Origin: Escherichia phage pO91
Direction: 5' to 3' (one strand)
Length of the DNA stretch: 39,650 nt
Sequence record: OR204650.1
In this document: piece by piece, positions 1-39,650 of the stretch
How the letters are laid out: the number at the start of each line of letters is the position of its first letter
Position numbering within the stretch: the stretch's first letter is position 1
Notes under the pieces: generated by a model
Seen by the model: the letters and a program-made list of their open reading frames with translations, nothing else
Databases searched by the model: none
What the model was told of the DNA's origin: nothing
Translations under genes and position numbers: made by a program

Positions 1-50
1 TCTATGAGTCTCTATCTGTATAGTGTTACAGTATAACATTACGTCCTACA

Positions 51-159
51 CCTACAGTCTAACTACCTACAGTCTAACTACCTACAGTCATTGACTCCTG
101 CTGTACCTACAGTCCTACAACCATAAGACGCTCACAGCCTACAGTCATAGACCTACAGT
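51..159. repeat. Left-end array of short direct repeats (CCTACAGT, 6 copies)
   Basis: CCTACAGT at 51, 66, 81, 106, 138 and 152 with irregular spacing; the position matches the short-repeat arrays next to the T7 terminal repeat. Confidence 0.6.
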
Positions 160-270
160 TCATAGACACAAAACTATAGACTTAAGGTCTAATACATGTT
201 AGTCAAAGACTATATCCTCTTACACCATGAGGCCGACGATAGCTCAATCAATATTATTTAAGATTACCTA

Positions 271-299
271 TTGACTATAGGTCTAGACTATGGCTTAAT
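271..299 (+). promoter_or_regulatory. Weak candidate sigma70 promoter (A1-like position)
   Basis: TTGACT at 271-276, 17-nt spacer, CTTAAT at 294-299; the -10 is a poor match to TATAAT. Confidence 0.25.
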
Positions 300-411
300 A
301 GCTTCCGTCAACACGACACGGCAACAACCGGATAGTGAAGACGCCGGGTCATCCCGGTTAAGTAGACAGCCTGATAAGTCATACGAACAACAGGCAGATG
401 ACAGAAAGTAG

Positions 412-441
412 TTGACAAGATGTACCGACTTAACGTAGTAT
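412..441 (+). promoter_or_regulatory. Host sigma70 early promoter (T7 A3-like)
   Basis: TTGACA at 412-417, 18-nt spacer, TAGTAT at 436-441; flanking sequence closely resembles the T7 A2/A3 promoter region. Confidence 0.6.
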
Positions 442-499
442 GTACCACATCGAAACAACGGTGATGACCAACACTGAAATGGTCTACCTGAAGTCCTCT

Positions 500-600
500 G
501 ACTGAAGGGAATGCTCTTTAACAATCTGGATAAACTCTTAATGTGCGCCGATAGCTAGCTTGCTAGCGATAGCGACTAACTACAGGGTCTTTAAGTCTAC
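500..600 (+). promoter_or_regulatory. Putative RNA processing region upstream of gene 0.3 (R0.3-like)
   Basis: GCTCTTTAACAATCTGG at 513-529 matches the T7 leader at the R0.3 RNase III site; adjacent GCTAGC-TT-GCTAGC palindrome. Confidence 0.3.
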
Positions 601-648
601 ATCTGAAGGCTCTGAATGATAGTCACTAACAACTGAGAGGATATAACT

Positions 649-1155
649 ATGGAACGTAACGCTAACGCATACTATGAACTGCTGGCTGCAACCGTTGAGG
701 CATTTAACGAGCGTATTCAGTATGACGAAATAGCTGAAGGTGACGACTACAGCGATGCACTGCATGAAGTCGTAGACGGTCAGGTTCCGCACTATTATCA
801 CGAGATTTTCACGGTGATGGCTGCTGATGGTATATACCACGAGTTTGAGGACTCTGGGCTGATGCCTGATACCAAGGACGTAACGCGCATACTGCAAGCC
901 CGCATCTATGAGGCGCTATATAACGACGTGTCTAATAGCTCGGATGTAGTTTGGTTTGAGGCTGAAGAGAGCGACGAAGAGGATGAGTATTGGGTAGTTG
1001 ACGCTAAAACAGGCGCAATAATTGAGCAAGCTGTATCACTTAACGACGCTATTGCACGTGCCAAAGACCTCTATGGGGTGGGGCATCACATGAAAGTCGA
1101 AGACATCAACGATAACGTAGTGTTCGACCCTGCTACTGAAGAGGACTGCGAGTGA
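649..1155 (+). CDS. ocr: Ocr-like DNA-mimic anti-restriction protein (T7 gene 0.3 homolog) with C-terminal extension
   Basis: First ~100 aa align with recalled T7 Ocr ([34 protein letters not shown]); acidic; GAGAGGA RBS; first phage gene after the early promoter; 168 aa versus 117 aa in T7. Confidence 0.85.
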
Positions 1156-1310
1156 TGGTAACTTATGGTCTCTGTCAACAACACGTCAACACCGCCCGGA
1201 TTATGGTCAAGACCGGGCAATTAAACCATGATGCGACTATGCGATACCTGAAAGCGGTCTATGAGGGCCGCAAGCGTATACACGACAGTTTGCACGCTGA
1301 GGATAAACAA
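1155..1310 (+). CDS. Hypothetical early protein (51 aa)
   Basis: ATG overlaps the ocr stop (TGATG); ends with TGA 2 nt before the next ATG; not in the ORF track (under 60 aa). Confidence 0.4.
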
Positions 1311-1312
1311 CA

Positions 1313-1465
1313 ATGAAAATGTATAATGTGGTAGTGGTGAACAATAAAACAGGCGTTAAAGTGGTCATAAATGATTCACCGTTAACCCATTCAGAAGGCT
1401 GCGCTATGTTAGCTAAACTGACCAAATACGCCTGGAGAACCGAAAAATTAGAGCAAATCGGTTGA
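1313..1465 (+). CDS. Hypothetical early protein (50 aa)
   Basis: GAGGA RBS 8 nt upstream of ATG at 1313; hand-translated MKMYNVVVVNNKTGVKVVINDSPLTHSEGCAMLAKLTKYAWRTEKLEQIG. Confidence 0.45.
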   Translation: MKMYNVVVVNNKTGVKVVINDSPLTHSEGCAMLAKLTKYAWRTEKLEQIG

Positions 1466-1581
1466 CTTTCTGTAACCAAGATGACTACCGTAGCGGTAGA
1501 AGTGTAGGAGAGTGATAGACGAGAGGTCATCGACTGATAGGTGGCCTCAAAGATTACCACTTGCATTAATAGGAGCTAACT

Positions 1582-1668
1582 ATGAGTATTGGACATTTGG
1601 TATGCTTATCTCCGGTCATCTTTCTGATAGCTTGGGGGATATACGATTGTATTAAACGGAAATCACCA
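1582..1668 (+). CDS. Hypothetical small hydrophobic peptide (28 aa)
   Basis: AGGAG RBS at 1571-1575; ATG at 1582; stop overlaps the next start (ATGA); MSIGHLVCLSPVIFLIAWGIYDCIKRKSP. Confidence 0.3.
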
Positions 1669-1865
1669 TGAGTAGCGCACTATTGATAGCCATAGGCTAT
1701 GGACTTATCGCCTACGTGCTGGCGAAAGACATCAACAAAGCGCGTAAAGTCTACAAATTCAACTATGTACGTCTGGGCCGCTGGACTGTACGCCAACCTA
1801 ACGGACGATTCATGTGCAACCTCGCGAACGTCTGGGATATAGCAACCTTAGGGAGTAAACTGTAA
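1668..1865 (+). CDS. Hypothetical early protein with N-terminal hydrophobic helix (65 aa)
   Basis: ORF track; start coupled to the upstream ORF stop; N-terminus LLIAIGYGLIAYVLA looks like a transmembrane segment. Confidence 0.5.
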   Translation: MSSALLIAIGYGLIAYVLAKDINKARKVYKFNYVRLGRWTVRQPNGRFMCNLANVWDIATLGSKL

Positions 1866-2125
1866 TGAAAACCGTATACACTCACAAATCATCAAGCCGT
1901 AGCCGCATGGAGCAGGTCCAGCGCGATATGTTCTTACAGCGCCGCATGAGAGCAGAAGGCCATAAGTCCGAGCTGATGTGTCTGGCGTATGGTGGACGAC
2001 CAATCACCGACGATGGTAAACTTCTGGTCTCAGGCTGGAAGGCGATAGACCAACGGTCAACCATCAAGCACACGACTCATGGTGACTTCAGTCATCTTCA
2101 CGCTAACCCACTGATATGCAAGTAA
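1865..2125 (+). CDS. Hypothetical early protein (86 aa)
   Basis: ORF track; ATG overlaps the previous stop (TAATG); basic, no recognisable motif. Confidence 0.5.
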   Translation: MKTVYTHKSSSRSRMEQVQRDMFLQRRMRAEGHKSELMCLAYGGRPITDDGKLLVSGWKAIDQRSTIKHTTHGDFSHLHANPLICK

Positions 2126-2130
2126 TTCTG

Positions 2131-2153
2131 ACTTAACTATCACTATAGGACTC
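2131..2153 (+). promoter_or_regulatory. Phage RNAP promoter-like site upstream of the RNA polymerase gene
   Basis: ACTTAACTATCACTATAGGACTC; matches the window consensus except -14 T and +3 A; followed by GACTCAAGGTC and a GGTCT/AGACC hairpin. Confidence 0.5.
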
Positions 2154-2222
2154 AAGGTCTAAGACTCCAAGTGAAAGACCAAATAGACTTTAAGTGAAAG
2201 ACTAATAACAAGGACTTTAAGT

Positions 2223-4904
2223 ATGAGCGTCATCTCTATTGATAAACAGGACTTCTCTGATGTGTCGAACGCCATTGAGCCGTTTAACCTGCTGGCTGAC
2301 CATTATGGGCAAGACCTTGCAGTCAAGCAGCTTCAGCTTGAGCATGAGGCATACACTGAAGGCGAGCGACGTTTCATCAAGAACCTTGAGCGCCAGACTG
2401 AGCGCGGGGAACTGGCAGACAATCAGGTCGCCAAGCCTTTGATGCAGACTCTGGTCCCTAAGATTGCGCAAGCAGTCAAGGAGTGGCACGAAGGCCAAGA
2501 CGGGAAGCTGTCAACCTCTCGTCCGAGCGTAGCGTTCACCATGTTGAGCACTGAAGAGAAGGCCGTAAAGGACCGCTCTCTGCGCATCTCCTGTGAGTCT
2601 GCTGCGGTTATCATACTGAAGGTCATCCTCTCCAAGTTGGTCAAGCCTGAAGGGATACCGATTACACCGATGGCCTCCGCGATAGGTCGCACACTTGAGG
2701 ATGAAATCCGCTTCGGTCGAATCAGAGACAAGGAGCAGGAGCACTTCAAGAAGGCGATAGCTGAGAACCTGAACAAGCGAGCTGGGGTATCCTATAAGAA
2801 AGCCTACATGCAAGCGGTTGAGGCCTCCATGCTGGAGCAAGGCCAACTGGAAGATGCGTGGGGGACTTGGAGTCCTACCGAGTCGGTACACGTTGGCATC
2901 AAGATGCTTGAGATTGTCATCCAGTCTACACAACTGGTCGAGCTTAAGCGTTATGGTGCTGGTAATGTAGCGGCTGATGTCGAGATGGTCCATCTGTCAG
3001 AATTCTGGGTCAAGAAGATGGCACAACGTGGCTTCAACCTTGCGGGTATCGCGCCAGTCTATCAACCTTGCGTAGTTCCACCAAAGCCGTGGACTGGAGT
3101 CGTAGGCGGTGGTTACTGGGCTAAAGGTCGCAGACCGTTACCATTGATTCGCTTAGGGTCTAAGTCTGCGGTAGCACGTTACGAAGACGTGTACATGCCT
3201 GAAGTCTATGACGCTGTGAACATCATCCAGAATACACCTTGGAAAGTTAACAAGAAGGTTCTGGACGTGGTGAACATGGTCGAGAAGCTGAACAACACGC
3301 CTATTGATGACATCCCTCAGATGGAACCACTGAAGCCTGAGGACTATGCTGGTGAGACCGAGGAGGAACTCAAGGCATGGAAGAAGGCTGCTGCTGGTAT
3401 CTATCGCCGCGAGAAGGCCCGACAGTCACGCAGGTTGTCACTGAGCTTTATCGTTAACCAAGCGAACAAGTTCTCTCAGTTCAAGGCCATCTGGTTCCCG
3501 TACAACATGGACTGGCGCGGTCGCGTCTACGCTGTCCCGATGTTCAACCCTCAGGGTAACGACATGCAGAAGGGTCTCCTGACTCTGGCAGTCGGCAAGC
3601 CTATTGGTGCTGGCGGTTTCAAATGGCTAAAGGTACACGGGGCAAACTGCGCGGGTGTCGATAAAGTAACATTTGAGGAGCGCATAAAGTGGGTGGAGGA
3701 CAACCACGACAACATCATGGCTGCTGCTAAGGAACCTATGGATAGCATTGAGTGGTGGGGCAAGTTAGACTCTCCGTTCTGCTTCCTAGCGTTCTGCTTC
3801 GAGTATGCTGGCGTAATGCACCACGGCTTGTCTTACAACTGCTCGCTGCCGATAGCGTTCGATGGGTCCTGCTCTGGGATTCAGCACTTCAGCGCGATGC
3901 TTCGTGACCACATCGGTGGACATGCAGTAAACCTAACGCCATCAGGTAAGGTCCAAGACATCTACCGCATTGTGTCTGACCGCATCGAGGAGGAGCTTAA
4001 AGTCCTGCTTGTTAGCGGTACGGACAACGAGATGGTAACTCACGAGGACAAGAAAACTGGTGAGATTACCGAGCGCCTCAAGCTGGGGACACGAGAGCTG
4101 GCCCGTCAGTGGCTGACCTACGGTATGTCACGCAAGGTCACTAAGCGTTCGGTCATGACTCTAGCCTACGGGTCGAAAGAGTACGGCTTCGCAGACCAAG
4201 TTTACGAGGACATCGTGATGCCAGCGATTGACTCAGGGTCTGGCGCTATGTTCACCGAACCCAGCCAAGCGTCTCGCTTCATGGCTAAGATGATTTGGGA
4301 AGCTGTGAGTGTGACCGTAGTTGCTGCGGTTGACGCGATGAAATGGCTTCAAGGTGCCGCCAAGCTGCTGGCTGCTGAAGTGAAGGACAAGAAGACTGGC
4401 GAAATCCTGAAGCCATGCCTTCCGGTACACTGGGTCACTCCTGATGGTTTCCCGGTCTGGCAGGAATACCGCAAGAAGGATACCACACGTTTGAACCTGA
4501 TGTTCTTAGGATCATTCAACCTTCAGCCTACAGTCAACAAAGGAACGAAGAAAGAGCTGGACAAGCACAAGCAGGAGTCAGGCATTAGCCCGAACTTCGT
4601 CCACTCACAAGATGGTAGTCACCTCCGCAAGACTGTAGTCCACACGCACCGCAAGTACGGTGTGATGTCATTCGCAGTTATCCACGATAGCTTTGGGACC
4701 ATCCCGGCTGACGCTGAGTATCTGTTCCGTGGTGTCCGTGAGACGATGGTCGAGACCTACCGCGATAACGATGTGCTGCTTGACTTCTACGAGCAGTTCG
4801 AATACCAGCTTCACGAGAGTCAGCGCGACAAGTTGCCTGAGCTTCCGAAGAAAGGTAAACTGAATATCGAAGACATCTTGTCTTCAGACTTTGCATTCGC
4901 TTAA
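2223..4904 (+). CDS. Single-subunit DNA-directed RNA polymerase (T7 gene 1 homolog)
   Basis: 893 aa, collinear with recalled T7 RNAP over the full length (PFN.LADHYG, FPYNMDWRGRVYA, SPFCFLAFCFEY, GSCSGIQHFSAML, HDSFGT, C-terminal FAFA). Confidence 0.97.
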   Translation: MSVISIDKQDFSDVSNAIEPFNLLADHYGQDLAVKQLQLEHEAYTEGERRFIKNLERQTERGELADNQVAKPLMQTLVPKIAQAVKEWHEGQDGKLSTSRPSVAFTMLSTEEKAVKDRSLRISCESAAVIILKVILSKLVKPEGIPITPMASAIGRTLEDEIRFGRIRDKEQEHFKKAIAENLNKRAGVSYKKAYMQAVEASMLEQGQLEDAWGTWSPTESVHVGIKMLEIVIQSTQLVELKRYGAGNVAADVEMVHLSEFWVKKMAQRGFNLAGIAPVYQPCVVPPKPWTGVVGGGYWAKGRRPLPLIRLGSKSAVARYEDVYMPEVYDAVNIIQNTPWKVNKKVLDVVNMVEKLNNTPIDDIPQMEPLKPEDYAGETEEELKAWKKAAAGIYRREKARQSRRLSLSFIVNQANKFSQFKAIWFPYNMDWRGRVYAVPMFNPQGNDMQKGLLTLAVGKPIGAGGFKWLKVHGANCAGVDKVTFEERIKWVEDNHDNIMAAAKEPMDSIEWWGKLDSPFCFLAFCFEYAGVMHHGLSYNCSLPIAFDGSCSGIQHFSAMLRDHIGGHAVNLTPSGKVQDIYRIVSDRIEEELKVLLVSGTDNEMVTHEDKKTGEITERLKLGTRELARQWLTYGMSRKVTKRSVMTLAYGSKEYGFADQVYEDIVMPAIDSGSGAMFTEPSQASRFMAKMIWEAVSVTVVAAVDAMKWLQGAAKLLAAEVKDKKTGEILKPCLPVHWVTPDGFPVWQEYRKKDTTRLNLMFLGSFNLQPTVNKGTKKELDKHKQESGISPNFVHSQDGSHLRKTVVHTHRKYGVMSFAVIHDSFGTIPADAEYLFRGVRETMVETYRDNDVLLDFYEQFEYQLHESQRDKLPELPKKGKLNIEDILSSDFAFA

Positions 4905-4920
4905 CAGGAGAGAGAGAGTT

Positions 4921-5136
4921 ATGAAATTTGCACACAAGCAGGCTGGCGTTAAGGGCGGGACTCAAATCGTGACCGTAACAGAACACAACGGCAAGGGTCT
5001 GGTGAAGACCACGGTCATTCCTACCGAAATGTCAAAGCAGCTTAACGTCCCATTCAAGACCCTCGTCTATCTTGTGGAATCCAGCCACGAGAAATACCTG
5101 AAAGACGCAGTGTCCAAGCTGGAGCAGACCAAATGA
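4921..5136 (+). CDS. Hypothetical protein (71 aa) between gene 1 and gene 1.1
   Basis: AGGAGAGAGAGAG RBS then ATG at 4921; the track ORF starts 30 nt upstream, but this ATG has the RBS. Confidence 0.5.
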   Translation: MKFAHKQAGVKGGTQIVTVTEHNGKGLVKTTVIPTEMSKQLNVPFKTLVYLVESSHEKYLKDAVSKLEQTK

Positions 5137-5210
5137 CAGACCTACAGTTACTGGCCTTGTGGCTGGGAGCACTCGCAGTATTCACTTTAATACAACGCAG
5201 AAGAGGTTAA

Positions 5211-5233
5211 CCTAAACTATCACTATAGGATTA
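5211..5233 (+). promoter_or_regulatory. Phage RNAP promoter (phi1.1-like)
   Basis: CCTAAACTATCACTATAGGATTA; -16 to +2 match the window consensus. Confidence 0.75.
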
Positions 5234-5276
5234 GACTCAAGGTCATGACTCAAAGTCGTGGCCTTCATGATTAACC
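5231..5276 (+). promoter_or_regulatory. Conserved hairpin element, copy 1 (putative RNase III site, R1.1-like position)
   Basis: TTAGACTCAAGGTCA...TGGCCTTCATGATTAAC; 7-bp stem AAGGTCA/TGGCCTT (one G-U) at 5239-5245 and 5259-5265; same element at 12379 and 35600. Confidence 0.5.
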
Positions 5277-5306
5277 CTAAATAAACACTACTGGAGATTT
5301 AACCAC

Positions 5307-5486
5307 ATGTATCAGAACACTATCAACTTCGAGCGCATCCGTGAACGTCAGCAGACTGAAGATTACATTCCGAAGGGCCGCAAGCTGAACAAGACCAAGC
5401 GTGGCGGTGGTGTCAAGGGTGCTTTCCGTAACGCTGAAGGCAAAGACTCTCTGGTCAACCAAGAGAAATACTTCGTAGGAGCATAA
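5307..5486 (+). CDS. Gene 1.1-like small basic protein (59 aa)
   Basis: GGAG RBS; contains GRKLNKTKR as in recalled T7 gp1.1; under 60 aa so absent from the ORF track; the overlapping minus-strand track ORF is discounted. Confidence 0.7.
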   Translation: MYQNTINFERIRERQQTEDYIPKGRKLNKTKRGGGVKGAFRNAEGKDSLVNQEKYFVGA

Positions 5487-5490
5487 CGCT

Positions 5491-5754
5491 ATGGGCCGAC
5501 TTTATAGTGGCAACCTAAACGCTTTCAAAGCAGCGTGTAACAGGCTCTATCAGTTAGACTTCGCTGTCATATCTCAAGAGTTTCAAGACCATGTGTCACG
5601 CCAAGAGTGCATGAAACTCAGGGTGGAGGACCGAACTGGTAACATCTTCTCGCTTGAGTCCTTCGCACATTACGATGAAGACGTGCTGTATAATACTGCA
5701 ACCAACTACCTAAACGGTATCGCTGACCAACTCGACACATGGAGCAAAGCATAA
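5491..5754 (+). CDS. Gene 1.2 homolog (inhibitor of host dGTP triphosphohydrolase)
   Basis: MGRLYSGNLNAFKAA...L.VEDRTGN...HYDEDVLYN nearly collinear with recalled T7 gp1.2. Confidence 0.9.
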   Translation: MGRLYSGNLNAFKAACNRLYQLDFAVISQEFQDHVSRQECMKLRVEDRTGNIFSLESFAHYDEDVLYNTATNYLNGIADQLDTWSKA

Positions 5755-6794
5755 TGACAACTATCAAAACCAACCCACACCGCGCTGTAGATTACTCTGA
5801 GTCTGGCATTAAGAAGGCACTGGAAGCAGCAGGGTCTCTGGAAGCTGAAGTGAAGTACGACGGTGTGCGGCTAAACCTCATGGTACTGCGTGAAGGTGAG
5901 ACCTACTGGCTGAGCCGTGAGTCGAAACCTCTGCCCGCCTTGGAGTGGATGAACTCTGAGCTAGGAAATGCGTGGACCCAAGCTGAATGGCGATGGTTCC
6001 TGCGTCAAGCTGGTTATGAAGGTATTGGCTTAATGATTGACGGCGAAGTCATGATCAAAGGTGTGGACTTCAACACCTCCTCAGGTATCATCCGAACGAA
6101 GTGGCTCAAGCCTAACAACGAGGAGTTCGCTGAATACTATCCGACGGGCACTGGAAAGAAGCTCCCGTTCTGGGGTGCCCGGTCACGACTTCAGGTTGTG
6201 GTCTACGGTGTCATCGACATGACAATCATTGCTGATCCGAAAGCCGAAGGTCCTATCCATAGCGTCACTCGCCTGAAGGCAGAAGCTATCGTCCCTCTCC
6301 TCCAGAAATACTTCCCGGAAATCGACTGGGTTCTGTCTGAGTCACACACGGTCTATGACCTTGAGTCGCTCAACTCCCTGTACGAAGAGAAGCGTCTGGA
6401 AGGACATGAGGGTCTGGTAGTCAAGGACCCACTTGGTAAATACAAGCGCGGCAAGAAGTCAGGCATGTGGAAAATGAAGCCGGAGGACACCATTGATGGT
6501 ATTGTGGTCGGACTGAATTGGGGGACTGAAGGTCTCGCCAACGAAGGTAAGGTGATTGGGTTCGACGTTCTGCTTGAGAATGGCATGGTAGTTGCTGCTA
6601 ACAATATCTCTCAGGCTATGATGGATGAGTTCACTGAGGCAGTGCGTCACGCTGAGTCAATTGGCATGGGGATGCCTTACACCAACTTTCAGTGTGAAGT
6701 ATCCTACATGGAGATGACACCAGATGGCTCCTTACGTCACCCTAGCTTCAAGTGCTGGCGCGGGACGGAAGATAACCCGACAATTAAGAGCTAA
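5754..6794 (+). CDS. ATP-dependent DNA ligase (T7 gene 1.3 homolog)
   Basis: Adenylation motif KYDGVR, then EGHEGLVVKDP, YKRGKKSGMWKMKPE, PDGSLRHPSF; ATG at 5754 overlaps the gene 1.2 stop. Confidence 0.95.
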   Translation: MTTIKTNPHRAVDYSESGIKKALEAAGSLEAEVKYDGVRLNLMVLREGETYWLSRESKPLPALEWMNSELGNAWTQAEWRWFLRQAGYEGIGLMIDGEVMIKGVDFNTSSGIIRTKWLKPNNEEFAEYYPTGTGKKLPFWGARSRLQVVVYGVIDMTIIADPKAEGPIHSVTRLKAEAIVPLLQKYFPEIDWVLSESHTVYDLESLNSLYEEKRLEGHEGLVVKDPLGKYKRGKKSGMWKMKPEDTIDGIVVGLNWGTEGLANEGKVIGFDVLLENGMVVAANNISQAMMDEFTEAVRHAESIGMGMPYTNFQCEVSYMEMTPDGSLRHPSFKCWRGTEDNPTIKS

Positions 6795-6805
6795 CTAAAT
6801 GTCAA

Positions 6806-6842
6806 CCCAGTGGTCTTAGGACTGCTGGGTTTCTTTGCTTTG
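6806..6842 (+). terminator. Rho-independent terminator after the ligase gene (T7 TE-like)
   Basis: 10-bp stem CCCAGTGGTC/GACTGCTGGG (two G-U) with TTAG loop, followed by TTTCTTTGCTTT; same position as T7 TE. Confidence 0.7.
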
Positions 6843-6877
6843 TGCTAGCAAGCTATCGTCTTGGCCACCAGCTAGAC

Positions 6878-6900
6878 CCTAAGCTATCACTATAGGACAA
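6878..6900 (+). promoter_or_regulatory. Phage RNAP promoter (variant, -12 G)
   Basis: CCTAAGCTATCACTATAGGACAA. Confidence 0.65.
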
Positions 6901-6924
6901 CCATCAACAACATAAGGAGACGCT

Positions 6925-7185
6925 ATGTCTAAGAACTTAATGTTCAACCGTTATTCCAATACCTTCCACCTGTCCAACAACCCGTTCGCTTGCATTAAAA
7001 GTAACGAGAAACTGGGCTACTTCGGGAAGGCAGTTAAGTTGTCACCTACAGTCTATGCTCTGATTACTCCGGGAAAAGCTGAAGAGGCTCGCCAGAAGCG
7101 TGCGACCGTCGTACCTGTGGTATACACAAAGTGGCCTCGCGTTCGTCTACTCATTGAGTACGTGAAGGAGGTGGTAAATGACTAA
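6925..7185 (+). CDS. Hypothetical protein at the gene 1.6 position
   Basis: ORF track; AGGAGA RBS; assignment by synteny only. Confidence 0.65.
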   Translation: MSKNLMFNRYSNTFHLSNNPFACIKSNEKLGYFGKAVKLSPTVYALITPGKAEEARQKRATVVPVVYTKWPRVRLLIEYVKEVVND

Positions 7186-7513
7186 GCACAAGAAGTGGTG
7201 CCACTCTGACCTTAGCTTCGCTTCGTACGACCGCAGTGCTATTAACAGCATCATCGCCGCGTGTAGTAAAGATGACGGGGTTCGCAAGCCATCTCACTAT
7301 CAGGTCTTTGATGGCGTGGAATCCATTGAGATTATCGCACGGTCAATGACTGTGAGTGAGTTTCGTGGGTTCTGCATGGGGAACGTCCTGAAGTATCGAC
7401 TCCGGGCTGGCAAGAAGTCAGAGCTAGCTACTATGGAGAAGGACCTAAACAAAGCAGCCTTCTATCAGGAGCTGTTCGACCTACATAAAGGTAAGTGCTA
7501 TGCTACCAAGTGA
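7178..7513 (+). CDS. Gene 1.7-like protein (C-terminal domain of T7 nucleotide kinase gp1.7 only)
   Basis: KPSHYQVFDGVESIEIIARSMTVSEFRGFCMGNVLKYRLRAGKKSEL...FYQELF...KCYA aligns with the C-terminal ~75 aa of recalled T7 gp1.7; 111 aa versus 196 in T7. Confidence 0.75.
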   Translation: MTKHKKWCHSDLSFASYDRSAINSIIAACSKDDGVRKPSHYQVFDGVESIEIIARSMTVSEFRGFCMGNVLKYRLRAGKKSELATMEKDLNKAAFYQELFDLHKGKCYATK

Positions 7514-7595
7514 GTGGGCTGAGAGAAAATTTGAGGAGACAGGTAACGTCGATTACCTTCAGCTCTACAACTTATGGAAGGAGCGCGGTTTATGA
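7500..7595 (+). CDS. Possible small ORF (31 aa)
   Basis: ATG overlaps the end of the preceding gene and the stop overlaps the gene 2 start; no other support. Confidence 0.25.
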
Positions 7596-7750
7596 CTGAG
7601 GTTGAGAAGAAATACATCGTGGAGCTTGAGGGTCGCGTTCAGTCCTTCGAGGTTCCGGTGTACGCAAAGTCTCTTGAAGAGGCTACCCTGAAGTCCCAAG
7701 AGTATGAGGACGCTGGGTTTGTGGTCGGACGGATTCGTCCTGAGACCTAA
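7592..7750 (+). CDS. Gene 2 homolog (inhibitor of host RNA polymerase)
   Basis: 52 aa; [15 protein letters not shown]...[10 protein letters not shown] matches recalled T7 gp2 (HSFEVPIYAETLDEA...AGFEVTRVRP). Confidence 0.8.
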
Positions 7751-7768
7751 ACTATCACTGTAGGACAG
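7746..7768 (+). promoter_or_regulatory. Phage RNAP promoter (phi2.5-like, variant -3 G)
   Basis: CCTAAACTATCACTGTAGGACAG overlapping the gene 2 stop. Confidence 0.6.
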
Positions 7769-7808
7769 ACGTCCAGTTCGTAACTTTTAAATTAGGAGAT
7801 TTACACCA

Positions 7809-8507
7809 ATGGCTAAAGAGCAACTGAAGACCTTCACCACTCCGGTAGCTGGTATCGTTGAGCCTTACGCATGGCTGAACAAAGCAGACACCAAGTTTAA
7901 CGAGCGTGGTGAACACAAAGTCAACCTGACATTCGACCTGAGCAACCCGAAGGTCCGTAAGATGATTGATGTCTTACAGAAGATTCACGACGATGCGTAT
8001 GCGAAAGCGCTCGCAGACCACGAGAAGAACCCTCCTCAGGTTCAGCGTGGCAAGAAGCCTATTGAACCACGAGAAGGCGACATGCCGTGGATTGAGAATG
8101 GTGACGGTACTGTTACCCTGAAGTTTAAATGCTTCGCGTCTTACCTGAAGGATGGTAAGTCCGAGCCTATCGTATTACGGTTCTACGACACCGATGCTAA
8201 GTTAATCCGTGACGTCCCGAATATTGGTGCTGGCTCAAAGCTGAAGGTCAAGTTTAAAGTCCTGCCGTTCAAGTGGAACGCTGCGACTGGTGCAAGCGTT
8301 AAGCTCCAGCTTGAGTCCTGCCTTCTGGTAGAACTGAAGGAGTGGAAAGGTGATGGTGCTGGTGGAGATGGTGGCTGGGGTGATGATGAAGACCTCGGTA
8401 CTGGCTACAAAGCGTCAACCGATGGTGACTTCGGGTCTGATGACTTCGGTGACGATGGTTCCGAAGGTGGTGATGACTCTAACTCTGGTGGCGATTACGA
8501 CTTCTAA
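7809..8507 (+). CDS. Single-stranded DNA-binding protein (T7 gene 2.5 homolog)
   Basis: Collinear with recalled T7 gp2.5 (EPYA, RGKKP, GDMPW, NGDGT, KFKC, GSKLKVK, KWNA, GASVKLQLES); acidic tail ending DF. Confidence 0.95.
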   Translation: MAKEQLKTFTTPVAGIVEPYAWLNKADTKFNERGEHKVNLTFDLSNPKVRKMIDVLQKIHDDAYAKALADHEKNPPQVQRGKKPIEPREGDMPWIENGDGTVTLKFKCFASYLKDGKSEPIVLRFYDTDAKLIRDVPNIGAGSKLKVKFKVLPFKWNAATGASVKLQLESCLLVELKEWKGDGAGGDGGWGDDEDLGTGYKASTDGDFGSDDFGDDGSEGGDDSNSGGDYDF

Positions 8508-8957
8508 ATGACGCTGAAAGAGAAACTGGAGGCTTACTCTAAGGTTTCTCCTTCGGGATGCTGGGAGTGGCAACGCTCCCGGACTAAAACTGGTTATGGT
8601 CAAATAGCTATAGGTCATCAGAAACAGGACTATTCTCACCGAGTTTCGTACAGGGAGTACAAAGGTCCTATACCTGATGGATTGGTTGTTAGACATAAAT
8701 GTGATAACCCTTGCTGCTGTAACCCTGAGCACCTTGAAGTTGGGACTCAGAAGGACAACATGCAGGACTGCGTGAAGCGGGGACGTCACTCGAAACCGCC
8801 AGTATTCAAAGGAGAAGCTAATCACAAGACTAAGCTGACCGAGGAAGACGTAGCGTTTATCCTGAAGTCCAAGCTGAGGCCTATAGAACTTGCTAAGATG
8901 TTTGGTGTTACTCCGCAAGCTATTAATTGGAGACGCAAGAATGGCAAGAACGATTAG
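8508..8957 (+). CDS. HNH homing-endonuclease-like protein (paralog A1)
   Basis: GPIPDGLVVRHKCDNPCCCNPEHLEVGTQKDN, a Cys/His-rich HNH core; free-standing between the SSB and endonuclease I genes. Confidence 0.85.
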   Translation: MTLKEKLEAYSKVSPSGCWEWQRSRTKTGYGQIAIGHQKQDYSHRVSYREYKGPIPDGLVVRHKCDNPCCCNPEHLEVGTQKDNMQDCVKRGRHSKPPVFKGEANHKTKLTEEDVAFILKSKLRPIELAKMFGVTPQAINWRRKNGKND

Positions 8958-9390
8958 CCGAGGGCATCAAGTAGGAATATATAGGTCTGGGCTAGAAGCA
9001 AAGAACCAAGAGTGGCTGGAGAAGAACGGAGTTAAGGCTGAGTACGAGATGTATAGCATCAAGTACACAATACCAGAATCTCTTCACAGTTATTGTCCAG
9101 ACTTTGTACTGCCCAACGGAATCATTGTGGAGACCAAAGGAATCTTCGCAGTGGAAGACCGAAAGAAGCACCTATTGATTAGAGAACAGCACCCAGAGTT
9201 AGACATCAGGTTCGTGTTCTCGAGTTCCCGCTCCAAGTTATACAAAGGGTCTCCGACCACGTATGGCTCATGGTGCGAAAAGAACGGCTATAAGTATGCC
9301 GATAAGTTCATCCCGGTTGAGTGGCTGCGAGAGGCGACTGTACGTCTGCCTTCAGGTATACTCATTCCAAAGAAGAAAGGAGTTAAGTGA
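8941..9390 (+). CDS. Endonuclease I, Holliday-junction resolvase (T7 gene 3 homolog)
   Basis: 149 aa as in T7; YRSGLE, PDFVLPNGIIVETKG, DRKKHLLIREQHPELDIRFVFSSSRSKLYKGSPT match recalled T7 gp3; start at M18 of the track ORF. Confidence 0.93.
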   Translation: MARTISRGHQVGIYRSGLEAKNQEWLEKNGVKAEYEMYSIKYTIPESLHSYCPDFVLPNGIIVETKGIFAVEDRKKHLLIREQHPELDIRFVFSSSRSKLYKGSPTTYGSWCEKNGYKYADKFIPVEWLREATVRLPSGILIPKKKGVK

Positions 9391-9614
9391 TGACTCAAGA
9401 AGTTAAGGTCATTCGTCAGCGTCTGACCATTGATAAAATCCCTGTGGGATATGCGTTTATCGTCCACGGTAAGCCTGGTGAAGTGTACGTGAAGATTAGT
9501 AACTCTCACGTCTTCAACCATAAGTTGCTCCAGATGCACACAACGGATGCTAACCGCTTCCAACGTCATCTGAACCTCGTAGCTGTAGAGCTGGTGGTGT
9601 ACGATGGTGAGTAA
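9390..9614 (+). CDS. Hypothetical protein (74 aa) between endonuclease I and the amidase gene
   Basis: AAGGAG RBS, ATG at 9390; no counterpart at this position in T7. Confidence 0.55.
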   Translation: MTQEVKVIRQRLTIDKIPVGYAFIVHGKPGEVYVKISNSHVFNHKLLQMHTTDANRFQRHLNLVAVELVVYDGE

Positions 9615-10062
9615 GGTTCAGTTCAACCCACGGTCCCGTACTGACGCTATCTTCGTTCACTGTTCGGCTACCAAGCCAGATATGGACATCGGGGTAGAGA
9701 CCATCCGTATGTGGCATAAGCAGCAAGGCTGGCTGGACGTAGGCTACCACTTTATCATCAAGCGTGATGGCACTGTGGAAGAGGGTCGCCAGGTCAATGT
9801 AGTAGGGTCACACGTTAAGGACTGGAACTCACGGTCTGTAGGCGTCTGCCTTGTAGGTGGAATTGACGCTAAGGGCAAGTTTGAAGCTAACTTCACTCCG
9901 GCCCAGATGAACTCCCTGCGCAACAAGCTGGCTGACCTGAAGGCACTGTATCCTCAGGCAGAAATCAAAGCACACCATGACGTAGCACCTAAGGCGTGTC
10001 CAAGTTTCGACCTGCAACGCTGGCTGTCTACCAATGAACTGATCACTTCCGACCACGGTTAA
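9604..10062 (+). CDS. N-acetylmuramoyl-L-alanine amidase / T7 lysozyme homolog (gene 3.5)
   Basis: TDAIFVHCSATKP, WLDVGYHFIIKRDGTVEEGR, GVCLVGG, FTPAQM, HHDVAPKACPSFDL collinear with recalled T7 gp3.5. Confidence 0.95.
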   Translation: MVSKVQFNPRSRTDAIFVHCSATKPDMDIGVETIRMWHKQQGWLDVGYHFIIKRDGTVEEGRQVNVVGSHVKDWNSRSVGVCLVGGIDAKGKFEANFTPAQMNSLRNKLADLKALYPQAEIKAHHDVAPKACPSFDLQRWLSTNELITSDHG

Positions 10063-10086
10063 TAAACCATAAAGGAGAACAACTCA

Positions 10087-10302
10087 ATGATTAAACTTAT
10101 CGAATTTCTCGGTCGTCTGGTGGTGCGTGGCTATCGTCATGCTGCGGTTCTGGAACGAAAAGTAGAAAAGAAGACTGCTGATGGTGCGGCCGAGGCTGCT
10201 GCTATGGCTGACAAGCTGACCATAGCGTCACTGGAAGCTGGCATGAAGGCACGTCAAGCTGATACCAAAGCTGACCAGTTGGCTCAGTTCTTCAAAGACT
10301 AA
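10087..10302 (+). CDS. Hypothetical protein (71 aa)
   Basis: ORF track; GGAGAA RBS; Ala/Lys-rich; sits where T7 carries gene 3.8, but has no HNH motif. Confidence 0.55.
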   Translation: MIKLIEFLGRLVVRGYRHAAVLERKVEKKTADGAAEAAAMADKLTIASLEAGMKARQADTKADQLAQFFKD

Positions 10303-10320
10303 ACTATCACCTTAGGGATT
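10298..10320 (+). promoter_or_regulatory. Degenerate phage promoter-like site
   Basis: ACTAAACTATCACCTTAGGGATT; upstream half matches the consensus, -4 and -3 are substituted (CT for TA). Confidence 0.35.
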
Positions 10321-10366
10321 GGACCATGAGTCCTGTCCCTTTGTTCGCATTTGTGATTATTAAATA

Positions 10367-10445
10367 GCCTCCATAGCTCAAGAGGTAGAGCGGCGGGTCT
10401 TTATGGCCTATTGCGATTAGGGTTCGAATCCCCGTGGAGGCGCCA
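10367..10445 (+). tRNA. tRNA-like element (possible tRNA gene or pseudogene; anticodon arm not resolved)
   Basis: 7-bp acceptor stem GCCTCCA/TGGAGGC plus G-CCA tail; D-arm TAGCTCAAGAGGTAGAGC; T-arm TAGGG-TTCGAAT-CCCCG; the 25-nt middle section does not give a canonical anticodon stem. Confidence 0.45.
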
Positions 10446-10456
10446 CTAAGGAGTGA

Positions 10457-12160
<1,704 letters not shown>

Positions 12161-12211
12161 ATGTCAATGCCCTGAGTGCGACTGGAAGTCACCATACGGA
12201 GGACACCATTA

Positions 12212-12376
12212 GTGTTTAAGAAACTTAAAGCTCGCTACCATCGGTTCATGTACAAATGGTGGAGCGATGAGGCAACCTGCCTGTCAAACATTCTAGGAGA
12301 ACAGAGGTTCGACTCTAAGGCATGGAAGAAAGCTAACCGGAAGTTTATGTATCACTTCTTGCGTACAGACTTCTAG
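12212..12376 (+). CDS. Hypothetical small protein (54 aa, gene 4.x position)
   Basis: In frame with track ORF 12176..12376; GGAGGA RBS 8 nt before GTG at 12212; start uncertain. Confidence 0.4.
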   Translation: MFKKLKARYHRFMYKWWSDEATCLSNILGEQRFDSKAWKKANRKFMYHFLRTDF

Positions 12377-12378
12377 GT

Positions 12379-12423
12379 CTAGACTCAAGGTCATTCATAT
12401 AGAGTGGCCTTTATGATTAGACT
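12379..12423 (+). promoter_or_regulatory. Conserved hairpin element, copy 2 (putative RNase III site, R4.7-like position)
   Basis: TAGACTCAAGGTCA...TGGCCTTTATGATTAGAC; stem AAGGTCA/TGGCCTT at 12387-12393 and 12405-12411. Confidence 0.5.
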
Positions 12424-12439
12424 AAACGGAGGATTAACC

Positions 12440-14611
12440 ATGTTTGACCTTAAGGATATTTGGGGTTCGGACATCGAGACAAACGGTCTCCTTGACACCG
12501 TGTCCCAGTTCCATTGTGGGGTCCTGATTAATGCCGAGTCGAATGAGACCCTTAAGTATGGGGTAGCGCCGATGGTCGGTATCGTCGGTGGCTTCAAAGA
12601 GTATGTTAATAAAGTGGAAGAGATTGCCGCAACACCTACAGGTATGCTGGTATTCCACAACGGTATCAACTATGACGTCCCGGCTATTGACAAGCTGAAA
12701 CGTCTGTACTTTGGGAAACGCTTTAACTTCCCGAAACACAAGATGATTGATACCTTGGTGTTGGGACGCTTGATGTATCCCAACATTAAGTTCTCAGACA
12801 TGGGCGCAGTGAAAGCTGGTCGTCTACCGCCTAAGATGATGGGACGCCAGTCTCTTGAGGCTTGGGGTTATCGTCTCGGTGAGATGAAGGGTGAGTACAA
12901 ACACGATTACGTTGCCAAGTGCAAGGCAGAAGGTATCGAATATAAGGCTGGGGATGAATGGTTGTTCCCGTCTCAGGAGATGCTGGACTATAACGTTCAA
13001 GACGTTGTGGTCACACTGGCGTTGTTCAAGAAGTTCCTGACTGACAAGTATTACTTCCAGTCTGAACAGTTCGCTTTCGACCAGATTTATGCGTTGCGTC
13101 TGGAACATGATGCTGCGTGGACCTGTGCGAAGATGGAACGTAACGGCTATCCAATGAACACCGAGATGGTCGAAGGCTTGTATCGTGAACTTACAGTCAA
13201 ACGTGCAGAGCTGCTGGACAAGCTGCGTTCGACTTTCGGTAGCTGGTACGCACCAAAGGGAGGCAAGGAGTTCTTCAGGCATCCACGGACAGGTAAGGAC
13301 CTTCCGAAGTATCCGCGAGTCGTGTATCCTAAGGTCGGTGGCATCTTTAAGAAGCCGAAGAACAAAGCTCAACGCTTAGGTCTTGAACCTTGTGATCGCG
13401 ATACGCGAGACACGATGGAAGGAGCGCCTTTCACGCCAATCACTTACGTTGAGTTTAATCCGGGAAGCGGAGACCACTTGGCGAAAGTCTTGATGGAGCG
13501 TGGCTGGGAGCCTGTGGACTTCACTGACACCGGGAAACCTGTAGTCGATGACGAGACGTTAGAACACGTTAAGTTACCAGACGCAGAGGCTCAGGCTTGC
13601 GTAGAGCTGGTCCGTGAGTATCTGGTAGTCCAGAAGCGCATTGGTCAGGCGGCTGAGGGTAAGAACGCATGGTTGAAACTTGTAGGTCCAGACGGACGTA
13701 TGCATGGTTCAATCAACCCCTGCGGGGCAGTAACCGGACGTGCGACTCATAGCTCACCAAACATGGCTCAGGTCCCGGCTAACGGTGCTCCGTATGGTGA
13801 GACTTGCCGTGGTGCTTTCGGTGCAGCATGGAACAAGAAGGACGGTAAGCCAGACCCTTGGATTCAAGTTGGTGTGGATGCCTCAGGTCTTGAGCTTCGT
13901 TGTCTTGGGAACCGAGCGGCTCCGTTTGATGGTGGTGCATATGCGAAGACTGTGGTCGAAGGTGACATCCACTGGGCAAACGCAGTCAACGCTGGGTTAG
14001 CACCTAACGTCCCACGCGATAAGTCTAACCACGACCATGAGGCTTTCCGTAACAACGCTAAGACGTTCATCTATGCGTTCCTGTATGGTGCAGGGGCCGC
14101 TAAGATTGGACTGATAGTAGGAGGTGGTAAGAAGGAGGGTTCAGCTCTCATGAAGAAATTCATTGAGGGTACACCAGCCATCAAGGACCTCAGGGAAGCT
14201 GTGAGTAATACGTTAATCTCAGACTCGAAGTGGGTGGACGGTGAGAATATCGTCAAGTGGAAACGCCGTTGGCTGCGTGGACTTGATGGTCGCCGCATTC
14301 ACATCCGGTCGCCACACTCAGCACTGAACGCCTTACTTCAAGGCGATGGTGCGGTAGTCTGTAAAACGTGGTTCACTTGGCTTGAGAGGAACCTAGAAGC
14401 TAAAGGCTACGTGCATGGCTGGGATGGTGACTTTGCGATTATGGCTTTTGTCCATGATGAAGTTCAGGTTGCCGCAAGGACTATGGAAATAGCTGAGGAC
14501 ATCGTTCGGGTGGCGCAGGCCACAATGCGAGAGGTTGGAGAGTTCTATAACTTTAAATGTGTCCTTGATACAGAAGGTAAGATTGGACCTACGTGGCGCG
14601 AATGTCACTAA
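12440..14611 (+). CDS. DNA polymerase (T7 gene 5 homolog)
   Basis: DIETNGLL exonuclease motif, FHNG..YDVPA, Pol A motifs; collinear with recalled T7 gp5; GGAGG RBS before ATG at 12440. Confidence 0.96.
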   Translation: MFDLKDIWGSDIETNGLLDTVSQFHCGVLINAESNETLKYGVAPMVGIVGGFKEYVNKVEEIAATPTGMLVFHNGINYDVPAIDKLKRLYFGKRFNFPKHKMIDTLVLGRLMYPNIKFSDMGAVKAGRLPPKMMGRQSLEAWGYRLGEMKGEYKHDYVAKCKAEGIEYKAGDEWLFPSQEMLDYNVQDVVVTLALFKKFLTDKYYFQSEQFAFDQIYALRLEHDAAWTCAKMERNGYPMNTEMVEGLYRELTVKRAELLDKLRSTFGSWYAPKGGKEFFRHPRTGKDLPKYPRVVYPKVGGIFKKPKNKAQRLGLEPCDRDTRDTMEGAPFTPITYVEFNPGSGDHLAKVLMERGWEPVDFTDTGKPVVDDETLEHVKLPDAEAQACVELVREYLVVQKRIGQAAEGKNAWLKLVGPDGRMHGSINPCGAVTGRATHSSPNMAQVPANGAPYGETCRGAFGAAWNKKDGKPDPWIQVGVDASGLELRCLGNRAAPFDGGAYAKTVVEGDIHWANAVNAGLAPNVPRDKSNHDHEAFRNNAKTFIYAFLYGAGAAKIGLIVGGGKKEGSALMKKFIEGTPAIKDLREAVSNTLISDSKWVDGENIVKWKRRWLRGLDGRRIHIRSPHSALNALLQGDGAVVCKTWFTWLERNLEAKGYVHGWDGDFAIMAFVHDEVQVAARTMEIAEDIVRVAQATMREVGEFYNFKCVLDTEGKIGPTWRECH

Positions 14612-14620
14612 GGAGATAAG

Positions 14621-14947
14621 ATGGGAGGTGTAGCAACCTTACGCTTCCATAAGATGCCTACTGGATGTATCGTCTGTGTATCTCACAAGAGGAACCAAGA
14701 TGGATACTTTCGGTACACGGTAGGCTCTGCCCGTAAGCCGGGACGCAAGGCGTTTATGTTCCACCGATGGGTGTGGGAACAGAAGCGCGGACCTATACCA
14801 GATGGCTACGAGATAGACCATTTGTGCTTGAACCGTGGGTGCTGCAACATAGAGCACCTACAGTGTATTCCAAAGCGCGAACACGTCATTAAGACGAACC
14901 GTGAGCGCAAACTTATTAAGAAGGAGAAGACTAATGGCTATTACTAA
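14621..14947 (+). CDS. HNH homing-endonuclease-like protein (gene 5.3 position)
   Basis: RGPIPDGYEIDHLCLNRGCCNIEHLQ HNH core; immediately after the DNA polymerase gene. Confidence 0.8.
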   Translation: MGGVATLRFHKMPTGCIVCVSHKRNQDGYFRYTVGSARKPGRKAFMFHRWVWEQKRGPIPDGYEIDHLCLNRGCCNIEHLQCIPKREHVIKTNRERKLIKKEKTNGYY

Positions 14948-15218
14948 ACGTATTCGTGTGAGTTTTGACCTGAAGATGGTTGTCAGTTCAGAGGAAGAAG
15001 AGACCATGTGTCGCAACCTGGCTGAGTTGACTAAAGCCTACTCTCAGGGTGTGAAGCTGGATGGATTTCAGGTGGCTATGGTCAAAGCAGCAATCGAGTC
15101 AGGCCCTGAGTCTGCCATTGAAATTGTCGCCAAGAAGTTCATCAAGAAGGAGCTGGTAGACGCCTTTGGTGAGGGTCAGTTCGGTGTGTCCAACCTGCGA
15201 TTCGAGGTCAAGCAATGA
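14934..15218 (+). CDS. Gene 5.5 homolog (T7 gp5.5, H-NS-binding protein)
   Basis: MAITKRIRVSFDL...KLDGF aligns with recalled T7 gp5.5 (MAMTKRFKVTFDV...KLDGW); AAGGAG RBS; internal ATG of the track ORF. Confidence 0.8.
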   Translation: MAITKRIRVSFDLKMVVSSEEEETMCRNLAELTKAYSQGVKLDGFQVAMVKAAIESGPESAIEIVAKKFIKKELVDAFGEGQFGVSNLRFEVKQ

Positions 15219-15424
15219 GTGAATACTTACGGGTCCTAGCGGCCCTTAAGTCCTGCCCGAAGACATTTCAGTCCAACTATGTGCGCAACAACGCTGCACT
15301 TGTGGCTGAGGCTGCGAGTCGTGGACATCTAAGCTGCCTGTCTATGGATGGGCGTAACAACGGTGCGTGGGAGATTACCGCTGCTGGCACCAAGTTCCTG
15401 AATCAACACGGAGGCTGCCTGTAA
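15215..15424 (+). CDS. Gene 5.7 homolog
   Basis: MSEYLRVLAALKSCPKTFQSNYVRNNAALVAEAASRGH..C...GRNNGAWEITA.GT almost identical in pattern to recalled T7 gp5.7; 69 aa. Confidence 0.9.
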   Translation: MSEYLRVLAALKSCPKTFQSNYVRNNAALVAEAASRGHLSCLSMDGRNNGAWEITAAGTKFLNQHGGCL

Positions 15425-15807
15425 TGACCGAGTGTACCCGTTGGACTGGCTACTTCCTATCTAATGGGTATGGTCAGATAAAGAAAGCTGGAGTAAAGTG
15501 GCTGGCACATCGTCTGGTTTATACCGAGAACTTCGGTCCAATACCTGATGGTCTGGTGGTCAGGCATAAATGTGACAACCGCTGGTGCGTTAACCCTGAG
15601 CACTTAGAGCTTGGGACTCAGCGTGATAATATAAACGACTGCGTTGCCCGTGGTCGCCATAACAATGCAAAGCTGTCAGACCAGCAGGTTCGTGAAATCC
15701 GCAAGGATAAGCGCAGCTCTCGTGCTGTAGCGGCTGACTATGGGATTGACCATAAAGGCGTACTGGCGGTGCGGAACCGTAAATCTTATCAACATGTGGA
15801 GGACTGA
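15424..15807 (+). CDS. HNH homing-endonuclease-like protein (paralog A2)
   Basis: GPIPDGLVVRHKCDNRWCVNPEHLELGTQRDN; shares an identical 15-aa block with the 8508 protein; ATG overlaps the 5.7 stop. Confidence 0.85.
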   Translation: MTECTRWTGYFLSNGYGQIKKAGVKWLAHRLVYTENFGPIPDGLVVRHKCDNRWCVNPEHLELGTQRDNINDCVARGRHNNAKLSDQQVREIRKDKRSSRAVAADYGIDHKGVLAVRNRKSYQHVED

Positions 15808-16674
15808 ATGTCTGAAAAGAAAATAGCTCTTGTGTTAGATGGTGACTATCTGGTGTTCTCTTCTATGGCTGCTGCCGAGGACGAGACTGACTGGGGTGAT
15901 GATATTTATACCCTTATCTGCGACCACGCCAAGGCTCGTCGTATCCTTGAGAACACCATCGCTGAAATCGTTAAGAAGCGCAAGGCGTGGAAAGACGCTA
16001 AGATTGTGATGTGCTTTACTGACGATAACAACTGGCGTAAGGACGTTCTGCCTACCTATAAGGCCAACCGTAAAGGTTCTCGCAAGCCTGTAGGTTACAA
16101 GAAGTTCGTAGCCGAAGTGATGGCTGACCCACGGTTCAACAGCTTCCTGCGTCCTACGCTTGAGGGTGATGACTGTATGGGTATCATCGGTACCAGACCT
16201 CAGATTGTCGGATGTGACCATGCGGTTCTGGTGTCCTGTGACAAGGACTTCAAGACCATCCCGAACTGTGAGTTCTTCTGGTTAACCACTGGTGAAATCC
16301 TGAGTCATACGACTGCCGAGGCAGACTACTGGCACATGGAGCAGACCATCAAGGGTGACACTACAGATGGCTACGGTGGTATTCCGGGGATGGGTGAGGA
16401 CACCACTCGTGTGTTCCTTGACGAGCCGTACTACTTCGTGCAGGAGAGCCGAGAGCTTAAGACTGGTAAGAACAAAGGCCAGATTAAGACTGAGTGGAAG
16501 AAGTATCCGAAGCGTGAAGACATGACGTTGTGGGACTGCATGGTGACTCTGGCTGCTAAGGCTGGCATGACCGAGGAGGAACTTCTGGTCCAAGCTCAGG
16601 TCGCTCGTATTTGTCGAGCATCTGACTATGACCCTAAGTCCAAGGAGGTCATCCTATGGACACCATCCATGTAA
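15808..16674 (+). CDS. 5'-3' exonuclease (T7 gene 6 homolog)
   Basis: DGD.LVF, CDHAKAR, FTD..NWRK, YKANRK, KPVGY, LEGDD.MG, SCDKDFKTIPNC, TIKGD.TDGY, GKNKGQ, LWDC, AKAGMTEE collinear with recalled T7 gp6. Confidence 0.95.
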   Translation: MSEKKIALVLDGDYLVFSSMAAAEDETDWGDDIYTLICDHAKARRILENTIAEIVKKRKAWKDAKIVMCFTDDNNWRKDVLPTYKANRKGSRKPVGYKKFVAEVMADPRFNSFLRPTLEGDDCMGIIGTRPQIVGCDHAVLVSCDKDFKTIPNCEFFWLTTGEILSHTTAEADYWHMEQTIKGDTTDGYGGIPGMGEDTTRVFLDEPYYFVQESRELKTGKNKGQIKTEWKKYPKREDMTLWDCMVTLAAKAGMTEEELLVQAQVARICRASDYDPKSKEVILWTPSM

Positions 16675-16680
16675 TATACT

Positions 16681-16701
16681 GGGCCGGACTTCTGGCCCTT
16701 T
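16681..16701 (+). terminator. Weak hairpin after the exonuclease gene (possible attenuator)
   Basis: GGGCC-GGACTTCT-GGCCC followed by only TTT; short stem and poor U-tract. Confidence 0.2.
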
Positions 16702-16800
16702 ACTGCATGTACAAGTGGTTCGGGTCGAACAACCGACCTAAACACTGAGTCTAACCGATAGTCATATCCTATCAATCCAACAGTCATCCATAGGTGAAAC

Positions 16801-16823
16801 ACTAAACTATCACTATAGGGACT
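16801..16823 (+). promoter_or_regulatory. Phage RNAP promoter (phi6.5-like)
   Basis: ACTAAACTATCACTATAGGGACT; perfect -17 to +4 consensus. Confidence 0.8.
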
Positions 16824-16884
16824 TTAGGACCTAAGATATGACTATAAGATAGACTTTAGTCTCAACTTAAAGAGGAGATTCAAG

Positions 16885-17157
16885 ATGGCTATTAATGCTA
16901 TTGAAAACGTTGTTAAGCAGTTACAGGAAGAAAGACTTGATGTACCGAACATCTCCCAGTCTGCCATCCAGTTCCTGCACGTATTGTTCAACGCAAGCTA
17001 CGCTGAGAAGATGGGAGCCATTAGTCTCCTCAAGCAGCAGGGATACAGCGATGCGTTCATTGCCGGATTCATCAAGGGTCTCCAGTATTGCTCTGACACT
17101 CTCGACTCTGCAATCGCTATGCGTCGTGAGCTGAAAGATACCGTTCAGTTCGATTAA
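16885..17157 (+). CDS. Hypothetical protein at the gene 6.5 position
   Basis: ORF track; GAGGAGA RBS; assignment by synteny only. Confidence 0.65.
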   Translation: MAINAIENVVKQLQEERLDVPNISQSAIQFLHVLFNASYAEKMGAISLLKQQGYSDAFIAGFIKGLQYCSDTLDSAIAMRRELKDTVQFD

Positions 17158-17171
17158 CTGTAGGAGGGACT

Positions 17172-17396
17172 ATGTGTTTCAGTCCAAAGATTAGCGCTCC
17201 GAAGCCTTCGGTCCAAGCACCTGAACCAGCACCTCTGAGTGAGGAAGTTGCGTCAGTTGACATCGGGGCTGAATCTGATGTGGACACCAACGAGACCAAA
17301 GGTATCAAAGACCTAAAGGTCAAGAAGGAGTCTGCACCTAAAGATAAATCGTCAGTTAGCCGCGCTATGCGAGCCTCTGGCGTCAACATGGGGTAA
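17172..17396 (+). CDS. Gene 6.7 homolog (small virion protein)
   Basis: N-terminal MCFSPKI and EPAPL match recalled T7 gp6.7. Confidence 0.8.
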   Translation: MCFSPKISAPKPSVQAPEPAPLSEEVASVDIGAESDVDTNETKGIKDLKVKKESAPKDKSSVSRAMRASGVNMG

Positions 17397-17400
17397 GACA

Positions 17401-17805
17401 ATGCTACCATATCTCAACTCACGCGAAGGTCGCCACATGTGCGCTTGTCGCCTCTGGGAAGACGGGCAGTCTAACTTCAAGTCATTCGAGGACTTCAAGG
17501 CTCATACTTACCGTATGGCTGACGAGTTCGATGGTGAAGAGTACACAATCTACGATGTCTCAGGTCAACCAGTAGCGTATCTCTACATGCTGGCTACCGC
17601 ATCTTGGCACCGACCGACTCCCGGTCTTGACCTTTCAATCGTCGCTATTCGTCGTGACTCGCAGTCCTCCCGCAAGGTTCTTGAGACTGTCAGGCACATC
17701 GTAAACGAAGAGTGCAAGCGGTGGGGTCTTGACTGGTATTCTCGTGTCAAGCATGTTTCTGGGTCGGTAGACATCGTAACAACTAAGGAGATTAACCGTG
17801 GGTAA
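17401..17805 (+). CDS. Gene 7-like protein (by position)
   Basis: ORF track; size (134 aa) and position match T7 gene 7; no motif confirmation. Confidence 0.6.
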   Translation: MLPYLNSREGRHMCACRLWEDGQSNFKSFEDFKAHTYRMADEFDGEEYTIYDVSGQPVAYLYMLATASWHRPTPGLDLSIVAIRRDSQSSRKVLETVRHIVNEECKRWGLDWYSRVKHVSGSVDIVTTKEINRG

Positions 17806-18046
17806 ATCAATCAGTAAGGCTTTCAAGAAAGTAGTAAAAGGTGCGTTAGGGACAGTTGGTCTTGGAGCTGACGATGCACCTAAGGCTGTTGAGGCTCAGA
17901 CCCCAGCAGCACCAGTGGAAGTACCGAACGACAAAGTGGAAGATGTGGATACTGAAGCGACTGCATCTGACGAGAAGAAAGTGAAGCGTTCCGGTAAGCG
18001 TAGCCTTCAGGTCTCTCGTACCTCTGGTGGCGGTATTTCTATTTAA
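17798..18046 (+). CDS. Gene 7.3 homolog (tail/virion protein)
   Basis: MGKSISKAFKKVVKG...RSGKRSLQVSRTSGGGISI matches recalled T7 gp7.3 ends; GTG start after AAGGAG. Confidence 0.8.
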   Translation: MGKSISKAFKKVVKGALGTVGLGADDAPKAVEAQTPAAPVEVPNDKVEDVDTEATASDEKKVKRSGKRSLQVSRTSGGGISI

Positions 18047-18057
18047 GGAGGTGACGA

Positions 18058-19626
18058 ATGGCTGAACGTGAAGGGTTCGCTGCTGAAGGAGCCAAAGCGG
18101 TCTATGACCGACTGAAGAACGGTAGACAGCCATATGAGACACGCGCTCAGAACTGTGCTGCTGTCACTATCCCGTCACTGTTTCCTAAGGAGTCCGACAA
18201 CTCGTCTACGGAATACGTGACGCCGTGGCAAGCTGTAGGTGCTCGCTGTTTGAACAACTTGGCTGCAAAGCTGATGTTGGCGTTATTCCCTCAGTCACCG
18301 TGGATGCGACTTACAGTCTCCGAATATGAGGCCAAGACCTTGAGTCAGGACTCAGAGGCTGCTGCTCGTGTTGACGAAGGGCTGGCTATGGTAGAGCGTG
18401 TGTTGATGGCCTACATGGAGACAAACAGTTTCCGTGTACCACTGTTCGAAGCTCTGAAGCAGCTTATCGTCTCAGGTAACTGTCTGCTCTACATTCCAGA
18501 GCCTGAACAGGGTACTTACAGTCCTATGCGAATGTACCGCTTAGTGTCCTACGTTGTTCAGCGTGATGCTTTCGGTAACATCTTGCAGATTGTGACTCTC
18601 GACAAGGTAGCGTTTAGTGCTCTACCGGAAGACGTGAAGTCTCAACTCAACGCAGACGACTATGAGCCTGACACCGAGCTGGAAGTGTATACGCACATCT
18701 ACCGTCAGGACGACGAGTATCTGCGCTACGAGGAAGTGGAAGGAATTGAGGTAGCAGGGACCGAGGGTTCTTACCCACTGACTGCATGTCCGTACATCCC
18801 GGTACGAATGGTTCGACTGGATGGTGAAGACTATGGTCGTTCTTACTGCGAGGAGTATCTGGGAGACCTGAACTCGCTGGAGACGATTACAGAAGCTATC
18901 ACCAAAATGGCTAAGGTAGCCTCCAAGGTGGTGGGCCTCGTTAACCCGAACGGTATCACGCAACCTCGTCGTCTGAACAAGGCGGCTACAGGTGAGTTCG
19001 TGGCTGGTCGCGTTGAGGACATCAACTTCCTGCAACTGACGAAAGGTCAGGACTTTACGATTGCCAAGTCGGTGGCTGACGCTATCGAGCAACGTTTAGG
19101 CTGGGCCTTCCTTCTTAATAGTGCTGTTCAGCGTAATGCCGAGCGAGTAACTGCTGAAGAGATTCGTTATGTTGCTGGAGAACTGGAGGCGACCTTAGGT
19201 GGCGTGTACTCAGTGCAGTCACAAGAGCTTCAGTTACCTATCGTCCGTGTGCTGATGAACCAGCTTCAGTCTGCTGGCATGATTCCTGACCTTCCGAAAG
19301 AAGCGGTAGAGCCTACGGTATCCACAGGTCTTGAGGCGCTAGGTCGTGGTCAGGACTTGGAGAAGCTAACTCAGGCAGTCAACATGATGACCGGTCTGCA
19401 GCCTCTGCAACAGGACCCAGATATTAACTTGCCGACCCTGAAGCTGCGACTGCTGAATGCCTTAGGCATTGATACTGCTGGCCTTCTGCTGACTCAGGAC
19501 GAGAAGATGCAACGTATGGCTGAAAAATCCGCTCAAGGAGCTGTGGTCAACGGTGCGTCTGCTGCTGGTGCTAACATGGGCGCTGCTTTAGGTCAGGGAG
19601 CTGGTGAGGACATGGCTCAAGCCTAA
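18058..19626 (+). CDS. Portal (head-to-tail connector) protein, T7 gene 8 homolog
   Basis: Collinear with recalled T7 gp8 from MAE..G.A.EGAK.VY.RLKN.R.PYETRAQNCA through RLDGEDYGRSY and PDINL. Confidence 0.97.
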   Translation: MAEREGFAAEGAKAVYDRLKNGRQPYETRAQNCAAVTIPSLFPKESDNSSTEYVTPWQAVGARCLNNLAAKLMLALFPQSPWMRLTVSEYEAKTLSQDSEAAARVDEGLAMVERVLMAYMETNSFRVPLFEALKQLIVSGNCLLYIPEPEQGTYSPMRMYRLVSYVVQRDAFGNILQIVTLDKVAFSALPEDVKSQLNADDYEPDTELEVYTHIYRQDDEYLRYEEVEGIEVAGTEGSYPLTACPYIPVRMVRLDGEDYGRSYCEEYLGDLNSLETITEAITKMAKVASKVVGLVNPNGITQPRRLNKAATGEFVAGRVEDINFLQLTKGQDFTIAKSVADAIEQRLGWAFLLNSAVQRNAERVTAEEIRYVAGELEATLGGVYSVQSQELQLPIVRVLMNQLQSAGMIPDLPKEAVEPTVSTGLEALGRGQDLEKLTQAVNMMTGLQPLQQDPDINLPTLKLRLLNALGIDTAGLLLTQDEKMQRMAEKSAQGAVVNGASAAGANMGAALGQGAGEDMAQA

Positions 19627-19644
19627 ACTATCACTACAGGAACA
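19622..19644 (+). promoter_or_regulatory. Phage RNAP promoter (phi9-like, variant -2 C)
   Basis: CCTAAACTATCACTACAGGAACA; followed by a nested leader hairpin (ACGGGAC/GTCCCGT at 19645-19651 and 19694-19700, inner CACAC/GTGTG). Confidence 0.6.
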
Positions 19645-19731
19645 ACGGGACACACATTCACCGAGAGTGTGCCACTGGGAGCTACCATACTCTGTCCCGT
19701 CACCTATTAACTACCAAAGGAGAATGACTCA

Positions 19732-20616
19732 ATGTCTCAATCAGTTTATGCCGAGTTCGGCGTTAGCTCTAATGCAATCACTGGTTCCGTTGAGGACCTG
19801 AACGAACACCAGAAGTCTATGCTTGAACAGGACGTAGCTGTTCGTGATGGCGACGACGCTATTACCTTCAAGCAACTGGAAGCCGAAAACGAAGAGGCGA
19901 CCGAAGAAGACGAGAACGTCGAAGAGACTGAAGGTGAAGAAGACCACGAGTCAGATGACGAAGAGTCTGAGACCGATGGTGAGCAGCCTGAGTTCATCGA
20001 ACTAGGTGATGCACCAAAAGAGCTGACCGAAAGTGTCACCGCTCTGGATGAAAACGAAGCTGCATTCGATGACATGGTGTCTTCTGCTGTAGAAGCTGGC
20101 AAGGTCACTGCTGATGAAATTACCGCTATCAAGGCCGAATACGCCAAGGACGGTAAGCTGTCTGACGCATCCTACGCTAAGTTGCAGGAAGCAGGTTACA
20201 CCAAGCGTTTCGTAGATTCGTTTGTCCGTGGTCAGGAAGCTCTGGCTGAACAGTATGCTGCTGGAGTGGTTCGCTACGCTGGTGGTGCTGAACAGTTTAA
20301 TCGCATCCTGTCACACCTTGAGTCCAACGACCCGTCAACTCGTGAAGCACTGGAAGCTGCTATCGTTCGTAAGGACATTGCTACTACCAAAGCTCTACTG
20401 AATCTGGCTGGCAAGACTCTGGGTAAAGCTGTGGGTGTTAAACCTCAGCGTACCATCACCACACAGGCTAAACCTGTGGTCGCACCTAAGGCTCCTCAGG
20501 CAGAAGCATTCAGCTCCAAGGCTGACATGATTAAGGCTATGAGTGACCCGCGATACCTGCGTGACGCTAAGTACACGATGGAAGTTCGCGCTAAGGTAGC
20601 TGCCTCAAGCCTGTAG
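19732..20616 (+). CDS. Capsid assembly (scaffolding) protein, T7 gene 9 homolog
   Basis: Acidic; VYAEFGV, RDGDDAI, SYAKL.E.GYTK.F.DS..RGQEAL.EQY, IKAMSDPRY match recalled T7 gp9. Confidence 0.93.
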   Translation: MSQSVYAEFGVSSNAITGSVEDLNEHQKSMLEQDVAVRDGDDAITFKQLEAENEEATEEDENVEETEGEEDHESDDEESETDGEQPEFIELGDAPKELTESVTALDENEAAFDDMVSSAVEAGKVTADEITAIKAEYAKDGKLSDASYAKLQEAGYTKRFVDSFVRGQEALAEQYAAGVVRYAGGAEQFNRILSHLESNDPSTREALEAAIVRKDIATTKALLNLAGKTLGKAVGVKPQRTITTQAKPVVAPKAPQAEAFSSKADMIKAMSDPRYLRDAKYTMEVRAKVAASSL

Positions 20617-20617
20617 G

Positions 20618-20640
20618 ACTAAACTATCACTATAGGGAGA
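20618..20640 (+). promoter_or_regulatory. Phage RNAP promoter (phi10-like, full consensus)
   Basis: ACTAAACTATCACTATAGGGAGA; T7-identical from -7 to +6; leader can form a GGGAGACC/GGTTTCCC stem. Confidence 0.85.
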
Positions 20641-20742
20641 CCAATAGACAGACTAAAGGTTTCCCTATTACTTCAGTCCATACGGATTGGGCATACAGTA
20701 AGTAATAAACTTTATCTTTCAATTGAATAGGAGAATTATCAT

Positions 20743-21786
20743 ATGGCAAACGTTCCGGGTCAGAAAATTGGTACAGACCAAGGTAAAGGCAAATCCAGTT
20801 CCGACGCTCTGGCGTTGTTCCTGAAGGTATTTGCTGGTGAAGTCCTGACCGCATTCACTCGCCGCTCTGTAACTGCTGACAAGCATATTGTCCGTACCAT
20901 TCAGAACGGTAAGTCTGCTCAGTTCCCGGTCATGGGTCGCACCTCTGGTGTGTATCTGGCTCCGGGTGAGCGACTGTCCGATAAGCGTAAAGGTATCAAA
21001 CATACCGAGAAAGTGATTACCATTGATGGTCTGCTGACTGCCGATGTGATGATTTTCGACATTGAAGACGCGATGAACCACTATGACGTGGCTGGCGAGT
21101 ACTCCAACCAGTTGGGCGAAGCTCTGGCTATCGCTGCTGATGGTGCGGTTCTGGCTGAAATGGCTATCCTGTGTAACCTCCCGGCTGCATCCAACGAGAA
21201 TATTGCCGGTCTGGGCACTGCGTCCGTACTTGAAGTAGGCAAGAAAGCTGACCTCAACACCCCGGCTAAACTGGGCGAAGCAATCATCGGTCAACTGACC
21301 ATTGCTCGTGCTAAGCTGACCTCCAACTACGTTCCTGCTGGCGACCGTTACTTCTACACCACGCCGGACAACTACTCTGCAATCCTCGCGGCTCTGATGC
21401 CGAACGCTGCTAACTATGCTGCGCTGATTGACCCAGAGACTGGTAACATACGTAACGTAATGGGCTTCGTGGTTGTTGAAGTTCCACACTTGACTCAGGG
21501 TGGTGCTGGTGAAACTCGTGGTGACGATGGTATCACTATTGCGACTGGTCAGAAGCACGCCTTCCCAGCTACTGCTGCTGGTGATGTTAAAGTTGCTCTG
21601 GACAACGTTGTGGGCCTGTTCTCTCACCGTTCTGCTGTGGGTACTGTTAAGCTGCGTGACTTGGCGCTGGAACGTGACCGTGACGTCGATGCTCAGGGCG
21701 ACCTGATTGTTGGTAAGTACGCTATGGGTCATGGTGGTCTGCGTCCAGAAGCAGCAGGCGCACTGGTTTTCAGCCCAGCGGCGTAA
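20743..21786 (+). CDS. Major capsid protein (T7 gene 10A homolog)
   Basis: GTDQGKG, LALFLKVF.GEVLTAF, KHTEKVITIDGLLTADV, AILAALMPNAANYAALIDPE, VGTVKLRDLALER, AMGHGGLRPEAAGA collinear with recalled T7 gp10A. Confidence 0.98.
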   Translation: MANVPGQKIGTDQGKGKSSSDALALFLKVFAGEVLTAFTRRSVTADKHIVRTIQNGKSAQFPVMGRTSGVYLAPGERLSDKRKGIKHTEKVITIDGLLTADVMIFDIEDAMNHYDVAGEYSNQLGEALAIAADGAVLAEMAILCNLPAASNENIAGLGTASVLEVGKKADLNTPAKLGEAIIGQLTIARAKLTSNYVPAGDRYFYTTPDNYSAILAALMPNAANYAALIDPETGNIRNVMGFVVVEVPHLTQGGAGETRGDDGITIATGQKHAFPATAAGDVKVALDNVVGLFSHRSAVGTVKLRDLALERDRDVDAQGDLIVGKYAMGHGGLRPEAAGALVFSPAA

Positions 21787-21917
21787 GCACCTTTAGCCAA
21801 CCTAACGTCGCTACAGTAGCGGCTGCACCTGAAGAGGAGACTCTAACTCCTCAACAGAAAGCTGCGCGTACTCGTGCTGCGAACAGGGCCGCTAAACTGG
21901 CTGAGTCCAACAACTAA
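21765..21917 (+). other. Putative -1 programmed frameshift site and minor capsid (10B-type) extension
   Basis: G GTT TTC at 21765-21771 in the last codons of the capsid gene; the -1 frame from 21771 is open for 48 codons to TAA at 21915-21917, as in T7 gene 10. Confidence 0.55.
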
Positions 21918-21921
21918 TTGA

Positions 21922-21961
21922 AACCCCTTGGGTGCCTTCGGGTGCTTGAGGGGTTTTTTGC
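21922..21961 (+). terminator. Late terminator (T7 Tphi-like)
   Basis: AACCCCTTGGGTGCCTTCGGGTGCTTGAGGGGTTTTTTG; G-U-rich stem and TTTTTT run; closely resembles recalled T7 Tphi. Confidence 0.85.
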
Positions 21962-21980
21962 TTAAAGTGAGAGGAGACTT

Positions 21981-22547
21981 ATGGCTCAATACATTCCACT
22001 GAATACTAACGATGACTTAGACGCCATCAACGATATGTTAGCTGCTATCGGTGAACCAGCAGTCCTACAGCTTGACGAAGGAAACGCTGATGTCTCGAAC
22101 GCACAACGTATCCTGCATCGTGTCAATCGTCAGGTCCAAGCTAAAGGCTGGAACTTTAATATCAACGAAGCTGCTGTCCTGACACCTGATGTCCAAGACA
22201 ATAGGATTCGATTCTTGCCGTCATACCTTCGTGTAATGACATCTGGGGCCACCAGCTACTACAGCAACATGGGTGGATACCTGTACGACCTGTCCACTCA
22301 GTCAACCACTTTCACCGACCCTATCACGGTAGAGCTTGTGGAGATGAAGCCATTCTCCGAGATGCCTGTGGTCTTCAGGGACTACATCGTCACTAAAGCT
22401 AGCCGTGAGTTCAACGCTAAGTTCTTCGGTAGCCCAGAGTCAGAGCTATACCTTCGTGAGCAGGAAGCAGAACTCTATCAGCAGGTTATGGAGTACGAGA
22501 TGGACACTGGTCGCTACAACATGATGTCTGACATCGGGAGGGACTAA
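21981..22547 (+). CDS. Tail tubular protein A (T7 gene 11 homolog)
   Basis: GEP.V, RIL.R.NRQ.Q..GW.FNI, GGY.YD, EMP..FR..IVTKASR.FN..FFG.PE, MEYEMD.G.YNM match recalled T7 gp11. Confidence 0.93.
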   Translation: MAQYIPLNTNDDLDAINDMLAAIGEPAVLQLDEGNADVSNAQRILHRVNRQVQAKGWNFNINEAAVLTPDVQDNRIRFLPSYLRVMTSGATSYYSNMGGYLYDLSTQSTTFTDPITVELVEMKPFSEMPVVFRDYIVTKASREFNAKFFGSPESELYLREQEAELYQQVMEYEMDTGRYNMMSDIGRD

Positions 22548-22774
22548 TGGCTAGTCACAACCTGAAGATTCACCGCCGGCACTTTGGTCCGGTACAGCTA
22601 GGTATAAAGACAGCAGAGCTGAGACTTAACGACCGGGACTTTAAGGTTGGCGATTGGCTTATCCTGAATGAGTGGGACAACGGGTATACTGGACAACAGG
22701 TAGCGCGTAAGGTTATCCACATTGCTGACGTTGGTGACATCGCTGAAGGATACGTCCTAATGAGTATGATTTAA
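22547..22774 (+). CDS. DUF3850/ASCH-like (PUA-fold) small protein inserted between the gp11 and gp12 genes
   Basis: HNLKIHRRHFGPVQLGIKTAELRLNDRDFKVGDWLILNEWDNGYTGQQ...GYVLMS fits my recollection of the DUF3850 pattern; ATG overlaps the gp11 stop; T7 has no gene here. Confidence 0.6.
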   Translation: MASHNLKIHRRHFGPVQLGIKTAELRLNDRDFKVGDWLILNEWDNGYTGQQVARKVIHIADVGDIAEGYVLMSMI

Positions 22775-22783
22775 GGAGGGCCT

Positions 22784-25141
22784 ATGCCACTAATTACTCA
22801 ATCAATCAAGAACCTTAAAGGCGGCATTAGCCAGCAGCCTGATATACTGAGGTTCTCAGACCAAGGCGAGGCACAGGTTAACTGCTGGTCATCCGAGAGT
22901 GATGGCCTCCAGAAGCGCCCACCTACAGTCTTCAAGCGACGTCTTAACATCGACGTTGGGAGCAACCCTAAGTTTCACCTGATTAACCGTGACGAGCATG
23001 AGCAGTATTACATCGTGTTCAATGGGTCCAACATTCAGGTAGTTGACTTGAGTGGTGATCAATACTCAGTGTCAGGTGCGGTAGACTACGTTAAGTCCTC
23101 CAACCCACGAGATGACATCCGTGTCGTTACCGTGGCAGACTATACGTTCGTCGTTAACCGTAAGGTTGTCGTCAAAGGTGGAAACGAGAAGTCACACTCT
23201 GGTTATAACCGCAAAGCACGAGCTTTAATTAACCTGCGTGGTGGACAGTATGGTCGAACCCTTAAGGTGGGAATCAACGGTGGCGTTAAGGTCTCGCATA
23301 AGCTACCAGCAGGTAATGATGCCGAGAATGACCCGCCTAAGGTGGACGCTCAAGCCATTGGTGCAGCTCTGAGAGACCTTCTTGTTCAGGCCTATCCTGA
23401 CTTCACGTTCGACCTTGGGTCTGGATTCCTGCTAATCACAGCTCCTTCAGGGACTGACATTAACTCAGTGGAGACGGAGGATGGCTACGCTAACCAGCTA
23501 ATAAGCCCAGTCCTAGACACTGTGCAGACAATCTCTAAACTACCTCTTGCAGCTCCTAATGGGTATATCATTAAGATTCAAGGTGAGACAAACAGTAGCG
23601 CCGATGAATACTACGTGATGTATGACTCCAACACTAAGACGTGGAAGGAGACAGTGGAGCCGGGAGTTGTCACTGGTTTCGATGTCACCACAATGCCACA
23701 TGCTCTGGTCAGACAGCCTGATGGCTCCTTTGAGTTTAAGACTCTGGATTGGTCCAAGCGTGGTGCTGGTAACGATGACACAAACCCTATGCCTAGCTTC
23801 GTGGATGCTACGATTAACGATGTGTTCTTCTACAGGAACAGGCTAGGGTTCTTGTCAGGTGAGAACGTAATAATGAGCCGTTCAGCCAGCTACTTTGCGT
23901 TCTTCCCTAAGAGTGTGGCGACACTGAGTGATGATGACCCTATTGATGTAGCTGTAAGTAACCCTCGAATCTCAATCCTTAAGTATGCCGTTCCGTTTAG
24001 CGAGCAGCTACTACTTTGGTCGGATGAGGTTCAGTTCGTGATGACAAGCTCTGGGGTACTTACCTCGAAGTCTATCCAGCTTGATGTAGGCTCAGAGTTT
24101 GCCCTAGGTGACAATGCCAGACCGTTCGCTGTAGGACGCTCAGTCTTCTTCTCAGCTCCTCGTGGGTCATTCACCAGCATTAAGCGATACTTCGCTGTAG
24201 CTGATGTGTCTGATGTGAAGGATGCCGATGATACAACTGGTCACGTACTGTCCTACATCCCTAACGGGGTGTTTGATATTCAAGGTACAGGGACTGAGAA
24301 CTACATCTGCGTCAACTCTACAGGTGCATACAACCGTATCTACATCTACAAGTTCTTGTTTAAGGACGGCGTACAGCTTCAAGCCTCTTGGTCACACTGG
24401 GAGTTCCCTAAAGATGATAAGATTCTGGCGTCTGCTTCTATTGGCTCTACCATGTTCATCGTTCGTCAGCACCAAGGAGGGGTAGACATTGAGCACCTTA
24501 AGTTCATCAAGGAGGCAACTGACTTCCCCTCAGAGCCATATAGACTACACCTTGACTCCAAGGTGTCTATGGTAATTCCAATTGGCTCATATAATGCTGA
24601 CACATATAAGACTACGGTTGACATTGGTGCTGCTTATGGTGGCAACGCTCCGTCTCCCGGTCGGTACTATCTGATTGACAGTCAGGGTGCCTACGTGGAC
24701 CTTGGGGATTTGACCAGTATCTCTACTGAGGTTATCCTCAACGGCGATTGGTCAGGACGCACAGTGTTCATCGGGCGGTCCTATCTGATGTCCTACAAGT
24801 TCTCACGATTCCTGATTAAGATTGAAGATGATAGTGGCACTCAGTCTGAAGACACTGGTCGTCTACAGCTTCGTCGGGCTTGGGTCAACTACAAAGACAC
24901 TGGCGCTCTGAGACTCATTGTCAGAAACGGTGAGCGGGAGTTCGTGAATACCTTCAACGGGTACACCCTTGGTCAGCAAACCATCGGGACTACCAACATT
25001 GGGGATGGTCAGTATCGCTTCGCTATGAACGGTAACGCATTAACCACGAGTCTAACCTTAGAGTCCGACTATCCTACCCCAGTGTCAATCGTTGGGTGTG
25101 GCTGGGAGGCGTCATACGCTAAGAAAGCTCGTTCCGTCTAA
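22784..25141 (+). CDS. Tail tubular protein B (T7 gene 12 homolog)
   Basis: SQSIKNLKGGISQQPDILR, HLINRDEHEQYY, VTVADYTF.VNR, DVFF.RNRLGFLSGEN, DDDPIDVAVS, KYAVPFSE, GRLQLRRAWVNY, IGCGWE collinear with recalled T7 gp12. Confidence 0.97.
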   Translation: MPLITQSIKNLKGGISQQPDILRFSDQGEAQVNCWSSESDGLQKRPPTVFKRRLNIDVGSNPKFHLINRDEHEQYYIVFNGSNIQVVDLSGDQYSVSGAVDYVKSSNPRDDIRVVTVADYTFVVNRKVVVKGGNEKSHSGYNRKARALINLRGGQYGRTLKVGINGGVKVSHKLPAGNDAENDPPKVDAQAIGAALRDLLVQAYPDFTFDLGSGFLLITAPSGTDINSVETEDGYANQLISPVLDTVQTISKLPLAAPNGYIIKIQGETNSSADEYYVMYDSNTKTWKETVEPGVVTGFDVTTMPHALVRQPDGSFEFKTLDWSKRGAGNDDTNPMPSFVDATINDVFFYRNRLGFLSGENVIMSRSASYFAFFPKSVATLSDDDPIDVAVSNPRISILKYAVPFSEQLLLWSDEVQFVMTSSGVLTSKSIQLDVGSEFALGDNARPFAVGRSVFFSAPRGSFTSIKRYFAVADVSDVKDADDTTGHVLSYIPNGVFDIQGTGTENYICVNSTGAYNRIYIYKFLFKDGVQLQASWSHWEFPKDDKILASASIGSTMFIVRQHQGGVDIEHLKFIKEATDFPSEPYRLHLDSKVSMVIPIGSYNADTYKTTVDIGAAYGGNAPSPGRYYLIDSQGAYVDLGDLTSISTEVILNGDWSGRTVFIGRSYLMSYKFSRFLIKIEDDSGTQSEDTGRLQLRRAWVNYKDTGALRLIVRNGEREFVNTFNGYTLGQQTIGTTNIGDGQYRFAMNGNALTTSLTLESDYPTPVSIVGCGWEASYAKKARSV

Positions 25142-25165
25142 CTTATTGAAGGGCCTATAGATTTA

Positions 25166-25188
25166 CCTTAACTATCACTATAGGGACT
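25166..25188 (+). promoter_or_regulatory. Phage RNAP promoter (phi13-like) inside a perfect 10-bp inverted repeat
   Basis: CCTTAACTATCACTATAGGGACT; flanked by GGGCCTATAG (25151-25160) and CTATAGGCCC (25187-25196). Confidence 0.7.
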
Positions 25189-25217
25189 ATAGGCCCTTAA
25201 GGTTATAAGGAGACTTT

Positions 25218-25682
25218 ATGTATATTCGCAAGGCTACGGAACCAGATGTCCACTACTTTCTGTGGCATCTTTCAGCAGATGATGTTAATGAATGCAAAGC
25301 AAACTACGGGTCAACCGTGGGTCTCTCTGAGAGACTGCTTAAGCACCTATCTCCATCATCTGTGGTCTTAACTAACGGTGTAGGCGAAGTGTTTGCCTAT
25401 GGTGGAAACCAAGGGGATAACGTATGGTTCTTGACTTCGGGTCTTGTCCACAAGCTGAGACCTAAAGAGAAGCGAGAGTTCATAAAGCGTATCTCTGAGT
25501 ACAGGGACTTAATGTTAGACCAATACGGGACCATCTGGAACTACGTGTGGTCAGGCAATAAGTCTCACATTAAATTCTTGAAGTTGCTTGGTGCTAGGTT
25601 TCACGAGGAGTGGACTGTAAGCCCAGTAACTGGTGAGCGTTTTCAACTATTCACTATCTCTAAGGAGGATGGATGTGACTAA
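25218..25682 (+). CDS. Internal virion protein at the gene 13 position
   Basis: ORF track; AAGGAGA RBS; assignment by synteny only. Confidence 0.6.
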   Translation: MYIRKATEPDVHYFLWHLSADDVNECKANYGSTVGLSERLLKHLSPSSVVLTNGVGEVFAYGGNQGDNVWFLTSGLVHKLRPKEKREFIKRISEYRDLMLDQYGTIWNYVWSGNKSHIKFLKLLGARFHEEWTVSPVTGERFQLFTISKEDGCD

Positions 25683-26061
25683 GGTTTGTACCGTCTGTAA
25701 AATTGAAAAGCCGCTCGAGGCATTCTCTCCTCGGAAAGACTCTAAGTGTGGTGTGCGCTCGGCCTGTAAGCTGTGTCATAATGGCAGGAGTCACAAGAAC
25801 AAGGGATACGAGAAGTATCACATTACGCAGATAGAATATGATTCCATCCTAAAAGAGCAGGGTGGTGTCTGCGCAATCTGCAAGACATCAGGAACTAGCC
25901 GAGGATTATGCATTGACCATTGTCACATCTCCTGGAAAGTCCGAGGCATCCTTTGTCATACCTGCAACCTAAAGCTGACCCGTAGAAACTATCCTTCTAC
26001 ATGCGAAGATTTCGATGGTAAGGCTGCTGAGTACCTGGCTATAAGCCAGAAGGGGGATTAG
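25675..26061 (+). CDS. Endonuclease VII-family (HNH-type) nuclease
   Basis: GGVCAICK...RGLCIDHCH...RGILCHTCN matches the T4 endonuclease VII zinc/His-Cys pattern; start uncertain (GTG 25675 after AAGGAGG; the track ORF starts at 25633). Confidence 0.7.
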   Translation: MTKVCTVCKIEKPLEAFSPRKDSKCGVRSACKLCHNGRSHKNKGYEKYHITQIEYDSILKEQGGVCAICKTSGTSRGLCIDHCHISWKVRGILCHTCNLKLTRRNYPSTCEDFDGKAAEYLAISQKGD

Positions 26062-26088
26062 GAAATTTGCGAACCAATTTCAATCGGC

Positions 26089-26652
26089 ATGGGTCTCATG
26101 GCTGTAGCCGGGGCCACTATGTCCGCATCCCAACAGGCCAAGGCCGAAGGTGCAGCAATTGACGCTCAGAACCGACAGGCTCAGGAAATGGTTAAGCAGA
26201 TGAACTACTCTGACGCCAACCTGAAGATGCAGGAGCGAGACCTGAAGGAGCAGCAGATGGCTGAACTGACAGAGACCACGCTCAACGGTATACGCAATCA
26301 GGGTATGGTCAGAGCTGCGGTAGCTGAGTCCGGTCTGGAAGGTAACTCTATGGACAGGATTGAACGTCAGGTCGAGGGAGACACAGTCAAGGAGAGAGCA
26401 GGGATTACCGAAAGTTACAACCGCGACTATGCGGCTATCTTCGGGAACCGTATCGCCAACATTGAGAACACAAAGTCTGCTATCCGTGGTCAAGGTAAAA
26501 TCATCAAGACCAGCCCACTGGCTCATGCACTTAATGTTGCTACCGCCGGGATGCAAGGCTACGCCGCTGGTAAGTCAATCTCTGGAGCGTCCAGCTCTGG
26601 GGGTGCTGCACCTATTAGTGCTGCTAAAGGCACACCTACAGGTCATAGCTAA
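26089..26652 (+). CDS. Internal virion protein (T7 gene 14 homolog)
   Basis: LEGNSMDRI and RDYAAIF match recalled T7 gp14; position between gp13 and gp15; exact start uncertain. Confidence 0.8.
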   Translation: MGLMAVAGATMSASQQAKAEGAAIDAQNRQAQEMVKQMNYSDANLKMQERDLKEQQMAELTETTLNGIRNQGMVRAAVAESGLEGNSMDRIERQVEGDTVKERAGITESYNRDYAAIFGNRIANIENTKSAIRGQGKIIKTSPLAHALNVATAGMQGYAAGKSISGASSSGGAAPISAAKGTPTGHS

Positions 26653-26663
26653 GAGGAGGACTA

Positions 26664-28946
26664 ATGGCTAGTAATATTGAATCAGCTCTGGCTAATCGGA
26701 CTATGGGTCGTGGCAGAGCGCCGGGTAAAACTATCGCCGTCAACTATCAAGCAGCAAACGTTCAGGCTCCCACTGGGGACTCCGGGCTGGCTCGTGCATT
26801 AACTAACTTCGTTGAGTCTGGGACAGGATTGTACAAGCAGTTCAAGGACGATGAGAAGACAAGAGCCGACGAGCGGTCTAACGAGATTATCCGTAAGCTG
26901 ACACCTCAGCAAAGACGTGAGGCTATCCAGAACGGCACATTGCTGTATCAGGATGACCCTTACGCTATGGAAGCACTTCGAGTCAAGACTGGTCGTAACG
27001 CTGCCTTTGCGGTGGATGACGAGATTAACGTTAAGATTCAGAACGGTGAGTTCCGTACACGTCAGGACATGGAAGAGTATCGCCACCAGCGACTTCAAGA
27101 CGCAGCTAAGTCCTATGCTGAAGAGGCGGGTATTAACCCTACCGACGAGTTCTTCCAGCGTGGATTCAACGATAACATCACGGACCGAAACATCGCTATC
27201 TACGGGTCATTCAATAAGTATTTCAGCAAGCAGTCTGAAGAGACAGCAATGTTGAACACTCGTATTGAGATGAACTCGTTCCTTAACGATGGGGACCTGA
27301 TGCGTTCGCCTGAGTCTGGAAAGACCTTCATGGCCTACCTTCGGGATGGACTGACGACTGCTGCTATACCTTCGGACCAGAGAGCACGAGAGGTCATCAC
27401 CCAGACGGTCCGTGACGCAATCCAGAAGTCAGGAGGCTCAAACTTCCTACAGCAAGTCCGTGGCGAGCGTATCACCCTTAATGGTGTTGACGCTACCATC
27501 GAAGAGATTGTAGGACCTGACGTCTTCAATGCTGCTATGGTTGAGGCCCAAGGTACTGAGTATAAACTGGTGGCTAAGTATCAGGAAGACTTGGCGTTAG
27601 GCGTTCAGTCTGCGATTCTTCAGGATGACCCAACCATCGGTCTGGCCCAGATTCAAAAACTCAAGGAGCAGAACAACCAGCTTCAACCCGGCGAAGAACT
27701 CACTCCTCAGCGACAGATGCTTATTAACGCCGAAGCCACACTACTGGAAGCGGTAAAGCGTAAGTCTGCTGAACAGGCGAAGGAGAACACGAAGTTAATC
27801 CAGACACAGAACAAGCAACTGGTCATTGACCAAGTTTATCAGCGACGTCTTGCTGGGGACAACGTGTCCACCAACTATGAGGACCTTCCGGTCTCTGAAG
27901 CCACAGGAGAGTTCAAGCGTTCAGACATGAACAACTATGCGTCTGCCAAGCTACAGCAGATTGACCAGATGGACATCCCTGAGGCTGCTAAGGACGCTCA
28001 GAAGGTGGCATTGTTAAGAGCTGACACTAACAACGGTCCGTTCCGTAATGCCTTCCAGACGCTTACTCAGGACGCTGCTGGTGAGTGGCAAGCTGCGGTC
28101 ATCCGTGGACAGTACGACCCAAACAAGATGCAACGCTTCGAGTCTCTTCGTCGTTCCTACACTCAGGACCCTTCAAGTTTCGCTGCTCTGTATCCTGACC
28201 AAGCTCAGTTGTTCTCTACGTTCGACCAGATGGACAAGATGGGTCTGGACCCTCAGACGATGATTGAAGCTGATAAGCAAGCTGCAAGTCAAAGCCGTGA
28301 GATGCGCATGGAGTCAGACAAGGCGTGGCAGGAGTTGAAGAACGACTCCAAGAACACCCAGTTGTCTCGCCTCCCAACGTCTCTGGACTCAAGTGCTCGT
28401 AAGGTCTGGGACTCATGGTACTATCGTACAGGTAACGCTGACGCTGCAACGCAGCAGACTCAACGCTGGCTGAATGAGAACACCGTAACGTTCCAGTCTG
28501 AAGGTTCTGACGGTAAGTCCATCGGCATGGTGTCCAAGCACCAGCTTATGGTCGGGGATAACCCAGAGTCGTGGCAGGTTGGTCGAGACATTATCGACAC
28601 CGCTCGTAAGCAGCTCATTAAGGCCAACCCTTGGGTAGTGAACTCTCAGTTGTCCGTTGTTGAACAGAACGGCTCTATCTTCCTCCAAGACGCTACAGGG
28701 ACTATTCGTATTCGCTACGATAAAGAACTTGTAGGTAAACTCTACCGCGAACAACAGCAGAAGGCACAAGATGCCGCATACGCTCAGGCAGAACGTGACG
28801 CTAACAAGCGAGCGCGTATCGTCGAGACTAAAGCTGCTGGTGACAAACGTCGAGCTGACCGAGAGGCCAACATCGAGAAGCGCGGTGGGATGTACAATGA
28901 CGTCTCACTGGAGGGTATCGCAAACACCTTAATTGGTAAGGAGTAA
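26664..28946 (+). CDS. Internal virion protein (T7 gene 15 homolog)
   Basis: 760 aa versus about 747 in T7; AGGAGGA RBS; called on size, synteny and general similarity. Confidence 0.85.
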   Translation: MASNIESALANRTMGRGRAPGKTIAVNYQAANVQAPTGDSGLARALTNFVESGTGLYKQFKDDEKTRADERSNEIIRKLTPQQRREAIQNGTLLYQDDPYAMEALRVKTGRNAAFAVDDEINVKIQNGEFRTRQDMEEYRHQRLQDAAKSYAEEAGINPTDEFFQRGFNDNITDRNIAIYGSFNKYFSKQSEETAMLNTRIEMNSFLNDGDLMRSPESGKTFMAYLRDGLTTAAIPSDQRAREVITQTVRDAIQKSGGSNFLQQVRGERITLNGVDATIEEIVGPDVFNAAMVEAQGTEYKLVAKYQEDLALGVQSAILQDDPTIGLAQIQKLKEQNNQLQPGEELTPQRQMLINAEATLLEAVKRKSAEQAKENTKLIQTQNKQLVIDQVYQRRLAGDNVSTNYEDLPVSEATGEFKRSDMNNYASAKLQQIDQMDIPEAAKDAQKVALLRADTNNGPFRNAFQTLTQDAAGEWQAAVIRGQYDPNKMQRFESLRRSYTQDPSSFAALYPDQAQLFSTFDQMDKMGLDPQTMIEADKQAASQSREMRMESDKAWQELKNDSKNTQLSRLPTSLDSSARKVWDSWYYRTGNADAATQQTQRWLNENTVTFQSEGSDGKSIGMVSKHQLMVGDNPESWQVGRDIIDTARKQLIKANPWVVNSQLSVVEQNGSIFLQDATGTIRIRYDKELVGKLYREQQQKAQDAAYAQAERDANKRARIVETKAAGDKRRADREANIEKRGGMYNDVSLEGIANTLIGKE

Positions 28947-28950
28947 CATA

Positions 28951-31900
28951 ATGGCGACTCGTGGTATTCGCAATAATAATCTGGGTAACCTCCGGGTAAG
29001 TAAGGACCAATGGGAAGGTGCTGTGGGCGATGATGGTGCATTCGTTATCTTCGATAGTCCTGAATCAGGAGTAAGAGCATTAGCGAAAAACCTTCAAAGC
29101 TACGGTCGCCAAGGTTATGACTCCATCGAGAAGATTATCAACCGATGGGCACCTCCTAACGAGAACGACACTCAGTCTTATATTAACTCAGTGGTGGCTG
29201 CGACTGGTATTCCAGCTACCCAGAGTCTCGACCTATCGGACCCTGACACCCTGTCTTCTCTGGCTCAAGCTATCGGCTTCCATGAGACAGGCTCCCGGTA
29301 CGACCCTGAAGTCTATCAGAAGGGAGTCGCACGAGCACTCAATGGCATTAGCCCAAAGACTCCACCAGTAAGCGCTAACGTATTTGACGCACTCACGGAA
29401 GGACTCAAGGCTAAACCTAACGTAGCTCTGGGTGAGAACCTTCCGACCGCTGCTGGTCTGAACATTGAGGGTCAAACACCTGAAGCTCCCAACGAATCGT
29501 TCGGCGAGATGTTCTATAAGGCTACTGGAGAGACCATGCAGGAACGAGAGGACCGCTCTACGTGGTTCGGTTTCGGTGCGGCTACAGAAGCTGAAGTGAA
29601 GAACTCTATGGGCGGCGTGGCTATCCGCGCTGGTCAGACCGAGGACTCACTTGATGTCATTGGCGATGTGTTTAACCCGACCCGCTGGAATAACCATAAG
29701 TGGACTCGTGAGGAGCTTGACCAGATTCGCAACGCTGGGGTTCTTCCTCAGTATTACGGGGTCATTACTGGAGGCTCTCCTCAGAACCTGACCGAGCTTA
29801 TTAACTTGGCGCTTGAGAACCAGAAGTTGGACCAAGAGAAGGCCAAGGCTGGGACTGGTGCTCAGCTAGCCGCTGGTGTTATTGGTGCTGGCGTGGACCC
29901 TCTGACATACGTTCCTATTGCTGGACAGGTGTGGAAAGGAGGTAAACTGGTCAACAAGATGTTCACCGTGGCAGCTCAATCTGGAGCACTGGCTGGTGTG
30001 TCTGAGAGGGCCCGTACCTCAGTGGCTGGTGGTGATGCTCATGTGGCTGAAGCTATCCTTGGTGGTGCTCTCTTCGGTGGTGGTATGACGGCTATCGCTG
30101 ACGGACTAGGCAGAGCCTTAGGTCGTAACACTAACGAGTTCGCTGGCCCAGCTACACGTCTGGAAGCCCGTGAGACTGCACGTAATGTTGATGGTCAGGA
30201 CCTGTCGCGTATGCCAATCCGTGAAGGAGAGGAGACCTTTAGTCACCAAGGCGTTAAGTTCGCTGACGTGCCGAATGAGCCGGGAAGTGTACGATTAGAA
30301 GACGGTTCAATCCTGATTGGTGAGAACCCTCTGAATCCTAAGACACGTCAAGTCTTTGACGAAGTGATTGAGCCGGAACGTGCCGCTGCTGGCGTGAACC
30401 TTGGTGGACTTACCGAGATTGGGCTGAAGCTGCTTCGGTCTGAGAACCCTGAGATTCGTGGAGTAGCTGCTGACTTAGTGCGTTCACCGACTGGTATGCA
30501 GTCTGGGGCCTCAGGTAAAATCGGGACCACTGCATCTGACGTATTCGAGAGACTTCGTGCTGTAGATCATCGGTTCTACAACGACATCGACGATGCTGTT
30601 ACTGAGGCGCTCAAGGACCCATACTTCCAGACAGCATTCTGGCGAGACTCTGGCGCATTCCGTCAAGACGTCTATCAGCGTGTGTCTATGGCTATCGAAG
30701 ATGGTAGTGGGAACCTGAAGGCTGAACTAACTCCGGGAGAGCTGAAAGTATATGACCTGCTGAAGAACCAGTTTGACGCCAAGCGTGAGATGATGGAGAA
30801 CCCGTCTATGTTTGGTCGTCCAGACGCTAAGTCTATCTTTCCGGGTAGCCGCTTCAAGGGAACCTACGTCCCGCATGTGTATAGCAACCAGATGAAGGAG
30901 CTGTACATCAAGGAGCTTGGGAGTCCAGAGGCGTTGCAGGAGGCAATCAAGAAGTCATGGCTTACCAGCTATGCGTCTCGACCTGAAGTAAAGAAACGTG
31001 TGGACGAGGCACTATTAGAGGCTGACCCTACGTTGACTCCAGAAGGACTTGCGGCTGCGGTCGATAAGTACGCCAACGATAAGGCTTACGGTATCTCTCA
31101 CACGGAGCAGTTCGAGCGTTCATCCGTAATGGAAGAGAACATCAACGGTCTGGTAGGTCTGGAGAACAACAGCTTCCTTGAGGCGCGCAACCTGTTCGAT
31201 AGCGATATGTCAATCGTCCTGCCTAACGGTCAGACCTTCAGTGTCAATAACCTACGTGAGTGGGACATGGACAAGATTGTCCCGGCCTACAACCGTCGAG
31301 TTAACGGCGACATTGCTATCATGGCTGGTACAGGAAAGACCACGAAGGACATGAAGGACTTGGTTGAGACCCTGATGAACAAAGCCGGTGATGACGGAAA
31401 GTTGAAAGGTGAGGTATCTACCTTACGTGACACCTTGAAGATTCTCACTGGTCGTGCTCGACGTGATGGTGCTGATGATGCAGCCTTCAATACCGTTCTG
31501 CGCACAATGACAGACCTATCGTTCTTCGCTAAGAATGCCTACATGGGTGTTCAGAACTTAACGGAGATTGGTGGTATGCTGGCTCGCGGTAACGTTCGTG
31601 CAATGCTTCATGGAGTCCCGATGTTCCGTGACCTAGCCTTCCGTAACAAGAAGGTCGGAGCCTCAGAGATTAAGGACCTTCACAATGTTCTCTTCGGTAA
31701 GGAACTGGACGACTCAATCCGTCCGTCTAAACAGGATGTCATTGACCGTCTGCGCTCCTACAGCGACCTCGGTCGTGGTACGGCTACAGCTCTGGGGACT
31801 GCCAAGTATTACACCGGTGAACTTGCAGTACGCTCTCCTTTAACTAAAGTCCTCAACGGTACGACAAACTACCTGTTAGATGCTGGACGTCAAGGCTTCC

Positions 31901-32838
31901 TGTCTGACATCGTGGAGCATAGTCTGACTGGCAGTAAGCGTAAGTTCGATGACCGCTGGCTGAAGACCGCTGGTATCTCTGACGAGCAGTGGAAGGGTAT
32001 TAAGTCCCTAATCCGTGAGTCAGTGACTCGTGGTCCAGACGGGAAGTATACCATCAAGGATAAGAAGGCGTTCAGTCAGGACCCAAGGGCTATGGACCTG
32101 TGGCGTATGGGTGACACCATCGCTGACGAGACATTGCTTCGTCCACACAAGCTGAGTAACATGGACGCCAAGGCTTATGGCCCTCTGGCTAAGACTGTCC
32201 TTCAGTTTAAGAACTTCGTCATCAAGTCCATCAATGGGCGTACCATGCGAACCTTCTATAACGCCACGAAGAACAACCGAGCGATGGATGCTGCTCTGTC
32301 CACTGTGATGTCTATGGGTCTTGCTGGTATCTACTACATGGCTCAGGCACACATCAAGGCTTACGCTATGCAGGATGGTCGTGACCGTGACTACCTCAAG
32401 CAAGCTCTGGACCCGACGATGATCGGATATGCGGCTCTGTCCCGTAGTTCACATCTCGGTGGACCACTTGGTGTAGCTAACATTCTGGGTGGTATCGCTG
32501 GGTACGAGGACACTAAGATGCTCCGTTCATCTATCCTACCTCGTTCACCTACAGAGAAGCCTGAACGTGCCATCGCGTATGGTGCAGCTACAAGTGACCC
32601 TGTGATGAATATTGTTGGTAACTTCTTGGAGCAGGTTCCAGCTTTCGGATATGCTGCTAACGTTGGCGCTTCGGCTTACAACTTGGCTGGCTACCTAAAG
32701 GCCGATACTCGTGTCAACGAGCGTGACTACATGACCGGGATGTATAATACGTTCCGTGAACTGGTTCCGAACGACCCCATTACCCAGAAGCTGTTACTTG
32801 GAACGTTTGAGGAGCAAGGCATCCACATCAAGGACTAA
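28951..32838 (+). CDS. Internal virion protein (T7 gene 16 homolog) with a non-T7 N-terminal module
   Basis: From about residue 185 collinear with recalled T7 gp16 (STWFGF, PTRWN, VAGGDA, RLEARETARN, DLVRSPTGMQSGASGK, GTYVPHVY, ILTGRARR, LDPTMI); first ~180 aa lack SLT motifs; ATG 28951 after AAGGAG. Confidence 0.92.
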   Translation: MATRGIRNNNLGNLRVSKDQWEGAVGDDGAFVIFDSPESGVRALAKNLQSYGRQGYDSIEKIINRWAPPNENDTQSYINSVVAATGIPATQSLDLSDPDTLSSLAQAIGFHETGSRYDPEVYQKGVARALNGISPKTPPVSANVFDALTEGLKAKPNVALGENLPTAAGLNIEGQTPEAPNESFGEMFYKATGETMQEREDRSTWFGFGAATEAEVKNSMGGVAIRAGQTEDSLDVIGDVFNPTRWNNHKWTREELDQIRNAGVLPQYYGVITGGSPQNLTELINLALENQKLDQEKAKAGTGAQLAAGVIGAGVDPLTYVPIAGQVWKGGKLVNKMFTVAAQSGALAGVSERARTSVAGGDAHVAEAILGGALFGGGMTAIADGLGRALGRNTNEFAGPATRLEARETARNVDGQDLSRMPIREGEETFSHQGVKFADVPNEPGSVRLEDGSILIGENPLNPKTRQVFDEVIEPERAAAGVNLGGLTEIGLKLLRSENPEIRGVAADLVRSPTGMQSGASGKIGTTASDVFERLRAVDHRFYNDIDDAVTEALKDPYFQTAFWRDSGAFRQDVYQRVSMAIEDGSGNLKAELTPGELKVYDLLKNQFDAKREMMENPSMFGRPDAKSIFPGSRFKGTYVPHVYSNQMKELYIKELGSPEALQEAIKKSWLTSYASRPEVKKRVDEALLEADPTLTPEGLAAAVDKYANDKAYGISHTEQFERSSVMEENINGLVGLENNSFLEARNLFDSDMSIVLPNGQTFSVNNLREWDMDKIVPAYNRRVNGDIAIMAGTGKTTKDMKDLVETLMNKAGDDGKLKGEVSTLRDTLKILTGRARRDGADDAAFNTVLRTMTDLSFFAKNAYMGVQNLTEIGGMLARGNVRAMLHGVPMFRDLAFRNKKVGASEIKDLHNVLFGKELDDSIRPSKQDVIDRLRSYSDLGRGTATALGTAKYYTGELAVRSPLTKVLNGTTNYLLDAGRQGFLSDIVEHSLTGSKRKFDDRWLKTAGISDEQWKGIKSLIRESVTRGPDGKYTIKDKKAFSQDPRAMDLWRMGDTIADETLLRPHKLSNMDAKAYGPLAKTVLQFKNFVIKSINGRTMRTFYNATKNNRAMDAALSTVMSMGLAGIYYMAQAHIKAYAMQDGRDRDYLKQALDPTMIGYAALSRSSHLGGPLGVANILGGIAGYEDTKMLRSSILPRSPTEKPERAIAYGAATSDPVMNIVGNFLEQVPAFGYAANVGASAYNLAGYLKADTRVNERDYMTGMYNTFRELVPNDPITQKLLLGTFEEQGIHIKD

Positions 32839-32856
32839 ACTATCACTATAGGAAAC
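32834..32856 (+). promoter_or_regulatory. Phage RNAP promoter (phi17-like)
   Basis: ACTAAACTATCACTATAGGAAAC; followed by leader hairpin AAACGGGAG...CTCCGTTT. Confidence 0.8.
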
Positions 32857-32902
32857 GGGAGGCGCTACCATAGGTCTCCGTTTAAATCACAAAGGAGGCA
32901 TA

Positions 32903-35023
32903 ATGTCCACGATTACACAATTCCCTTCAGGAAACACTCAGTACAGGATTGAGTTCGACTACCTAGCCAGAACGTTTGTTGTTGTTACGCTGGTGAATAG
33001 CTCTAACCCTACCCTGAACCGTGTACTGGAAGTTGGTCGAGATTACCGATTCCTTAATCCAACGATGATTGAGATGTTGGTTGACCAATCAGGTTTCGAC
33101 ATCGTTCGTATTCACCGTCAGACTGGAACTGACTTAGTGGTAGACTTCAGGAATGGCTCAGTGTTGACAGCTAGTGACCTGACCAATGCAGAGCTTCAGG
33201 CTATCCATATTGCAGAAGAAGGTCGAGACCAAACTGTTGACTTAGCGAAGGAATATGCCGATGCTGCTGGTAGCTCTGCTGGCAACGCTAAGGATAGCGA
33301 GGACGAAGCACGACGAATCGCTGCTACTATCAAGGCAGCTAGTCTAGTTGGTTATATTACCCGTCGCTCCTTCGAGAAAGGCTTCAACGTTACAACATGG
33401 AACGAGGCCCTGCTATGGGAAGAGGATGGTGATTATTACCGCTGGGATGGTACGCTTCCAAAGAACGTTCCTGCTGGTTCAACTCCTGAAACGTCTGGTG
33501 GCATTGGGTTAGGCGCGTGGGTTAGTGTCGGCGATGCTACATTGCGCAATCAAATATCTGACCCTGACGGTGCCACTAAGTACCCAGCGTTACAAATTGC
33601 GCGTTGGCGTGATGAAGGAGATGTGCGCGGTTGGGGTGCTGGTGAAGAAGGTTTTAACGCCGCGATGTCTGCTATTAGCTCATCAGGAGGTGGGACGTTA
33701 TTTGTAAACGAGGATATTCTTTTCACTTCGTTACCTATTAACCACCTACCAAAAGTTACAGTCCACTGGAACGCTAAGGCAATTGTGCAGACCGGACTTA
33801 CATCGACTTACGCCTACATCATGGACGGTGGCGCCGATACTCCATCTTATGATAATACCGACCACTTTACGCTAGCTAACAAAACTAACTGTTACGGCTT
33901 GCGTTTAGAGGCGCAGGATTACACTGTCGGGATCAATGCCATTGGTGTATGTGTTAGGCATTGCTACGGGTGGACTTACGAAGGGGGAGCCATTATCGGA
34001 TTTAATAATGGAGGTTTCTACGAGACTAACAACTACGAAGGAAAAGCCAGCAAGTTCACTCTAGTTGTAGCCAATACAAGACTTGATAACTCCGTGGGGT
34101 TTGAAAGTAATTCAACTGACAGTTGGTTTAGTGAAATTTCGCCAGTAGGTTATTCAATCGGTGGAAAGTTTAATAAGAGTGGTAACTCTCTAGATAAATT
34201 TCATCCATGGGGAAACACTGTTGATAATCGCGTAGGCGTGATGGGGAAGATGAATGTTGGTATCGTAATTACAGAGAATGGAGGTTTTTCTACATATTCA
34301 AATATTATTCTTGATACTCCAGTAAGGAAAAACACCAATAATGTCCCATCTAGAAGTAATGGTGGGGTTGGTGTAATTTGTGATGCATGGGACTGCGTTC
34401 TTGATGGGATTCTTGTATTACCGTCCAAACATGACACAGTAGCAAAAAGTACCTTACCAATGATCACCACTACGCAAAGATCAACAATAAAAGATTTTCA
34501 GGTTTCGGGTGAGCAGTATGTAACAGACATATGGATTTCATTTGAAAACAATTCAGGGATAGCCAGGAATCACGTTTCAGGTTATGGGTATGCTGAAAAA
34601 ATGCGTACAGGAATGACCTTTGGGCCTAATTCTGGAGCTGCCCTTGCAAGTGCTGGGGGTGTAACGATGTCGAGCCAAACTCTGACCTCTGGAATATGGA
34701 ACAACACATTAAGTTTTTCCATAGCTACAACAGTAACAGCTATACCGTCAGCAACAGGTGATGTAATTGTTAATATATCTCCTGTTTATGGCATTAAATC
34801 TGGATTCGGAGGTACTGTTAAGGGTGGTATGTTTGCATTCTTCTATGCTACCGCTAACTCCTCCAAACAATTGTACGATGTGTCCATAGAAGTTACAGCA
34901 GACAACACAGCTAAGTTTCTGCTAACGTTTATCGACGGCACGACACGGTACGCACGATGGACAGATGTATCTAACGGTTCATCAAGAAGCATAAGCATAT
35001 CAGGAGTCCTTAATATAAAATAA
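32903..35023 (+). CDS. Tail fibre / tailspike protein (T7 gene 17 homolog N-terminus, divergent C-terminal receptor-binding module)
   Basis: N-terminal ~150 aa (FDYLARTFVVVTL, DYRF, DFRNGSVLTASDL, AEEGRD) match the recalled T7 gp17 adaptor domain; the remainder is unrelated to T7 and the last ~1 kb is visibly AT-rich. Confidence 0.9.
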   Translation: MSTITQFPSGNTQYRIEFDYLARTFVVVTLVNSSNPTLNRVLEVGRDYRFLNPTMIEMLVDQSGFDIVRIHRQTGTDLVVDFRNGSVLTASDLTNAELQAIHIAEEGRDQTVDLAKEYADAAGSSAGNAKDSEDEARRIAATIKAASLVGYITRRSFEKGFNVTTWNEALLWEEDGDYYRWDGTLPKNVPAGSTPETSGGIGLGAWVSVGDATLRNQISDPDGATKYPALQIARWRDEGDVRGWGAGEEGFNAAMSAISSSGGGTLFVNEDILFTSLPINHLPKVTVHWNAKAIVQTGLTSTYAYIMDGGADTPSYDNTDHFTLANKTNCYGLRLEAQDYTVGINAIGVCVRHCYGWTYEGGAIIGFNNGGFYETNNYEGKASKFTLVVANTRLDNSVGFESNSTDSWFSEISPVGYSIGGKFNKSGNSLDKFHPWGNTVDNRVGVMGKMNVGIVITENGGFSTYSNIILDTPVRKNTNNVPSRSNGGVGVICDAWDCVLDGILVLPSKHDTVAKSTLPMITTTQRSTIKDFQVSGEQYVTDIWISFENNSGIARNHVSGYGYAEKMRTGMTFGPNSGAALASAGGVTMSSQTLTSGIWNNTLSFSIATTVTAIPSATGDVIVNISPVYGIKSGFGGTVKGGMFAFFYATANSSKQLYDVSIEVTADNTAKFLLTFIDGTTRYARWTDVSNGSSRSISISGVLNIK

Positions 35024-35141
35024 ATAACCCCGCCGAACCGGGTAGAGGGTCGAAGGTTGTGGAGGTAGAGGCTAACTGCACGCTGACCAACGTATGTAAC
35101 AACTTTGGGTCACGGACGACCCGCTTTAAACTGGAGGTTTT

Positions 35142-35336
35142 ATGATTGAGTTAGACTTCAAGAATGAGGTCCTTAAAGCCTCTCCTATCGTCGGGACCGC
35201 TGCGGCTGATGGTGCCAGTCGGTTCTTCTTCGGACTTACACTGAACGAATGGTTCTACGTTGCAGTTATCGCGTACACCGTTGTCCAGATTGGTGTGCTA
35301 GTCTACAAAACGATTAAAGGAGGTGGTAAAACATGA
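35142..35336 (+). CDS. Holin (T7 gene 17.5 homolog)
   Basis: LDFKNEVLKASPIVGT..AD...RFFFGLTLNEWFYVAVIAYTVVQIG matches recalled T7 gp17.5. Confidence 0.92.
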   Translation: MIELDFKNEVLKASPIVGTAAADGASRFFFGLTLNEWFYVAVIAYTVVQIGVLVYKTIKGGGKT

Positions 35337-35596
35337 CGCAGATGGACTTAGAGAAGTTCCTCTTAATGCTAGATACTGAACGTGCTCGACTCATGTTGCA
35401 AGACTTACGTGACGACTCTAAGCGTTCACCTCAGCTTTACAACGCCATTGAGAAGCTACTGGCTCGTCACAACTTTGTGTTAAGCAAGGTGTCTGTGGAC
35501 GAGAAGACGCTGGCTGATATGGAGGCCCTGAACGCAGAGTACGATAAGGTGCTTTCAGCGACTGAGGATAATGACACCGGGTATGGTGTTCAATAA
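35333..35596 (+). CDS. Terminase small subunit (T7 gene 18 homolog)
   Basis: FLLMLDT, RSPQLYNAIEKLLARH match recalled T7 gp18. Confidence 0.88.
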   Translation: MTQMDLEKFLLMLDTERARLMLQDLRDDSKRSPQLYNAIEKLLARHNFVLSKVSVDEKTLADMEALNAEYDKVLSATEDNDTGYGVQ

Positions 35597-35599
35597 GTG

Positions 35600-35646
35600 T
35601 TAGACTCAAGGTCATTACTATATGTAGTGGCCTTTATGGTTAACAC
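35600..35646 (+). promoter_or_regulatory. Conserved hairpin element, copy 3 (putative RNase III site, R18.5-like position)
   Basis: TAGACTCAAGGTCA...TGGCCTTTATGGTTAAC; stem AAGGTCA/TGGCCTT at 35608-35614 and 35628-35634. Confidence 0.5.
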
Positions 35647-35697
35647 TAACTAGTGGAGGCGACTCTACGTGAAATCTGATAAACCGGGAGGGCATCT

Positions 35698-36135
35698 ATG
35701 CTCGAATTTTTAAAGAGAGCGGCTCCGTGGTTACTTGCAGCAGTGATGTTTGCTGGTGGCTACCACACCGCTAACAATAAGTGGGAGGCTAAGGTCAATG
35801 CAGAATACACCTCGAATCTTAAGGCATCGGAAGATACAAGGCTTGCTGTCCAAGCTGAAGTCAACAAAGTGTCCAGACGGTTTCAGGACGAAATGTCCTC
35901 GCTGGAAGGCAGCACTGATAGGATTATTGCTGACCTTCAGTCTGACAATAAGCGGTTGCGCGTCAAAGTCAACACCTCAGGTCTCACCGAGTCCGATATC
36001 AGTCGATGCTTCCCTAATGGTAGAGTCGAATTACACGAGTCAACTTCTAGAAGTCTTATCGAAATAACCCAGAAGGCAGACTTAAAGGAGAAGGCTTTAC
36101 AGGATACCATAAGGAGGTTGCAGGGTGCTAAGTGA
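35698..36135 (+). CDS. Rz-like i-spanin (T7 gene 18.5 homolog)
   Basis: MLEFLKRAAPWLLA, LEGSTDRIIADLQSDNKRLRVKV, LQDTIRRLQ match recalled T7 gp18.5. Confidence 0.92.
   Translation: MLEFLKRAAPWLLAAVMFAGGYHTANNKWEAKVNAEYTSNLKASEDTRLAVQAEVNKVSRRFQDEMSSLEGSTDRIIADLQSDNKRLRVKVNTSGLTESDISRCFPNGRVELHESTSRSLIEITQKADLKEKALQDTIRRLQGAK
35798..36067 (+). CDS. Rz1-like o-spanin lipoprotein embedded in the +1 frame of Rz (T7 gene 18.7 homolog)
   Basis: PRWKAALIGLLLTFSLTISGCAS lipobox and SVDASLMVE match recalled T7 Rz1; GGAGG 9 nt before ATG 35798; wholly inside the Rz gene. Confidence 0.85.
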   Translation: MQNTPRILRHRKIQGLLSKLKSTKCPDGFRTKCPRWKAALIGLLLTFSLTISGCASKSTPQVSPSPISVDASLMVESNYTSQLLEVLSK

Positions 36136-36511
36136 TTTAGTATATGAAGACGGGAAGCTGCTTAAAGGTGGGAAGGAGGTGGGTCACATCTCTAACCACG
36201 GCTACAGGCGCTTCAAGATAAACGGAAAGAACTATTTGGTCCACCGCTTGATTTACAAGATGCACAATCCTGAGTTCGACATTCTATCTGAACTGGTTGT
36301 GGACCACATCAACCGCAACCGTCTGGACAACATGATTGAGAACCTAAGGGCTGTGACCACGGCGGAGAATAACAGGAACCACGCTCCACCACTAGGTGTA
36401 TCATTCTGTAAACAGACTGGTAAATGGAAGGCGATTCATCCCCGGTGGCTTGGACGTTTTGATACAAAAGAGGAGGCCCTTAATGCAGTCAACGCCGCAA
36501 GACAGGAATAA
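36125..36511 (+). CDS. HNH_3-type homing endonuclease with AP2-like DNA-binding domain (paralog B1)
   Basis: [30 protein letters not shown] core followed by [28 protein letters not shown]; between Rz and large terminase; start uncertain (GTG 36125 or GTG 36178 after GGAAGGAGG). Confidence 0.8.
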
Positions 36512-38246
36512 TGAGCTGACCTCTCGGATGAAGGCGGACTTTGTGTTCTTTCTCTTTGTCCTGTGGAAAGCACTATCACTTCCCCCCCCGACTCGCTGTC
36601 AGATTGACATTGCTCGAAAGGTATCTAATGGGGGCAACCGCCGATTCATCCTTCAGGCTTTTCGAGGCGTGGGTAAGTCGTTCCTCCTATGTGCCTTCGT
36701 GGTCTGGAAGCTATGGAACAACCCAGACTTGAAGTTCATGATTGTGTCGGCCTCAAAGGAACGAGCCGATGCTAACTCCATATTCATCAAGCGAATCATC
36801 GACCTCATGCCTCAGCTTCAGGAACTAAAACCTAAGCAGGGGCAGCGAGATGCGGTTATCAGCTTCGACGTTGGGCCAGCCAAGCCAGACCACTCACCTT
36901 CGGTTAAGTCCGTTGGTATCACTGGTCAATTGACTGGTAGTCGTGCCGACATCCTGATTGCCGATGACGTGGAGGTTCCGAACAACTCAGCGACTCAGGC
37001 TGCACGAGACCGCCTGTCAGAGCTTGTGAAAGAGTTCGACGCTATCCTGAAGCCGGGAGGTACAATCATCTATCTGGGTACTCCTCAGAACGAGATGACC
37101 TTGTATCGTGAGCTGGAAGGCCGTGGGTACACCACTACTATCTGGCCAGCTCGTTATCCACGCGACAGGAAGGACTGGCAGTCTTACGGAGACCGTCTGG
37201 CTCCTATGCTTCAGGCAGAGCTGGAAGAGGACCCTGAGGCATTCTACTGGCGTCCAACCGATGAAATACGATTCGATGATACGGACCTTAAGGAACGTGA
37301 GTTGTCATATGGTAAAGCTGGCTTCGCTCTACAGTTCATGCTTAACCCGAACCTGAGTGATGCTGAGAAGTACCCTCTGAAGCTCCGTGACCTTATCGTA
37401 GCGGACTTGGACCCAGCGTCCAGTCCAATGGTCTACCAATGGTTGCCGAACCCTCAGAACAAGCGTGAGGACGTTCCTAACGTTGGACTCATGGGTGACT
37501 CATACCACACGTATCAGACTGTAGGTTCTGCCTTCAGTTCGTACACCCAGAAGATTCTGGTCATTGACCCTAGTGGTCGTGGTAAGGATGAAACTGGTTA
37601 TGCGGTACTATATCAGCTCAACGGCTACATCTTCGCTATGGAAGTTGGTGGTATGCGTGGTGGCTATGAAGACTCTACGCTGGAAGCCTTGGCTAAGATT
37701 GGTCGTAAGTGGAAGGTCAACGAATACGTCATTGAGGGTAACTTCGGTGATGGTATGTACCTTGAGCTATTCAAGCCTGTAGCGGCCCGTATCCATCCTT
37801 CGGCTGTAACTGAAGTGAAGAGTAAGGGTCAGAAAGAACTCCGCATCTGTGACGTTCTGGAGCCTATCATGGGGTCTCACAGACTTATCGTCAACGCTGC
37901 TGCTATCGTCCAAGACTACCAGACAGCCTCTGACAAGGATGGTGTGCGTAACCCTATCTACTCTCTCTTCTACCAGATGACACGTATCTCTCGTGAACGT
38001 GGAGCCTTGGCACACGATGACAGACTTGATGCTCTAGCTATCGGTGTACAGTTCTTCGTTGAGTCTATGGCTAAGGATGCCAACAAAGGCGAACGTGAAG
38101 TCACTGAGGAGTGGCTGGAGGAACAGATGGAGAACCCACGGAAAGGCTTCGAGTCCATCCACACTGAGTTCTGGGACAATGGTGTCCGGGTAACTCACGA
38201 TATGGACGACGAGCTGGGGCTAGGGTCCTACGTTACGTTTCATTAA
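36483..38246 (+). CDS. Terminase large subunit (T7 gene 19 homolog)
   Basis: 587 aa versus 586 in T7; [108 protein letters not shown]; ATG 36483 after AGGAGG. Confidence 0.97.
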
Positions 38247-38259
38247 ATAAGGAGGTATT

Positions 38260-38802
38260 ATGGCGAAGGTGAAGGACATCGACAGGGTGTCCCTCTTCGA
38301 CCACTATGCGTATGTTGATGGACAACTGGTGTGCAGGAAGCCTTTCGGCAGCTCGAAGAAGACCCCGGGCGAACCTATGGGCTTCTCTGTACACCCTTCC
38401 GGATACGCCATAGTGAAGGTGCTTGGAGGTAGGTATAGACGCTCTCGAATCATATACAGTCTAGCTGTAGGTCGAATACCTAAGGGTATGATGGTCGACC
38501 ACATCAATGGTGATAGGCTGGACGATAGACCTGAGAACTACAGGCTTGTTACTGCGCTTGAGAACCGCTGGAACTCAGAGGGTGGAGAGACTAATGGTCT
38601 CCCTAAGGGTATCAGCTTCTTCAAGCCAACAGGTAAATATCGTGCTCAGCTTCGGGTTCATGGTAAGTGTTTCACTAAGACTTCGGATTCCATAGAGGAA
38701 CTAGAGGCATGGCTGGCTGCTCTACGAACAGAGAAGCACAAGGAATACGCAGTAAACCGACGGTCCCCTACGCGAGATAGGACATACAGAAACCGTAAGT
38801 AG
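38260..38802 (+). CDS. HNH_3-type homing endonuclease with AP2-like domain (paralog B2)
   Basis: MVDHINGDRLDDRPENYRLVTALEN plus GISFFKPTGKYRAQLRVHGK; directly after the large terminase gene; AAGGAGG RBS. Confidence 0.85.
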   Translation: MAKVKDIDRVSLFDHYAYVDGQLVCRKPFGSSKKTPGEPMGFSVHPSGYAIVKVLGGRYRRSRIIYSLAVGRIPKGMMVDHINGDRLDDRPENYRLVTALENRWNSEGGETNGLPKGISFFKPTGKYRAQLRVHGKCFTKTSDSIEELEAWLAALRTEKHKEYAVNRRSPTRDRTYRNRK

Positions 38803-38815
38803 AATCAACAGGTTA

Positions 38816-38838
38816 ACTAAACTATCACTATAGGGATG
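38816..38838 (+). promoter_or_regulatory. Phage RNAP promoter near the right end (phiOR-like)
   Basis: ACTAAACTATCACTATAGGGATG; transcript begins GGGATGGGGGGACCGGGGGGACC. Confidence 0.8.
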
Positions 38839-38924
38839 GGGGGACCGGGGGGACCTTACTATATGCCGACCAAAAGTTAGCATATATACATATATAAGGT
38901 AGACCTTAAGTCTCCCTATTGTTA

Positions 38925-38943
38925 ACACACACACACACACACA
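38925..38943. repeat. (AC)9 dinucleotide microsatellite
   Basis: ACACACACACACACACACA at 38925-38943; adjacent alternating TA/CA tract at 38879-38897. Confidence 0.9.
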
Positions 38944-39084
38944 TATGCAGACTTTATGCAAGACCTTAGGAGGCAGACTCCGAGTTCTTACCTAAGGCTT
39001 GCACCGATGGAAGGAGGGTGATATTAATCATAATCCCTCCAATACAGATAGTCACCGACCATAGATACAGGAGGTATGTAGCAT

Positions 39085-39243
39085 ATGGCAAAGACCAAAG
39101 CTGTACTTAAAGCTCTGGCGACCAATCGAGCTACATACAGGTTTCTTGCTGCTGTTCTACTTGCTGCTGGCGTTACTGCTGGAAGTCAGTGGGTCGGGTG
39201 GGTCGAGACTCTCGTATGCTCTCTGGTCTCTCAGTGTAATTAA
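39085..39243 (+). CDS. Hypothetical small membrane protein (52 aa) near the right end
   Basis: AGGAGG 10 nt before ATG 39085; hydrophobic core FLAAVLLAAGVTAGS; not in the ORF track (under 60 aa). Confidence 0.4.
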   Translation: MAKTKAVLKALATNRATYRFLAAVLLAAGVTAGSQWVGWVETLVCSLVSQCN

Positions 39244-39404
39244 TGCAATCATGGTAACGCTTCATGAGCGGAAGACCTAAGGTCAGTTCATAGCTGACGC
39301 TACTCTACTGACCTTAGCTACTGTAGTCAAGGACTTTAGGTAACACCTTAATAGAAGCTCACTTAGGGTCATCCTACTTATTGGTCTATCCTAGTGTCGC
39401 CTGA

Positions 39405-39441
39405 CCTACGGTCCTTGACCTACAGTAGCTGCCACCTACAG
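39405..39441. repeat. Right-end copies of the CCTACAGT-family short repeat
   Basis: CCTACGGT at 39405, CCTACAGT at 39418 and 39434; same family as the left-end array. Confidence 0.55.
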
Positions 39442-39478
39442 TCTTCGATTAGTTTTGGACCAAAAGTTTGAGACCACA

Positions 39479-39650
39479 TCTCACAGTTCAAGAACCTCAA
39501 GTCTCCCCCATAGGCCCTCTTTCAGTCCAGACCAAGGATGGCCCTACCTCCAGTCTATCACAAGGTTAGACAGACGGTCAAGACTTCAGGTCAACGATAG
39601 GTCATGACGATAGGTGGTGGTGGAGACGATAGGTTGGGACTATGGGTCTG
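39479..39650. repeat. Terminal-repeat-like region (single collapsed copy; probable physical genome end near 39479)
   Basis: TCTCACAGTTCAAGAACCTCAAGTCTCCCCCATAGG resembles the first bases of the recalled T7 genome; window end joined to window start resembles the recalled end of the T7 terminal repeat. Confidence 0.4.

Follow-up and report, generated by a model that had tools for sequence, protein, structure and literature searches.

The early gene block

The window, the whole 39,650-nt stretch of Escherichia phage pO91 DNA analyzed here (OR204650.1), carries five small open reading frames (ORFs) between ocr and the RNA polymerase gene, all on the plus strand. A preliminary description of this DNA had recorded the same five, although two of its lengths required correction, from 51 to 53 aa and from 28 to 29 aa (Table 1). 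It had also called them tightly coupled, which holds inside two sub-blocks, ocr/53 aa/50 aa (overlaps of 1 and 4 nt) and 29 aa/65 aa/86 aa (overlaps of 4 and 1 nt), but not across the 116-nt gap at positions 1466 to 1581, where a conserved hairpin lies. Compared with relatives, the pN/pS ratio in frame was 0.23 for the 53-aa ORF, 0.46 for the 29-aa ORF, 0.28 for the 65-aa ORF, and 0.20 for the 86-aa ORF, whereas the same comparisons off frame gave about 0.8 to 3.3. A Shine-Dalgarno motif lies 6 to 10 nt 5' of the start in four of the five ORFs, the exception being the 65-aa ORF. The five ORFs are real genes under purifying selection and not chance ORFs.

Table 1. Features of the early block and its boundaries in the pO91 window
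Feature	Position	Strand	Remark
ocr (gene 0.3)	649-1155	+	left boundary of block
ORF assigned to the Gp0.4 family (K1F 'gp0.35')	1155-1316	+	53 aa from ATG, 54 aa from GTG at 1152
Small ORF, evidently mobile	1313-1465	+	50 aa
Hairpin assigned as R0.5 homologue	1509-1563	+	within 116-nt gap 1466-1581
Hydrophobic peptide, gene 0.5 position	1582-1671	+	29 aa
ORF assigned to T3-type gp0.6 (K1F 'gene 0.6' / gp0.37)	1668-1865	+	65 aa
K1F gp0.38-family ORF	1865-2125	+	86 aa
Phage-RNA-polymerase promoter core	2136-2149	+	right boundary of block
RNA polymerase gene (gene 1)	2223-4904		bounds the ORF block downstream

The gene at the left boundary encodes the DNA-mimic anti-restriction protein ocr, with matches to Pfam PF08684 (ocr; E 7e-31) and phrog_2568 (E 3e-54). 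It is 168 aa long, has a C-terminal extension of ~55 aa, and is 87% identical to K1F 0.3 and 52% identical to T7 0.3. At the right boundary, the promoter core ACTATCACTATAGG lies 87 nt 5' of gene 1. The core is matched exactly at 7 other sites in the window, and core matches number 14 in total versus 3.5 expected. In 17 related loci the promoter is found at -87 or -88. When an R1-type RNase III hairpin was sought in positions 2123 to 2225, the fold was no better than that of shuffled sequences (z -0.24). The reading of the block as early genes transcribed by the host polymerase was upheld.

A Gp0.4-family gene after ocr

The preliminary description had stated that none of the ORFs resembles a T7 early protein. 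Profile methods contradict this, since one ORF matches T7 gp0.4 and another matches the T3 gene 0.6 protein. Confident profile homology to a T7 0.4-0.7 protein, the observation against which the claim had been staked beforehand, was found for gp0.4. Alignment of the 53-aa ORF family to the T7 gp0.4 family with hhalign gave 93.2% (P 2.9e-7, 41 columns) and still gave 86.6% without intermediate sequences, while the controls were negative (P 0.03 to 0.8). PHROG cross-matches between the 53-aa ORF and T7 gp0.4 were reciprocal (phrog_5058, phrog_7202, and phrog_25044), and the precomputed label PF26807, Phage_T7_GP04, was present on 64 of 64 relatives of the ORF and, in six contigs, on the gene at the syntenic position. 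The ocr stop codon (TGA, 1153-1155) overlaps the ATG of the 53-aa ORF (1155-1157), as in T7, where 0.3 ends and 0.4 starts at the same position, 1278. An AF2 model of the protein (pLDDT 76.7) has helices at residues 8 to 19 and 25 to 51, in agreement with a small helical hairpin, and, once its own family is set aside, the closest BFVD folds belong to small T7-like phage proteins (E 0.04 to 0.4). The ORF therefore shares with T7 Gp0.4 its family membership, its place right after ocr, a length of about 50 aa, and a predicted two-helix hairpin, whereas overall identity is only about 40%. By this homology, we assign the 53-aa ORF as a diverged member of the T7 Gp0.4 (FtsZ inhibitor) family.

T7 Gp0.4 is described as an FtsZ inhibitor (Kiro et al. 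2013, as cited in PMC9372555), and residues V15, V22, M32, L35, and Y39 are each needed for the inhibition of FtsZ (PMC13423816). All five are identical in the 53-aa protein and invariant or nearly so in its family, so that five of the six FtsZ-contact residues are kept. The sixth differs. W28 of T7 Gp0.4 is essential for FtsZ binding, and both W28L and W28A abolish the interaction and toxicity (PMC13423816), whereas the aligned position in the 53-aa protein is His25, which is invariant in the family. FtsZ binding could for this reason be weakened or retargeted. The five residues that contact CapRel(Ebc) also differ, with 0 of 5 identical in the 53-aa protein. Because the FtsZ face is kept and the CapRel(Ebc) face is not, these phages are predicted to inhibit division without triggering CapRel(Ebc) defense.

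These observations bear on phage K1F, infection with which yields filaments with multiple Z-rings and which blocks FtsZ (PMC9372555). Working from BLAST, a 2022 study described K1F as a phage that 'lacks gene 0.4' and concluded that its inhibitor must be a new one (PMC9372555). The Gp0.4 homologue located just after ocr is the obvious candidate for that inhibitor. It is somewhat unlikely, in our judgment, that the homologue has been retargeted or is inactive and that K1F-like phages block division by another route, for instance via a membrane peptide or the 86-aa protein. The invariant histidine at a position where W28L and W28A disrupt the T7 Gp0.4-FtsZ interaction (PMC13423816), together with an identity of only about 40%, would fit such a change. 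The remaining five tested contact residues are nevertheless identical and (nearly) invariant, the family is under purifying selection, and FtsZ is disturbed by K1F (PMC9372555). The 53-aa protein is probably an FtsZ-binding inhibitor of cell division.

The next gene, of 50 aa, is 89% identical at the nucleotide level to a copy in the Klebsiella myovirus KP13-16, the similarity being confined to positions 1309 to 1473 of the window. The two copies differ by 9 synonymous and 8 nonsynonymous codon changes (pN/pS about 0.27). The gene was not found in 21 related loci or in any Kayfunavirus record of the phage collection. It is carried by 13 contigs and, in each of the six contexts shown, is preceded by the Phage_T7_GP04 gene. 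Vequintavirinae contain weaker relatives. By this distribution, it is a rare mobile small gene inserted after the gp0.4-like gene. A possible likeness between the 50-aa protein and the C-terminal extension of ocr, based on a common 'VV..KTG' motif, was not significant (shuffle P about 0.11) and was rejected.

The R0.5 hairpin and the genes downstream

The hairpin between the two translationally coupled sub-blocks, at positions 1509 to 1563, aligns with the T7 stretch between genes 0.4 and 0.5, where the T7 R0.5 site lies. It also aligns with the stem-loop that the T3 record annotates as R0.5 (GTGATAGAC..AGGTC..GTGGCCT..ATGATTA.CACTT). The sequence folds at -19.3 kcal/mol with a z score of -3.25, compared with -3.05 for T7 R0.5 and -5.17 for T3 R0.5, into an irregular two-stem hairpin of the same shape as both. 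The hairpin is present in all relatives and is 89 to 98% conserved. In hairpins of the second-copy type, one G-C pair is changed to C-G. Covariation is thin, at 2 of 19 pairs. The window hairpin shares with T7 and T3 R0.5 its sequence blocks, its two stems with an internal loop, and a location that separates the 0.4 side from the 0.5/0.6 side; it differs in the sequence of the loop and upper stem and, in some relatives, in that two or three copies flank inserted cassettes. We conclude from the alignments that the element is evidently a homologue of the RNase III processing site R0.5, and we infer from homology and folding that RNase III would cleave there. An Rfam scan of positions 1 to 6000 at E up to 1 gave no matches; Rfam contains no family for R0.5-type sites. 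A 47-aa ORF at 1512 to 1655 was rejected as a gene, with a pN/pS of 0.98 in its own frame and a GTG start inside the R0.5 stem. This bears on annotation, since phrog_36394 is built on that ORF, which overlies an RNA hairpin and is no gene.

Two of the ORFs had been described as having hydrophobic N termini, and this was confirmed for the 29-aa and 65-aa ORFs, with maximum Kyte-Doolittle values over 15 residues of 2.45 and 2.33, respectively. The 29-aa peptide is predicted to form a single membrane helix and carries a KRK tail. Like T7 gp0.5, it is a small hydrophobic peptide encoded directly after R0.5. It had no blastp match to T7 gp0.5 and no PHROG match (T7 gp0.5 belongs to phrog_16572), and it is a positional analogue only of that protein. 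Its ORF is preceded by AGGAG 6 nt 5' of the start and overlaps the 65-aa ORF at ATGA, an arrangement of translational coupling on which the start of the 65-aa ORF relies.

The 65-aa protein consists of an N-terminal membrane helix and a basic tail of ~45 aa. It and T3 gp0.6 both match phrog_2385 (E 9.7e-31 and 9.1e-30, respectively). The two proteins are 38 to 40% identical (38% over 60 aa by blastp), and the identity to K1F 0.6 is 91%. T3 gp0.6 is likewise 65 aa long, is encoded after R0.5, and has an N-terminal hydrophobic helix, with its 15-residue Kyte-Doolittle maximum of 2.54 at residues 1 to 15 versus residues 4 to 18 for the window protein. The surroundings differ, since the window has the 29-aa ORF between R0.5 and 0.6 and since the next genes are 0.65 and 0.7 in T3 and the 86-aa gene in the window. 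On the strength of the profile match, we assign the 65-aa ORF as T3-type gp0.6. It showed no blastp match to T7 gp0.6A, and the two proteins fall in separate PHROGs (gp0.6A is phrog_8393). T7 gp0.6A is reportedly an inhibitor of MreB (Molshanski-Mor et al. 2014).

It is conceivable, but we consider it unlikely, that the shortest ORFs have no function as proteins, the 29-aa ORF being a leader that brings ribosomes to gene 0.6 and the 50-aa ORF being hitchhiking DNA. A leader would fit the missing Shine-Dalgarno motif of the 65-aa gene and its ATGA overlap, the relaxed pN/pS of the 29-aa ORF, and the different hydrophobic ORF that K1F has there, and almost all relatives do without the 50-aa ORF. 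The 29-aa frame is nonetheless the best conserved of the three (0.46 versus 0.93 to 1.30 off frame), and its hydrophobic character is retained. The 50-aa frame was likewise kept across a transfer between podovirus and myovirus, and the ORF has a GAGG motif 10 nt upstream of its start.

The last gene of the block, always the last before gene 1 in its family, encodes the 86-aa gp0.38-family protein (phrog_7066, E 5e-44). The family is strongly conserved and confined to K1F-like phages; its 136 clusters at >= about 70% identity, that is, at least about that level, all lie on phage contigs of ~40 kb, and only about 10 more distant representatives were found among 1.84 billion proteins. Neither near nor distant members had a significant Pfam or NCBIfam match, and a profile search of the PDB found no match below E 0.6. 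An AF2 model from 16 sequences was poor (pLDDT about 51). A relationship to T3 gp0.65 was rejected (hhalign probability 1.3%).

The preliminary description had noted the absence of the 0.7 kinase, correctly in view of the searches. With T7, T3, and two short K1F-clade kinases as tblastn queries against the whole window, the best E value was 0.29. The window contains no ORF of ~240 to 370 aa with both the GxGHFSAA glycine loop and the VIKVGFKKEDSGAAY motif, and the 86-aa ORF is the largest of the block. The lineage of the window simply lacks the kinase. Sister lineages carry a short, kinase-only 0.7 (242 to 244 aa) located upstream of 0.6.

What the 86-aa gene has in common with T7/T3 gp0.7 (protein kinase plus host shut-off) is only the slot just 5' of gene 1. 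We give hardly any credence to the proposal that it descends from gp0.7 as a remnant or detached fragment, derived from the N-terminal region as far as the glycine loop or from the C-terminal domain for host shut-off, with part of the function kept. Beyond the shared slot, the proposal draws on 92 T7/T3-like loci in which no 86-aa protein was found up to 1.5 kb from the kinase gene and on weak colinear motifs in a single-sequence hhalign alignment (TDDGKL/ETCDGEL and GDFSHLHANPLI/GHFSAAYSHPLL). Long variants start MNMSNLVHAMD versus MNITDIMNAID, and some shuffle tests gave P of about 0.03, but most pairwise shuffle tests were nonsignificant. Profile-profile comparison by hhalign to an alignment of 72 distinct gp0.7 sequences gave P of 0.12 to 0.23 against the N-terminal, C-terminal, and full-length protein, and homologues of the 86-aa protein coexist with the 242- to 244-aa 0.7-type kinase in four relatives (L022, L121, L123, and L124). 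With these P values and this coexistence, the relic was dropped as unsupported. We consider it quite improbable that the 86-aa protein represents a new type of early effector, acting in host takeover or against host defense, and that the 50-aa gene is a mobile counter-defense factor. If true, the 86-aa protein might supply host-transcription shut-off in phages without the gp0.7 C-terminal domain.

The early region in Kayfunavirus

The DNA of the block is 88 to 92% identical to many Kayfunavirus records, and its gene order is the same in K1F and 23 related loci, a layout found genus-wide in hundreds of records. K1F shares the genes and their order, with identities of 87% for ocr, 73% for the gp0.4-like protein, which is 49 aa long in K1F, 91% for 0.6, and 84% for the 86-aa protein, as well as the R0.5 hairpin, the promoter 87 nt before gene 1, and the lack of a kinase. 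It differs in lacking the 50-aa gene that follows the gp0.4-like gene in the window and in having a 55-aa hydrophobic ORF where the window has the 29-aa peptide. On the left, the order of genes is colinear with that of T7, and on the right with that of T3.

The claim that an uncharacterized block replaces the T7 0.4-0.7 region was therefore not borne out, since a Gp0.4-family ORF, a T3-type gp0.6, and an R0.5 site are all present. It is now very improbable that 0.4-0.7 was displaced by five new ORFs without kinship to T7 early proteins. In favor of that view, plain BLAST overlooks the kinship to gp0.4 (a tblastn search of the window with T7 0.4 was empty at E up to 1, and the same negative BLAST result was obtained for K1F in PMC9372555), and the 50-, 29-, and 86-aa ORFs have no characterized relative. 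Against it, profile methods group the 53-aa ORF with Gp0.4 and the 65-aa ORF with T3 gp0.6, which refutes it for two of the five ORFs, and R0.5 and the colinear order are retained. The layout is evidently the standard one for Kayfunavirus (K1F-like) phages, syntenic with T7 and T3, and not a novel replacement.

Gene content, homologies, selection, hairpin conservation, and the absence of the kinase were established directly. We consider it likely that the block is the class I accessory region (early and transcribed by the host polymerase) of a Kayfunavirus, made up of a backbone common with T7 and T3 and of exchangeable cassettes of small genes. Between fixed landmarks the ORFs vary, and relatives have duplicated R0.5-like hairpins; cassette exchange is suggested by these two features and by the 50-aa gene that is common to a myovirus. 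Running from ocr through the Gp0.4-family gene, the inserted 50-aa gene, R0.5, the 29-aa membrane peptide, T3-type gp0.6, and the 86-aa gene to the phage promoter and gene 1, the block would be transcribed by host RNA polymerase in the first minutes of infection. RNase III would presumably cut the transcript at R0.5 into two mRNAs, each of which would be translated as a coupled unit via overlapping stop and start codons. The Gp0.4 homologue may then bind FtsZ at the T7 Gp0.4 face, stopping division of the infected cell, and the two membrane-anchored peptides and the 86-aa protein may act on host targets.

In this respect pO91 has an ordinary, genus-typical early region, and the lack of a 0.7 kinase is normal in K1F-like phages. 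For the group as a whole, the 'missing' FtsZ inhibitor of K1F becomes testable, since the profile evidence singles out the small gene after ocr as the candidate.

The early block of a K1F-like phage

Positions 600-2300 of the window matched 249 phage records, with DNA identities of 80-99%; Kayfunavirus records (K1F-like, T7 group) ranked highest, at about 88-92%. K1F and two dozen related loci contain direct counterparts of ocr, of the RNA polymerase gene and of the intervening small ORFs (L-numbers below denote the loci compared). Together with the Kayfunavirus matches, these counterparts indicate that the block belongs to a K1F-like phage, as its class I (early) accessory region. It is an already known K1F-type early region. 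The preliminary description, which saw here a replacement of the T7 0.4-0.7 region, was largely accurate in its observations, including the ORF positions and the two hydrophobic N-termini, and partly wrong in its interpretation. Rather than being replaced, the region retains R0.5, a conserved putative RNA processing site, and members of two T7/T3 families that can still be recognised, beside three further small genes, one a rare mobile insert.

Features of the early block and its flanks
Feature	Position	Strand	Remark
Hairpin, probable R0.3	about 570-625		5' of ocr
ocr	649-1155	+	168 aa
53-aa ORF	1155-1316	+	54 aa if started at GTG 1152
50-aa ORF	1313-1465	+	
R0.5-like stretch	1510-1581		
29-aa ORF	1582-1671	+	N-terminus hydrophobic
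65-aa ORF	1668-1865	+	N-terminus hydrophobic
86-aa ORF	1865-2125	+	
Promoter core ACTATCACTATAGG	2136-2149		87 nt 5' of gene 1
RNA polymerase gene 1	2223-4904	+	

The five ORFs are genes and not chance ORFs. In-frame pN/pS (non-synonymous/synonymous ratio) against relatives was 0.23, 0.46, 0.28 and 0.20 for the 53-, 29-, 65- and 86-aa ORFs, respectively, and about 0.8-3.3 in their remaining two frames. The 50-aa ORF differs from its sole DNA-level relative at 9 synonymous and 8 non-synonymous codons. A Shine-Dalgarno motif lies upstream of four of the five ORFs, and translation of the 65-aa ORF appears to rely on its ATGA overlap with the preceding ORF. Translational coupling divides the ORFs into two groups: ocr and the 53- and 50-aa ORFs overlap by 1 and 4 nt, and the 29-, 65- and 86-aa ORFs by 4 and 1 nt; the tight coupling described earlier holds inside each group and breaks at a 116-nt gap between them.

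Processing-site hairpins and exchangeable small genes

The gap between the coupled groups contains an R0.5 homologue, a conserved putative RNA processing site. This stretch is 89-98% identical in all relatives, above the identity of the flanking genes; two or three copies occur in some relatives. Its predicted fold is a two-stem hairpin with an internal loop (-19.3 kcal/mol; z against shuffles, -3.25), and an alignment pairs it, block by block, with the stem-loop that the T3 record labels RNase III site R0.5, as well as with the equivalent intergenic stretch of T7. Covariation over the 19 pairs is thin, consisting of one G-C to C-G swap (four sequences) and one C-G to U-A change (one sequence). 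A 47-aa GTG ORF at 1512-1655 that matches phrog_36394 was rejected as an annotation artefact, since it starts inside the hairpin and has a pN/pS of 0.98. The phrog_36394 family appears to be built on this spurious ORF, which overlaps both the hairpin and the 29-aa gene start. The hairpin 5' of ocr (z, -2.46) can be aligned with R0.3 of T3 and with the T7 stretch before gene 0.3; it is probably an RNase III site, R0.3.

Duplicated R0.5-like hairpins flank inserted ORF cassettes in several related loci (L002, 1568-1618 and 1951-2077; L013, 1740-1790 and 2123-2234; L017; and L022, with three copies). We suggest that these hairpins are recombination junctions for early-gene cassette exchange.

The 50-aa gene is a small gene that moves horizontally. 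It was found in none of the 21 Kayfunavirus loci first examined and in none of the Kayfunavirus records of the phage collection. It occurs on 13 contigs, directly 3' of a Gp0.4-family gene in all six contexts shown, and has weaker relatives in Vequintavirinae. One of its sources is listed in the protein database as Escherichia phage pO91. A gene of Klebsiella myovirus KP13-16 (L024) shares 89% DNA identity with it, over window positions 1309-1473 only. The shared DNA ends at TTGACTTTCTGT (window 1462-1473; L024 2641-2680), which in KP13-16 forms the -35 part of a perfect TTGACT-N16-TATAAT promoter; in the window this element is retained without the -10 element. On L125, another contig with the 50-aa gene, a 282-aa Bro-N domain protein (3165-4013) replaces the 29-aa/0.6 pair, a further case of cassette exchange in this slot.

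The 29-aa peptide consists of one hydrophobic helix and a basic tail. It resembles T7 gene 0.5 in its position after R0.5, and a search for sequence similarity to T7 gp0.5 found none. In this slot, K1F and some of the relatives have another hydrophobic ORF, of 55 aa, or both ORFs. The 65-aa protein belongs to the same PHROG as T3 gp0.6, with 38-40% identity to that protein and 91% to K1F gene 0.6, whereas T7 gp0.6A is unrelated to it.

Kinase distribution, the 86-aa family and the flanks

As the preliminary description had noted, the 0.7 kinase is missing: tblastn queries with T7 and T3 gp0.7 and two short K1F-clade kinases gave a best E value of 0.29 across the entire window. The type A layout, that of the window and K1F, runs from ocr through a Gp0.4-like gene, variable cassettes, R0.5, a membrane peptide, 0.6, sometimes a cassette, and the 86-aa gene to a promoter at -87 and gene 1, with no kinase. 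In type B loci, 0.6 and the 86-aa gene follow genes for a SAM hydrolase of T3 type and for a kinase-only protein (about 244 aa), and locus L124 combines ocr, a T7-type 0.4, the kinase, 0.6 and the 86-aa gene. These layouts indicate that kinase loss or absence is a lineage trait within a mosaic region and not a peculiarity of the window.

Among K1F-clade loci, L021, L022, L118, L119, L121, L123 and L124 encode a 0.7-type kinase of 242-244 aa (e.g., L022 1939-2673), located 5' of gene 0.6 and not adjoining gene 1. It aligns only with T7 gp0.7 residues 27-219 and thus lacks the C-terminal host shut-off part. In L019, L021, L118 and L121, an inserted ORF of 140-144 aa separates gene 0.6 from the 86-aa gene (e.g., L121 2579-3001); the L121 copy is Cys-rich (MCKTCAKCGETKSL...).

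The 86-aa protein belongs to phrog_7066 and is named gp0.38 in one K1F annotation. The family is narrow. Its 136 clusters, at a threshold of about 70% identity or higher, come from phage contigs of about 40 kb, and only about ten members, more distant ones, were added when 1.84 billion representatives were searched with a profile. Its conserved core motifs are DDGKLL and TTxGDFxHL, its N-terminus has three versions (0, 22 and about 50 residues), and its AF2 model is poor. Because the protein occupies the gp0.7 slot and some motifs seemed colinear, an origin from gp0.7 was tested and set aside as unsupported: profile comparisons were not significant and shuffle tests were marginal at best. The family also occurs alongside the short kinase in L022, L121, L123 and L124.

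The exact phage-polymerase promoter core before gene 1 is conserved: 17 related kinase-less loci have it too, at -87 or -88. From such a promoter the phage polymerase would transcribe the gene that encodes it, in a positive feedback loop. In the T7 record, the E. coli C promoter is the only one listed just 5' of gene 1. The T7 ocr protein has 117 aa; the extra C-terminal part here, about 55 aa (residues about 113-168), is shared with K1F, is missing from several relatives (ocr of 110-114 aa), and has a weak PepSY-like match (E, 0.014).

A Gp0.4 homologue and the K1F phenotype

The earlier statement that none of the ORFs resembles a T7 early protein fails for the 65-aa ORF, which falls in the T3 gp0.6 PHROG, and for the 53-aa ORF, a homologue of Gp0.4, the FtsZ-binding cell-division inhibitor of T7. 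The 53-aa protein and T7 gp0.4 share 41% identity over 41 residues (blastp, small database) and match the same three PHROGs with reversed strengths, the 53-aa protein matching phrog_5058 strongly and phrog_7202 and phrog_25044 weakly. A profile check of the kind that the preliminary description had named was run with 22 distinct 53-aa-family members from related loci and 14 gp0.4 sequences from T7-like loci; hhalign gave a probability of 93.2% (P 2.9e-7, 41 columns), and 86.6% (P 4.5e-6) without three intermediate sequences. Four controls, one reversed profile and three unrelated ones, gave P values of 0.03-0.8. The precomputed annotation of all 64 relatives in a large protein collection is PF26807 (Phage_T7_GP04, a name from the contig look-up); Pfam scans of the 53-aa protein were empty because the copy scanned was without this model. 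The ORF is also positioned identically to T7 0.4, its start overlapping the ocr stop. Its AF2 model has two helices (pLDDT 77), and its nearest BFVD structural neighbours outside its own family are small proteins from other T7-like phages. L034, a T7-like phage with a 0.7 kinase, encodes a 69-aa Gp0.4 of the K1F-type subfamily and not the T7 type (588-797), showing that the two subfamilies are not strictly bound to the two phage genera.

T7 Gp0.4 binds the synergy loop of FtsZ, and its toxicity is abolished by each of V15A, V22A, W28A/L, M32A, L35A/P and Y39A (PMC13423816). In the hhalign register, these positions correspond to V11, V18, H25, M29, L32 and Y36 of the 53-aa protein. Five of the six match T7 exactly and vary little or not at all within the family; the W28 position is an invariant His. 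Five other T7 residues, A12, T14, L16, S19 and R23, contact the defence protein CapRel(Ebc), and none is identical here (Q, H, N, R and K).

Infection by K1F produces filaments with multiple Z-rings, and the phage was described as one that "lacks the 0.4 genes", with BLAST similarity absent and the inhibitor "currently unknown" (PMC9372555). K1F has a 49-aa ORF (1623-1772) with 73% identity to the 53-aa protein, and it was included in the family profile for hhalign. We infer that the filament and Z-ring phenotype most probably comes from this Gp0.4-family gene. The W-to-H change at the T7 W28 position casts real doubt on this reading. Of the results here, the Gp0.4 homologue is the most useful; it speaks to a question about K1F that the literature has left open.

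Follow-up and report, generated by a model that had tools for sequence, protein, structure and literature searches.

Ocr is the textbook DNA-mimic anti-restriction protein, which inhibits type I restriction-modification (R-M) systems and BREX, binds the host RNA polymerase and triggers PARIS. Phage T7 Ocr (gp0.3, Pfam family PF08684) is a single domain of 117 amino acids with an acidic tail end. Every match obtained among PDB sequences is this T7 protein of 116 or 117 residues, and no long form has been solved. Two residues of the T7 dimer interface, F54 and L82, also matter for immune sensing: PARIS recognizes Ocr via F54, L82 and negative charge, and its component AriA binds the dimer-interface face (PMC10802264). 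One other homolog, Gp5 of phage SP6, was found to have been tested against BREX, which it inhibited (PMC11341690). The functional literature that we found uses either T7 Ocr or SP6 Gp5, and an experimental study of a long-form Ocr was not found in it. A literature search likewise returned no discussion of a C-terminal extension; genome papers call the gene simply Ocr.

Here, we analyze a long-form Ocr encoded by Escherichia phage pO91 (record OR204650.1; the whole stretch of 39,650 nucleotides is referred to as the window). An initial annotation, made from the sequence alone, had described it as an Ocr homolog of 168 rather than 117 amino acids with an extra C-terminal piece of about 50 residues that might form a small module of its own and change the target range or supply a second function. 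What is new is the recognition of this piece as a discrete, conserved and recurrently deleted domain on a very well-studied anti-restriction protein.

Genomic setting and the Ocr core

The window spans the complete length of a T7-like genome that belongs to the K1F group (Kayfunavirus) and whose first 12 kb share 91-93% nucleotide identity with phages TM1, HC13, PE3-1 and their relatives. The gene 0.3 homolog occupies positions 649..1155 on the plus strand and encodes, from an ATG start to a TGA stop, a long-form Ocr of 168 amino acids ending in the tail originally quoted. K1F gp0.3 (169 aa) is 87% identical to it and has the same two-domain architecture. A Shine-Dalgarno-like GAGAGGA, read from the sequence at 635..641 (plus strand), lies 7 nt 5' of the ATG, and a σ70-like site is located further upstream at 412-441. 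Between the Ocr gene and the phage RNA polymerase gene (2223-4904) there are just small ORFs. The Ocr homolog leads the early genes, ahead of the phage RNA polymerase, and the locus is syntenic with K1F. Near the left genome end, 15-bp tandem repeats of ACCTACAGTCTAACT (2.7 copies, window 50-89) and CCTACAGTTCATAGA (2.1 copies, 138-167) sit inside a run of CCTACAGTC motifs.

Positions 1156-2222 hold four small ORFs of 50-86 aa, none of which matches a gp0.7-type protein kinase in size. In the related phage JSS1, the gp0.7 homolog is the anti-Dnd kinase JSS1_004 (PMC12345140); being a gp0.7 kinase homolog and not an Ocr, it was dropped as a functional lead. The small gene immediately downstream of Ocr (1155-1316, plus strand), which ends in RKRIHDSLHAEDKQQ, is homologous to K1F gp0.35, and similar genes found there in related contigs (L008, L009, L013, L016) are assigned to the precomputed family PF26807 (Phage_T7_GP04). 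The ATG of this gp0.4-like gene overlaps the Ocr stop codon in the sequence TGATG (1153-1157), and a GAGGA within the last Ocr codons (1141-1145), 9 nt before the ATG at 1155, probably serves as its ribosome-binding site. A 2026 paper reports that CapRel, a defence protein, senses T7 Gp0.4 (PMC13423816).

The assignment to the Ocr family is secure. Residues 8-96 match Pfam ocr (PF08684) at E=7.1e-31 (107.1 bits against a cut-off of 25), the protein matches PHROG 2568 ('ocr-like anti-restriction') at E=2.7e-54, and positions 5-111 of a family profile align colinearly to residues 5-111 of T7 Ocr (1s7z, 2y7c; E=2e-33), with about 63% identity over residues 17-94. A full-length AlphaFold model reproduces Ocr helices at 7-25, 35-59 and 75-94. 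With 22 D/E against 5 K/R, the core carries a net charge of -17 at a pI of 4.1 (21% acidic residues), figures that describe its composition, and it evolves at a dN/dS of ~0.13. Both F54 and L82 are invariant in an alignment of 27 long forms; since these residues build the T7 dimer interface, the core very probably dimerizes as in T7 Ocr. Judged by colinearity with the solved T7 protein, predicted helices, F54/L82, charge and dN/dS, residues 1-103 (649..957, plus strand) thus qualify, at the level of sequence, as a bona fide Ocr DNA-mimic core. Within this acidic core, the window allele carries a rare Y63 (835-837), where 106 of 114 long forms have D63.

The window protein shares with T7 Ocr the colinear residues 1-111, F54/L82, the high acidity and the first-early-gene position, and differs from it behind this shared part. 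It is 51 aa longer, and about 57 residues (112-168) lack a T7 counterpart. The distal part of the last T7 helix is replaced by other sequence, the predicted helix stopping at residue 94, and a linker and a domain of ~48 aa are added. The same organization is found in 'Ocr-like' proteins of other Kayfunavirus phages (162-179 aa), which are 68-93% identical to the window protein and occupy the same locus, followed by a gp0.4/gp0.35-like gene. Relative to these long forms the differences of the window protein are only allelic, namely a minority helix allele and the rare residues Y63, R137 and G143.

A linker and a predicted accessory mini-domain

Directly behind the core lies a polyacidic linker (residues 104-113; 958..987, plus strand), in which 8 of 10 residues are acidic. 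Its length varies among homologs from ~0 (CLB_P1, ...FEGEYWVV) to ~30 aa, and its alignment columns are far more variable than those of the core (entropy 0.87 versus 0.31 bits). It is followed by a segment of ~48 aa, residues 114-161 (YWVVD...VVFDP; 988..1131, plus strand), which AlphaFold models, conservation and dN/dS together delineate as an accessory β-β-α-β-β mini-domain. The protein then closes with a short acidic C-terminal tail, ATEEDCE (residues 162-168; 1132..1152, plus strand), which is modelled at pLDDT<50 and is common to short-form Ocr proteins.

We modelled residues 112-168 alone, with an alignment of 22 sequences, and the full-length protein with the 27-sequence alignment. The isolated tail is predicted with high confidence (pLDDT 90.6, pTM 0.74), with strands at 3-7, 13-18, 37-41 and 46-48 and a helix at 20-32, where model residue 1 corresponds to protein residue 112. 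The full-length model (pLDDT 74, pTM 0.48) contains the same elements as strands 114-118 and 124-129, helix 131-143 and strands 148-151 and 157-159, separated from the core by a disordered stretch at residues 106-110 (pLDDT<50). The low full-length pTM and the disordered linker are consistent with domains that hold no fixed orientation to each other. The canonical single-domain architecture of ~110-117 aa accordingly does not describe this protein, which has a confidently folded extra domain at residues 114-161. L82 lies near the start of the last helix, which, on the T7 Ocr structure, would place the module distally in the dimer, on the outer end of either protomer.

Conservation within the module is uneven. 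Eight residues are invariant in the 27-sequence alignment (W115, A134, G145, H147, V150, V158, D160 and P161), and β1 and the β3-β4 hairpin are as conserved as the core (0.26-0.34 versus 0.31 bits). β2 and the helix are variable (0.84-0.93 bits against 0.34 in the β3-β4 hairpin) and occur as a few allelic types. The window allele has R137 (1057-1059) where 102 of 114 long forms have C137, and G143 (1075-1077), which is present in none of the 114. In most long forms C137, H141 (76/115), the invariant H147 and C167 (window 1057-1152) could make up a metal site, probably not a general one; we dropped this Cys/His site as a candidate, as it is broken both in the window (R137, L141) and in K1F (L141).

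The tail had been described as less uniformly acidic than the rest of the protein. This holds for the module by composition, with 16% acidic residues against 21% in the core, and needs qualifying in that the module still carries a net charge of -4 and follows a linker that is 80% acidic. The suggestion that the tail is a separate small module is supported by the confident tail-alone model, the disordered linker of variable length and the clean natural deletions described below.

To place the module among known proteins we searched sequence and structure databases. The tail matched nothing significant in Pfam, NCBIfam, PHROG or PDB sequences. The Pfam family PepSY (PF03413) reached 17.2 bits against a threshold of 24, over 12 hairpin residues only (profile positions 46-59), and YqiJ_OB also remained below threshold. 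A phmmer search of 1.84 billion representative sequences gave no true relative, a weak negative given that the long forms were not returned either, perhaps through a short form standing as the 50% representative. Its single match, P0121, is an ankyrin-like repeat protein hit six times at an AGVSLNDAV motif only and was discarded as spurious. A tail profile searched against a database of 5.8 billion proteins recovered just two fragments, P0122 from a frameshift-split gene and P0123 of 41 aa; known long forms were not recovered, and this search is no census.

At the level of structure, the best BFVD match had an E-value of ~0.01, and many uncharacterized phage proteins of 40-90 aa superposed at TM 0.6-0.77, which suggests that the module has a small α/β shape common among phage orphan proteins. 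The T4 antitoxin Dmd (5hy3_B) and the anti-CRISPR AcrIF9 (7chr_A) are similar in size and fold class, with 10-20% identity and no significant Foldseek or sequence match, and identity to the ClpS and L7/L12 C-terminal domains is equally 10-20%, again with no significant match by either method. The ClpS/L12 topology is β-α-α-β-α-β, unlike β-β-α-β-β, and only a sub-motif would superpose. We treat all four likenesses as resemblances. Homology of the module to the neighbouring ORF 1313-1465, with which it shares a VV..KTG hairpin followed by a helix, was rejected on an hhalign probability of 1.8%, and the extra C-terminal segment of the Ocr of phage IMEP24 had the same outcome.

Distribution, constraint and loss of the module

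Ocr-like genes were detected by tblastn in 572 phage records, 100 of which, K1F gp0.3 among them, cover at least 80% of the 168-aa query. A tail-only query found the module in at least 71 phage records; among the matches listed it always coincides with Ocr, however the gene is annotated. Of the best 120 protein clusters in the 5.8-billion-protein collection, 114 are long forms (162-179 aa). IMG/VR and metagenomes added six further copies, all fused to Ocr, and a scan of 185,579 bacterial and archaeal genomes gave none. The module was thus found only fused to Ocr, in T7-like phages, and the two-domain form is the norm for K1F-like phages, publicly accessible from the K1F genome record onwards. 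The initial annotation had asked whether the extension might be common to many characterized Ocr proteins: common it is, and typical of the genus, but the characterized proteins that we found include no long form.

A comparison of nine long-form genes (Nei-Gojobori) gave a median dN/dS of ~0.26 for the tail, with a range of 0.12-0.66 in which the close-pair values (0.4-0.66) depend on few substitutions. Tail dN is typically 2-5 times core dN. These rates indicate that the tail is coding and under purifying selection, yet evolves faster than the core.

The same data bear on the possibility that a sequencing or assembly frameshift joined what are really a ~117-aa Ocr and a separate ORF. Such a split does exist: metagenome contigs from three runs of one study (L007-L009; L007 2167-2680) have the gene broken into an Ocr of 117 aa and, overlapping it, an ORF of 59 aa for the module alone (MSIGVVDAKTG...), owing to one extra G in a TATTGGG run. 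This split gene may come from a genuine mutant phage or from an error in reading the homopolymer; in either case the split version is the exception and itself carries the indel. The frame is unbroken in the window, as it is in K1F and in more than 100 independent clusters, and codon-level purifying selection spans the core-tail junction. An artefact of this kind is extremely unlikely and is refuted for the window.

Natural proteins that lack the module show how it can be lost. Short K1F-type Ocr proteins (Vec13 and phiHAO2-2, 110 aa each; Bas105, 114 aa; K1E gp3, 108 aa) have cores 85-96% identical to that of the window, with the sister Kayfunavirus short forms at 89-96%. The Vec13 type is missing residues ~105-162, the Bas105 type ~110-163. 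The Kayfunavirus short forms have the last residues in common with the window protein, and Vec13, phiHAO2-2, LS2, Bas105 and PRF-SP1 end in ...(E)DCE or ...ACE, LS2 with one residue more (...FEDEEDCER). In the window, the module is bracketed by two pairs of direct repeats. The 8-bp repeat CTGAAGAG, found in a repeat search (family D2), has its left copy at 962..969 and its right copy at 1136..1143 (both plus strand), at a spacing of 174 bp; a deletion between them in silico yields a 110-aa protein whose length and C-terminal sequence equal those of Vec13 and phiHAO2-2. A simulated deletion of 162 bp between the copies of a second repeat, GAAGAGGA (976..983 and 1138..1145, plus strand), leads to a protein of 114 aa whose C-terminus departs from that of Bas105 by a single substitution. 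Deletion between direct repeats is reportedly well known for the T7 early region from the work of Studier and colleagues.

These junctions refine the picture of a C-terminal extension. The residues are indeed additional, but their position is not purely terminal: the final EEDCE is common to the short forms and the extra piece is flanked by CTGAAGAG, which makes it an internal cassette. All deletion variants retain the last codons, which contain GAGGA, and these codons may be kept for the GAGGA upstream of the gp0.4-like ATG.

Whether the module was gained by some lineages or lost by others can be addressed through the cores. Measured against the cores of K1F and the window, those of phiHAO2-2 and Bas105 show 3-6 differences in 103 positions and those of Vec13 and LS2 8-11, whereas long-form cores differ mutually at up to 28 of 103 (up to 27%). 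A distant T7-like phage also has divergent long forms, and the most divergent ones come from phages without a close cultured relative. Because the short-form cores nest within the diversity of the long forms, the most economical interpretation has the module present in the ancestor of the K1F-like (Kayfunavirus) Ocr clade and lost repeatedly, at least twice and probably on three occasions, through in-frame deletion between short direct repeats of the GAAGAG type. We consider the two-domain architecture and the evolution described here very likely.

Three further proteins have unusual junctions. Salmonella phage PRF-SP1 (L005 504-887) encodes a 127-aa Ocr in which a T7-like core end (...DEYLETLED) is joined directly to SDSVVFDHAAAEDCE, the last strand and tail of a K1F-type module. 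This third junction suggests either an independent deletion or a recombinant of Ocr subtypes. In phage IMEP24 (L006 1168-1728), a 186-aa Ocr has only the first half of the module and runs into another small ORF, with gp0.4 lost; and in P0105 (167 aa), the module is joined to the C-terminal half of gp0.4 at a common RHLK motif.

Possible roles of the module

We propose that the core, as a dimer, would mimic bent B-DNA and block type I R-M and BREX, while the module would hang from the outer end of the core on a flexible acidic tether. There it could act as an accessory protein-binding domain that either neutralizes an additional host or defence factor or modulates host sensing of Ocr. Such a domain would benefit the phage on certain hosts and could be spared on the rest, accounting for both its recurrent loss and the presence of a fast-evolving helix face beside a near-invariant acidic β3-β4 hairpin. 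Signs of an accessory or arms-race role are the 2- to 5-fold higher dN of the tail and the contrast between the variable β2 and helix and the conserved hairpin. The module is not essential to Ocr function, because viable phages with near-identical cores do without it, and it could be only marginally useful. Taken as a whole, a two-domain Ocr with a tethered accessory protein-binding module is the best explanation of the data, with a probability of roughly one half. The functional part of it, protein binding by the tethered domain, is a tentative proposal, and the more specific idea of a previously unrecognized anti-defence or anti-sensor domain co-delivered with Ocr is possible but on balance unlikely.

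Other explanations do without a target for the module. It might be a structural cap or mimic extender that stabilizes the K1F-type core or lengthens the acidic DNA-like surface offered to type I R-M and BREX. The net charge of -4, the linker with its 8 acidic residues in 10, the EEDCE end and a K1F-type core with a shorter last helix than T7 (predicted end at residue 94) all point in this direction; we nevertheless regard it as improbable, as the same core without the module is common and viable (K1E, Klebsiella phages, Vec13, Bas105), a disordered linker of ~0 to ~30 aa suits a rigid extension poorly, and the module, at 16%, is less acidic than the core. It might also be a near-neutral relic, a small early phage ORF that became fused to Ocr, folds, is tolerated, persists by linkage and is lost stochastically. 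Repeated clean losses, the frameshift split, the fusions to gp0.4 or another small ORF and a fold class shared with many small phage ORFs are what such a relic would leave behind. A dN/dS well under 1, however, argues for selection, as do the retention of the module in most sampled clusters and the invariance of its hydrophobic core and polar hairpin in lineages up to 27% apart in their Ocr cores, and we hold a relic to be very improbable.

A third alternative retains an arms race but turns the module towards Ocr itself, as a shield that hides the protein from abortive-infection systems that sense it, such as PARIS, while anti-restriction is kept. F54 and L82 are unchanged, so the core alone should trigger PARIS, and a domain on a tether might get in the way of recognition; rapid evolution and a polymorphism for presence or absence would fit as well. 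On the other hand, a domain tethered flexibly to the far end of the protomer would do little to block the dimer-interface face sterically, and PARIS data for any long-form Ocr were not found in the literature. We accordingly rate such a shield as quite improbable and continue to prefer the tethered accessory protein-binding domain.

Whatever its role, this second Ocr domain, conserved and unannotated, is present in a large set of therapeutic-type coliphages (K1F, CLB_P1, LM33_P1 and relatives). If the module acts on its own target, it would be a new addition to the small anti-defence modules, with Ocr as a carrier for further effectors. Should the anti-defence reading be true, one early protein would disarm DNA-binding defences by mimicry and, in addition, a second, unrelated immunity component; alternatively, the module would blind an Ocr-sensing system such as PARIS. 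The natural, near-isogenic long and short alleles offer a ready-made genetic experiment on which host systems select for the module. Even if the module does nothing measurable, the case documents clean domain loss through short GAAGAG repeats in the early regions of T7-like phages.

Follow-up and report, generated by a model that had tools for sequence, protein, structure and literature searches.

The 23 nt at positions 2131-2153 of the DNA analysed here constitute, with a probability that we put at roughly three in four, a class II-type promoter that is functional and serves the RNA polymerase of the phage itself. It stands directly before the gene that encodes this enzyme (gene 1), and the role that we consider most likely for it is to let polymerase synthesis amplify itself. 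The original prediction, that a phage promoter able to give positive feedback precedes gene 1, is well supported at the level of sequence comparison by the membership of the site in the promoter set of the genome, by its conserved position and by its having followed the polymerase through two specificity switches. The window, as we call the whole stretch of DNA that was analysed, is the complete 39,650-bp genome of a K1F-like T7-group phage of the genus Kayfunavirus. The features on which the argument depends are listed in Table 1.

Genome organisation and early region

The segment from 1500 to 5000 showed 93-95% identity to many Escherichia Kayfunavirus records, and the gene layout across the window was T7-like, with ocr, small early ORFs, gene 1, the ligase, gp2, SSB, gp3.5 and the primase-helicase; no gene 0.7 kinase was found in the interval from ocr to gene 1. 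The polymerase encoded by gene 1 was 98.2% identical to the K1F polymerase and its specificity loop was identical. The 86-aa ORF that precedes gene 1 has its stop codon 5 nt ahead of the promoter, and no match to it was found in Pfam. Directly 3' of the SSB gene we observed an HNH endonuclease ORF (8508-8957; Pfam HNH_3 7e-16), which is probably a mobile homing-type insertion.

At the left end, positions 304-639 of EcoDS1 aligned to positions 105-442 of the window at 92% identity. The host promoter annotated at 469-505 in EcoDS1 and the corresponding window sequence (271-307) differed by one base on direct reading, and the second host promoter of the window (412-441) was homologous to the EcoDS1 host promoter at 609-647. 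On the + strand no terminator-like site was detected from 441 to 6300; the first such sites appeared after 6300, and the first convincing one was that at 6804-6831. A duplicated terminal repeat was absent from positions 1-200 and 39230-39650, and base 1 of the window corresponds to EcoDS1 position 166, which falls within the 178-bp terminal repeat of EcoDS1, indicating that the record is a collapsed or offset assembly and does not begin and end at the true virion ends.

Table 1. Features of the window considered in this study, in order of position
Feature	Position	Strand	Remarks
Host sigma-70 early promoter	271-307	+	Counterpart in EcoDS1: first annotated host promoter
Host sigma-70 early promoter, TTGACA / 18-nt spacer / TAGTAT	412-441	+	10/12 matches in consensus scan
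ocr	649-1155		
Upstream small ORF, 86 aa	1865-2125	+	Homologous position in EcoDS1 is gp0.38
Phage RNA polymerase promoter, -17 to +6	2131-2153	+	Predicted start G2148; leftmost of the phage promoters
75-nt 5' leader of the predicted transcript	2148-2222	+	A/T 67-70%, essentially unstructured, iterated AGACTnnAAGTGAAAGAC-type units
Translation initiation cassette AGGACTTTAAGTATG (Shine-Dalgarno, spacer, gene 1 ATG)	2211-2225	+	Identical to the T7 gene 1.1 cassette
Gene 1, single-subunit phage RNA polymerase, 893 aa	2223-4904	+	Pfam RNA_pol 3e-106, RPOL_N 3e-14
Next phage promoter, behind gene 1, homolog of T7 phi1.1A	5211-5233	+	
Hairpin homologous to the T7 R1.1 RNase III site	5239-5265	+	-16.1 kcal/mol, z -3.7; positive control
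Ligase gene	5739-6794		
Early terminator, TE-like	6804-6831	+	12-bp stem then T-run; 3' of the ligase gene
gp2-type host RNA polymerase inhibitor	7574-7750	+	Pfam RNA_pol_inhib 2e-20
gp3.5-type amidase, T7 lysozyme homolog	9604-10062	+	Pfam Amidase_2 1.5e-16

The promoter at 2131-2153 and the promoter set of the genome

The 23-mer that had been proposed as a promoter, ACTTAACTATCACTATAGGACTC, was found exactly at 2131-2153 on the + strand, and the proposed 75-nt spacing to gene 1 was borne out, with the predicted +1 at G2148, which was set by analogy with T7 (the G that follows TATA), and the ATG at 2223. When up to three mismatches were allowed, the 18-mer CTAAACTATCACTATAGG occurred in 11 copies, all of them on the + strand and occupying T7-like positions, against 0.03 copies expected by chance; the 2131 site has one mismatch to this consensus. 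With a weight matrix built from the other ten promoters the site scored 31.4 bits, while these ten scored 25.7-35.2 bits (leave-one-out) and the best non-promoter position in the scan reached 14.6 bits. The core CACTATAGG (-7 to +2, with G at +1 and +2) is exact at 2141-2149.

Six promoters, those at 2131, 5211, 6878, 7746, 19622 and 32834, carry GGA at +1 to +3, whereas the remaining five (10298, 16801, 20618, 25166 and 38816) start with GGGA, a grouping that agrees with the class II/class III split known in T7. The suggestion that the 2131 site may be weak, made because of its deviations from consensus at -14 and +3, was not borne out: a T at -14 is also found in the 25166 promoter and an A at +3 in six of the 11, so that variants shared with other promoters of the same genome do not mark the site as weak.

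Two other members of the set had peculiarities of their own. The promoter-like site at 10298-10320, upstream of the primase-helicase gene, has the core CACCTTAGG instead of CACTATAGG and is probably weak or inactive, and at 25166-25197 a second TATAGG (CACTATAGGGACTATAGG) lies right behind the promoter core, as a partial tandem duplication of the initiation region.

A stretch near the left end, GACTATAGG at 273-281, was considered as a left-end phage promoter (phiOL) and rejected as a current promoter, because most of the positions from -12 to -7 were mismatched on direct reading; it was not among the top weight-matrix positions, and it coincides with the host promoter annotated in EcoDS1. In a K11/KP32-like locus (L043), whose own promoters are of the type AATTAGGTAGCACTATAGG, we found a near-perfect K1F-type 23-mer, AGATAACTATCACTATAGGTCTA, near the left end and 2452 nt upstream of gene 1. 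By eye, the stretch ATTACCTATTGACTATAGGTCTA at 263-285 of the window resembles this 23-mer, with the specificity region lost and the host promoter overlapped, and this left-end K1F-type stretch may be a vestigial or exchanged phiOL.

Conservation and co-variation with the polymerase

Phage promoters were located relative to gene 1 in 80 IMG/VR loci encoding polymerase relatives. A cognate promoter, with its +1 lying 75-102 nt upstream of the gene 1 ATG, was present in all the loci (21/21) with 79-98% polymerase identity, which comprised Kayfunavirus and the Citrobacter phage CR8 (genus Caroctavirus). In contrast, no phage promoter was found within 300 nt before gene 1 in the T7-like, T3-like, K11/KP32-like and other Studiervirinae loci sampled, in which the first internal promoter came just after gene 1; some of the T7-like, T3-like and other relatives had a phiOL-type promoter farther upstream, 600-2800 nt away. 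SP6-type phages were considered as carriers of the same arrangement and rejected, since SP6 has no phage promoter ahead of its polymerase gene. One T3-like locus (L038) had a T3-type promoter, CAATCACCCTCACTAAAGGGAAT, in the early region, 617 nt upstream of gene 1, suggesting that transcription into gene 1 by the phage polymerase may extend beyond Kayfunavirus.

Three lineages with three promoter specificities were distinguished, each promoter being present in 11-12 genome-wide copies. The lineage of the window and K1F combines the promoter CTAAACTATCACTATAGG with the specificity loop RLNLMFLGSFNLQ, that of Ro103C3lw (with L017 and L039) combines TTAAACCCTCACTATAGG with RLDLMFLGTFRLQ, and that of CR8 combines AAGGAAGGTACACTATAGG with RIKLMFMG-VQYR; in all three, the promoter proximal to gene 1 matched the consensus of its own genome. 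Structural and genetic work on the T7 and T3 polymerases has shown that T7 residues N748 and R756 read promoter positions -11/-10 and -9. The specificity loops of the three lineages differed at the equivalents of these two residues, with N-to-D and N-to-R at the N748 and R756 positions in the Ro103C3lw type, and the loop residues co-varied with the bases at -10/-9. Across 23 Kayfunavirus sequences only one of the nine columns of the promoter core (-7 to +2) was variable, as compared with four of five in the adjacent upstream 5-nt spacer.

Because the site tracked the polymerase through two specificity switches and kept its place, it seems to be under selection to be recognised, and we regard this as strong evidence that the phage polymerase would use it. 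It is extremely improbable that the 23-mer matches by chance or is a decaying relic left unused by the polymerase. In favour of such a reading, our search of the accessible literature returned no transcript 5' end and no in vitro transcription for the site in any Kayfunavirus. It is opposed by the chance expectation of 0.03 sites per genome and by a promoter core more conserved than the adjoining spacer, and for practical purposes the co-variation refutes it. New in this analysis are the argument from co-variation and, as described below, the finding that the leader is homologous to the phi1.1B/origin leader of T7; the co-variation data are the first real comparative support for a promoter before gene 1.

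The co-variation and the conservation speak for use of the site by the polymerase, and its selected role may be the amplification of polymerase synthesis, the priming of replication or a boost to downstream genes. The last of these would mean that the promoter is functional and was selected for giving the fast phage polymerase its leftmost point of entry and not for autoregulation of gene 1, in which case it would boost genes 1.05 to 1.3 and beyond, speed transcription-coupled genome entry and replace the missing phiOL. The site is the leftmost of the 11 phage promoters and no phiOL-type site was found near the left end; T7 and T3-like and other relatives have a phage promoter at their left end, 600-2800 nt ahead of gene 1. 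However, the conserved spacing of 75-102 nt to the ATG and the invariant, strong ribosome-binding cassette point to the expression of gene 1, and the 5211 promoter already serves the genes that follow it, so that we consider selection as an entry point to be quite unlikely.

The leader of gene 1 and a proposed RNase III site

Two repeat units of 21 nt (2162-2182 and 2185-2205), 86% identical to each other, make up much of the leader of the predicted transcript. The direct repeats AAGTGAAAGAC that the original prediction had placed at 2170-2180 and 2196-2206 do exist, but their coordinates are 2169-2179 and 2192-2202, which differ from those by 1 and 4 nt. The A/T content of the leader was in the top 0.5% of 60-nt windows. 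The leaders of four other promoters (20695-20754, 38872-38931, 16843-16902 and 5270-5329) were equally A/T-rich, and as five promoter leaders are similar in this respect, A/T-richness is uninformative for singling out an origin. When the folding of the leader was compared with that of shuffled sequences, z was +0.68 for 2148-2240, -0.36 for 2148-2208 and +0.45 for a longer segment, and its 70-nt windows belonged to the weakest-folding 10% within positions 1-7400. The leader ends in an invariant AAGGA ... ATG cassette: from the ribosome-binding site to the ATG (2210-2225), none of the 16 columns was variable across the 23 Kayfunavirus sequences.

Over the whole window, 9-mers similar to GACTTTAAG (one mismatch at most) occurred 40 times, against 9.4 expected, several of them just 3' of phage promoters (near 16820, 25212 and 38902) or near the genome ends. 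AAGTnnAAGAC units, which are related to GACTTTAAG, recur in the CR8 gene 1 leaders and in the T7 phi1.1B leader.

The leader had also been proposed to contain a GGTCT/AGACC hairpin belonging to an R1-like processing site. The hairpin is present at 2156-2180, with an outer stem of only 5 bp (GGUCU/AGACC in the RNA), but the processing site did not survive the analysis, since the sequence folds no better than shuffled ones, and it is very unlikely that the leader (2154-2222) holds an R1-like RNase III site. The first 10 nt behind +3 (ACTCAAGGTC) do agree with positions 5236-5245, the 5' arm of the R1.1-type site; however, when the leader was compared with the arms of the T7 R sites (AAGGTCA ... 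GTGGCCTT), only the 5' arm was shared and the 3' arm GTGGCCTT was absent. The minimum free energy of 2148-2208 was -9.1 kcal/mol (z -0.36), whereas the folding controls gave -20.2 kcal/mol (z -3.1) for T7 R1, -20.1 kcal/mol (z -3.8) for T7 R1.1, -16.1 kcal/mol (z -3.7) for the R1.1 homolog of the window (5230-5290) and -19.0 kcal/mol (z -2.8) for window positions 1505-1565. The alignment of the leader with the region upstream of T7 gene 1 was not significant (score 12 vs 13.1 +/- 2.2), and no Rfam family was detected in positions 1-7500 at E <=1.

An intergenic hairpin at 1508-1564 (core stem 1523-1548; AGGUCAUC...GGUGGCCU) resembles the T7 RNase III sites of the R1/R0.5 type. It appears to be a better candidate than the gene 1 leader for a processing site in the early region.

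Homology of the leader to the T7 phi1.1B leader

Positions 2154-2225 aligned with the T7 leader that runs from phi1.1B to gene 1.1 over about 48 columns, with a score of 40 against 14.7 +/- 2.6 (0/500 shuffles reached it), and within the alignment the 15-mer AGGACTTTAAGTATG, whose last three letters are the start codon, was identical. T7 phi1.1B with its gene 1.1 leader (NC_001604, 5923 to 6009) resembles the window site in being a class II promoter with a homologous A/T-rich leader and the same cassette. It differs from it in standing after gene 1 and driving gene 1.1, whereas the window site stands before gene 1 and would drive the polymerase gene, and the specificity region of the promoter reads CGACT in T7 and CTATC in the window. 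Behind gene 1, the promoter and hairpin at 5211-5265 are a clear homolog of T7 phi1.1A and R1.1, the leader of the 5211 promoter aligning with the T7 phi1.1A leader with a score of 38 against 12.2 +/- 2.2 (0/500 shuffles reached it). No equivalent of phi1.1B was found after gene 1, which is followed by one promoter in the window and by two in T7.

We take the T7 phi1.1B leader to be the A/T-rich part of a primary origin, and the homology of the gene 1 leader to it suggests that the element before gene 1 might also act as an origin. Origins in T7 are defined by a T7 promoter, and phi1.1A and phi1.1B are the primary origins (PMC8373140). The promoter and its A/T-rich leader could accordingly serve as a replication origin like the primary origins of T7, either as their main role or in addition to another. 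The phage polymerase would in that case make short transcripts from which DNA synthesis is primed within the A/T-rich stretch, and gene 1 would be transcribed incidentally or as a further function.

We consider an origin at this place to be possible but unlikely. The homology to the phi1.1B leader, together with the missing phi1.1B equivalent after gene 1, speaks in its favour, as do the high A/T content of the leader and one canonical T7 primase site, TGGTC (- strand, 2177-2181), which is aligned with GGGTC in T7. However, one primase site per 70 nt on two strands is close to chance (roughly 0.5 expected), and this one was not conserved in the L011-type or CR8 leaders. Most of the phi1.1B alignment score is given by the ribosome-binding cassette, which is possibly conserved for translation; moreover, the leader has 67% A/T against 74% in T7, and the leaders of the four other promoters mentioned above are as A/T-rich.

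The same homology allows an evolutionary proposal, namely that the cassette of promoter and leader is the Kayfunavirus counterpart of the T7 phi1.1B/primary-origin module, moved from downstream to upstream of the polymerase gene; we regard this proposal as speculative and improbable. If it were true, a single element would both start DNA replication and self-amplify the polymerase, and the iterated AGACTnnAAGTGAAAGAC units, which are found again, in diverged versions, in CR8 and T7, would be functional, e.g. as an unwinding/priming region or as an operator holding the feedback in check. For the place where replication starts in these phages, homology to the origin leader of T7 offers a testable lead.

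Comparison with known systems

The element has been annotated before. The EcoDS1 record labels the identical 23-mer 'promoter phi' (EU734172, 2244-2266), those of CR44b (NC_023576, 1814-1836) and CR8 (NC_023548, 3356-3378) each carry a 'predicted promoter' in the equivalent position, and K1F has the identical 23-mer in the same place. In EcoDS1, CR44b and CR8 the element has the same position with respect to gene 1 and the same gp0.38-like ORF upstream, the records giving annotation only; CR8 is unlike the window in its promoter specificity and in the 102 nt that separate +1 from the ATG. A Kayfunavirus genome paper of 2026 describes eight CTWAACTATCACTATAGG repeats, one of which is noted as lying at the SPD_007 3' end, the RNA polymerase gene being SPD_008 (PMC13298934).

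In T7, according to the original prediction, gene 1 is transcribed only by the host RNA polymerase. This is correct in so far as no phage promoter adjoins T7 gene 1: the spot just upstream of the gene is occupied by a host promoter, the minor E. coli promoter C (3113 in the T7 record), whereas the window has a phage promoter there. It is not strictly correct, because phiOL, a T7 promoter, is placed by the T7 record at 405, ahead of both A1-A3 and gene 1. Like the window site, phiOL is a phage promoter upstream of gene 1 on the same strand, but it lies 2.8 kb away at the genome end, and it has been treated as weak (PMC6938266).

Outside the closest relatives, a similar case is that of the Pseudomonas phage LUZ100, in which a transcription start was mapped by ONT-cappable-seq at the phi1 promoter directly upstream of the RNAP gene and an explicit positive-feedback model was proposed, the initial polymerase coming from read-through from host promoters (PMC10134795). 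In both phages a phage-specific promoter adjoins the polymerase gene on its upstream side, the start being mapped in LUZ100 and predicted in the window. For LUZ100, where the context is temperate-like, gating of the loop by a MarR-like repressor together with a terminator was proposed, whereas the phage of the window is strictly lytic and neither element was seen in it. A phi-A8 promoter was also predicted upstream of the kinase and RNAP genes of the vibriophage phiA318, 'suggesting autoregulation' (PMC4099482); unlike the phage of the window, phiA318 is SP6/K1E-like and not a member of the Studiervirinae, and its promoter precedes a kinase gene together with the polymerase gene and not the polymerase gene alone.

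Proposed function and significance

The arrangement found in the window is that of a self-promoted RNAP gene, with a cognate promoter upstream on the same strand, no intervening terminator or strong hairpin, and upstream host promoters from which transcription would read through to gene 1. For self-amplification of polymerase synthesis, which we favour as the role of the site, the following course of events can be proposed. Early in infection, the host RNA polymerase would start at the sigma-70 promoters near 271 and 412 and run through the early genes and gene 1 up to the TE-like terminator; as the stretch from the host promoters to gene 1 has no terminator-like site, the host enzyme would make the first gene 1 mRNA, as in T7. 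The first molecules of phage polymerase would then presumably initiate at G2148, producing a transcript whose 75-nt leader is A/T-rich and unstructured and ends in a strong ribosome-binding cassette. The start at a phage promoter, the unstructured leader and the invariant cassette together suggest a positive-feedback loop on the polymerase. Polymerase synthesis could in this manner persist after gp2 shuts off host transcription, gene 1 being transcribed thereafter from phage promoters only.

Against such a loop it can be said that synthetic T7 'autogenes' are hard to maintain, suggesting that an unrestrained loop might be harmful. By analogy with T7 (PMC6938266), the gp3.5 homolog is the likely brake on the loop; this lysozyme homolog would inhibit the phage polymerase and probably damp the site later in infection, as with the other GGA-initiating promoters. 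T7 lysozyme preferentially lowers the use of class II promoters (PMC6938266).

The K1F polymerase and K1F promoters drive orthogonal expression in vivo (PMC12218169; see also PMC11880802), and the presence of a promoter before the polymerase gene is relevant to K1F polymerase/promoter pairs as orthogonal expression parts, as well as to the engineering of therapeutic K1F-like phages. In biological terms, such a promoter is a modest variation, already known at least as annotation. In textbook accounts of T7, gene 1 is purely early and host-transcribed; a promoter before gene 1 would depart from that scheme and would explain how K1F-type phages can go on making polymerase once the host enzyme is off.

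Follow-up and report, generated by a model that had tools for sequence, protein, structure and literature searches.

The product of gene 5.3 of phage T3 has reportedly been shown by experiment (by Bonocora and Shub, in Current Biology in 2009) to be a free-standing homing endonuclease that drives its own spread, and it is said to cut the DNA polymerase gene at the intron-insertion site. This product is named F-TslI, and its kin system is the intron-encoded I-TslI of T7-like phages. T7 gp2.8 and gp7.7 are putative HNH homing endonucleases, neither of which is known to have a mapped target. PMC10448857 summarises the T3 case and cites the Bonocora and Shub work for T3, and PMC3428280 names I-TslI of phage W31. 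Homing endonuclease genes (HEGs) that are free-standing have also been described for T4-like phages (mobE, seg), as have nuclease genes at the recombination boundaries of ICP1 and other phages (PMC2790892, PMC2988022, PMC10448857).

The window analysed here is the whole stretch of 39,650 nucleotides from Escherichia phage pO91 (OR204650.1), a Kayfunavirus (K1F-like, T7 family). A first-pass annotation had placed three HNH endonuclease ORFs among its replication genes, in what it considered a typical homing-endonuclease arrangement. All three are present on the + strand as intact Pfam HNH_3 nucleases, here designated HNH-1, HNH-2 and HNH-3, and the arrangement is borne out by empty sites, by insertion at gene junctions and by links to T3 gp5.3 and T7 2.8. 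We conclude that these genes are probably free-standing HEGs, that is, selfish site-specific nuclease cassettes at gene junctions of the class II (DNA metabolism) region. They belong to well-known HEG types, and the finding is an ordinary one.

Layout and family of the three genes

The features of the region are as follows.

7746..7768, + strand: phage RNA polymerase promoter, phi2.5-type, heading the unit gp2.5, HNH-1 and gene 3
7809..8507, + strand: gene 2.5 (ssDNA-binding protein; ORF), left flank of site 1
8508..8957, + strand: HNH-1, free-standing HNH_3 nuclease gene (Pfam HNH_3), T7 gene 2.8 position
8941-9390, + strand: gene 3 (endonuclease I), with a diverged allele in its 5' part, 8941..9130
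10298..10320, + strand: phage promoter, phi4-type (consensus scan)
12404..14611, + strand: gene 5 (DNA polymerase), one uninterrupted ORF of 732-735 aa, left flank of site 2
14358..14611, + strand: 3' end of the polymerase gene, HEG-linked diverged allele including motif C (identity comparison)
14621..14947, + strand: HNH-2, free-standing HNH_3 nuclease gene (Pfam HNH_3), gene 5.3 position
14934-15218, + strand: gp5.5-like gene (ORF; homologues annotated in PE3-1, K1F and CR44b)
15215-15424, + strand: gp5.7 gene (ORF; homologues annotated in the same three phages)
15424..15807, + strand: HNH-3, free-standing HNH_3 nuclease gene (Pfam HNH_3), 5.7|6 junction
15808..16674, + strand: gene 6 (5'-3' exonuclease; ORF), right flank of site 3

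HNH-1 (149 aa), at the gp2.5|endonuclease I junction, has its start directly behind the gp2.5 stop and shares 17 nt with gene 3 (ATG 8941). HNH-2 (108 aa), at the DNA polymerase|gp5.5 junction, starts 10 nt past the polymerase stop (14611) and has 14 nt in common with the gp5.5-like gene (ATG 14934), while HNH-3 (127 aa), at the gp5.7|exonuclease junction, shares 1 nt of its ATG with the gp5.7 stop and ends 1 nt before gene 6 (ATG 15808). The window was scanned with a 23-nt promoter consensus derived from the promoters annotated in CR44b. The promoter at 7746..7768 has four mismatches to this consensus; that at 10298..10320 heads the unit gene 4, gene 5, HNH-2, 5.5, 5.7, HNH-3 and gene 6, the next one downstream being at 16801-16823. 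The scan found no promoter directly 5' of any HNH gene, so their transcription would start at the promoters of 7746 and 10298, which they share with neighbouring genes. HNH-2 has its own ribosome-binding site, taaggagataagATG, and that of gene 6 (gtggaggactgaATG) is provided by the 3' end of HNH-3. The 3' end of every cassette supplies a replacement ribosome-binding site for the essential gene downstream, and insertion should therefore be non-polar.

Each protein matches Pfam HNH_3 (PF13392, cut-off 24.8 bits) over nearly the full profile, with E values of 6.6e-16 (HNH-1), 1.3e-19 (HNH-2) and 6.3e-17 (HNH-3), and PHROGs families labelled 'endonuclease' or 'HNH endonuclease' (E 1e-29 to 1e-35). 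In an alignment of 60 sequences, H48, C50, C55, H60, G64, N69 and D72 were invariant, and all are kept in HNH-3 and HNH-1. Each of the three is predicted to be an intact His-Me-finger (HNH_3) nuclease that keeps the His, Cys, Asn and Asp residues invariant in the family. In an AlphaFold2 model of HNH-3 (pLDDT 87.4), residues 45-48 and 61-64 form strands and residues 66-75 a helix, with three more helices towards the C terminus. When it was compared with the PDB by Foldseek, the only match with E <= 0.001 was I-HmuI (1u3e), spanning all 127 residues (E 7e-4, probability 1.00); the next ones, I-PpoI and Smad MH1, both His-Me fingers, were weak (E 0.06-0.2). A search by sequence only found no detectably related PDB entry. 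The predicted layout of HNH-3 is I-HmuI-like, a beta-beta-alpha-metal nuclease at the N terminus and, after it, a three-helix DNA-binding module at the C terminus, and that of HNH-1 is, from homology, probably the same. Two subtypes are represented: the two-domain T7 gp2.8/7.7-like type (HNH-1 and HNH-3), and the short T3 gp5.3 type (HNH-2), which is without a separate DNA-binding domain, a point that counts against the homing reading.

Empty sites and diverged neighbouring alleles

The comparison with relatives that had been proposed to define insertion sites was carried out on about 220 related phage records, the queries being each gene plus 400-nt flanks, and a gene being counted as the same at a coverage of at least 80%. 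By this measure HNH-1 was found in 7/222 records, HNH-2 in 17/220 and HNH-3 in 4/225. Many listed relatives match the flanks only, over a span shorter by 431, 323 and 387 bp at sites 1, 2 and 3; among the 60 matches listed per site, such empty matches numbered about 48 at site 1 and about 29 at site 3. Precise empty sites exist at all three sites, and they are exact to the base: the upstream stop and the downstream start overlap as TAATG, ATGA or GTGA. HNH-1 is absent, leaving a precise empty site, from K1F, IME177, KE05, CR44b, Monomax, YZ1, ST31 and Vec13; site 3 is empty in PE3-1, K1F and CR44b and, according to its annotation, in ST31. Other relatives have a different occupant at the same junction. 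Those at site 3 include non-nuclease genes (a 149-aa phrog_4382 ORF; gp5.9 in T7 and T3), so that presence or absence there is weaker evidence of homing.

Against a genome-wide background of 91-94% identity to relatives, the diverged alleles of the essential genes beside HNH-1 and HNH-2 drop to 65-77%. At site 1, gene 2.5 is 88-99% identical to its relatives as far as its stop codon. The first 200 nt or so of gene 3 (8941..9130) are 65-71% identical to every compared genome with an empty site 1, and 98-100% identical to PE3-1, which also has HNH-1; from about position 9200, identity is back to 94-98%. This part of gene 3 is near-invariant in the eight empty-site genomes, and exists as three different alleles in the five occupied ones. 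It is a candidate region for the target-site equivalent.

At site 2, the last 250 nt or so of the polymerase gene are 65-83% identical to genomes without an intact HNH-2, and mostly 97-99% identical to the HNH-2 carriers TM1 and IME177 (83-85% in the last 100 nt). In K1F, an intron of 598 nt with an HNH gene inside it interrupts the polymerase gene; the equivalent of its insertion point falls, in the window, between 14455 and 14456 (His|Asp of VHDE). The window's protein has AIMAFVHDEVQVAA here, where the seven genomes that lack a 5.3-type gene all have AYMAWVHDELQIAC; the CR44b variant ends ...QIAA.

The association is confined to each site and holds in both directions: PE3-1 has HNH-1 and the gene 3 allele in common with the window, yet has the 'empty' polymerase allele; IME177 and TM1 agree with the window in HNH-2 and in the polymerase allele, IME177 having the 'empty' gene 3 allele. 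Across 13 Kayfunavirus genomes, and taking no account of shared ancestry, a non-standard gene 3 allele was found in 5/5 site-1 carriers and 0/8 empties, and the counts at site 2 were 6/6 carriers and 0/7 non-carriers. Ordinary mosaic recombination blocks could explain part of this association. Tight linkage of HNH-1 and HNH-2 to diverged neighbouring alleles is the expected product of target immunity or co-conversion.

The proposed history of such a cassette would be as follows. In a co-infection with a HEG-less relative, the enzyme would cut or nick the HEG-less genome near the empty site: the likely target would be, for HNH-1, either gene 3 at its 5' end or the 2.5/3 junction; for HNH-2, polymerase motif C, where K1F and related phages have a group I intron, in line with what is reported of T3 gp5.3; and for HNH-3, the conserved 5.7/6 junction. 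The break would be resected and repaired by the phage recombination machinery with the HEG-carrying genome as template, and the HEG would be copied into the recipient together with some flanking sequence. The carrier would be immune at sites 1 and 2 through the diverged allele of the neighbouring gene, and at site 3 through the splitting of the presumed target by the insertion itself. No diverged flank was seen for HNH-3 in the comparison with relatives, and its proposed target and immunity mechanism are the least supported of the three.

Nuclease load, selection and other readings

Three further nuclease genes lie downstream, as had been claimed, though one of them is of the Endonuclease VII type (PF02945) and not HNH_3.

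25669..26061, + strand: downstream nuclease 4, Endonuclease VII-type (PF02945, E 1.1e-14), between gp13 and gp14
36125..36511, + strand: downstream nuclease 5, HNH_3 plus AP2-like, GTG start, between the spanin and terminase genes
38260..38802, + strand: downstream nuclease 6, HNH_3 (Pfam, E 3.7e-15), after the large terminase gene

Nuclease 4 was found in 9/221 related records, and nuclease 6, which is 85% identical to PE3-1 gp20, in 12/222; for nuclease 5, no related record covers at least 80% of the query. An 83-aa ATG ORF for nuclease 5 was replaced by the start at GTG 36125, which has an AAGGAGG ribosome-binding site 5' of it and gives a 128-aa reading covering HNH_3 positions 1-46 of 46 (E 5e-15). 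The load of HNH plus EndoVII-type genes, called high in the first-pass annotation, is fairly so described at six but is not extreme: CR44b has five, KM02 four intact and two decayed, and the other 12 genomes one to three, including T7 (three, besides the PD-(D/E)XK gene 5.3) and T3 (one). Six is the top of the known range (1-6 in 15 genomes), and no anomaly.

The ratio dN/dS is 0.20 for HNH-1 against TM1, 0.04-0.11 for HNH-2 and 0.04 for HNH-3 (the value of 0.54 for the near-identical HNH-1/PE3-1 pair rests on too few differences to be informative), which points to purifying selection at 0.04-0.2 on all three. Such low values, and six nuclease genes in one genome, would also fit genes kept mainly for a benefit to the phage, such as binding or masking DNA ends from break-sensing defences (GAPS4) or harming co-infecting competitors. 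T7 without genes 2.8, 3.8 and 7.7 loses to the wild type on GAPS4 hosts, and catalytically dead gp3.8 still blocks GAPS4 (bioRxiv 10.1101/2025.09.07.674715); HNH-1 is a positional homologue of gp2.8 (42% identity, same junction), and HNH-1 and HNH-3 are both related to gp7.7. Those data, however, concern gp3.8 alone and one triple deletion, not gp2.8- or gp7.7-type proteins singly (same preprint). Each HNH gene is moreover lacking in over 90% of the related records, where a generally useful function predicts otherwise, and the diverged tracts with their sharp limits next to HNH-1 and HNH-2 are predicted by homing but unexplained by an anti-defence role. We therefore hold benefit to be a doubtful main cause of retention; it could be an extra role beside homing and not an alternative to it.

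It appears improbable that the genes are ordinary accessory genes or inactive relics, moved by general homologous recombination of mosaic blocks with their own nuclease irrelevant. T7-like genomes are indeed mosaic, the gp5.5 region beside HNH-2 also occurs as unrelated alleles, non-nuclease genes hold site 3 in many relatives, and the 5.3-type homologue of HNH-2 in KM02 is decayed. But all catalytic and zinc-binding residues are intact, at the low dN/dS given above, and HNH-2, which is 96-98% identical to its IME177 and TM1 counterparts and 45% to the K1F intron-encoded HNH, is still 85% identical over 101 aa to its orthologue T3 gp5.3, in spite of saturated synonymous sites (pS 0.74). HNH-3 is 99% identical to its counterpart in Monomax and 97% to that in KE05, and homologues 71-76% identical hold the same place between gp5.7 and gp6 in contigs of other genera, where identity to the window is just 55% for gp6 and 31-35% for gp5.5, so that divergence is greater in the flanking genes than in the HEG.

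The motif GPIPDG....H.C.N..C.N.EHL was found in HNH-1, HNH-2 and HNH-3, and the 15-residue block GPIPDGLVVRHKCDN is identical in HNH-1 and HNH-3, both as first annotated. BLASTP similarity among the three is far above chance (HNH-1/HNH-3 44% identity, E 1e-32; HNH-1/HNH-2 32%, E 2e-11; HNH-2/HNH-3 41%, E 3e-13), and the term 'paralogous' applied to them holds at the family level, but not in the sense of in-genome duplicates; there are two subtypes, and mutual identity is only 32-44%. In spite of this shared family, motif and block, recent duplication within this genome, perhaps with gene conversion, is highly improbable: each gene has a counterpart 97-99% identical at the same site in other phages (98.7% for HNH-1 and PE3-1 ORF 9755-10204; the 'HNH homing endonuclease' of TM1 is 80% identical to HNH-1), CR44b gp7.7 and gp7.7C are as close to HNH-1 and HNH-3 as these two are to each other, and the block differs at 7 of its 45 bases (38 identical) in genes 64% identical overall at the DNA level. 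The block is a conserved catalytic core and not the trace of a recent duplication or gene conversion.

Comparison with described systems

Like the window's genes, the free-standing HEGs of T4-like phages and the nuclease genes of ICP1 and other phages are intergenic nuclease cassettes beside essential conserved genes, polymorphic among relatives and with flanking sequence co-converted or diverged. They belong to another phage family and to other nuclease subfamilies, and for those of T4 both homing and marker exclusion have been proved directly by genetics. I-HmuI of Bacillus phage SPO1 (PDB 1u3e) resembles HNH-3 in having an N-terminal HNH nuclease and then a helical DNA-binding module, but its gene lies within a group I intron, the protein is longer at 174 aa, and identity is only 24%; the high rmsd to the HNH-3 model (9 A) we take as a different relative domain orientation.

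Among T7 proteins, gp2.8 is encoded, like HNH-1, between gene 2.5 and gene 3, and gp7.7 is 38-42% identical to HNH-1 and HNH-3. All four are HNH_3 proteins with matches to a zinc-binding loop model, although at an identity of only about 40% their specificity may differ. At the 5.7|6 junction, T7 and T3 have gene 5.9 (RecBCD inhibitor) where the window has HNH-3.

In T3, a Teetrevirus and not a Kayfunavirus, gp5.3 is of the same Pfam family as HNH-2 and is likewise encoded directly after the DNA polymerase stop codon. The polymerase allele that accompanies HNH-2 is divergent right around the motif C position at which the intron is inserted; the linked allele reads AIMAFVHDE in the window and AYMAWIHDE in T3.

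Nuclease genes of phage pO91

All long ORFs of the window lie on the plus strand and follow the classical gene order of T7: RNA polymerase, ligase, gp2.5, endonuclease I, amidase, primase/helicase, DNA polymerase, exonuclease, structural genes and terminase. A megablast search with 7800-16700 matched 491 phage records, the best of which were Kayfunavirus (K1F-like) genomes, at 92 to 94% identity and 84 to 92% coverage in three to seven pieces. No fetched genome covered more than 89% of the window. Judged from these matches, pO91 is a distinct Kayfunavirus; where it aligns with its kin, the gaps are mostly at the nuclease genes. The first-pass annotation had reported three HNH genes in the replication region, each overlapping a neighbour, and three further nucleases downstream. 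All six were recovered, the first three as intact ORFs with a Pfam HNH_3 domain:

8508-8957, plus strand: HNH-1, 149 aa, overlapping gene 3 by 17 nt
14621-14947, plus strand: HNH-2, 108 aa, overlapping gene 5.5 by 14 nt
15424-15807, plus strand: HNH-3, 127 aa, overlapping gene 5.7 by 1 nt
25669-26061, plus strand: Endonuclease VII-type gene, between gp13 and gp14
36125-36511, plus strand: HNH_3/AP2-like gene, starting at GTG 36125
38260-38802, plus strand: HNH_3 gene

Scores against PF13392 (HNH_3, His-Me finger nucleases) were 58.1, 70.0 and 61.4 bits for HNH-1, HNH-2 and HNH-3 (cut-off 24.8; E-values 6.6e-16, 1.3e-19 and 6.3e-17), and each ORF covered positions 2 to 44-46 of the 46 in the HNH_3 profile; NCBIfam had no model for any of the three. 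In a 60-sequence alignment of homologues, H48, C50, C55, H60, G64, N69 and D72 (HNH-3 numbering) were invariant. Their counterparts are present in HNH-1 (H63, C65, C70, H75, G79, N84 and D87) and HNH-2 has the H.C.N..C.N.EHL core, so that the core is common to all three, as had been claimed. The catalytic His, the metal-binding Asn/His and the zinc-binding Cys residues of the family are intact. A search of 5.8 billion proteins yielded 281 HNH-3 homologues at E <= 1e-10; the HNH_3 domain was found in 120 of the 120 listed, several of which had extra helix-turn-helix domains.

An AlphaFold2 model, computed for HNH-3 only (pLDDT 87.4), has strands at 45-48 and 61-64, a helix at 66-75 and three C-terminal helices; HNH-3 is thus predicted to have the beta-beta-alpha-metal fold. 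The sole PDB match to this model at E <= 0.001 was I-HmuI, an HNH homing endonuclease; the His-Me fingers of I-PpoI and Smad MH1 came next, with weak E-values. A PDB sequence search with HNH-1 and HNH-2 gave nothing meaningful, I-HmuI being found only by the fold search with the HNH-3 model. Pfam scans of the C-terminal tails alone were nearly blank (a sub-threshold helix-turn-helix, HTH_24, E 0.08, for HNH-1; none for HNH-3), so a putative C-terminal DNA-binding module rests on the structure model and on the helix-turn-helix domains of homologues.

The three genes had been described as paralogous. Their pairwise similarity is indeed highly significant (44%, 32% and 41% identity; E 1e-32 to 2e-11) and the 15-residue block noticed in HNH-1 and HNH-3 is the same in both, but in-genome duplication or gene conversion is an unlikely source: 38 of the 45 bases of the block are the same and the whole genes are 64% identical at the DNA level, which argues for constraint on the catalytic core, not recent copying. 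The three genes appear to be maintained as working proteins. Against homologues, dN/dS was 0.04 to 0.20 for all three; the HNH-1/PE3-1 pair gave 0.54, a value that is uninformative because the two sequences are nearly identical. The GC content of the HNH genes (0.47 to 0.50, against 0.498 for the genome) is unremarkable, and composition is therefore silent on a foreign origin.

Two of the downstream genes deserve comment. The gene at 36125-36511 overlaps the end of the spanin gene and starts behind an AAGGAGG ribosome-binding site; its 128-aa product has a complete HNH_3 domain and an AP2-like tail, and an 83-aa reading from ATG 36260 would miss the domain's first third. At >=80% coverage, this region matched no related phage record. 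The Endonuclease VII-type gene was present in only 9 of the 221 related records; a 60-aa remnant is left at this position in KM02. It has been argued that EndoVII-motif proteins, in podoviruses with a T7 endonuclease I of their own, are probably homing endonucleases (PMC6083498).

HNH and EndoVII-type ORFs were then counted across genomes by iterative profile search.

Nuclease genes per genome
pO91 (window): 6
CR44b: 5
KM02: 4 intact and 2 decayed
PE3-1, TM1, UFJF_EcSW4, T7: 3 each
Monomax, KE05: 2 each
K1F, IME177, YZ1, ST31, Vec13, T3: 1 each

The high load noticed at first stands as a count of six, the highest among the genomes counted, yet pO91 is not set apart: it lies within a continuum that runs down to one. 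Each of the six genes was present in at most 8% of related records. A varying content of homing endonucleases has already been noted for T7-like phages (PMC4925675).

Insertion sites and cassette layout

Each HNH gene, extended by 400 nt on either side, was used to search 50,697 phage records, and a record was taken to have the same gene at >=80% coverage. Relatives with 'empty' sites, that is, without the insert, were found at each of the three junctions.

Records matching the three HNH junctions
Site 1 (HNH-1), gp2.5 / gene 3: 222 matching records, 7 with the same gene; empty span 431 bp shorter
Site 2 (HNH-2), gene 5 / gp5.5: 220 matching records, 17 with the same gene; empty span 323 bp shorter
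Site 3 (HNH-3), gp5.7 / gene 6: 225 matching records, 4 with the same gene; empty span 387 bp shorter

The other records among the matches listed had both flanks over a shorter span, or had the junction filled by another sequence of about equal length. Counterparts 97 to 99% identical were found in PE3-1 for HNH-1, in TM1 and IME177 for HNH-2, and in Monomax and KE05 for HNH-3; none of the fetched genomes had all three. For PE3-1, the database annotation gives only a 66-aa 'putative HNH endonuclease' (10007-10204), and is truncated, since the full 149-aa ORF, 98.7% identical to HNH-1, is intact at 9755-10204. The same genome has a 204-aa HNH_3 ORF at 7330-7944, overlapping the annotated ligase and gp1.4 genes.

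Junction alignments of the fetched genomes placed the HNH genes exactly between the upstream stop and downstream start codons, not inside an intron or intein. At empty sites these codons overlap: as TAATG for gp2.5 and gene 3 and again for the polymerase gene and gp5.5, and as GTGA or ATGA for gp5.7 and gene 6. In the window the cassette takes the place of the overlap at all three sites, and its 3' end furnishes the Shine-Dalgarno sequence of the downstream gene (ggagacgcaagaATG, aaggagaagactaATG and gtggaggactgaATG). Phage promoters lie at 7746, 10298 and 16801, none of them directly 5' of an HNH gene. With no promoter of their own and a new Shine-Dalgarno sequence, the cassettes would ride on class II transcripts without polar effects.

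A tRNA-like element, unusual for a T7-like phage, lies between the promoter at 10298-10320 and the primase/helicase gene:

10367-10445, plus strand: tRNA-like element with an encoded 3' CCA

It scored 35.9 bits against Rfam tRNA (gathering score 29) and was called 'tRNA-Stop' by ARAGORN, its TTA anticodon being one that would read the stop codon UAA. Its minimum free energy fold pairs an acceptor stem and a D-arm-like hairpin, with a stability not above that of shuffled sequences (z -1.3). Of the 119 phage records that matched, 33 have the region, and one record annotates it as 'tRNA-OTHER'. The element could serve as a suppressor tRNA or as a signal for RNA processing.

Site 3 is held by other sequences in several phages: a 149-aa ORF (phrog_4382, no Pfam match) in IME177 (23308-23757), UFJF_EcSW4, KM02 and YZ1; an ORF of about 40 codons with two CxxC pairs in TM1 (16641-16766); and gene 5.9 in T7 and T3. 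The 5.7/6 junction is a general hot spot for accessory genes. On contigs of other T7-like phages, whose gp6 and gp5.5 are 55% and 31 to 35% identical to those of the window, genes for two proteins 76% and 71% identical to HNH-3 also lie between the gene for a 69-aa gp5.7 and that for the 5'-3' exonuclease. HNH-3 is therefore better conserved than its neighbours, at the same address across genera. Elsewhere, between tail genes 11 and 12, a small ASCH/DUF3850 gene (22547-22774, plus strand; 'RNA-binding protein' in relatives) is present in PE3-1, TM1 and CR44b and absent from K1F, and is thus another polymorphic accessory gene.

Diverged tracts beside HNH-1 and HNH-2

A 100-nt identity profile of the window against nine Kayfunavirus genomes revealed two sharp troughs on a background of 91 to 94%:

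8941-9130, plus strand: 5' part of gene 3, beside HNH-1
14358-14611, plus strand: 3' end of the polymerase gene, beside HNH-2

No trough was seen at the HNH-3 flanks in the same profile; the HNH-3 insertion interrupts conserved junction sequence.

Over its first ~200 nt, gene 3 shows 65 to 71% identity to all the genomes in which site 1 is empty, and 98 to 100% to PE3-1. Over this stretch the eight empty genomes are nearly invariant and the five occupied ones carry three different alleles, all converging again from about 9130-9200. The last ~250 nt of the polymerase gene are 65 to 83% identical to genomes without an intact HNH-2; against TM1 and IME177 identity is mostly 97 to 99%, and 83 to 85% over the last 100 nt. 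A patch at ~14545-14590 (TTCTATAACTTTAAATGTGTCCTTGATACAGAAGGTAAGATTGGACC), where the window agrees with genomes lacking the homing endonuclease gene (HEG) and not with TM1 or IME177, suggests a small secondary recombination or conversion event.

The altered stretch of the polymerase includes motif C. It reads AIMAFVHDEVQVAA in the window, TM1, IME177 and Monomax; ALMAWIHDE in UFJF_EcSW4 and KM02, both of which have a 5.3-type gene (decayed in KM02); and AYMAWVHDELQIAC (CR44b: ...QIAA) in seven of seven genomes without a free-standing 5.3-type gene. The polymerase gene of K1F contains a 598-nt intron (14937-15534) with an HNH gene at 15019-15414. Its insertion point exactly separates the His codon of VHDE from the Asp codon; it is equivalent to the point between 14455 and 14456 of the window, 165 nt 5' of the HNH-2 start, and the HNH-2-linked allele is altered around it. 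The uninterrupted ORF and the alignments indicate that the window polymerase gene has no intron; Rfam at gathering thresholds missed even the K1F intron, and is therefore unfit to exclude introns.

PE3-1 combines a window-type gene 3 allele with an 'empty' polymerase allele, and in IME177 the combination is the opposite one, so that the linkage between HEG and allele is local, not clade-wide. A non-standard allele was present in all five carriers and none of the eight empty genomes at site 1, and in all six carriers and none of the seven non-carriers at site 2 (Fisher's exact test, by hand and ignoring shared ancestry: ~8e-4 and ~6e-4). This pattern fits a nuclease that would target the adjoining conserved gene and travel with a resistant, co-converted allele.

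Proposed homing, rival explanations and known systems

We consider it likely, from the comparative sequence data, that the three genes are free-standing HEGs: the HEG-less allele would be cleaved by the encoded nuclease, then restored with the insert by recombinational repair. The homing interpretation first proposed is supported by the empty sites, the match of HNH-2 to T3 gp5.3 and the shared position of HNH-1 and T7 gene 2.8. We are most confident of this for HNH-2 and least for HNH-3.

An added beneficial role for the phage, beyond homing, is brought to mind by a preprint (bioRxiv 10.1101/2025.09.07.674715) in which T7 genes 2.8, 3.8 and 7.7 together raise fitness on GAPS4 hosts, nuclease-independently; the present data do not require such a role, which we hold to be rather doubtful. 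It is more doubtful still that the six-nuclease pile-up is not purely selfish, HNH-1 and HNH-3 types doubling as anti-defence factors that need no nuclease activity and hide DNA ends from break-sensing systems such as GAPS4, or as weapons against co-infecting Kayfunaviruses. If this were true, homing would also drive non-synonymous change beside the active sites of essential enzymes, namely Y-to-I and W-to-F next to the polymerase HDE motif and a recoded endonuclease I N-terminus. That the three are passive accessory genes is unlikely. A role as terminase accessory factors (HK97 gp74-type) was rejected as unlikely from the position of the genes in the replication module and their patchy distribution, most relatives being without them; genes of that type adjoin the terminase genes and are required for packaging in cos phages, and T7-like phages package their DNA using terminal repeats.

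If the three genes do act by homing, the predicted targets are the gene 2.5/3 junction, motif C of the polymerase, where the intron lies in related phages, and the 5.7/6 junction. Together with the three downstream genes they would be dispensable mobile cassettes marking points of sequence exchange among Kayfunaviruses. The practical value lies in annotation and phage engineering, and relatives with and without each gene form a natural set for work on homing or interference competition.

A close known counterpart is T3 gp5.3, to which HNH-2 is 85% identical over 101 aa. T3 gene 5.3 (15168-15473) directly follows gene 5, and HNH-2 begins 10 nt past the polymerase stop; by its high identity and its position, HNH-2 belongs to the T3 gp5.3 (F-TslI) orthologue group. 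It is 96 to 98% identical to the IME177 and TM1 genes; against the HNH gene carried by the polymerase intron of K1F, identity is 45%. T3 gene 5.3 is reportedly a free-standing homing endonuclease that spreads into the empty sites of related phages, its product being said to cut polymerase genes that lack the intron just where the intron-encoded I-TslI does. The T3 case has been summarised as collaborative homing in which the intron insertion sequence is cleaved (PMC10448857), and the name I-TslI is given to an HNH enzyme encoded in an intron of a T7-like phage (PMC3428280). The decayed 5.3-type copy in KM02 fits the usual cycle of invasion, decay and loss. In T7, the same site holds a gene 5.3 (16483-16839) that is not HNH: it matches PD-(D/E)XK family PF11645 (E 1e-10), so that unrelated nuclease families can hold the same junction in T7-like phages.

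HNH-1 lies at exactly the position of T7 gene 2.8, with 42% identity. HNH-1 and HNH-3 are also 38 to 46% identical to T7 gp7.7 and to CR44b gp7.7 and gp7.7C, which sit at other junctions. Near-identical genomes in the databases already label several of the genes described here as HNH (homing) endonucleases, and free-standing HNH homing endonuclease genes at such sites have long been established in T7, T3 and related phages.

Follow-up and report, generated by a model that had tools for sequence, protein, structure and literature searches.

A tRNA-like element ahead of gene 4 in Escherichia phage pO91 and its relatives

Directly in front of the primase-helicase gene (gene 4) of Escherichia phage pO91 lies a stretch of DNA that looks like a tRNA gene with an aberrant anticodon arm, and annotation pipelines have given this element conflicting names: tRNA-Thr, tRNA-Ser, tRNA-Stop, pseudo-His and tRNA-OTHER. 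A preliminary description, made from the sequence without database searches, offered three readings, namely a functional but unusual tRNA, a decayed tRNA or a captured host tRNA fragment. We asked which of these, if any, fits the element once its structure, genomic setting and variation among related phages are considered together. The window referred to throughout is the complete genome of the phage (39,650 nucleotides, record OR204650.1), a K1F-like Kayfunavirus of the T7 family that is about 92% identical to TM1 and others.

The element and its setting

ARAGORN made a single call in the 39,650-bp window, a tRNA-Stop at 10367-10445 with the anticodon tta at position 35, and the Rfam tRNA model RF00005 scored the same element at 35.9 bits against a gathering score of 29 (E = 4.8e-4 over the whole window), which is above chance expectation. 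RF00005 was the sole Rfam family to pass its gathering score there. The tRNA-like call of the preliminary description, which had proposed ARAGORN and Infernal with RF00005 as checks, was thus borne out by both programs, in the case of ARAGORN to the exact ends. The copies in relatives scored between 36.5 and 38.7 bits.

In order, the element reads GCCTCCA-TA-GCTC-AAGAGGTA-GAGC-G-[GCGGGTCTTTATGGCCTAT]-TGCGAT-TAGGG-TTCGAAT-CCCCG-TGGAGGC-G-CCA, and the acceptor stem, discriminator G plus CCA, D arm and TTCGAAT T loop noted beforehand were all found in place. The nucleotides that make tertiary contacts in tRNAs (U8, A14, G18, G19, A21, G53, U54, U55, C56, A58 and C61) are all present, and the predicted fold is a cloverleaf both for the element alone and within the leader, where it forms a domain of its own. 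Infernal aligned the acceptor, D and T arms to RF00005 with high posterior probability, and these supply all of the score; 17 model positions of the anticodon arm were skipped and 21 bases were left unaligned instead, in agreement with the earlier remark that no standard anticodon arm can be drawn between the D and T arms. The element therefore passes the RF00005 threshold and has a 7-bp acceptor stem with discriminator and CCA as well as D and T arms, and fails on the canonical anticodon arm (5-bp stem, 7-nt loop, U33, purine 37). It should be annotated as tRNA-like or as a pseudo-tRNA, without an amino-acid or "Stop" identity.

The promoter upstream of the element, previously called degenerate, proved genuine, with two mismatches to the genome consensus (Table 1); it is one of 11 consensus sites in the window, where about 0.35 would be expected by chance, and it is kept in all relatives. 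By analogy with T7-type promoters, the transcript would start (+1) at G10315, so that the element begins 52 nt downstream of the presumed start. The hairpin at the 5' end of this transcript carries a compensatory change among relatives (GGGAC/GTCCT to GAGAC/GTCTT), and it is found in K1F too, though K1F lacks the tRNA-like element.

Alignment of the window with ST31, K1F, EFA-1 and SR04 set the limits of the cassette that contains the element. At the K1F junction, ...CATTTGTGAT is joined straight to TAAGGAGTGACCAATG, which holds the gene 4 ribosome-binding site, and in EFA-1 and SR04 the cassette site is taken up by small ORFs, all of them with this ribosome-binding sequence at their 3' side. 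Directly 3' of the element in SH5 lies an HNH_3 endonuclease gene. Taken together, these alignments point to a hotspot for accessory cassettes immediately downstream of a phage promoter. The gene 4 Shine-Dalgarno sequence starts 2 nt past the CCA and is identical in every aligned Kayfunavirus, with or without the cassette; the spacer from the element to the ATG (10460) is 14 nt, one less than first counted. Along its whole length the gene 4 product shares 98.4% identity with the TM1 primase/helicase, and its reading frame has no internal stop.

Table 1. Positions of the element, its parts and the neighbouring features in the window.
Feature	Position	Strand	Details
Phage RNA polymerase promoter	10303..10318	+	ACTATCACCTTAGGGA; 2 mismatches to genome consensus ACTATCACTATAGGGA
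10-bp hairpin at transcript 5' end	10315..10339	+	GGGATTGGAC / CATGA / GTCCTGTCCC; predicted separate domain in leader fold
Cassette absent from K1F	10358..10446	+	89 bp: 9-nt AT-rich leader, 79-nt tRNA-like gene, 1 nt
tRNA-like gene	10367..10445	+	79 nt, CCA encoded; ARAGORN, Rfam RF00005 and predicted cloverleaf
Acceptor stem, 5' strand	10367..10373	+	GCCTCCA, pairs with TGGAGGC 10435-10441, 7 bp
D arm	10376..10391	+	GCTC / AAGAGGTA / GAGC; 4-bp stem, 8-nt loop; A14, G18, G19, A21
Irregular anticodon-arm equivalent (tRNA positions 27-45)	10393..10411	+	Core helix 10395-10398 with 10406-10409
7-nt loop	10399..10405	+	CUUUAUG; nominal anticodon UUA 10401-10403; U33 = 10400; U37 = 10404
T arm	10418..10434	+	TAGGG / TTCGAAT / CCCCG; A.C mismatch 10419:10433; T loop 10423-10429
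Acceptor 3' strand, discriminator and CCA	10435..10445	+	3' strand 10435-10441, G 10442, CCA 10443-10445; from sequence
Gene 4 Shine-Dalgarno	10447..10453	+	TAAGGAG
Gene 4 primase-helicase	10460..12160	+	566 aa; from ORF list

Pairing in the middle region

Five candidate pairing registers of the middle region were compared over nine distinct sequences. The helix 29-32:40-43 (GGGU/GCCU) is kept in all nine, can be extended by 33:39 as well as by 27:48 and 28:47 across a 3-nt bulge, and is the only register to survive the substitutions of SH5, Seyj3-1, PM129, Kc166A and the metagenome contig L023. Even so, the stem is irregular, having either a C.A mismatch or the 3-nt bulge. Pair 32:40 is seen as U.G, U-A or C-G among the copies, and the C28U substitution gains or keeps a pair. 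The Kosakonia phage Kc166A has a 29:43 G.U pair changed to A-U, one T-stem pair changed from G-C to A-U and the A.C mismatch of the T stem replaced by A-U; both members of its acceptor pair 7:69 are lost, which leaves a 6-bp acceptor stem. All close copies have 7/7 acceptor pairs, and pair 2:74, C-G in the window and U-A in all others, is a compensatory double change. When covariation was tested by shuffling eight distinct close sequences, which vary little, 51 to 69 of 500 shuffles reached the observed value; this is not significant, and we regard the covariation pattern as supportive, not decisive.

Three other registers were rejected because they are broken by substitutions in SH5, L023 and Kc166A. 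In these three, pairs are missing from the register of the ARAGORN "Thr cgt" call, and that of the "pseudo GTG" call makes at most 2/5 pairs in any sequence. Two options for the arm had been put forward initially: the 4-bp GGGU/GCCU stem with anticodon UUA is the one that the relatives support, while the CCTA/TAGG stem with anticodon GCG drops to 2/4 pairs in Kc166A.

Distribution of the element and location of its variation

The flanking sequence matches 222 phage records, and the element is present in 33 of them at 92.7-95.1% identity; with the divergent copy of Kc166A (about 78% identity), the carriers total about 34 GenBank Kayfunavirus records. Among the hosts of these phages are Escherichia, Salmonella, Enterobacter, Klebsiella, Citrobacter and Kosakonia, and the genes upstream of the element differ greatly from carrier to carrier, with the same genomic position verified in 15 aligned close copies. 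K1F and most of the genus are without the element. In GenBank it is labelled tRNA-Thr (U8, VIPECLMC06), tRNA-Pseudo(GTG) (IME278) or tRNA-OTHER (HC12, CHRF phages), or it is unannotated. Literature searches returned one mention in passing, of a "pseudo-tRNA gene" in Kc166A, DY1, ST31 and LM33_P1 (PMC8402661), and no data on its function or transcripts.

The exact window allele has no identical copy in GenBank phages, IMG/VR or the metagenome scan. Its six differences from the consensus fall on pair 2:74, on positions 16-17 of the D loop and on positions 34 and 36 of the 7-nt loop, and the combination of U33 with a UUA anticodon is found in this allele only. Scans of IMG/VR for the element returned ST31 itself alone, and in the metagenome collection the family pattern GGTAGAGCGGNNGGNCNTNANGNCCTA matched two true Kayfunavirus copies (L022 and L023) and, by chance, two coding sequences. 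BLAST with the divergent Kc166A copy found no members outside Kayfunavirus. Weak BLAST matches of the window element in Pseudomonas Pakpunavirus genomes lie inside coding genes at E values of 0.07 to 0.8 and were set aside as chance. A looser pattern of D arm plus T loop, in which the D arm is common by construction, retrieved ordinary phage tRNAs from IMG/VR, mostly Lys (UUU) or Trp (CCA). It also retrieved a 79-nt "tRNA-???" of Pasteurella phages with an 8-nt poly-U loop, which has a similar layout, with other acceptor and T-stem sequences and in a different phage lineage. The element is a new allele of the Kayfunavirus pseudo-tRNA that had already been noticed.

Variation was measured over 17 close copies (the window and 16 others), with 63 third codon positions of gene 4 as the neutral baseline. 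In the 19-nt anticodon arm 6 positions are variable (pi 0.059), as are 5 of the 60 positions in the rest of the element, the core (pi 0.008), and 17 of the 63 third codon positions (pi 0.075). Out of the five variable core sites four are private to the window and the fifth is a 1-nt deletion in the T arm of one metagenome contig (L022); the 16 other close copies show 0 substitutions in the 60-nt core. The D stem does not vary among copies, D-loop positions 16-17 differ in the window copy only, the T arm is otherwise constant in the close copies, and the 3' end (acceptor strand, G and CCA) is kept in every copy except Kc166A, which reads A-ACC there. In Fisher tests, the core was set against the third positions (p = 0.009) and the arm against both the core (p = 0.02) and the third positions (p = 0.77); these values are rough because the baseline is short (63 codons) and the copies are mutually related.

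This pattern suggests purifying selection on the acceptor/D/T core and near-neutral change in the anticodon arm, apart from the keeping of some hairpin. Recent spread or hitch-hiking does not explain the contrast, because core and arm lie within the same 79 nt. With an invariant core and an arm that changes at the synonymous rate, the element would therefore be under selection, but not for decoding. Any benefit would be conditional, since K1F and most of the genus do without it.

Probable maintenance, possible roles and known systems

A near-invariant core with a neutral arm raises the question of what a T7-like phage gains from a tRNA-shaped RNA that does not decode. With moderate confidence, we favour the view that the element is a selectively maintained, non-decoding tRNA-like RNA, a copy of the Kayfunavirus "pseudo-tRNA" cassette that would be matured by host tRNA enzymes. 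The phage RNA polymerase would transcribe it as part of the gene 4 leader, in which it is predicted to fold as an independent cloverleaf. Its shape and G73-CCA end suggest that host tRNA-maturation enzymes probably excise it, with RNase P cutting at G10367 and 3' trimming halting at the encoded CCA, to give a stable RNA of 79 nt (76 nt + CCA). Such excision would leave only a few bases of the gene 4 leader before the Shine-Dalgarno sequence, and the gene 4 mRNA would no longer carry the 5' hairpin. The advantage favoured by selection would then rest on the acceptor/elbow part of the tRNA shape and not on codon reading; candidate benefits are class II transcript punctuation, the engaging of a tRNA-binding host factor, or something else.

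It is doubtful, by comparison, that the element is a functionless relic, that is, a tRNA gene that arrived at a recombination hotspot, perhaps with a homing endonuclease, and has been decaying and hitch-hiking between a promoter and an essential gene. The non-canonical arm with its neutral rate of variation, the absence of the element from most of the genus, the HNH_3 gene directly after it in SH5 and the unrelated small ORFs at the same site in other phages are all in keeping with a relic. So is the further degraded Kc166A copy, which lacks the CCA, has a 6-bp acceptor stem and at 27.2 bits is under the RF00005 threshold; in that lineage the element may be truly decaying. On the other hand, hitch-hiking would freeze both parts of the element, whereas the 60-nt core is near invariant in the 16 other copies beside six variable sites in the 19-nt arm, and the core is also less variable than the gene 4 third positions. 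Moreover, the sole core substitutions that touch a stem form the compensatory pair, and the carriers have very different upstream genes and come from at least five host genera. The "decayed tRNA" of the preliminary description was therefore half right: it holds for the arm, which varies at the synonymous rate, but not for the core, which apart from the 1-nt deletion is invariant in those 16 copies. Should the element prove dispensable, it would merely be a slowly decaying passenger.

A more specific proposal, which we consider unlikely, is that the element is a tRNA-core mimic that engages a host factor, either a defence toxin or a tRNA-processing or tRNA-modifying enzyme, via its acceptor end or elbow. 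The anticodon arm of such a mimic would be free to drift because it need not decode. In one form, to which we give an equally low probability, it would act as a decoy or sponge for a tRNA-recognising host factor, for example a defence toxin attacking the acceptor end or elbow, and so shield the host tRNAs. A conserved core with a free arm is the pattern expected of a decoy recognised by acceptor and elbow, and this role is compatible with the position in an accessory hotspot, right after a phage promoter, and with the presence of the element in only a minority of the genus. Furthermore, defences that target tRNAs are known to be countered by phage tRNAs (PMC10264068, PMC11464382, PMC11555353). 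However, the published cases concern functional tRNAs, which take the place of cleaved host tRNAs, rather than decoys, and the loop of the element is no more diverse than the neutral rate would give, which offers no hint of an arms race at the anticodon. If the element did prove to be a mimic or decoy, the strategy would be distinct from that of the published phage tRNAs that replace cleaved host tRNAs. Either role, RNase P punctuation of an mRNA or an anti-defence decoy, would if true add to the ways in which virulent phages are known to use the tRNA shape.

Less probable still is a working decoding tRNA, which would be an ochre (UAA/UAG) suppressor here (UUA, U33) and a UCA reader (UGA) in relatives. 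The window copy does have UUA in a 7-nt loop after U33, canonical in this copy alone, and the relatives back the register that underlies the ARAGORN calls of tRNA-Stop (tta) for this copy and of tRNA-Ser (tga) for those of Kc166A and L023; the body, in addition, has all the features for processing and the CCA end. Position 33 is almost always U in tRNAs and position 37 is a purine in nearly all of them. In this family, however, the loop reads CGUGAUG in most copies, CAUGAUG in TM1, CGUUAUG in PDP21P1, CGUGAAG in Kc166A and L023 and CUUUAUG in the window, so that position 33 is mostly G, with A in TM1 and U in the window only, and just Kc166A and L023 depart from the pyrimidine U at position 37. 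Near-identical phages differ in the nominal anticodon, which is mostly UGA, with UUA confined to the window and PDP21P1, and which sits on the irregular stem, in an arm that evolves at a neutral rate and is left unaligned by Infernal. Seryl-tRNA synthetase needs a long variable arm for serine charging, and the element has none. The genome gives no sign that UAA suppression is used or avoided: TAA ends 33 of 45 genes in the window, slightly more than in TM1, and the genes shared with TM1 carry no in-frame stop except for a doubtful 71-aa ORF in the early non-coding region. The IME278 copy, too, is marked as a pseudogene in a tRNAscan-SE-style annotation. The tRNA-Stop (UUA) call most likely reflects one of the states through which the loop drifts freely, ochre suppression by the element is unlikely, and the "functional but unusual tRNA" suggested at first is improbable if taken as a decoder. 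The label "suppressor tRNA" would mislead on a candidate therapeutic coliphage.

It is very improbable that the element is a piece of host tRNA gained by recent capture, or an attachment-site remnant as in integrating T7-like phages. In favour are its tRNA-like appearance and the tRNA-derived attachment sites of some marine T7-like phages. Against this, it is a full-length cloverleaf and not a fragment, and the annotation of the close relative TM1 has no integrase. The 79-mer suggested for BLASTN against the host had no counterpart in 5,426 complete E. coli genomes (28 Gb), in a search that detects fairly high identity only, and with the family pattern no tRNA gene was recovered from 185,579 species genomes (four matches inside one protein-coding gene being chance) or from the metagenomes. 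This comparison with host genes reaches down to about 80% identity only. The acceptor and T arm may resemble E. coli tRNA-Glu and the loop GUGAU may resemble tRNA-His; the verdict is independent of both.

Among known systems, the nearest relative of the element is the Kayfunavirus pseudo-tRNA itself (ST31, LM33_P1, DY1, Kc166A; PMC8402661), which lies at the same site, between the promoter downstream of gene 3.7 and the gene 4 ribosome-binding site. The family shares the 79-nt architecture at 93-95% identity to the window copy, which stands apart by its six positions off the consensus and by U33 with UUA. With canonical phage tRNAs such as those of the T4 and T5 clusters, the element has in common the cloverleaf core, the D- and T-loop nucleotides and, presumably, maturation by host RNase P. 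Unlike these, it has no canonical 5-bp anticodon stem with 7-nt loop and no conserved anticodon; most copies lack U33 and have a non-purine at 37, and its RF00005 score is just above the 29-bit threshold with the anticodon arm unaligned. It is also a single gene in an mRNA leader of a 40-kb T7-like phage, in contrast to the T4 and T5 clusters.

The likeness to the suppressor tRNAs of recoded phages (crAss-like, Lak) consists in the stop-reading label that ARAGORN gave to the window copy. Genes of those phages carry many reassigned stops, whereas the phage with the element has no in-frame stops and uses TAA as its main terminator. To our knowledge, crAss-like and Lak phages reassign TAG or TGA, not TAA.

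In mascRNA, at the 3' end of MALAT1, and in mitochondrial tRNA punctuation, a tRNA shape within a longer transcript is excised and its excision sets the ends of the neighbouring RNAs, as it would for the element, a tRNA shape with a defective anticodon arm, if our proposal holds. This likeness is one of logic and not of homology: the Rfam mascRNA-menRNA model gave the element 15.5 bits against a threshold of 42.5 (E = 1), the host here is bacterial, the CCA is encoded, and the excision is putative. In its presumed behaviour, the element most resembles such tRNA-like processing signals inside longer RNAs.

The gap between gene 3.7 and gene 4

Comparison with the corresponding loci of phages EFA-1, SR04 and SH5 (L003, L004 and L010) shows that genes 3.7 and 4 are separated by a hotspot for cassettes (10340-10459 in the window). 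Across the Kayfunaviruses it contains no insert at all (K1F), the tRNA-like element, an ORF of 31 or of 59 aa, or an HNH endonuclease gene, and the ribosome-binding sequence TAAGGAGTGACCAATG is identical on the 3' side of every insert. In relatives, the left flank of the tRNA cassette, TTAAGAAATG, looks from its sequence like a degraded duplicate of the gene 4 ribosome-binding site together with an ATG. Ahead of the promoter lies a 71-aa gene that diverges strongly among phages carrying the tRNA-like element. Its match to Pfam family DUF5471 (18.8 bits) is below the cut-off of 25, and in LM33_P1 a lysin gene takes its place immediately upstream.

Elsewhere in the window, tblastn with HNH homing-endonuclease proteins of TM1 yielded several matches, thus the genome has several HNH-type endonuclease genes. 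The first match begins immediately past the TAA of the ssDNA-binding protein gene and in the same frame. The homologue of the 71-aa TM1 ORF annotated as “alpha trehalase” has an in-frame TAA in the window. The ORF falls within the early non-coding promoter region, and in both phages it is unlikely to be a real gene.

Features in the window and in compared loci
Feature	Source	Position	Remark
“Alpha trehalase” ORF homologue	window	196-411	
ssDNA-binding protein gene	window	7809-8507	
HNH matches	window	8508-8957, 14621-14947, ~15427-15762	
71-aa gene	window	10087-10302	weak Pfam match DUF5471
5' hairpin	window	10315-10339	10 bp
Divergent tRNA-like copy	L005, Kosakonia phage Kc166A	402-479	
tRNA-like copy	L022, metagenome contig CYGL01000127.1	5152-5229	
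79-nt tRNA-like gene	L035 (IMG/VR); likewise L042, L052	9943-10021	

Leader hairpin and acceptor stem

The conserved 5' hairpin coincides exactly with the 5' end of the transcript predicted from the promoter and is followed by the U-rich stretch TTTGTT. Relatives show a compensatory change from G-C to A-U. The window and ECO104 have a U.U mismatch in place of one pair. A 5'-end stabiliser and a terminator-like element are candidate roles for the hairpin.

Within the acceptor stem of the window, CUCCA (10369-10373) pairs with UGGAG (10436-10440). The 3' strand of the stem includes a Shine-Dalgarno-like GGAGG roughly 20 nt before the ATG of gene 4; the 5' strand includes the anti-Shine-Dalgarno-like CCUCC (10368-10372). 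Were the stem disrupted, the true Shine-Dalgarno sequence of gene 4 might in principle become a pairing partner for this 5' strand.

Variant copies and a Pasteurella-phage gene

The Kc166A copy no longer has either base of acceptor pair 7:69, carries A-ACC at its 3' end in place of G-CCA, and scores 27.2 bits, under the Rfam threshold. It is located not before gene 4 but before a 179-aa gene of unknown function, for which a search with 123 aa gave no Pfam match. In the metagenomic copy the 3' strand of the T-stem reads CCC instead of the usual CCCC, a 1-nt deletion that may be genuine or may reflect misassembly of the homopolymer run.

The three IMG/VR loci share ~95% identity with two phages of Pasteurella, Pm86 and Pmp13. 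Their 79-nt gene, named tRNA-Arg or “similar to tRNA-Arg” in GenBank, adjoins a tRNA-Met gene and has a 6-bp anticodon stem, an 8-nt poly-U loop (called “tRNA-??? tttt” by ARAGORN), two acceptor-stem mismatches, G73 and CCA. Its homology to the Kayfunavirus element is uncertain. The D arm and the general layout are common to both, and it belongs to a separate phage lineage.

Follow-up and report, generated by a model that had tools for sequence, protein, structure and literature searches.

By their sequence, three hairpins in the genome of Escherichia phage pO91, together with two weaker ones in its early region, are very probably sense-strand signals for the host RNase III, orthologous to the R1.1, R4.7, R18.5, R0.3 and R0.5 sites of T7 and T3. 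Recognised by homology, they are a textbook element, here in a genus whose K1F reference records leave it unannotated. The window, that is, the whole stretch of pO91 DNA that we analysed (39,650 bp), is an almost complete K1F-like Kayfunavirus (T7-family) genome with all genes on the + strand. The 3-kb segment around the focal hairpin, which lies just upstream of the DNA polymerase gene (gene 5), shares 95% identity with many Kayfunavirus genomes, among them those of Escherichia phages YZ1 and K1F. The hairpins match no Rfam family at the gathering threshold, the sole Rfam match in pO91 being a tRNA (10367-10442). Full-text literature searches for RNase III sites in K1F returned nothing relevant; an earlier description in print is possible.

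Five hairpins of the T7 RNase III site family

The preliminary description of this DNA had claimed three conserved copies of a hairpin. Indeed, the degenerate pattern TAGACTCAAGGTCA-N(9-16)-TGGCCTTYATGRTTA has exactly three matches in pO91, all on the + strand (5232-5273, 12380-12419 and 35601-35642), and none in 100 dinucleotide-preserving shuffles. We trained a covariance model on seven T7 RNase III sites only (NC_001604) and searched the whole of pO91 with it on both strands, with filters off. The cleavage coordinates of the T7 sites are reportedly those of Dunn and Studier (1983). When the sites were counted through in the extracts of T7 R0.3, R0.5 and R1.1, the cleavage coordinate fell on the same position of the UAU|GA motif in each, which argues that these T7 coordinates are right. 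In the alignment of the seven T7 sites, 94% of cells are paired and double changes are found in 10 of the 17 pairs.

The three best matches of this T7-only model in pO91 are the hairpins at 35597-35650 (52.2 bits), 12376-12427 (48.6 bits) and 5228-5281 (41.7 bits), with E values from 2e-12 to approximately 3e-9. All three copies match the profile of the experimentally defined T7 sites jointly in sequence and structure and belong to the same family. These scores, with which the synteny agrees, support the earlier interpretation of the elements as putative RNase III sites. The next matches are at 1512-1564 (32.2 bits) and 572-630 (29.2 bits), and the rest of pO91 scores at most 12.5 bits. The three sites counted earlier are therefore present, but the covariance model finds five of the same family. 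In the T3 control (NC_003298), the model recovered eight of the ten stem-loops annotated as 'RNase III recognition site', at the annotated coordinates, and is therefore specific. It also found T7 R6.5, which had been left out of the training set, and gave no other match at E < 0.1 in T7, T3 or K1F. No site of the R6.5, R1 or R1.3 type was found in pO91 with this model, the R3.8 and R13 types lying outside its coverage.

Each of the three best copies is a sense-strand RNA hairpin of approximately 52 nt, larger than first described. All three consist of a 7-bp lower stem, a 4/5-nt internal loop, an upper stem of 10-11 bp and a 5-nt apical loop, which together make about two helical turns, the internal loop between the stems being asymmetric. 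The preliminary description had proposed a 7-bp stem and a loop of variable length (11-13 nt). Such a stem exists, but it understates the structure, as three to four further pairs form inside the supposed loop and the flanks supply the 7-bp lower stem. These lower stems are drawn from non-conserved sequence (GGAUUAG/UUAACCC, GGUCUAG/UUAGACU and GUGUUAG/UUAACAC at the 5228, 12376 and 35597 sites, respectively). The internal loop has ACUC on its 5' side and YAUGR on its 3' side (CAUGA, UAUGA or UAUGG), and in the alignment of 27 sites described below the loop and proximal-stem sequence ACUC...AAGGUC / GGCCUU...UAUGA is kept in the three copies. Pair 9 is U-A, U-A and G-C in the three copies, a compensatory difference. 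A helix of 11 bp is the minimal reactive one for RNase III, and the role of the internal loop has been described (PMC1540722).

Folding of the sense strand gave energies of -20.2, -21.2 and -23.4 kcal/mol for the 5228, 12376 and 35597 sites (z = -4.35, -3.69 and -4.87, respectively). In the same order, the antisense strand gave -17.6, -11.4 and -12.5 kcal/mol (z = -2.4, -1.2 and -1.5), and the best antisense covariance-model score in pO91 was 12.5 bits. The antisense strand folds poorly because several of the pairs are G-U. Pairing is kept by compensatory change in the transcribed sense only. Fold prediction and covariation analysis, which the preliminary description had proposed, are both in line with it, with sense z scores of -3.7 to -4.9 and compensatory changes across relatives.

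The focal copy, a putative R4.7-type RNase III site, occupies 12376-12427 on the + strand (E = 2.4e-11). Its lower stem pairs 12376-12382 with 12417-12423, its internal loop is formed by ACUC (12383-12386) and UAUGA (12412-12416), and its upper stem pairs 12387-12396 with 12402-12411 around the apical loop AUAUA. The predicted cut is after U12414, 25 nt upstream of the gene 5 ATG at 12440. The first base of the hairpin is the last base of the stop codon of the upstream small ORF (12374-12376).

The R1.1-type site (5228-5281, + strand; E = 2.7e-9) has an upper stem of 11 bp (5239-5249 with 5255-5265), the apical loop UCAAA and a predicted cut after U5268. Its first base, 5228, is the +1 G of a phage RNA polymerase promoter at 5213-5229 (+ strand), so that the transcript opens with the 5' strand of the hairpin. 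The promoter sequence, TAAACTATCACTATAGG, occurs 11 times in pO91 against 0.1 expected. Downstream of this site lie a small gene from 5307 and then gene 1.2. The R18.5-type site (35597-35650, + strand; E = 2e-12) also has an 11-bp upper stem (35608-35618 with 35624-35634), here with the loop UAUAU and a predicted cut after U35637. It lies directly 3' of the stop codon (35594-35596) of gene 18, the small terminase gene, and the Rz-like spanin gene follows from 35698.

The two extra sites are more diverged. The one at the R0.3 position (572-630, + strand; E = 1.4e-5; -19.7 kcal/mol, z = -2.9) lies directly before the ocr-like gene 0.3 (ATG at 649), has a predicted cut after 617 (AAU|GA) and is orthologous to K1F 710-768. 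The other, an R0.5-like candidate in the early region (1512-1564, + strand; E = 1.8e-6; -19.0 kcal/mol, z = -3.0), has orthologues at K1F 1769-1821 and Ro103C3lw 1782-1834. It is the least certain member because its internal loop is ACGA / AAAGA, not ACUC / UAUGA.

A fourth, partial copy after the promoter before gene 1 had also been claimed. The 11-mer on which this rested, GACTCAAGGTC, is indeed found at 2149-2159, directly 3' of the promoter at 2133-2149 and starting at its position +2, but it has no matching 3' arm and gives no model match at E ≤ 10 with filters off. As a real site the copy can be rejected, its fold (z = -1.17) being no better than that of shuffled sequences. As far as its apical segment (GACUCCAAGUG) it resembles the promoter-plus-R1.1 leader, with GGACUCAAGGUC..GACUCCAAGUG here and GGAUUAGACUCAAGGUC..GACUCAAAGUCGUG there, and its 3' arm is AGACC-AAAU, not UGGCCUU-YAUGA. 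No orphan 3' arm matching the copy was found anywhere in pO91. The 11-mer also has exact reverse-complement copies at 6357 and 18336, in the ligase gene and gene 8. As these are kilobases distant and the GAC-N5-GTC bias of the whole genome, described below, accounts for them, they were rejected as long-range pairing partners. From its sequence, we read 2149-2190 (+ strand) as a degenerate paralogue of the promoter-plus-R1.1 leader, a decayed duplicate that is not a predicted RNase III substrate. The segment 2133-2222 as a whole comprises the promoter directly 5' of the RNA polymerase gene, the decayed leader copy and two AAGTGAAAGAC repeats. In T7 and T3 this place is taken by the RNase III site R1, a type that the Kayfunaviruses do not have.

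Gene context and conservation of the sites

The gene positions that the preliminary description had assigned to the hairpins, before gene 1.1, the DNA polymerase gene and Rz at the places of T7 R1.1, R4.7 and R18.5, agree with the PHROG neighbours in pO91 and with the order of genes in T3 and T7. Around the first site we found the RNA polymerase gene (2223-4904), a small ORF, the hairpin, an ORF of 59 aa (5307-5486) and gene 1.2, encoding the dGTPase inhibitor (5491-5754). The second lies between a small ORF ending at 12376 and the DNA polymerase gene (12440-14611), and the third between the small terminase gene (35333-35596) and the Rz-like spanin gene (35698-36135). When these PHROG assignments were compared with the T3 and T7 feature tables, the flanking genes were the same. 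T3 has the order gene 1, 1.05, promoter phi1.1, R1.1, 1.1 and 1.2, and pO91 correspondingly has gene 1, a small ORF, a promoter, the hairpin, a small ORF and gene 1.2. T3 R4.7 (12970-13018) likewise stands immediately before gene 5, and in both T3 and T7 R18.5 is found between genes 18 and 18.5; the T7-only model detects T3 R1.1, R4.7 and R18.5 alike. As pO91 has no gene 4.7, its R4.7-type site directly adjoins gene 5.

Stable hairpins just 3' of stop codons could also terminate or attenuate transcription by the RNA polymerase of the host or the phage. We regard this as hardly credible. There is no U-run 3' of any of the three hairpins, where the sequences are ACCCUAAAUAAA, GACUAAACGG and ACACUAACUAG, and no terminator-like site was found in 12200-12600. 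Moreover, one of the hairpins starts at the +1 of a promoter, and the essential genes 5 and 19 lie downstream. The class of intrinsic terminators, in which a G+C-rich stem is followed by a U-run, does not accommodate the three elements.

Within the family of RNase III sites, the likeness to T7 is close. T7 shares with pO91 the consensus CUCAAGGUC...GUGGCCUUUAUGAUU, the gene neighbourhoods and a layout with the 4/5-nt internal loop between upper and lower stems. T7 R1.1 has the same first eight upper-stem pairs (AAGGUCAU/GUGGCCUU) and the same ACUC/UAUGA loop as the pO91 copies; like the pO91 5228 site, T7 R1.1 also begins at the +1 of a phage promoter (phi1.1A). T7 R0.5 is nearly identical overall (GAUAGACUCAAGGUC...GUGGCCUUUAUGAUUAUC; in full GAUAGACUCAAGGUCGCUCCUAGCGAGUGGCCUUUAUGAUUAUC), and T7 R1.1, R4.7, R18.5 and R0.3 are close variants of it. 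The lower-stem and apical sequences differ between T7 and pO91, with compensation. T7 has eight canonical sites and pO91 has five, without those of the R1, R1.3 and R6.5 types, whereas ten are annotated in T3, including R1, R1.3, R3.8, R6.5 and R13. K1F carries orthologous hairpins at 5569-5622, 12856-12907 and 36449-36502, plus three early ones, all of them unannotated in both of its GenBank records. One of these early hairpins is a sixth site (1033-1085), tied to gp0.2, that pO91 does not have.

Across 27 sites from four phages (pO91, K1F, T7 and T3), 94.3% of cells are paired and 12 of the 17 pairs show double changes. The covariation score of this alignment is 0.608, compared to 0.225 when shuffled and at most 0.123 with slid partners. 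All 23 close relatives in IMG/VR have an R18.5-type site directly 3' of gene 18. The apical stem of this site is variable in both sequence and length with the pairing kept, including one compensated C-G to U-A change. Of 23 K1F-like contigs, 20 carry the focal site just 5' of gene 5, with the compensations A-U to G-C and C-G to A-U, and the three relatives without it have another gene inserted at that place. In the orthologue sets of both the R18.5-type and the focal site, the loop sequence YAUGR is under selection beyond pairing alone. The family also holds its positions in the divergent Kayfunavirus Ro103C3lw, Pektosvirus PP47 and a Klebsiella Teetrevirus, and genera of the Studiervirinae have the consensus of the T7 RNase III sites in common. 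In 12 more distant T7-like IMG/VR contigs (gp18 51-56% identical), no T7-type site was detected after gene 18. The element is therefore not universal, and either the family or its consensus is limited to certain lineages.

This covariation also bears on the possibility that the conserved sequence acts as DNA, the RNA hairpin being secondary. The 5' arm, GACTCAAGGTC, is an instance of a palindrome, GAC-N5-GTC, that occurs 76 times in pO91 against approximately 17 expected, and the paralogous copies might serve as joints for the recombination of cassettes: pO91 is without the gp0.2 segment of K1F, the junction falling inside the common 3' part of two paralogous sites, and in a Klebsiella Teetrevirus two R0.5-type sites flank a small ORF. 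However, the G-U wobble pairs function in sense RNA only and the compensatory changes keep an RNA helix, both of which contradict a role at the level of DNA. In addition, the 3' arm and the loop lie outside the palindrome, and T7 and T3 carry the same sites without GAC-N5-GTC enrichment. We therefore consider a primary DNA role extremely unlikely.

Predicted processing of the pO91 messages

By analogy with T7, we infer that the pO91 sites are cleaved, where each cut would fall and how cleavage would act on message stability and translation. In the long polycistronic phage RNA, each element would fold into a quasi-continuous helix of approximately 20 bp, in which the asymmetric ACUC / YAUGR loop would let only one strand engage the catalytic site of the RNase III dimer. 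A single cut is predicted on the 3' side of this loop, at UAU|GA, after 5268, 12414 and 35637, as positioned by alignment with the T7 sites. The upstream message (the gene 1 region, the gene 4 region or gene 18) would then keep the upper hairpin at its 3' end, where it would block 3'-to-5' exonucleases. The downstream message (gene 1.1/1.2, DNA polymerase or the Rz spanin) would gain a short, defined and unstructured 5' leader before its Shine-Dalgarno sequence; the predicted leaders are 38, 25 and 60 nt ahead of the start codons at 5307, 12440 and 35698, respectively. Transcripts from the promoter at 5213-5229 open with the hairpin, and cleavage would therefore trim their first 41 nt. Such roles have precedents, as internal loops confine RNase III cleavage to a single phosphodiester and the hairpins left at the 3' ends shield the RNA from 3'-5' exonucleases (PMC1540722; PMC3867540).

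It is also conceivable, though very unlikely in our judgement, that RNase III or some other double-strand RNA-binding protein binds the hairpins but does not cut them, or that they are passive 3' stability or translation-modulating structures in unprocessed RNA. Some motifs permit RNase III binding and yet inhibit cleavage (PMC1540722). Furthermore, in the minimum free energy fold of 12370-12432, CUUC (12370-12373) pairs with GGAG (12428-12431), the Shine-Dalgarno sequence of gene 5, which could sequester it. This helix is weak, however, at 4 bp, and selection maintains the YAUGR loop sequence as well as the pairing. Moreover, the hairpins share their internal loop and the first 8 bp of their upper stem with T7 R1.1, a standard cleaved substrate used for E. 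coli RNase III by the Nicholson laboratory (PMC1540722). Given this identity to cleaved T7 sites, a role in binding only or in masking the Shine-Dalgarno sequence is unnecessary. The CUUC-GGAG pairing at the focal site further implies that RNase III cleavage could unmask the ribosome-binding site of the DNA polymerase gene.

For RNase III processing, the preferred reading, one difference from T7 and T3 may matter. No counterpart of their gp0.7 protein kinase is evident in pO91, which has only small ORFs between gene 0.3 and gene 1 (1155-2223). The gp0.7 kinase stimulates RNase III in T7 infection (PMC4858673). As the kinase is apparently missing, the efficiency of processing in pO91 could differ from that in T7.

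The value of these sites is mainly one of annotation: five RNA processing signals with predicted cut sites, which are unmarked in the K1F records. Knowledge of RNase III and of T7 gene expression is unchanged by them. The engineering of K1F-like therapeutic or synthetic phages should respect these sites, for example when a payload is inserted beside genes 1.1, 5 or 18.5.

A spaced palindrome, the gp0.2 cassette and a tRNA-like element

The 11-mer GACTCAAGGTC has 18 near-matches in pO91, where 1-3.5 are expected even under an order-5 Markov model. This excess is due to the spaced palindrome GAC-N5-GTC, of which pO91 has 76 copies against 16.7 expected; most other spacings give 10-26 copies and N3 only 1. 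K1F has 80 copies and Ro103C3lw 94, while T7, T3, PP47 and a Teetrevirus have 11-16. Examples in pO91 are found at 179, 6357, 11314, 18336, 30234 and 38902, with arrays at 50-160 and 39404-39647. The genome ends carry the motif arrays ACCTACAGT and ACGATAGGT, and the terminal-repeat unit of T7 and T3, ACCTAAAGT, is of the same class.

Among spaced dinucleotides in pO91, the core of the palindrome, AC-N5-GT, gives the strongest signal (412 copies against 183 expected). Its coding DNA contains 312 copies, whereas shuffling of synonymous codons leaves 160 ± 9.7 (z = 15.7; z = 0.6-2.5 at control spacings). The core is enriched in all three codon phases and 3.6-fold in non-coding DNA, evenly along the genome bar the tail-spike gene 17 and the capsid gene 10. 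Its defining bases are more conserved than those of control spacings, and its logo is strand-symmetric. Enrichment is approximately 2.25-fold in Kayfunavirus and approximately 1.5-fold in T7, T3, Pektosvirus PP47, Teetrevirus and Vibrio ICP3; the spike is absent from Pseudomonas Pifdecavirus, SP6, lambda and E. coli DNA.

Several explanations of this signal were rejected. Synonymous-codon shuffling rules out an effect of codon usage or protein sequence, the enrichment in all phases rules out a codon-phase artefact, and the absence of the spike from E. coli DNA rules out a property of the host genome. Primase pentamers of the T7 type do not fit the flanks. RNA mini-hairpins were also rejected, given the strand symmetry of the logo and the nearly random pairing outside the core. 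A literature search found no publication on the AC-N5-GT motif.

We raise, as a tentative and rather improbable idea, that the hairpin 5' arm (GAC-TCAAG-GTC) is part of an undescribed, strand-symmetric DNA motif, (G)AC-Y-W-W-W-R-GT(C), under selection all along the genome (approximately 410 copies) and in the arrays at its ends. RNase III sites would then be constrained both as RNA and as DNA, and a dimeric DNA-binding factor or a DNA process such as packaging, ejection or replication would read the motif in enterobacterial T7-like phages. In a milder version of the same idea, the paralogous hairpins would be homologous recombination joints that swap small cassettes, e.g. gp0.2. Separately, all seven Studiervirinae genomes searched (pO91, K1F, Ro103C3lw, T7, T3, PP47 and Klebsiella phage 6996) are almost devoid of GAC-N3-GTC, with 0-1 copies where 9-22 are expected. 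This scarcity suggests that a host recognition sequence, restriction-type (Tth111I-like) or other, is avoided.

Comparison of pO91 572-648 with K1F 710-1113 showed that a segment of approximately 320 bp bearing gp0.2 is missing from pO91. Two paralogous RNase III sites have their 3' part (CTGAnTGATAGTCACTAAC) in common, and the breakpoint lies within it; the sequence suggests that the gp0.2 cassette was gained or lost by recombination between the hairpins.

At the place of T7/T3 R3.8, pO91 has instead a tRNA-like element (10367-10445, + strand), between a promoter at 10300-10316 and the start of gene 4 at 10460. It scores 35.9 bits with the Rfam tRNA model, and ARAGORN reports it as 'tRNA-Stop, anticodon tta'. 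The acceptor stem and D arm are perfect and the CCA is encoded, but the anticodon arm is aberrant and the T-stem has a mismatch. The element is found in 34 phage records, almost all of them Kayfunavirus, where it is annotated as tRNA-OTHER, tRNA-Thr or pseudo. Only some Kayfunaviruses have it, and it is absent from K1F and Ro103C3lw. A pattern scan of IMG/VR for the element returned one unrelated tRNA-Glu locus only. Compared with other phages, its acceptor stem shows a compensatory change. The element may be a decayed tRNA or, alternatively, a processing signal of the RNase P type.

Follow-up and report, generated by a model that had tools for sequence, protein, structure and literature searches.

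The RNA polymerase and promoters of a T7-like phage genome almost certainly belong to the known K1F specificity

The single-subunit RNA polymerase (RNAP) encoded in the window (by which we mean the whole 39,650-nucleotide stretch of DNA analyzed here, from Escherichia phage pO91, record OR204650.1) and the set of promoters that accompanies it are almost certainly the K1F RNAP/PK1F pair, which is already described and in use as an orthogonal tool, and not a new specificity. We make this identification because the phi10 23-mer is identical in the two phages, the eleven sites are syntenic, the polymerases share 98.2% of their residues, and the specificity loop is the same in both. A first-pass annotation had implied that the pair might be novel, while allowing that it could match an already described relative. 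K1F being a characterized phage with the same promoter and a near-identical RNAP, the implied novelty falls and the hedge proves correct.

The window comprises the complete genome of a T7-like phage in which every large open reading frame (ORF) lies on one strand, and its sequence assigns it to Kayfunavirus (K1F-like phages of the T7 supergroup). Kayfunavirus phages are the top matches for the RNAP gene and for both halves of the genome (∼93–95% nucleotide identity, 81–100% of the query), and the closest whole-genome matches show ∼93–94% identity across 81–94% of the query. Given the latter value, and because an exact look-up of the RNAP sequence in a collection of 15 billion proteins found no copy, the phage is probably an undescribed Kayfunavirus at the species level, which is a routine result. 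A tblastn search with the K1F proteome, by which the gene names used here were assigned, found genes 0.1 to 19.4 in the same order as in K1F, most of the proteins being 80–100% identical. The tailspike gp17 (32903–35023, plus strand, 706 residues) resembles K1F gp17 over its first 261 residues only (87%); beyond residue 261 it is unrelated to the K1F endosialidase, and its Pfam matches are Phage_T7_tail and Tail_spike_N only. Because this C-terminal part is unrelated to the endosialidase, the K1 capsule is probably not the host receptor. Five endonuclease ORFs are inserted among the conserved genes: four are HNH_3 homing-endonuclease-like and one is Endonuclease_7. The DNA polymerase ORF (12404–14611) is uninterrupted and followed by an HNH ORF, whereas the K1F annotation joins its polymerase gene across an intervening HNH gene. 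A comparison of the two ends of the window (1–60 against 39430–39650) revealed no direct terminal repeat, and its first 30 nt have no second copy; repeats of 179–190 bp are reported for relatives, and the window probably holds a single repeat copy, or else its ends have been trimmed or permuted.

The promoter set is sharply bounded. A search with the 14-mer core ACTATCACTATAGG, allowing ≤2 mismatches, returned eleven sites, all on the plus strand and none on the minus strand, against a chance expectation of 0.21 ± 0.43 in dinucleotide-preserving shuffles. With a position weight matrix (PWM) derived from them, the eleven sites score 31.3–36.7 bits, the gene 4 promoter being the weakest match, and the next best position on either strand reaches 13.7 bits. 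On the shuffle expectation and this gap, eleven is the right count, as the first-pass annotation had it. That annotation had also described the eleven sites as sharing one 23-mer, ACTAAACTATCACTATAGGGAGA; the core and the number of sites stand, but the exact 23-mer is present in a single copy, at phi10 (Table 1), and is thus the phi10 instance and not a strict consensus. The full 23-mer with ≤3 mismatches retrieves just four sites, and the core and the PWM were used for this reason. The highest-scoring match below threshold, at 16830–16852 on the plus strand (13.7 bits, CCTAAGATATGACTATAAGATAG), begins 7 nt past phi6.5 and may be the decayed remnant of a tandem promoter.

Across the eleven sites, positions −16, −15, −13, −11 to −5, −1, +1, and +2 are invariant, while −17, −14, −12, −4 to −2, and +3 to +6 vary. 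A and C both occur at −17, as do A and T at −14, and +3 is split between A (six sites) and G (five). The −12 to −8 block reads ACTAT in 10 of 11 sites; the exception, GCTAT at phi1.6, results from a G in place of A at −12 and recurs at the corresponding promoter of K1F, TM1, and Ro45lw. The set of eleven sites carries 36 bits of information (uncorrected value).

All sites lie at gene ends or in intergenic regions, co-oriented with the genes, at positions that match phi promoters of T7, T3, and K11; they precede genes 1, 1.15, 1.6, 2.5, 4, 6.5, 9, 10, 13, and 17, and one stands near the right end. The phi10 site begins 2 nt past the gene 9 stop codon, 108 nt 5′ of the ATG of gene 10 (major capsid) at 20743. 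The window thus has what characterizes promoters of the T7 supergroup (Studiervirinae), namely a ∼23-bp element (−17 to +6) that is repeated around the genome with a CACTATAGG-type core invariant at −7 to −5, −1, +1, and +2, a consistent orientation and synteny, and a cognate single-subunit RNAP in the same genome. Repeats of this kind could in principle be another dispersed element (targets of homing endonucleases, recombination sites, or packaging signals), and the five homing-endonuclease-like ORFs lend that idea some color. We regard it as next to impossible, however: the HNH ORFs do not adjoin most of the sites, all eleven sites are co-oriented at the phi positions of T7, T3, and K11 with the initiation core retained, and the same sequence drives transcription by the K1F and Ro45lw RNAPs in vitro and in vivo.

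The promoter placed 75 nt upstream of the RNAP start codon is the same in K1F and TM1 and has one change in Ro45lw. Its location directly before the polymerase gene would imply positive autoregulation. The T7 record annotates no T7 promoter between genes 0.7 and 1. At the left end of the window, the site scan found no promoter at the position of T7 phiOL.

Table 1. Coordinates of the promoters, the RNAP gene and its recognition elements, and other features of the window.
Feature	Position	Strand	+1 (predicted)	Sequence	Remarks
Promoter directly 5′ of gene 1 (RNAP)	2131–2153	+	2148	ACTTAACTATCACTATAGGACTC	ATG at 2223
Gene 1, single-subunit DNA-dependent RNAP	2223–4904	+			893 aa; Pfam RNA_pol 3.1e-106, RPOL_N 2.9e-14
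AT-rich recognition loop equivalent	2499–2531	+		DGKLSTSRPSV	aa 93–103; 2-aa insertion vs T7 93–101 (alignment)
Specificity loop region	4461–4562	+			aa 747–780 = T7 737–770; same sequence in K1F and TM1
Promoter between genes 1.1 and 1.15	5211–5233	+	5228	CCTAAACTATCACTATAGGATTA	
phi1.6	6878–6900	+	6895	CCTAAGCTATCACTATAGGACAA	After ligase gene 1.3; sole site with G at −12
phi2.5	7746–7768	+	7763	CCTAAACTATCACTGTAGGACAG	
HNH_3/Endonuclease_7 ORFs	8508–8957, 14621–14947, 15367–15807, 38260–38802, 25633–26061	+			Pfam
Promoter 5′ of gene 4	10298–10320	+	10315	ACTAAACTATCACCTTAGGGATT	T7 phi3.8 position
tRNA-like element	10367–10445	+			Rfam tRNA 35.9 bits (gathering 29); ARAGORN 'tRNA-Stop', anticodon tta
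phi6.5	16801–16823	+	16818	ACTAAACTATCACTATAGGGACT	
phi9	19622–19644	+	19639	CCTAAACTATCACTACAGGAACA	
phi10	20618–20640	+	G at 20635	ACTAAACTATCACTATAGGGAGA	Identical 23-mer at K1F 20997–21019
5′ hairpin of predicted phi10 transcript	20635–20665	+		stem GGGAGACC...GGUUUCCC	−14.4 kcal/mol, z = −4.97
Terminator-like hairpin and T-run	21935–21962	+			Gene 10/gene 11 gap; Tphi position per T7 and T3 annotation
phi13	25166–25188	+	25183	CCTTAACTATCACTATAGGGACT	
phi17	32834–32856	+	32851	ACTAAACTATCACTATAGGAAAC	Overlaps gene 16 end
phiOR-position promoter	38816–38838	+	38833	ACTAAACTATCACTATAGGGATG	Near right end

The window promoters were compared with those of four well-known phages. Annotated promoters were taken from the RefSeq records of T7 (NC_001604, 17 promoters), T3 (NC_003298, 14), and K11 (NC_011043, 13), and the SP6 consensus came from a pattern scan of NC_004831; the consensuses extracted were TAATACGACTCACTATAGGG.. 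for T7, aATTAACCCTCACTAAaGGGAG. for T3, AATTAGGaCaCACTATAGGGA.. for K11, and AtTTAGGTGACACTATAGAA.. for SP6. At −12 to −8, the window has ACTAT where T7 has CGACT, T3 ACCCT, K11 GGRCA (GG(A/G)CA), and SP6 GGTGA, which bears out the differences that the first-pass annotation had stated; the window promoters carry the specificity block of none of these four classes. A scan with the T7 consensus at ≤3 mismatches gave 0 matches in the window, which therefore holds no T7-type promoters. Relative to T7, phi10 differs at every position from −17 to −14 and from −12 to −9 and is identical from −8 to +6, one position more than the identity from −7 to +6 that had been noticed earlier. Over all 23 positions, phi10 differs from T7 at 8, from T3 at 5, from K11 at 7, and from SP6 at 11. 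These differences, like the absence of the exact RNAP from the 15-billion-protein collection, would fit a specificity apart from every characterized phage RNAP/promoter pair; the comparison with K1F bears directly on that reading (see below).

In the polymerase itself, the catalytic residues Asp547, Lys641, Tyr649, His794, and Asp822 are found in conserved motifs and correspond to T7 Asp537, Lys631, Tyr639, His784, and Asp812 (T7 numbering +10). Alignment gives identities of 64% with the RNAPs of T7 and T3, 59% with that of K11, and 32% with that of SP6. The peptide that had been singled out as the counterpart of the T7 specificity loop, FNLQPTVNKGTKKELDKHKQESG, comprises residues 765–787 (nt 4515–4583) and aligns to T7 755–777, FRLQPTINTNKDSEIDAHKQESG. 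It does carry substitutions, and two of them, R756N and I761V, are in the hairpin part; a third hairpin change relative to T7, Q754S, lies outside the quoted peptide. The contact positions of the loop, Arg756, Asn758, Asn766, and Gln768, are equivalent to T7 Arg746, Asn748, Arg756, and Gln758, so that three of the T7 residues are kept and Arg756 is replaced by Asn. Hairpin residues 746, 748, 756, and 758 of T7 RNAP hydrogen-bond to major-groove bases upstream of −7 (PMC11880802). Because the hairpin has Ser, Asn, and Val at T7 positions 754, 756, and 761, its specificity is expected to differ from that of T7. The assignment of residues to bases is incomplete, since Asn748 is unchanged although the bases at −11 and −10 differ. 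For the equivalent of the AT-rich recognition loop, established structural knowledge of T7 points to the −17 to −13 block, (A/C)CT(A/T)A, as the likely partner.

The comparison with K1F settles the matter of novelty. Sequences of the K1F promoters and loop came directly from the GenBank records (DQ111067 and AM084414), in which no promoters are annotated, and from Table 2 of PMC11880802. K1F has eleven syntenic sites, and 8 of the 11 23-mers, phi10 ACTAAACTATCACTATAGGGAGA included, are identical to those of the window; the other three differ by one to three bases (at +6 of the gene 4 promoter, at −2 of phi9, and in phiOR). The window RNAP matches K1F gp1 at 877 of 893 residues, and the 16 substitutions all fall within residues 9–598; no difference falls in residues 599–893, within which the entire specificity loop lies, and the segment equivalent to T7 732–780 is the same in the window, K1F, and TM1. 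The sequence features of the K1F-type class are thereby present, namely the ACTAT block, Ser/Asn/Val at T7 positions 754/756/761 together with Arg746, Asn748, and Gln758, near-identity of the RNAP, and synteny. With the phi10 23-mer and eight promoters shared, the loop identical, the RNAP nearly so, and the K1F pair already characterized and in use, we consider a new specificity highly improbable and reject it on the promoter, RNAP, and loop comparisons.

The same elements recur in other relatives. The core likewise occurs at 11 sites each in TM1 and Ro45lw, and several of those in Ro45lw are annotated as promoters in its record; for another Kayfunavirus, the consensus CTWAACTATCACTATAGG was reported in 2026 as a presumed promoter (PMC13298934). 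DNA coding for the loop is found at ≥80% identity in 204 phage records. The pattern of substitutions is mild support for a picture in which, across the genus, the loop and its promoter are held fixed together and the remainder of the polymerase accumulates changes. In phi9, the window has C at −2 (CACTACAGG), where K1F, TM1, and Ro45lw have T. One of the 16 RNAP substitutions, P92Q, adjoins the AT-rich recognition loop. These substitutions, P92Q in particular, might combine with the C at −2 of phi9 and the changes in phiOR to give a promoter-strength hierarchy or a product-end fidelity unlike that of K1F RNAP; we think this very unlikely, but if true, the altered hierarchy or fidelity would make the window RNAP a distinct tool enzyme.

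The suggestion that the pair may be orthogonal to the common laboratory ones finds support in published work on the same K1F loop and ACTAT block (PMC3458549, PMC11880802, PMC4299498). In the work of Temme et al. (2012), T7 RNAP received the K1F hairpin, and promoter positions −12 to −7 were exchanged accordingly; the resulting T7(K1F) enzyme gave a 17-fold induction on its cognate promoter and was orthogonal to the T7, T3, and N4 variants (PMC3458549). The variant is tabulated as 632S, 754S, 756N, and 761V with a cognate −12 to −8 block of ACTAT (PMC11880802, Table 2). Full-length K1F RNAP has also been used, with the promoter ...cctaaactatcactatagg, and is reported to show orthogonality toward the MmP1 and VP4 systems (PMC12218169); the promoter used in that study, gacatggctcaagcctaaactatcactatagg, is K1F phi9. 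K1F phi9 is likewise the PK1F of published expression and mutator systems. The Ro45lw RNAP has been purified, and with the minimal promoter ACTTAACTATCACTATAGGGA its +1 was mapped to G (JBC 2025; PMC12272871). By analogy, we infer that the window enzyme behaves like the K1F and Ro45lw RNAPs in promoter use, in initiation at G, and in orthogonality.

How far this orthogonality extends in practice deserves some care, as T7 or T3 RNAP might read the promoter efficiently, or the window RNAP might read T7 or T3 promoters. The promoter is the same as that of T7 from −7 to +2, and T3 differs from it at just two positions within −12 to −8. The grafted set was credited with only limited orthogonality, a score of 8 by the authors' own measure (PMC11880802). 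In source data that, like the other published orthogonality figures, describe T7-backbone chimeras or split enzymes and not the native enzyme on native T7, T3, SP6, and K11 promoters, a K1F-type fragment (K1FR) on PT7 gave 259.5 against 6326 for the T7-type fragment, ∼4% of cognate activity, but on PK1F the T7-type and T3-type fragments gave 19.0 and 6.7 against 2448 for K1FR, with a background of 5 (PMC4299498). The native promoter moreover differs from that of T7 at 4 of the 5 positions from −17 to −13, a difference left unexploited in the chimeras. We therefore judge a pair that is not usefully orthogonal to be unlikely.

With the pair read as that of K1F, the transcription program can be outlined as follows. 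The first RNAP would presumably be produced by the host polymerase, transcribing from the left end; a scan of the left 2.3 kb for sigma-70 promoters gave 2 matches against 4.0 expected, so that early host promoters are not established by it, and one candidate is TTGACA-18-TAGTAT at 412–441. The gene 1 RNAP would then transcribe the rest of the genome from the eleven co-oriented 23-bp promoters. Each of these consists of an upstream block from −17 to −13, (A/C)CT(A/T)A; a specificity block from −12 to −8, ACTAT; and a melting and initiation block, CACTATA|GG, in common with T7. The hairpin of the specificity loop would read the ACTAT block through the major groove, and R756N, together with Q754S and I761V, likely shifts its target at −12 to −9 from CGAC to ACTA; in the published chimera, this is enough. 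The altered AT-rich loop, for its part, may match the altered −17 to −13 block.

The phi10 promoter is expected to drive the major capsid gene. Its predicted transcript would begin with a stabilizing 5′ hairpin, whose stem also opens the T7 phi10 leader, and would end at a Tphi-like terminator.

A tRNA-like element lies between the promoter of gene 4 and the Shine-Dalgarno sequence and ATG (10460) of that gene. About 33 related Kayfunavirus records carry it at 91–93% identity, with inconsistent annotation (tRNA-OTHER, tRNA-Thr, or pseudo(GTG)), and in one paper it is described as a pseudo-tRNA (PMC8402661). Compensatory changes preserve the cloverleaf, for example, a window-specific replacement of U-A by C-G at acceptor pair 2-71. 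The anticodon loop is CTTTATG in the window alone, against CGTGATG in the relatives, and it is for this reason that ARAGORN calls an anticodon that reads ochre codons; a scan of IMG/VR found the element at a single locus. T3 has the RNase III site R3.8 upstream of gene 4, where the window has this element. On account of that position, the element seems no less likely to serve in mRNA processing than to decode as a suppressor tRNA. The window-specific anticodon loop may deserve more attention than the promoters.

As a discovery, the pair carries little weight: synthetic biology has used the K1F pair as a standard orthogonal part since 2012, and the RNAP of a close relative, Ro45lw, has been purified and characterized. 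The useful outcome is a negative one, in that the K1F specificity has been found again in a new Kayfunavirus genome, which contributes a further natural RNAP variant, with the same loop as K1F and 16 substitutions relative to it.

The window can finally be set beside the systems that it resembles. With T7 it has in common the 23-bp promoter architecture, the CACTATAGG core, the catalytic residues, Arg746, Asn748, and Gln758, and promoters at the positions of phi1.6, 2.5, 6.5, 9, 10, 13, 17, and OR. It has 11 promoters to the 17 of T7, lacks a site at the phiOL position, and has one upstream of gene 1; its RNAP, at 64% identity to that of T7, is set apart by R756N, Q754S, I761V, and the 2-residue insertion in the AT-rich loop. 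Like the window promoters, that of T3 has A at −12 and C at −11, but T3 RNAP reads ACCCT with Asp748 and Arg756. The K11 RNAP, like that of the window, has Asn at position 756, yet it reads GGRCA with Lys748 and Lys758. The engineered T7(K1F) polymerase has the same Ser, Asn, and Val at T7 positions 754, 756, and 761 and the same ACTAT block as the window, but on a T7 backbone with the T7 AT-rich loop and TAATA at −17 to −13, where the window has its own loop and (A/C)CT(A/T)A. Among natural systems, the RNAP of Ro45lw is 93.8% identical to that of the window, with 55 substitutions, the same contact residues, and two conservative differences in the loop region (M760L and T775S in window numbering). 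K1F has the gene order of the window and differs from it in the C-terminal part of the tailspike, the window being without an endosialidase, and in lacking the extra homing-endonuclease ORFs and the tRNA-like element.

Follow-up and report, generated by a model that had tools for sequence, protein, structure and literature searches.

In the Escherichia phage pO91 (OR204650.1), the promoter preceding gene 13 is enclosed by an inverted repeat, and the resulting hairpin is probably the Kayfunavirus counterpart of the RNase III site R13, which overlaps the promoter phi13; this assignment is made by analogy with better annotated relatives. The broader claim, that a functional hairpin forms in the RNA of read-through transcripts only, is highly probable. 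The window, i.e. the whole stretch of DNA analyzed here (39,650 nucleotides), represents a K1F-like phage of the genus Kayfunavirus, within the T7 group.

The spacer between genes 12 and 13 has 76 nt, with the gene 12 stop at 25141 and the gene 13 ATG at 25218. On its sides, and both on the plus strand according to the ORF list and the annotation of relatives, are gene 12 (tail tubular protein B, 22784..25141), the source of the read-through RNA with both arms, and gene 13 (internal virion protein A, 25218..25682), the first gene downstream of the hairpin. An earlier note on this DNA had described a perfect inverted repeat of 10 bp (25151-25160/25187-25196). The repeat is real and lies in that place, but its length was underestimated: the repeat finder returns 12 bp with 100% complementarity (25149-25160/25187-25198) and arms separated by 26 nt. 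The 5' arm, AAGGGCCTATAG (25149..25160, plus strand), starts 8 nt past the gene 12 stop codon and contains the conserved core GGCCTATAG (25152-25160, plus strand). The 3' arm, CTATAGGCCCTT (25187..25198, plus strand), contains the conserved core CTATAGGCC.

The phage RNA polymerase promoter, equivalent to phi13, extends from -17 to +6 at 25166..25188 on the plus strand and was recognized by an exact core match, ACTATCACTATAGG at 25171-25184 (ACTATCACTATAGGGA when taken to 25186). The records of ASO2B and CR44b mark a promoter at the homologous site, and that of EcoDS1 names it 'phi13'. By analogy with T7 numbering, the predicted +1 is G25183, so the 26-nt spacer forming the loop (25161..25186, plus strand) runs from -22 to +4 of the promoter, and the 3' arm corresponds to +5 to +16 of the promoter-initiated RNA. 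The presence of positions -17 to +4 within this loop, as previously proposed, is thus confirmed, with the loop reaching a little further upstream. Both arms resemble the promoter core CTATAGG. Reading the sequence itself, we found a tandem near-duplication with a period of 9, ACTATAGG(G)ACTATAGG(C), at 25177..25193 of the plus strand. The 3' arm comes from the second ACTATAGG copy and so closely repeats the promoter core, with a 9-nt offset.

Only RNA reading through from gene 12 contains both arms of the hairpin, while RNA started at the promoter has the 3' arm alone. The earlier note had already pointed out this asymmetry, and it agrees with the overlap of R13 and phi13 in T3 and phiYeO3-12. 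Of the 11 promoter copies that the window has on its plus strand (including the one before gene 13), none is located between 20623 and 25171. A terminator-like hairpin followed by GTTTTTTGCT is found at 21935-21962, just before gene 11 (ATG at 21981), and is the probable T-phi equivalent. Given the absence of promoter copies between 20623 and 25171, any RNA bearing the gene 13 hairpin must start upstream of the T-phi-like terminator (21935-21952), as in T7, and since there are no copies between this terminator and 25171, genes 11 and 12 rely on read-through.

The repeat by itself is only modestly unusual, since perfect inverted repeats of at least 12 bp with loops of at most 60 nt are present in about 10% of windows simulated under a first-order Markov model. 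This value, together with the fact that the 3' arm nearly repeats the promoter core in tandem, could suggest a chance repeat or a functionless, neutral by-product of the 9-nt duplication. However, the sequences flanking the promoter are complementary to each other with a dG of -28.1 kcal/mol, against -13.2 +/- 3.5 kcal/mol after shuffling, a value equalled by 0 of 300 shuffles; when the test is run on all 11 promoters, the gene 13 promoter has z = -4.97. The 66-nt hairpin RNA has a predicted energy of -21.5 kcal/mol (z = -3.38 against shuffles). Moreover, the arms are far better conserved than their surroundings throughout the genus, and other genera have equivalent hairpins with different sequences. 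We take chance as ruled out because the flank pairing beats all 300 shuffles and the arms are conserved in all relatives examined, and a functionless origin is extremely improbable.

Under the preferred reading, transcripts started upstream and reading through gene 12 would fold into the 12-bp stem and short helices stacked on it, and the loop would contain the promoter. By homology, the host RNase III would cut the folded hairpin, separating the message of genes 11-12 from the message of gene 13 onward. The upstream RNA would keep a 3' hairpin protecting it against 3' exonucleases, with a presumed effect on mRNA stability. RNA initiated at the promoter (+1 at about 25183) would have the 3' arm only and would neither form the hairpin nor be processed here. 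The occurrence of R13 at the same position in T3 and phiYeO3-12 supports this processing role through positional homology. A typical RNase III substrate comprises about two turns of helix, can be composed of stacked short helices and often contains internal loops; at T7 sites with internal loops, a single RNase III cut leaves a protective 3' hairpin (PMC1540722).

Minimum-free-energy folds of the window predict an extended structure stacked on the 12-bp stem (25142..25209, plus strand). It includes a lower helix CUUAU/AUAAG (25142-25146 / 25205-25209, plus strand) and an upper helix CCUUA/UAGGG (25166-25170 / 25181-25185, plus strand), both weakly supported, and another predicted helix below the stem, GUCU/AGAC, giving 5 bp above and 5+4 bp below in all. 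The stem with its predicted stacked helices would reach about 17-22 bp. These extensions are not conserved in sequence: other subclades have UUGAA/UUUAA below and UUUC/GGGA above, and some reach 13+5 bp. The firmly conserved helix has 9-12 bp, below the typical two helical turns, and the extra helices are predicted ones that differ between subclades.

This short conserved helix is one of the points in favor of a hairpin working without RNase III, as a barrier to 3' exonucleases or an insulator that ends the gene 11-12 message, the ends being produced by other nucleases. The stable fold (-21.5 kcal/mol for 66 nt) and the position right after the gene 12 stop codon would fit such a role, and R13 of T7, one of ten RNase cleavage sites in that phage and located between genes 12 and 13, is described as a weak RNase III site (PMC5592923; PMC6938266). 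Against it, the equivalents in T3 and phiYeO3-12 are annotated as RNase III sites, and the hairpins and promoters of the window are paired in the same way as in the RNase III site map of T3. We consider this alternative unlikely.

Within the genus, a 1-kb query around the site has 94-96% identity with Hafnia phage yong1, PE3-1, K1F and many others. IMG/VR, metagenomes and GenBank yielded 28 different spacers of the K1F type, in which three single changes in total affect the 9-bp cores GGCCTATAG and CTATAGGCC: the 5' core is altered in 2 of the 28 (A>G in L031, giving a G.U pair, and G>T in L121), and the 3' core in one (T>C in L123, giving an A.C mismatch). One change thus results in G.U and two are disruptive. 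Both cores are also intact in 8 of the most divergent GenBank records of Kayfunavirus, down to 74% regional identity. Free variation among the 28 spacers is seen in the three bases outside the core, in the 5' half of the loop (the most variable stretch of the intergenic region), in the sequence after the 3' arm and at the end of gene 12, while the length between the arms is nearly constant (25-26 nt).

The cores are the same across four types of promoter specificity, ending in ...CTTAACTATCACTATAGGGA, ...ATTACACCCTCACTATAGGGA, ...TATTTAACACTCACTATAGGGA and ...ATTTTACCCTCACTATAGGGA. Four spacers (L045, L050, L052 and L131) have a differing specificity region (ATTACACCCTCACTATAGGGA, TATTTAACACTCACTATAGGGA or ATTTTACCCTCACTATAGGGA) with unaltered hairpin arms, which indicates switches of polymerase and promoter specificity within the genus. 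In EcoDS1 (L126, NC_011042), an 85-nt stretch that starts in the last bases of gene 12 and reaches the ATG of gene 13 is identical to the window, and gp13 is only about 65% identical. This combination suggests mosaic recombination, with a possible breakpoint near the gene 13 start.

No compensatory double change was found in the K1F-type arms, in IMG/VR, metagenome contigs or the most divergent GenBank matches. Pairing as such is therefore only putative for Kayfunavirus, and cores kept so strictly constant could have a function tied to their sequence. Such a signal would consist of the opposed CTATAGGCC copies being recognized by a protein or tuning the use of the promoter, without RNA pairing; for example, a phage or host factor binding GGCCTATAG/CTATAGGCC on RNA or DNA could sort read-through from promoter-initiated gene 13 messages, or tune phi13. 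It would explain cores that are nearly invariant and uncompensated in about 36 relatives differing in flanks and promoter specificity, the resemblance of the arms to CTATAGG and the near-constant spacer of 25-26 nt. We know of no candidate protein binding the hairpin arms. On the other hand, sister clades pair the same position through G.U wobbles, which are mismatched in DNA, the K1F-type variant L031 has a G.U pair as substitute, and no minus-strand promoter match is present here. A 26-nt spacer makes cruciform extrusion unfavorable, which also weighs against a DNA-level signal. Altogether, this possibility is quite improbable. An origin of the 5' arm from a divergent minus-strand promoter was considered separately and rejected, with no minus-strand promoter-like match there.

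Beyond the genus, the RefSeq record of T3 (NC_003298) contains a stem_loop at 25443..25480, 'RNase III recognition site R13', overlapping 'T3 promoter phi13' (25457..25479), and in phiYeO3-12 (NC_001271) a stem_loop at 26209..26246, 'putative RNase III site R13', overlaps phi13 (26223..26245). The 5' arm starts 6-8 nt past the gene 12 stop codon in T7, T3, phiYeO3-12 and the window. The T7 spacer folds likewise, with UUCUCCCUGUGGUGG pairing with UCACUAUAGGGAGAA; the folds reach z = -5.26 in T7, -3.62 in T3, -2.91 in phiYeO3-12 and -3.38 in the window, against shuffles. An element of this kind is reportedly known from T7 through the 1983 work of Dunn and Studier.

From 79 loci around gp13 homologs, we obtained 66 distinct gene 12-13 spacers. 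For most of these, among them the T7, T3 and K1F types and the majority of the K11 and Kvp1 types, flank and promoter are more complementary than in the shuffles, and in nearly every sampled clade the stretch after the gene 12 stop pairs with the promoter core or with the first transcribed bases. The pairing sequences are clade-specific: TTCTCCCTGTGGTGG with CACTATAGGGAGAA in the T7-like clade, GTCTCCCTG(C/T)GGTGA with TCACTAAAGGGAGAC in the T3-like clade, a 19-bp stem in the K11-like clade, CCCC..CTCAATAAGTGA with TCACTATTGGG..GGGG in the Kvp1-like clade, ACCCTATG.CTTTCCA with TGGGAGGCATAGGGT in L054, and GTCCCCTAT with ATAGGGGAC in L048. The sole exception among the sampled clades is the Dickeya Dagda-like one (L055-L057), with no promoter-enclosing hairpin. 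These three spacers contain a plain GGCCC-UUCG-GGGCC tetraloop hairpin just upstream of the gene 13 promoter.

For counting pairs, the T7 structure was imposed by hand on a cross-clade alignment of 19 sequences. Pairing is in register in 81% of the cells, versus 44-55% with the partner slid, and the 81% is a lower bound, as the Kvp1-like and L054 rows were misaligned by MAFFT and counted as unpaired. RNAalifold recovered only 4 pairs from this alignment, a result of the same misaligned rows. Two columns are dominated by G.U (GU 10 / AU 4 and GU 13 / AU 1), and changes on both sides of a pair are present in 5 cells across the T7-type clades, a number reached by 7 of 500 shuffles. The G.U-dominated columns point to pairing in the plus-strand RNA and not in DNA: since G.U is a mismatch in DNA, selection would act on the plus-strand RNA.

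Pausing and termination were also contemplated in the earlier note, side by side with processing: processing gained support from the positional homology with an RNase III site, while no U-run, terminator match or nearby ATCTGTT was found in favor of termination. In favor of a signal making the phage RNA polymerase pause or stop during read-through transcription, a stable nascent hairpin would indeed form as the enzyme crosses the promoter. Nevertheless, the stem has no U-run, the next bases being AAGGUUAUAAGG (also given as AAGGTTATAAGG), and the terminator scan finds no terminator-like match at 25140-25215, yet it detects the T-phi-like site at 21935-21952 with its T-run. The class II pause/termination motif ATCTGTT matches the window only at 4720, 10662 and 38122, the nearest more than 12 kb away. 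The class I terminator T-phi is likewise a stem-loop in late transcripts, but it has a small loop and a U-run, whereas the gene 13 element has no U-run and a 26-nt loop, far larger than in known terminators. Pausing or termination is therefore very unlikely here.

In Rfam, no match was obtained at the hairpin; the region 24800-25600 gives two matches at chance level (E above 1), both elsewhere. We also considered a fold hiding the ribosome-binding site of gene 13 only in read-through RNA. The accessibility of the Shine-Dalgarno sequence was compared in read-through, promoter-initiated and 'cleaved' RNAs of the window and six relatives, and this candidate was discarded, as no consistent difference in unpaired probability was observed.

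The gene 13 promoter is not the only one enclosed by a repeat in the window, contrary to the earlier note. Flank complementarity stands out at 2 of the 11 promoters, 25171 (z = -4.97) and 16806 (z = -6.55), with the remaining ones within the expectation from shuffles and 38821 being marginal (z = -2.1). The gene 13 promoter stands apart only in that its repeat is perfect. At the second site, the probable phi6.5/R6.5 equivalent (16748..16855, plus strand), the promoter at 16806-16821 is enclosed by arms of 24 nt with 83% complementarity (16748-16771 and 16832-16855), and the 126-nt RNA folds with -33.3 kcal/mol (z = -3.92). A 288-aa ORF (15808-16674, presumably gene 6) is followed by a short ORF, and this promoter is located between the short ORF and the one after it, the position of phi6.5. 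For the same segment, the minus-strand RNA is predicted to fold better (-45.3 vs -33.3 kcal/mol), since several C.A mismatches of the plus strand become G.U there. Among the RNase III stem-loops of T3, exactly two, R6.5 and R13, hold a promoter in full, in good agreement with the two hairpin promoters of the window.

Additional structures were observed near other promoters. The segment 5216-5290 has 78% mean column identity with phi1.1/R1.1 of T3, including AAGGTCAT...GTGGCCTT..TGATTAAC, and the promoter at 5216 precedes a hairpin (about 5238-5265) that is probably homologous to R1.1, the homologous sequence covering about 5238-5280; the T7-type map of RNase III sites would thus be shared by the phage at least in part. 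The promoter at 10303 has the hairpin GGGAUUGGACCAUGAGUCCUGUCCC from +1 (10315-10340), resembling the phi3.8/R3.8 overlap annotated in T3. The transcript from the 20623 promoter (phi10 equivalent) opens with a strong stem-loop, GGGAGACC...GGUUUCCC (20635-20670), like the 5' stem-loop of the T7 gene 10 mRNA. At the last promoter (38821; 38761-38847), the marginal flank complementarity involves the G-rich runs GGUCCCCU...GGGGGGACC. Near the right end, an 11-bp perfect inverted repeat, CTAAGGTCAGT / ACTGACCTTAG, with a 19-nt loop is found at 39277-39317.

The kind of element described here is already known from T7 and from the annotation of T3 and phiYeO3-12, and the twist in register, with the 3' arm on the duplicated core copy, is modest. 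The result is chiefly of value for annotation: the Kayfunavirus records examined (the two of K1F, ASO2B, CR44b, EcoDS1 and eight others) have no RNase III site annotated and mark only the promoter here. The genus appears to retain the T7-type arrangement in which RNase III sites alternate with promoters (equivalents of R1.1, R6.5 and R13). The element also offers a small evolutionary example of a processing hairpin whose 3' arm shifted off the promoter core onto a duplicate copy, which uncouples the sequence of the hairpin from that of the promoter. For the engineering of K1F-type phages or the reuse of their promoters, the 76-nt gene 12/13 spacer should probably be regarded as containing overlapping signals for transcription and RNA processing.

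[quoted passage not shown] It differs in that a defined internal loop is bordered by two helices, each about 10 bp long, and in that its proximal and distal boxes are mapped. R6.5 of T3 (stem_loop 17135..17206) holds the promoter phi6.5 (17160..17182), and the whole promoter lies between the arms, as in the element at 25149-25198, but it belongs to another locus, with longer, imperfect arms containing internal loops and an unrelated sequence. An RNase cleavage site adjoining a promoter is described as common in the T7 genome (PMC6938266).

The closest system is R13 of the T7 group, which shares with the window the position in the gene 12/13 spacer and the overlap with the gene 13 promoter, so that only read-through RNA folds; R13-type cleavage is reported for T7 only. 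Helix lengths are comparable, with 8+5 bp in R13 of T3, 15+3 bp in T7 and 12 bp plus short extensions in the window. In the T7, T3 and K11 types, it is the promoter core (about -8 to +7) that serves as the 3' arm, with two G.U wobbles in the pairing, and this register is also found in L048 and the Kvp1 clade. In the window, unlike T7 and T3, the 3' arm extends from +5 to +16, the stem is perfectly Watson-Crick and the whole promoter is in the loop. Intermediate registers are present in L054 and the K1F subclade of L046, with 3' arms starting from about -1 and +1. Since the 3' arm of the window differs from the promoter core, these structures are positionally equivalent to R13 and not identical to it in register.
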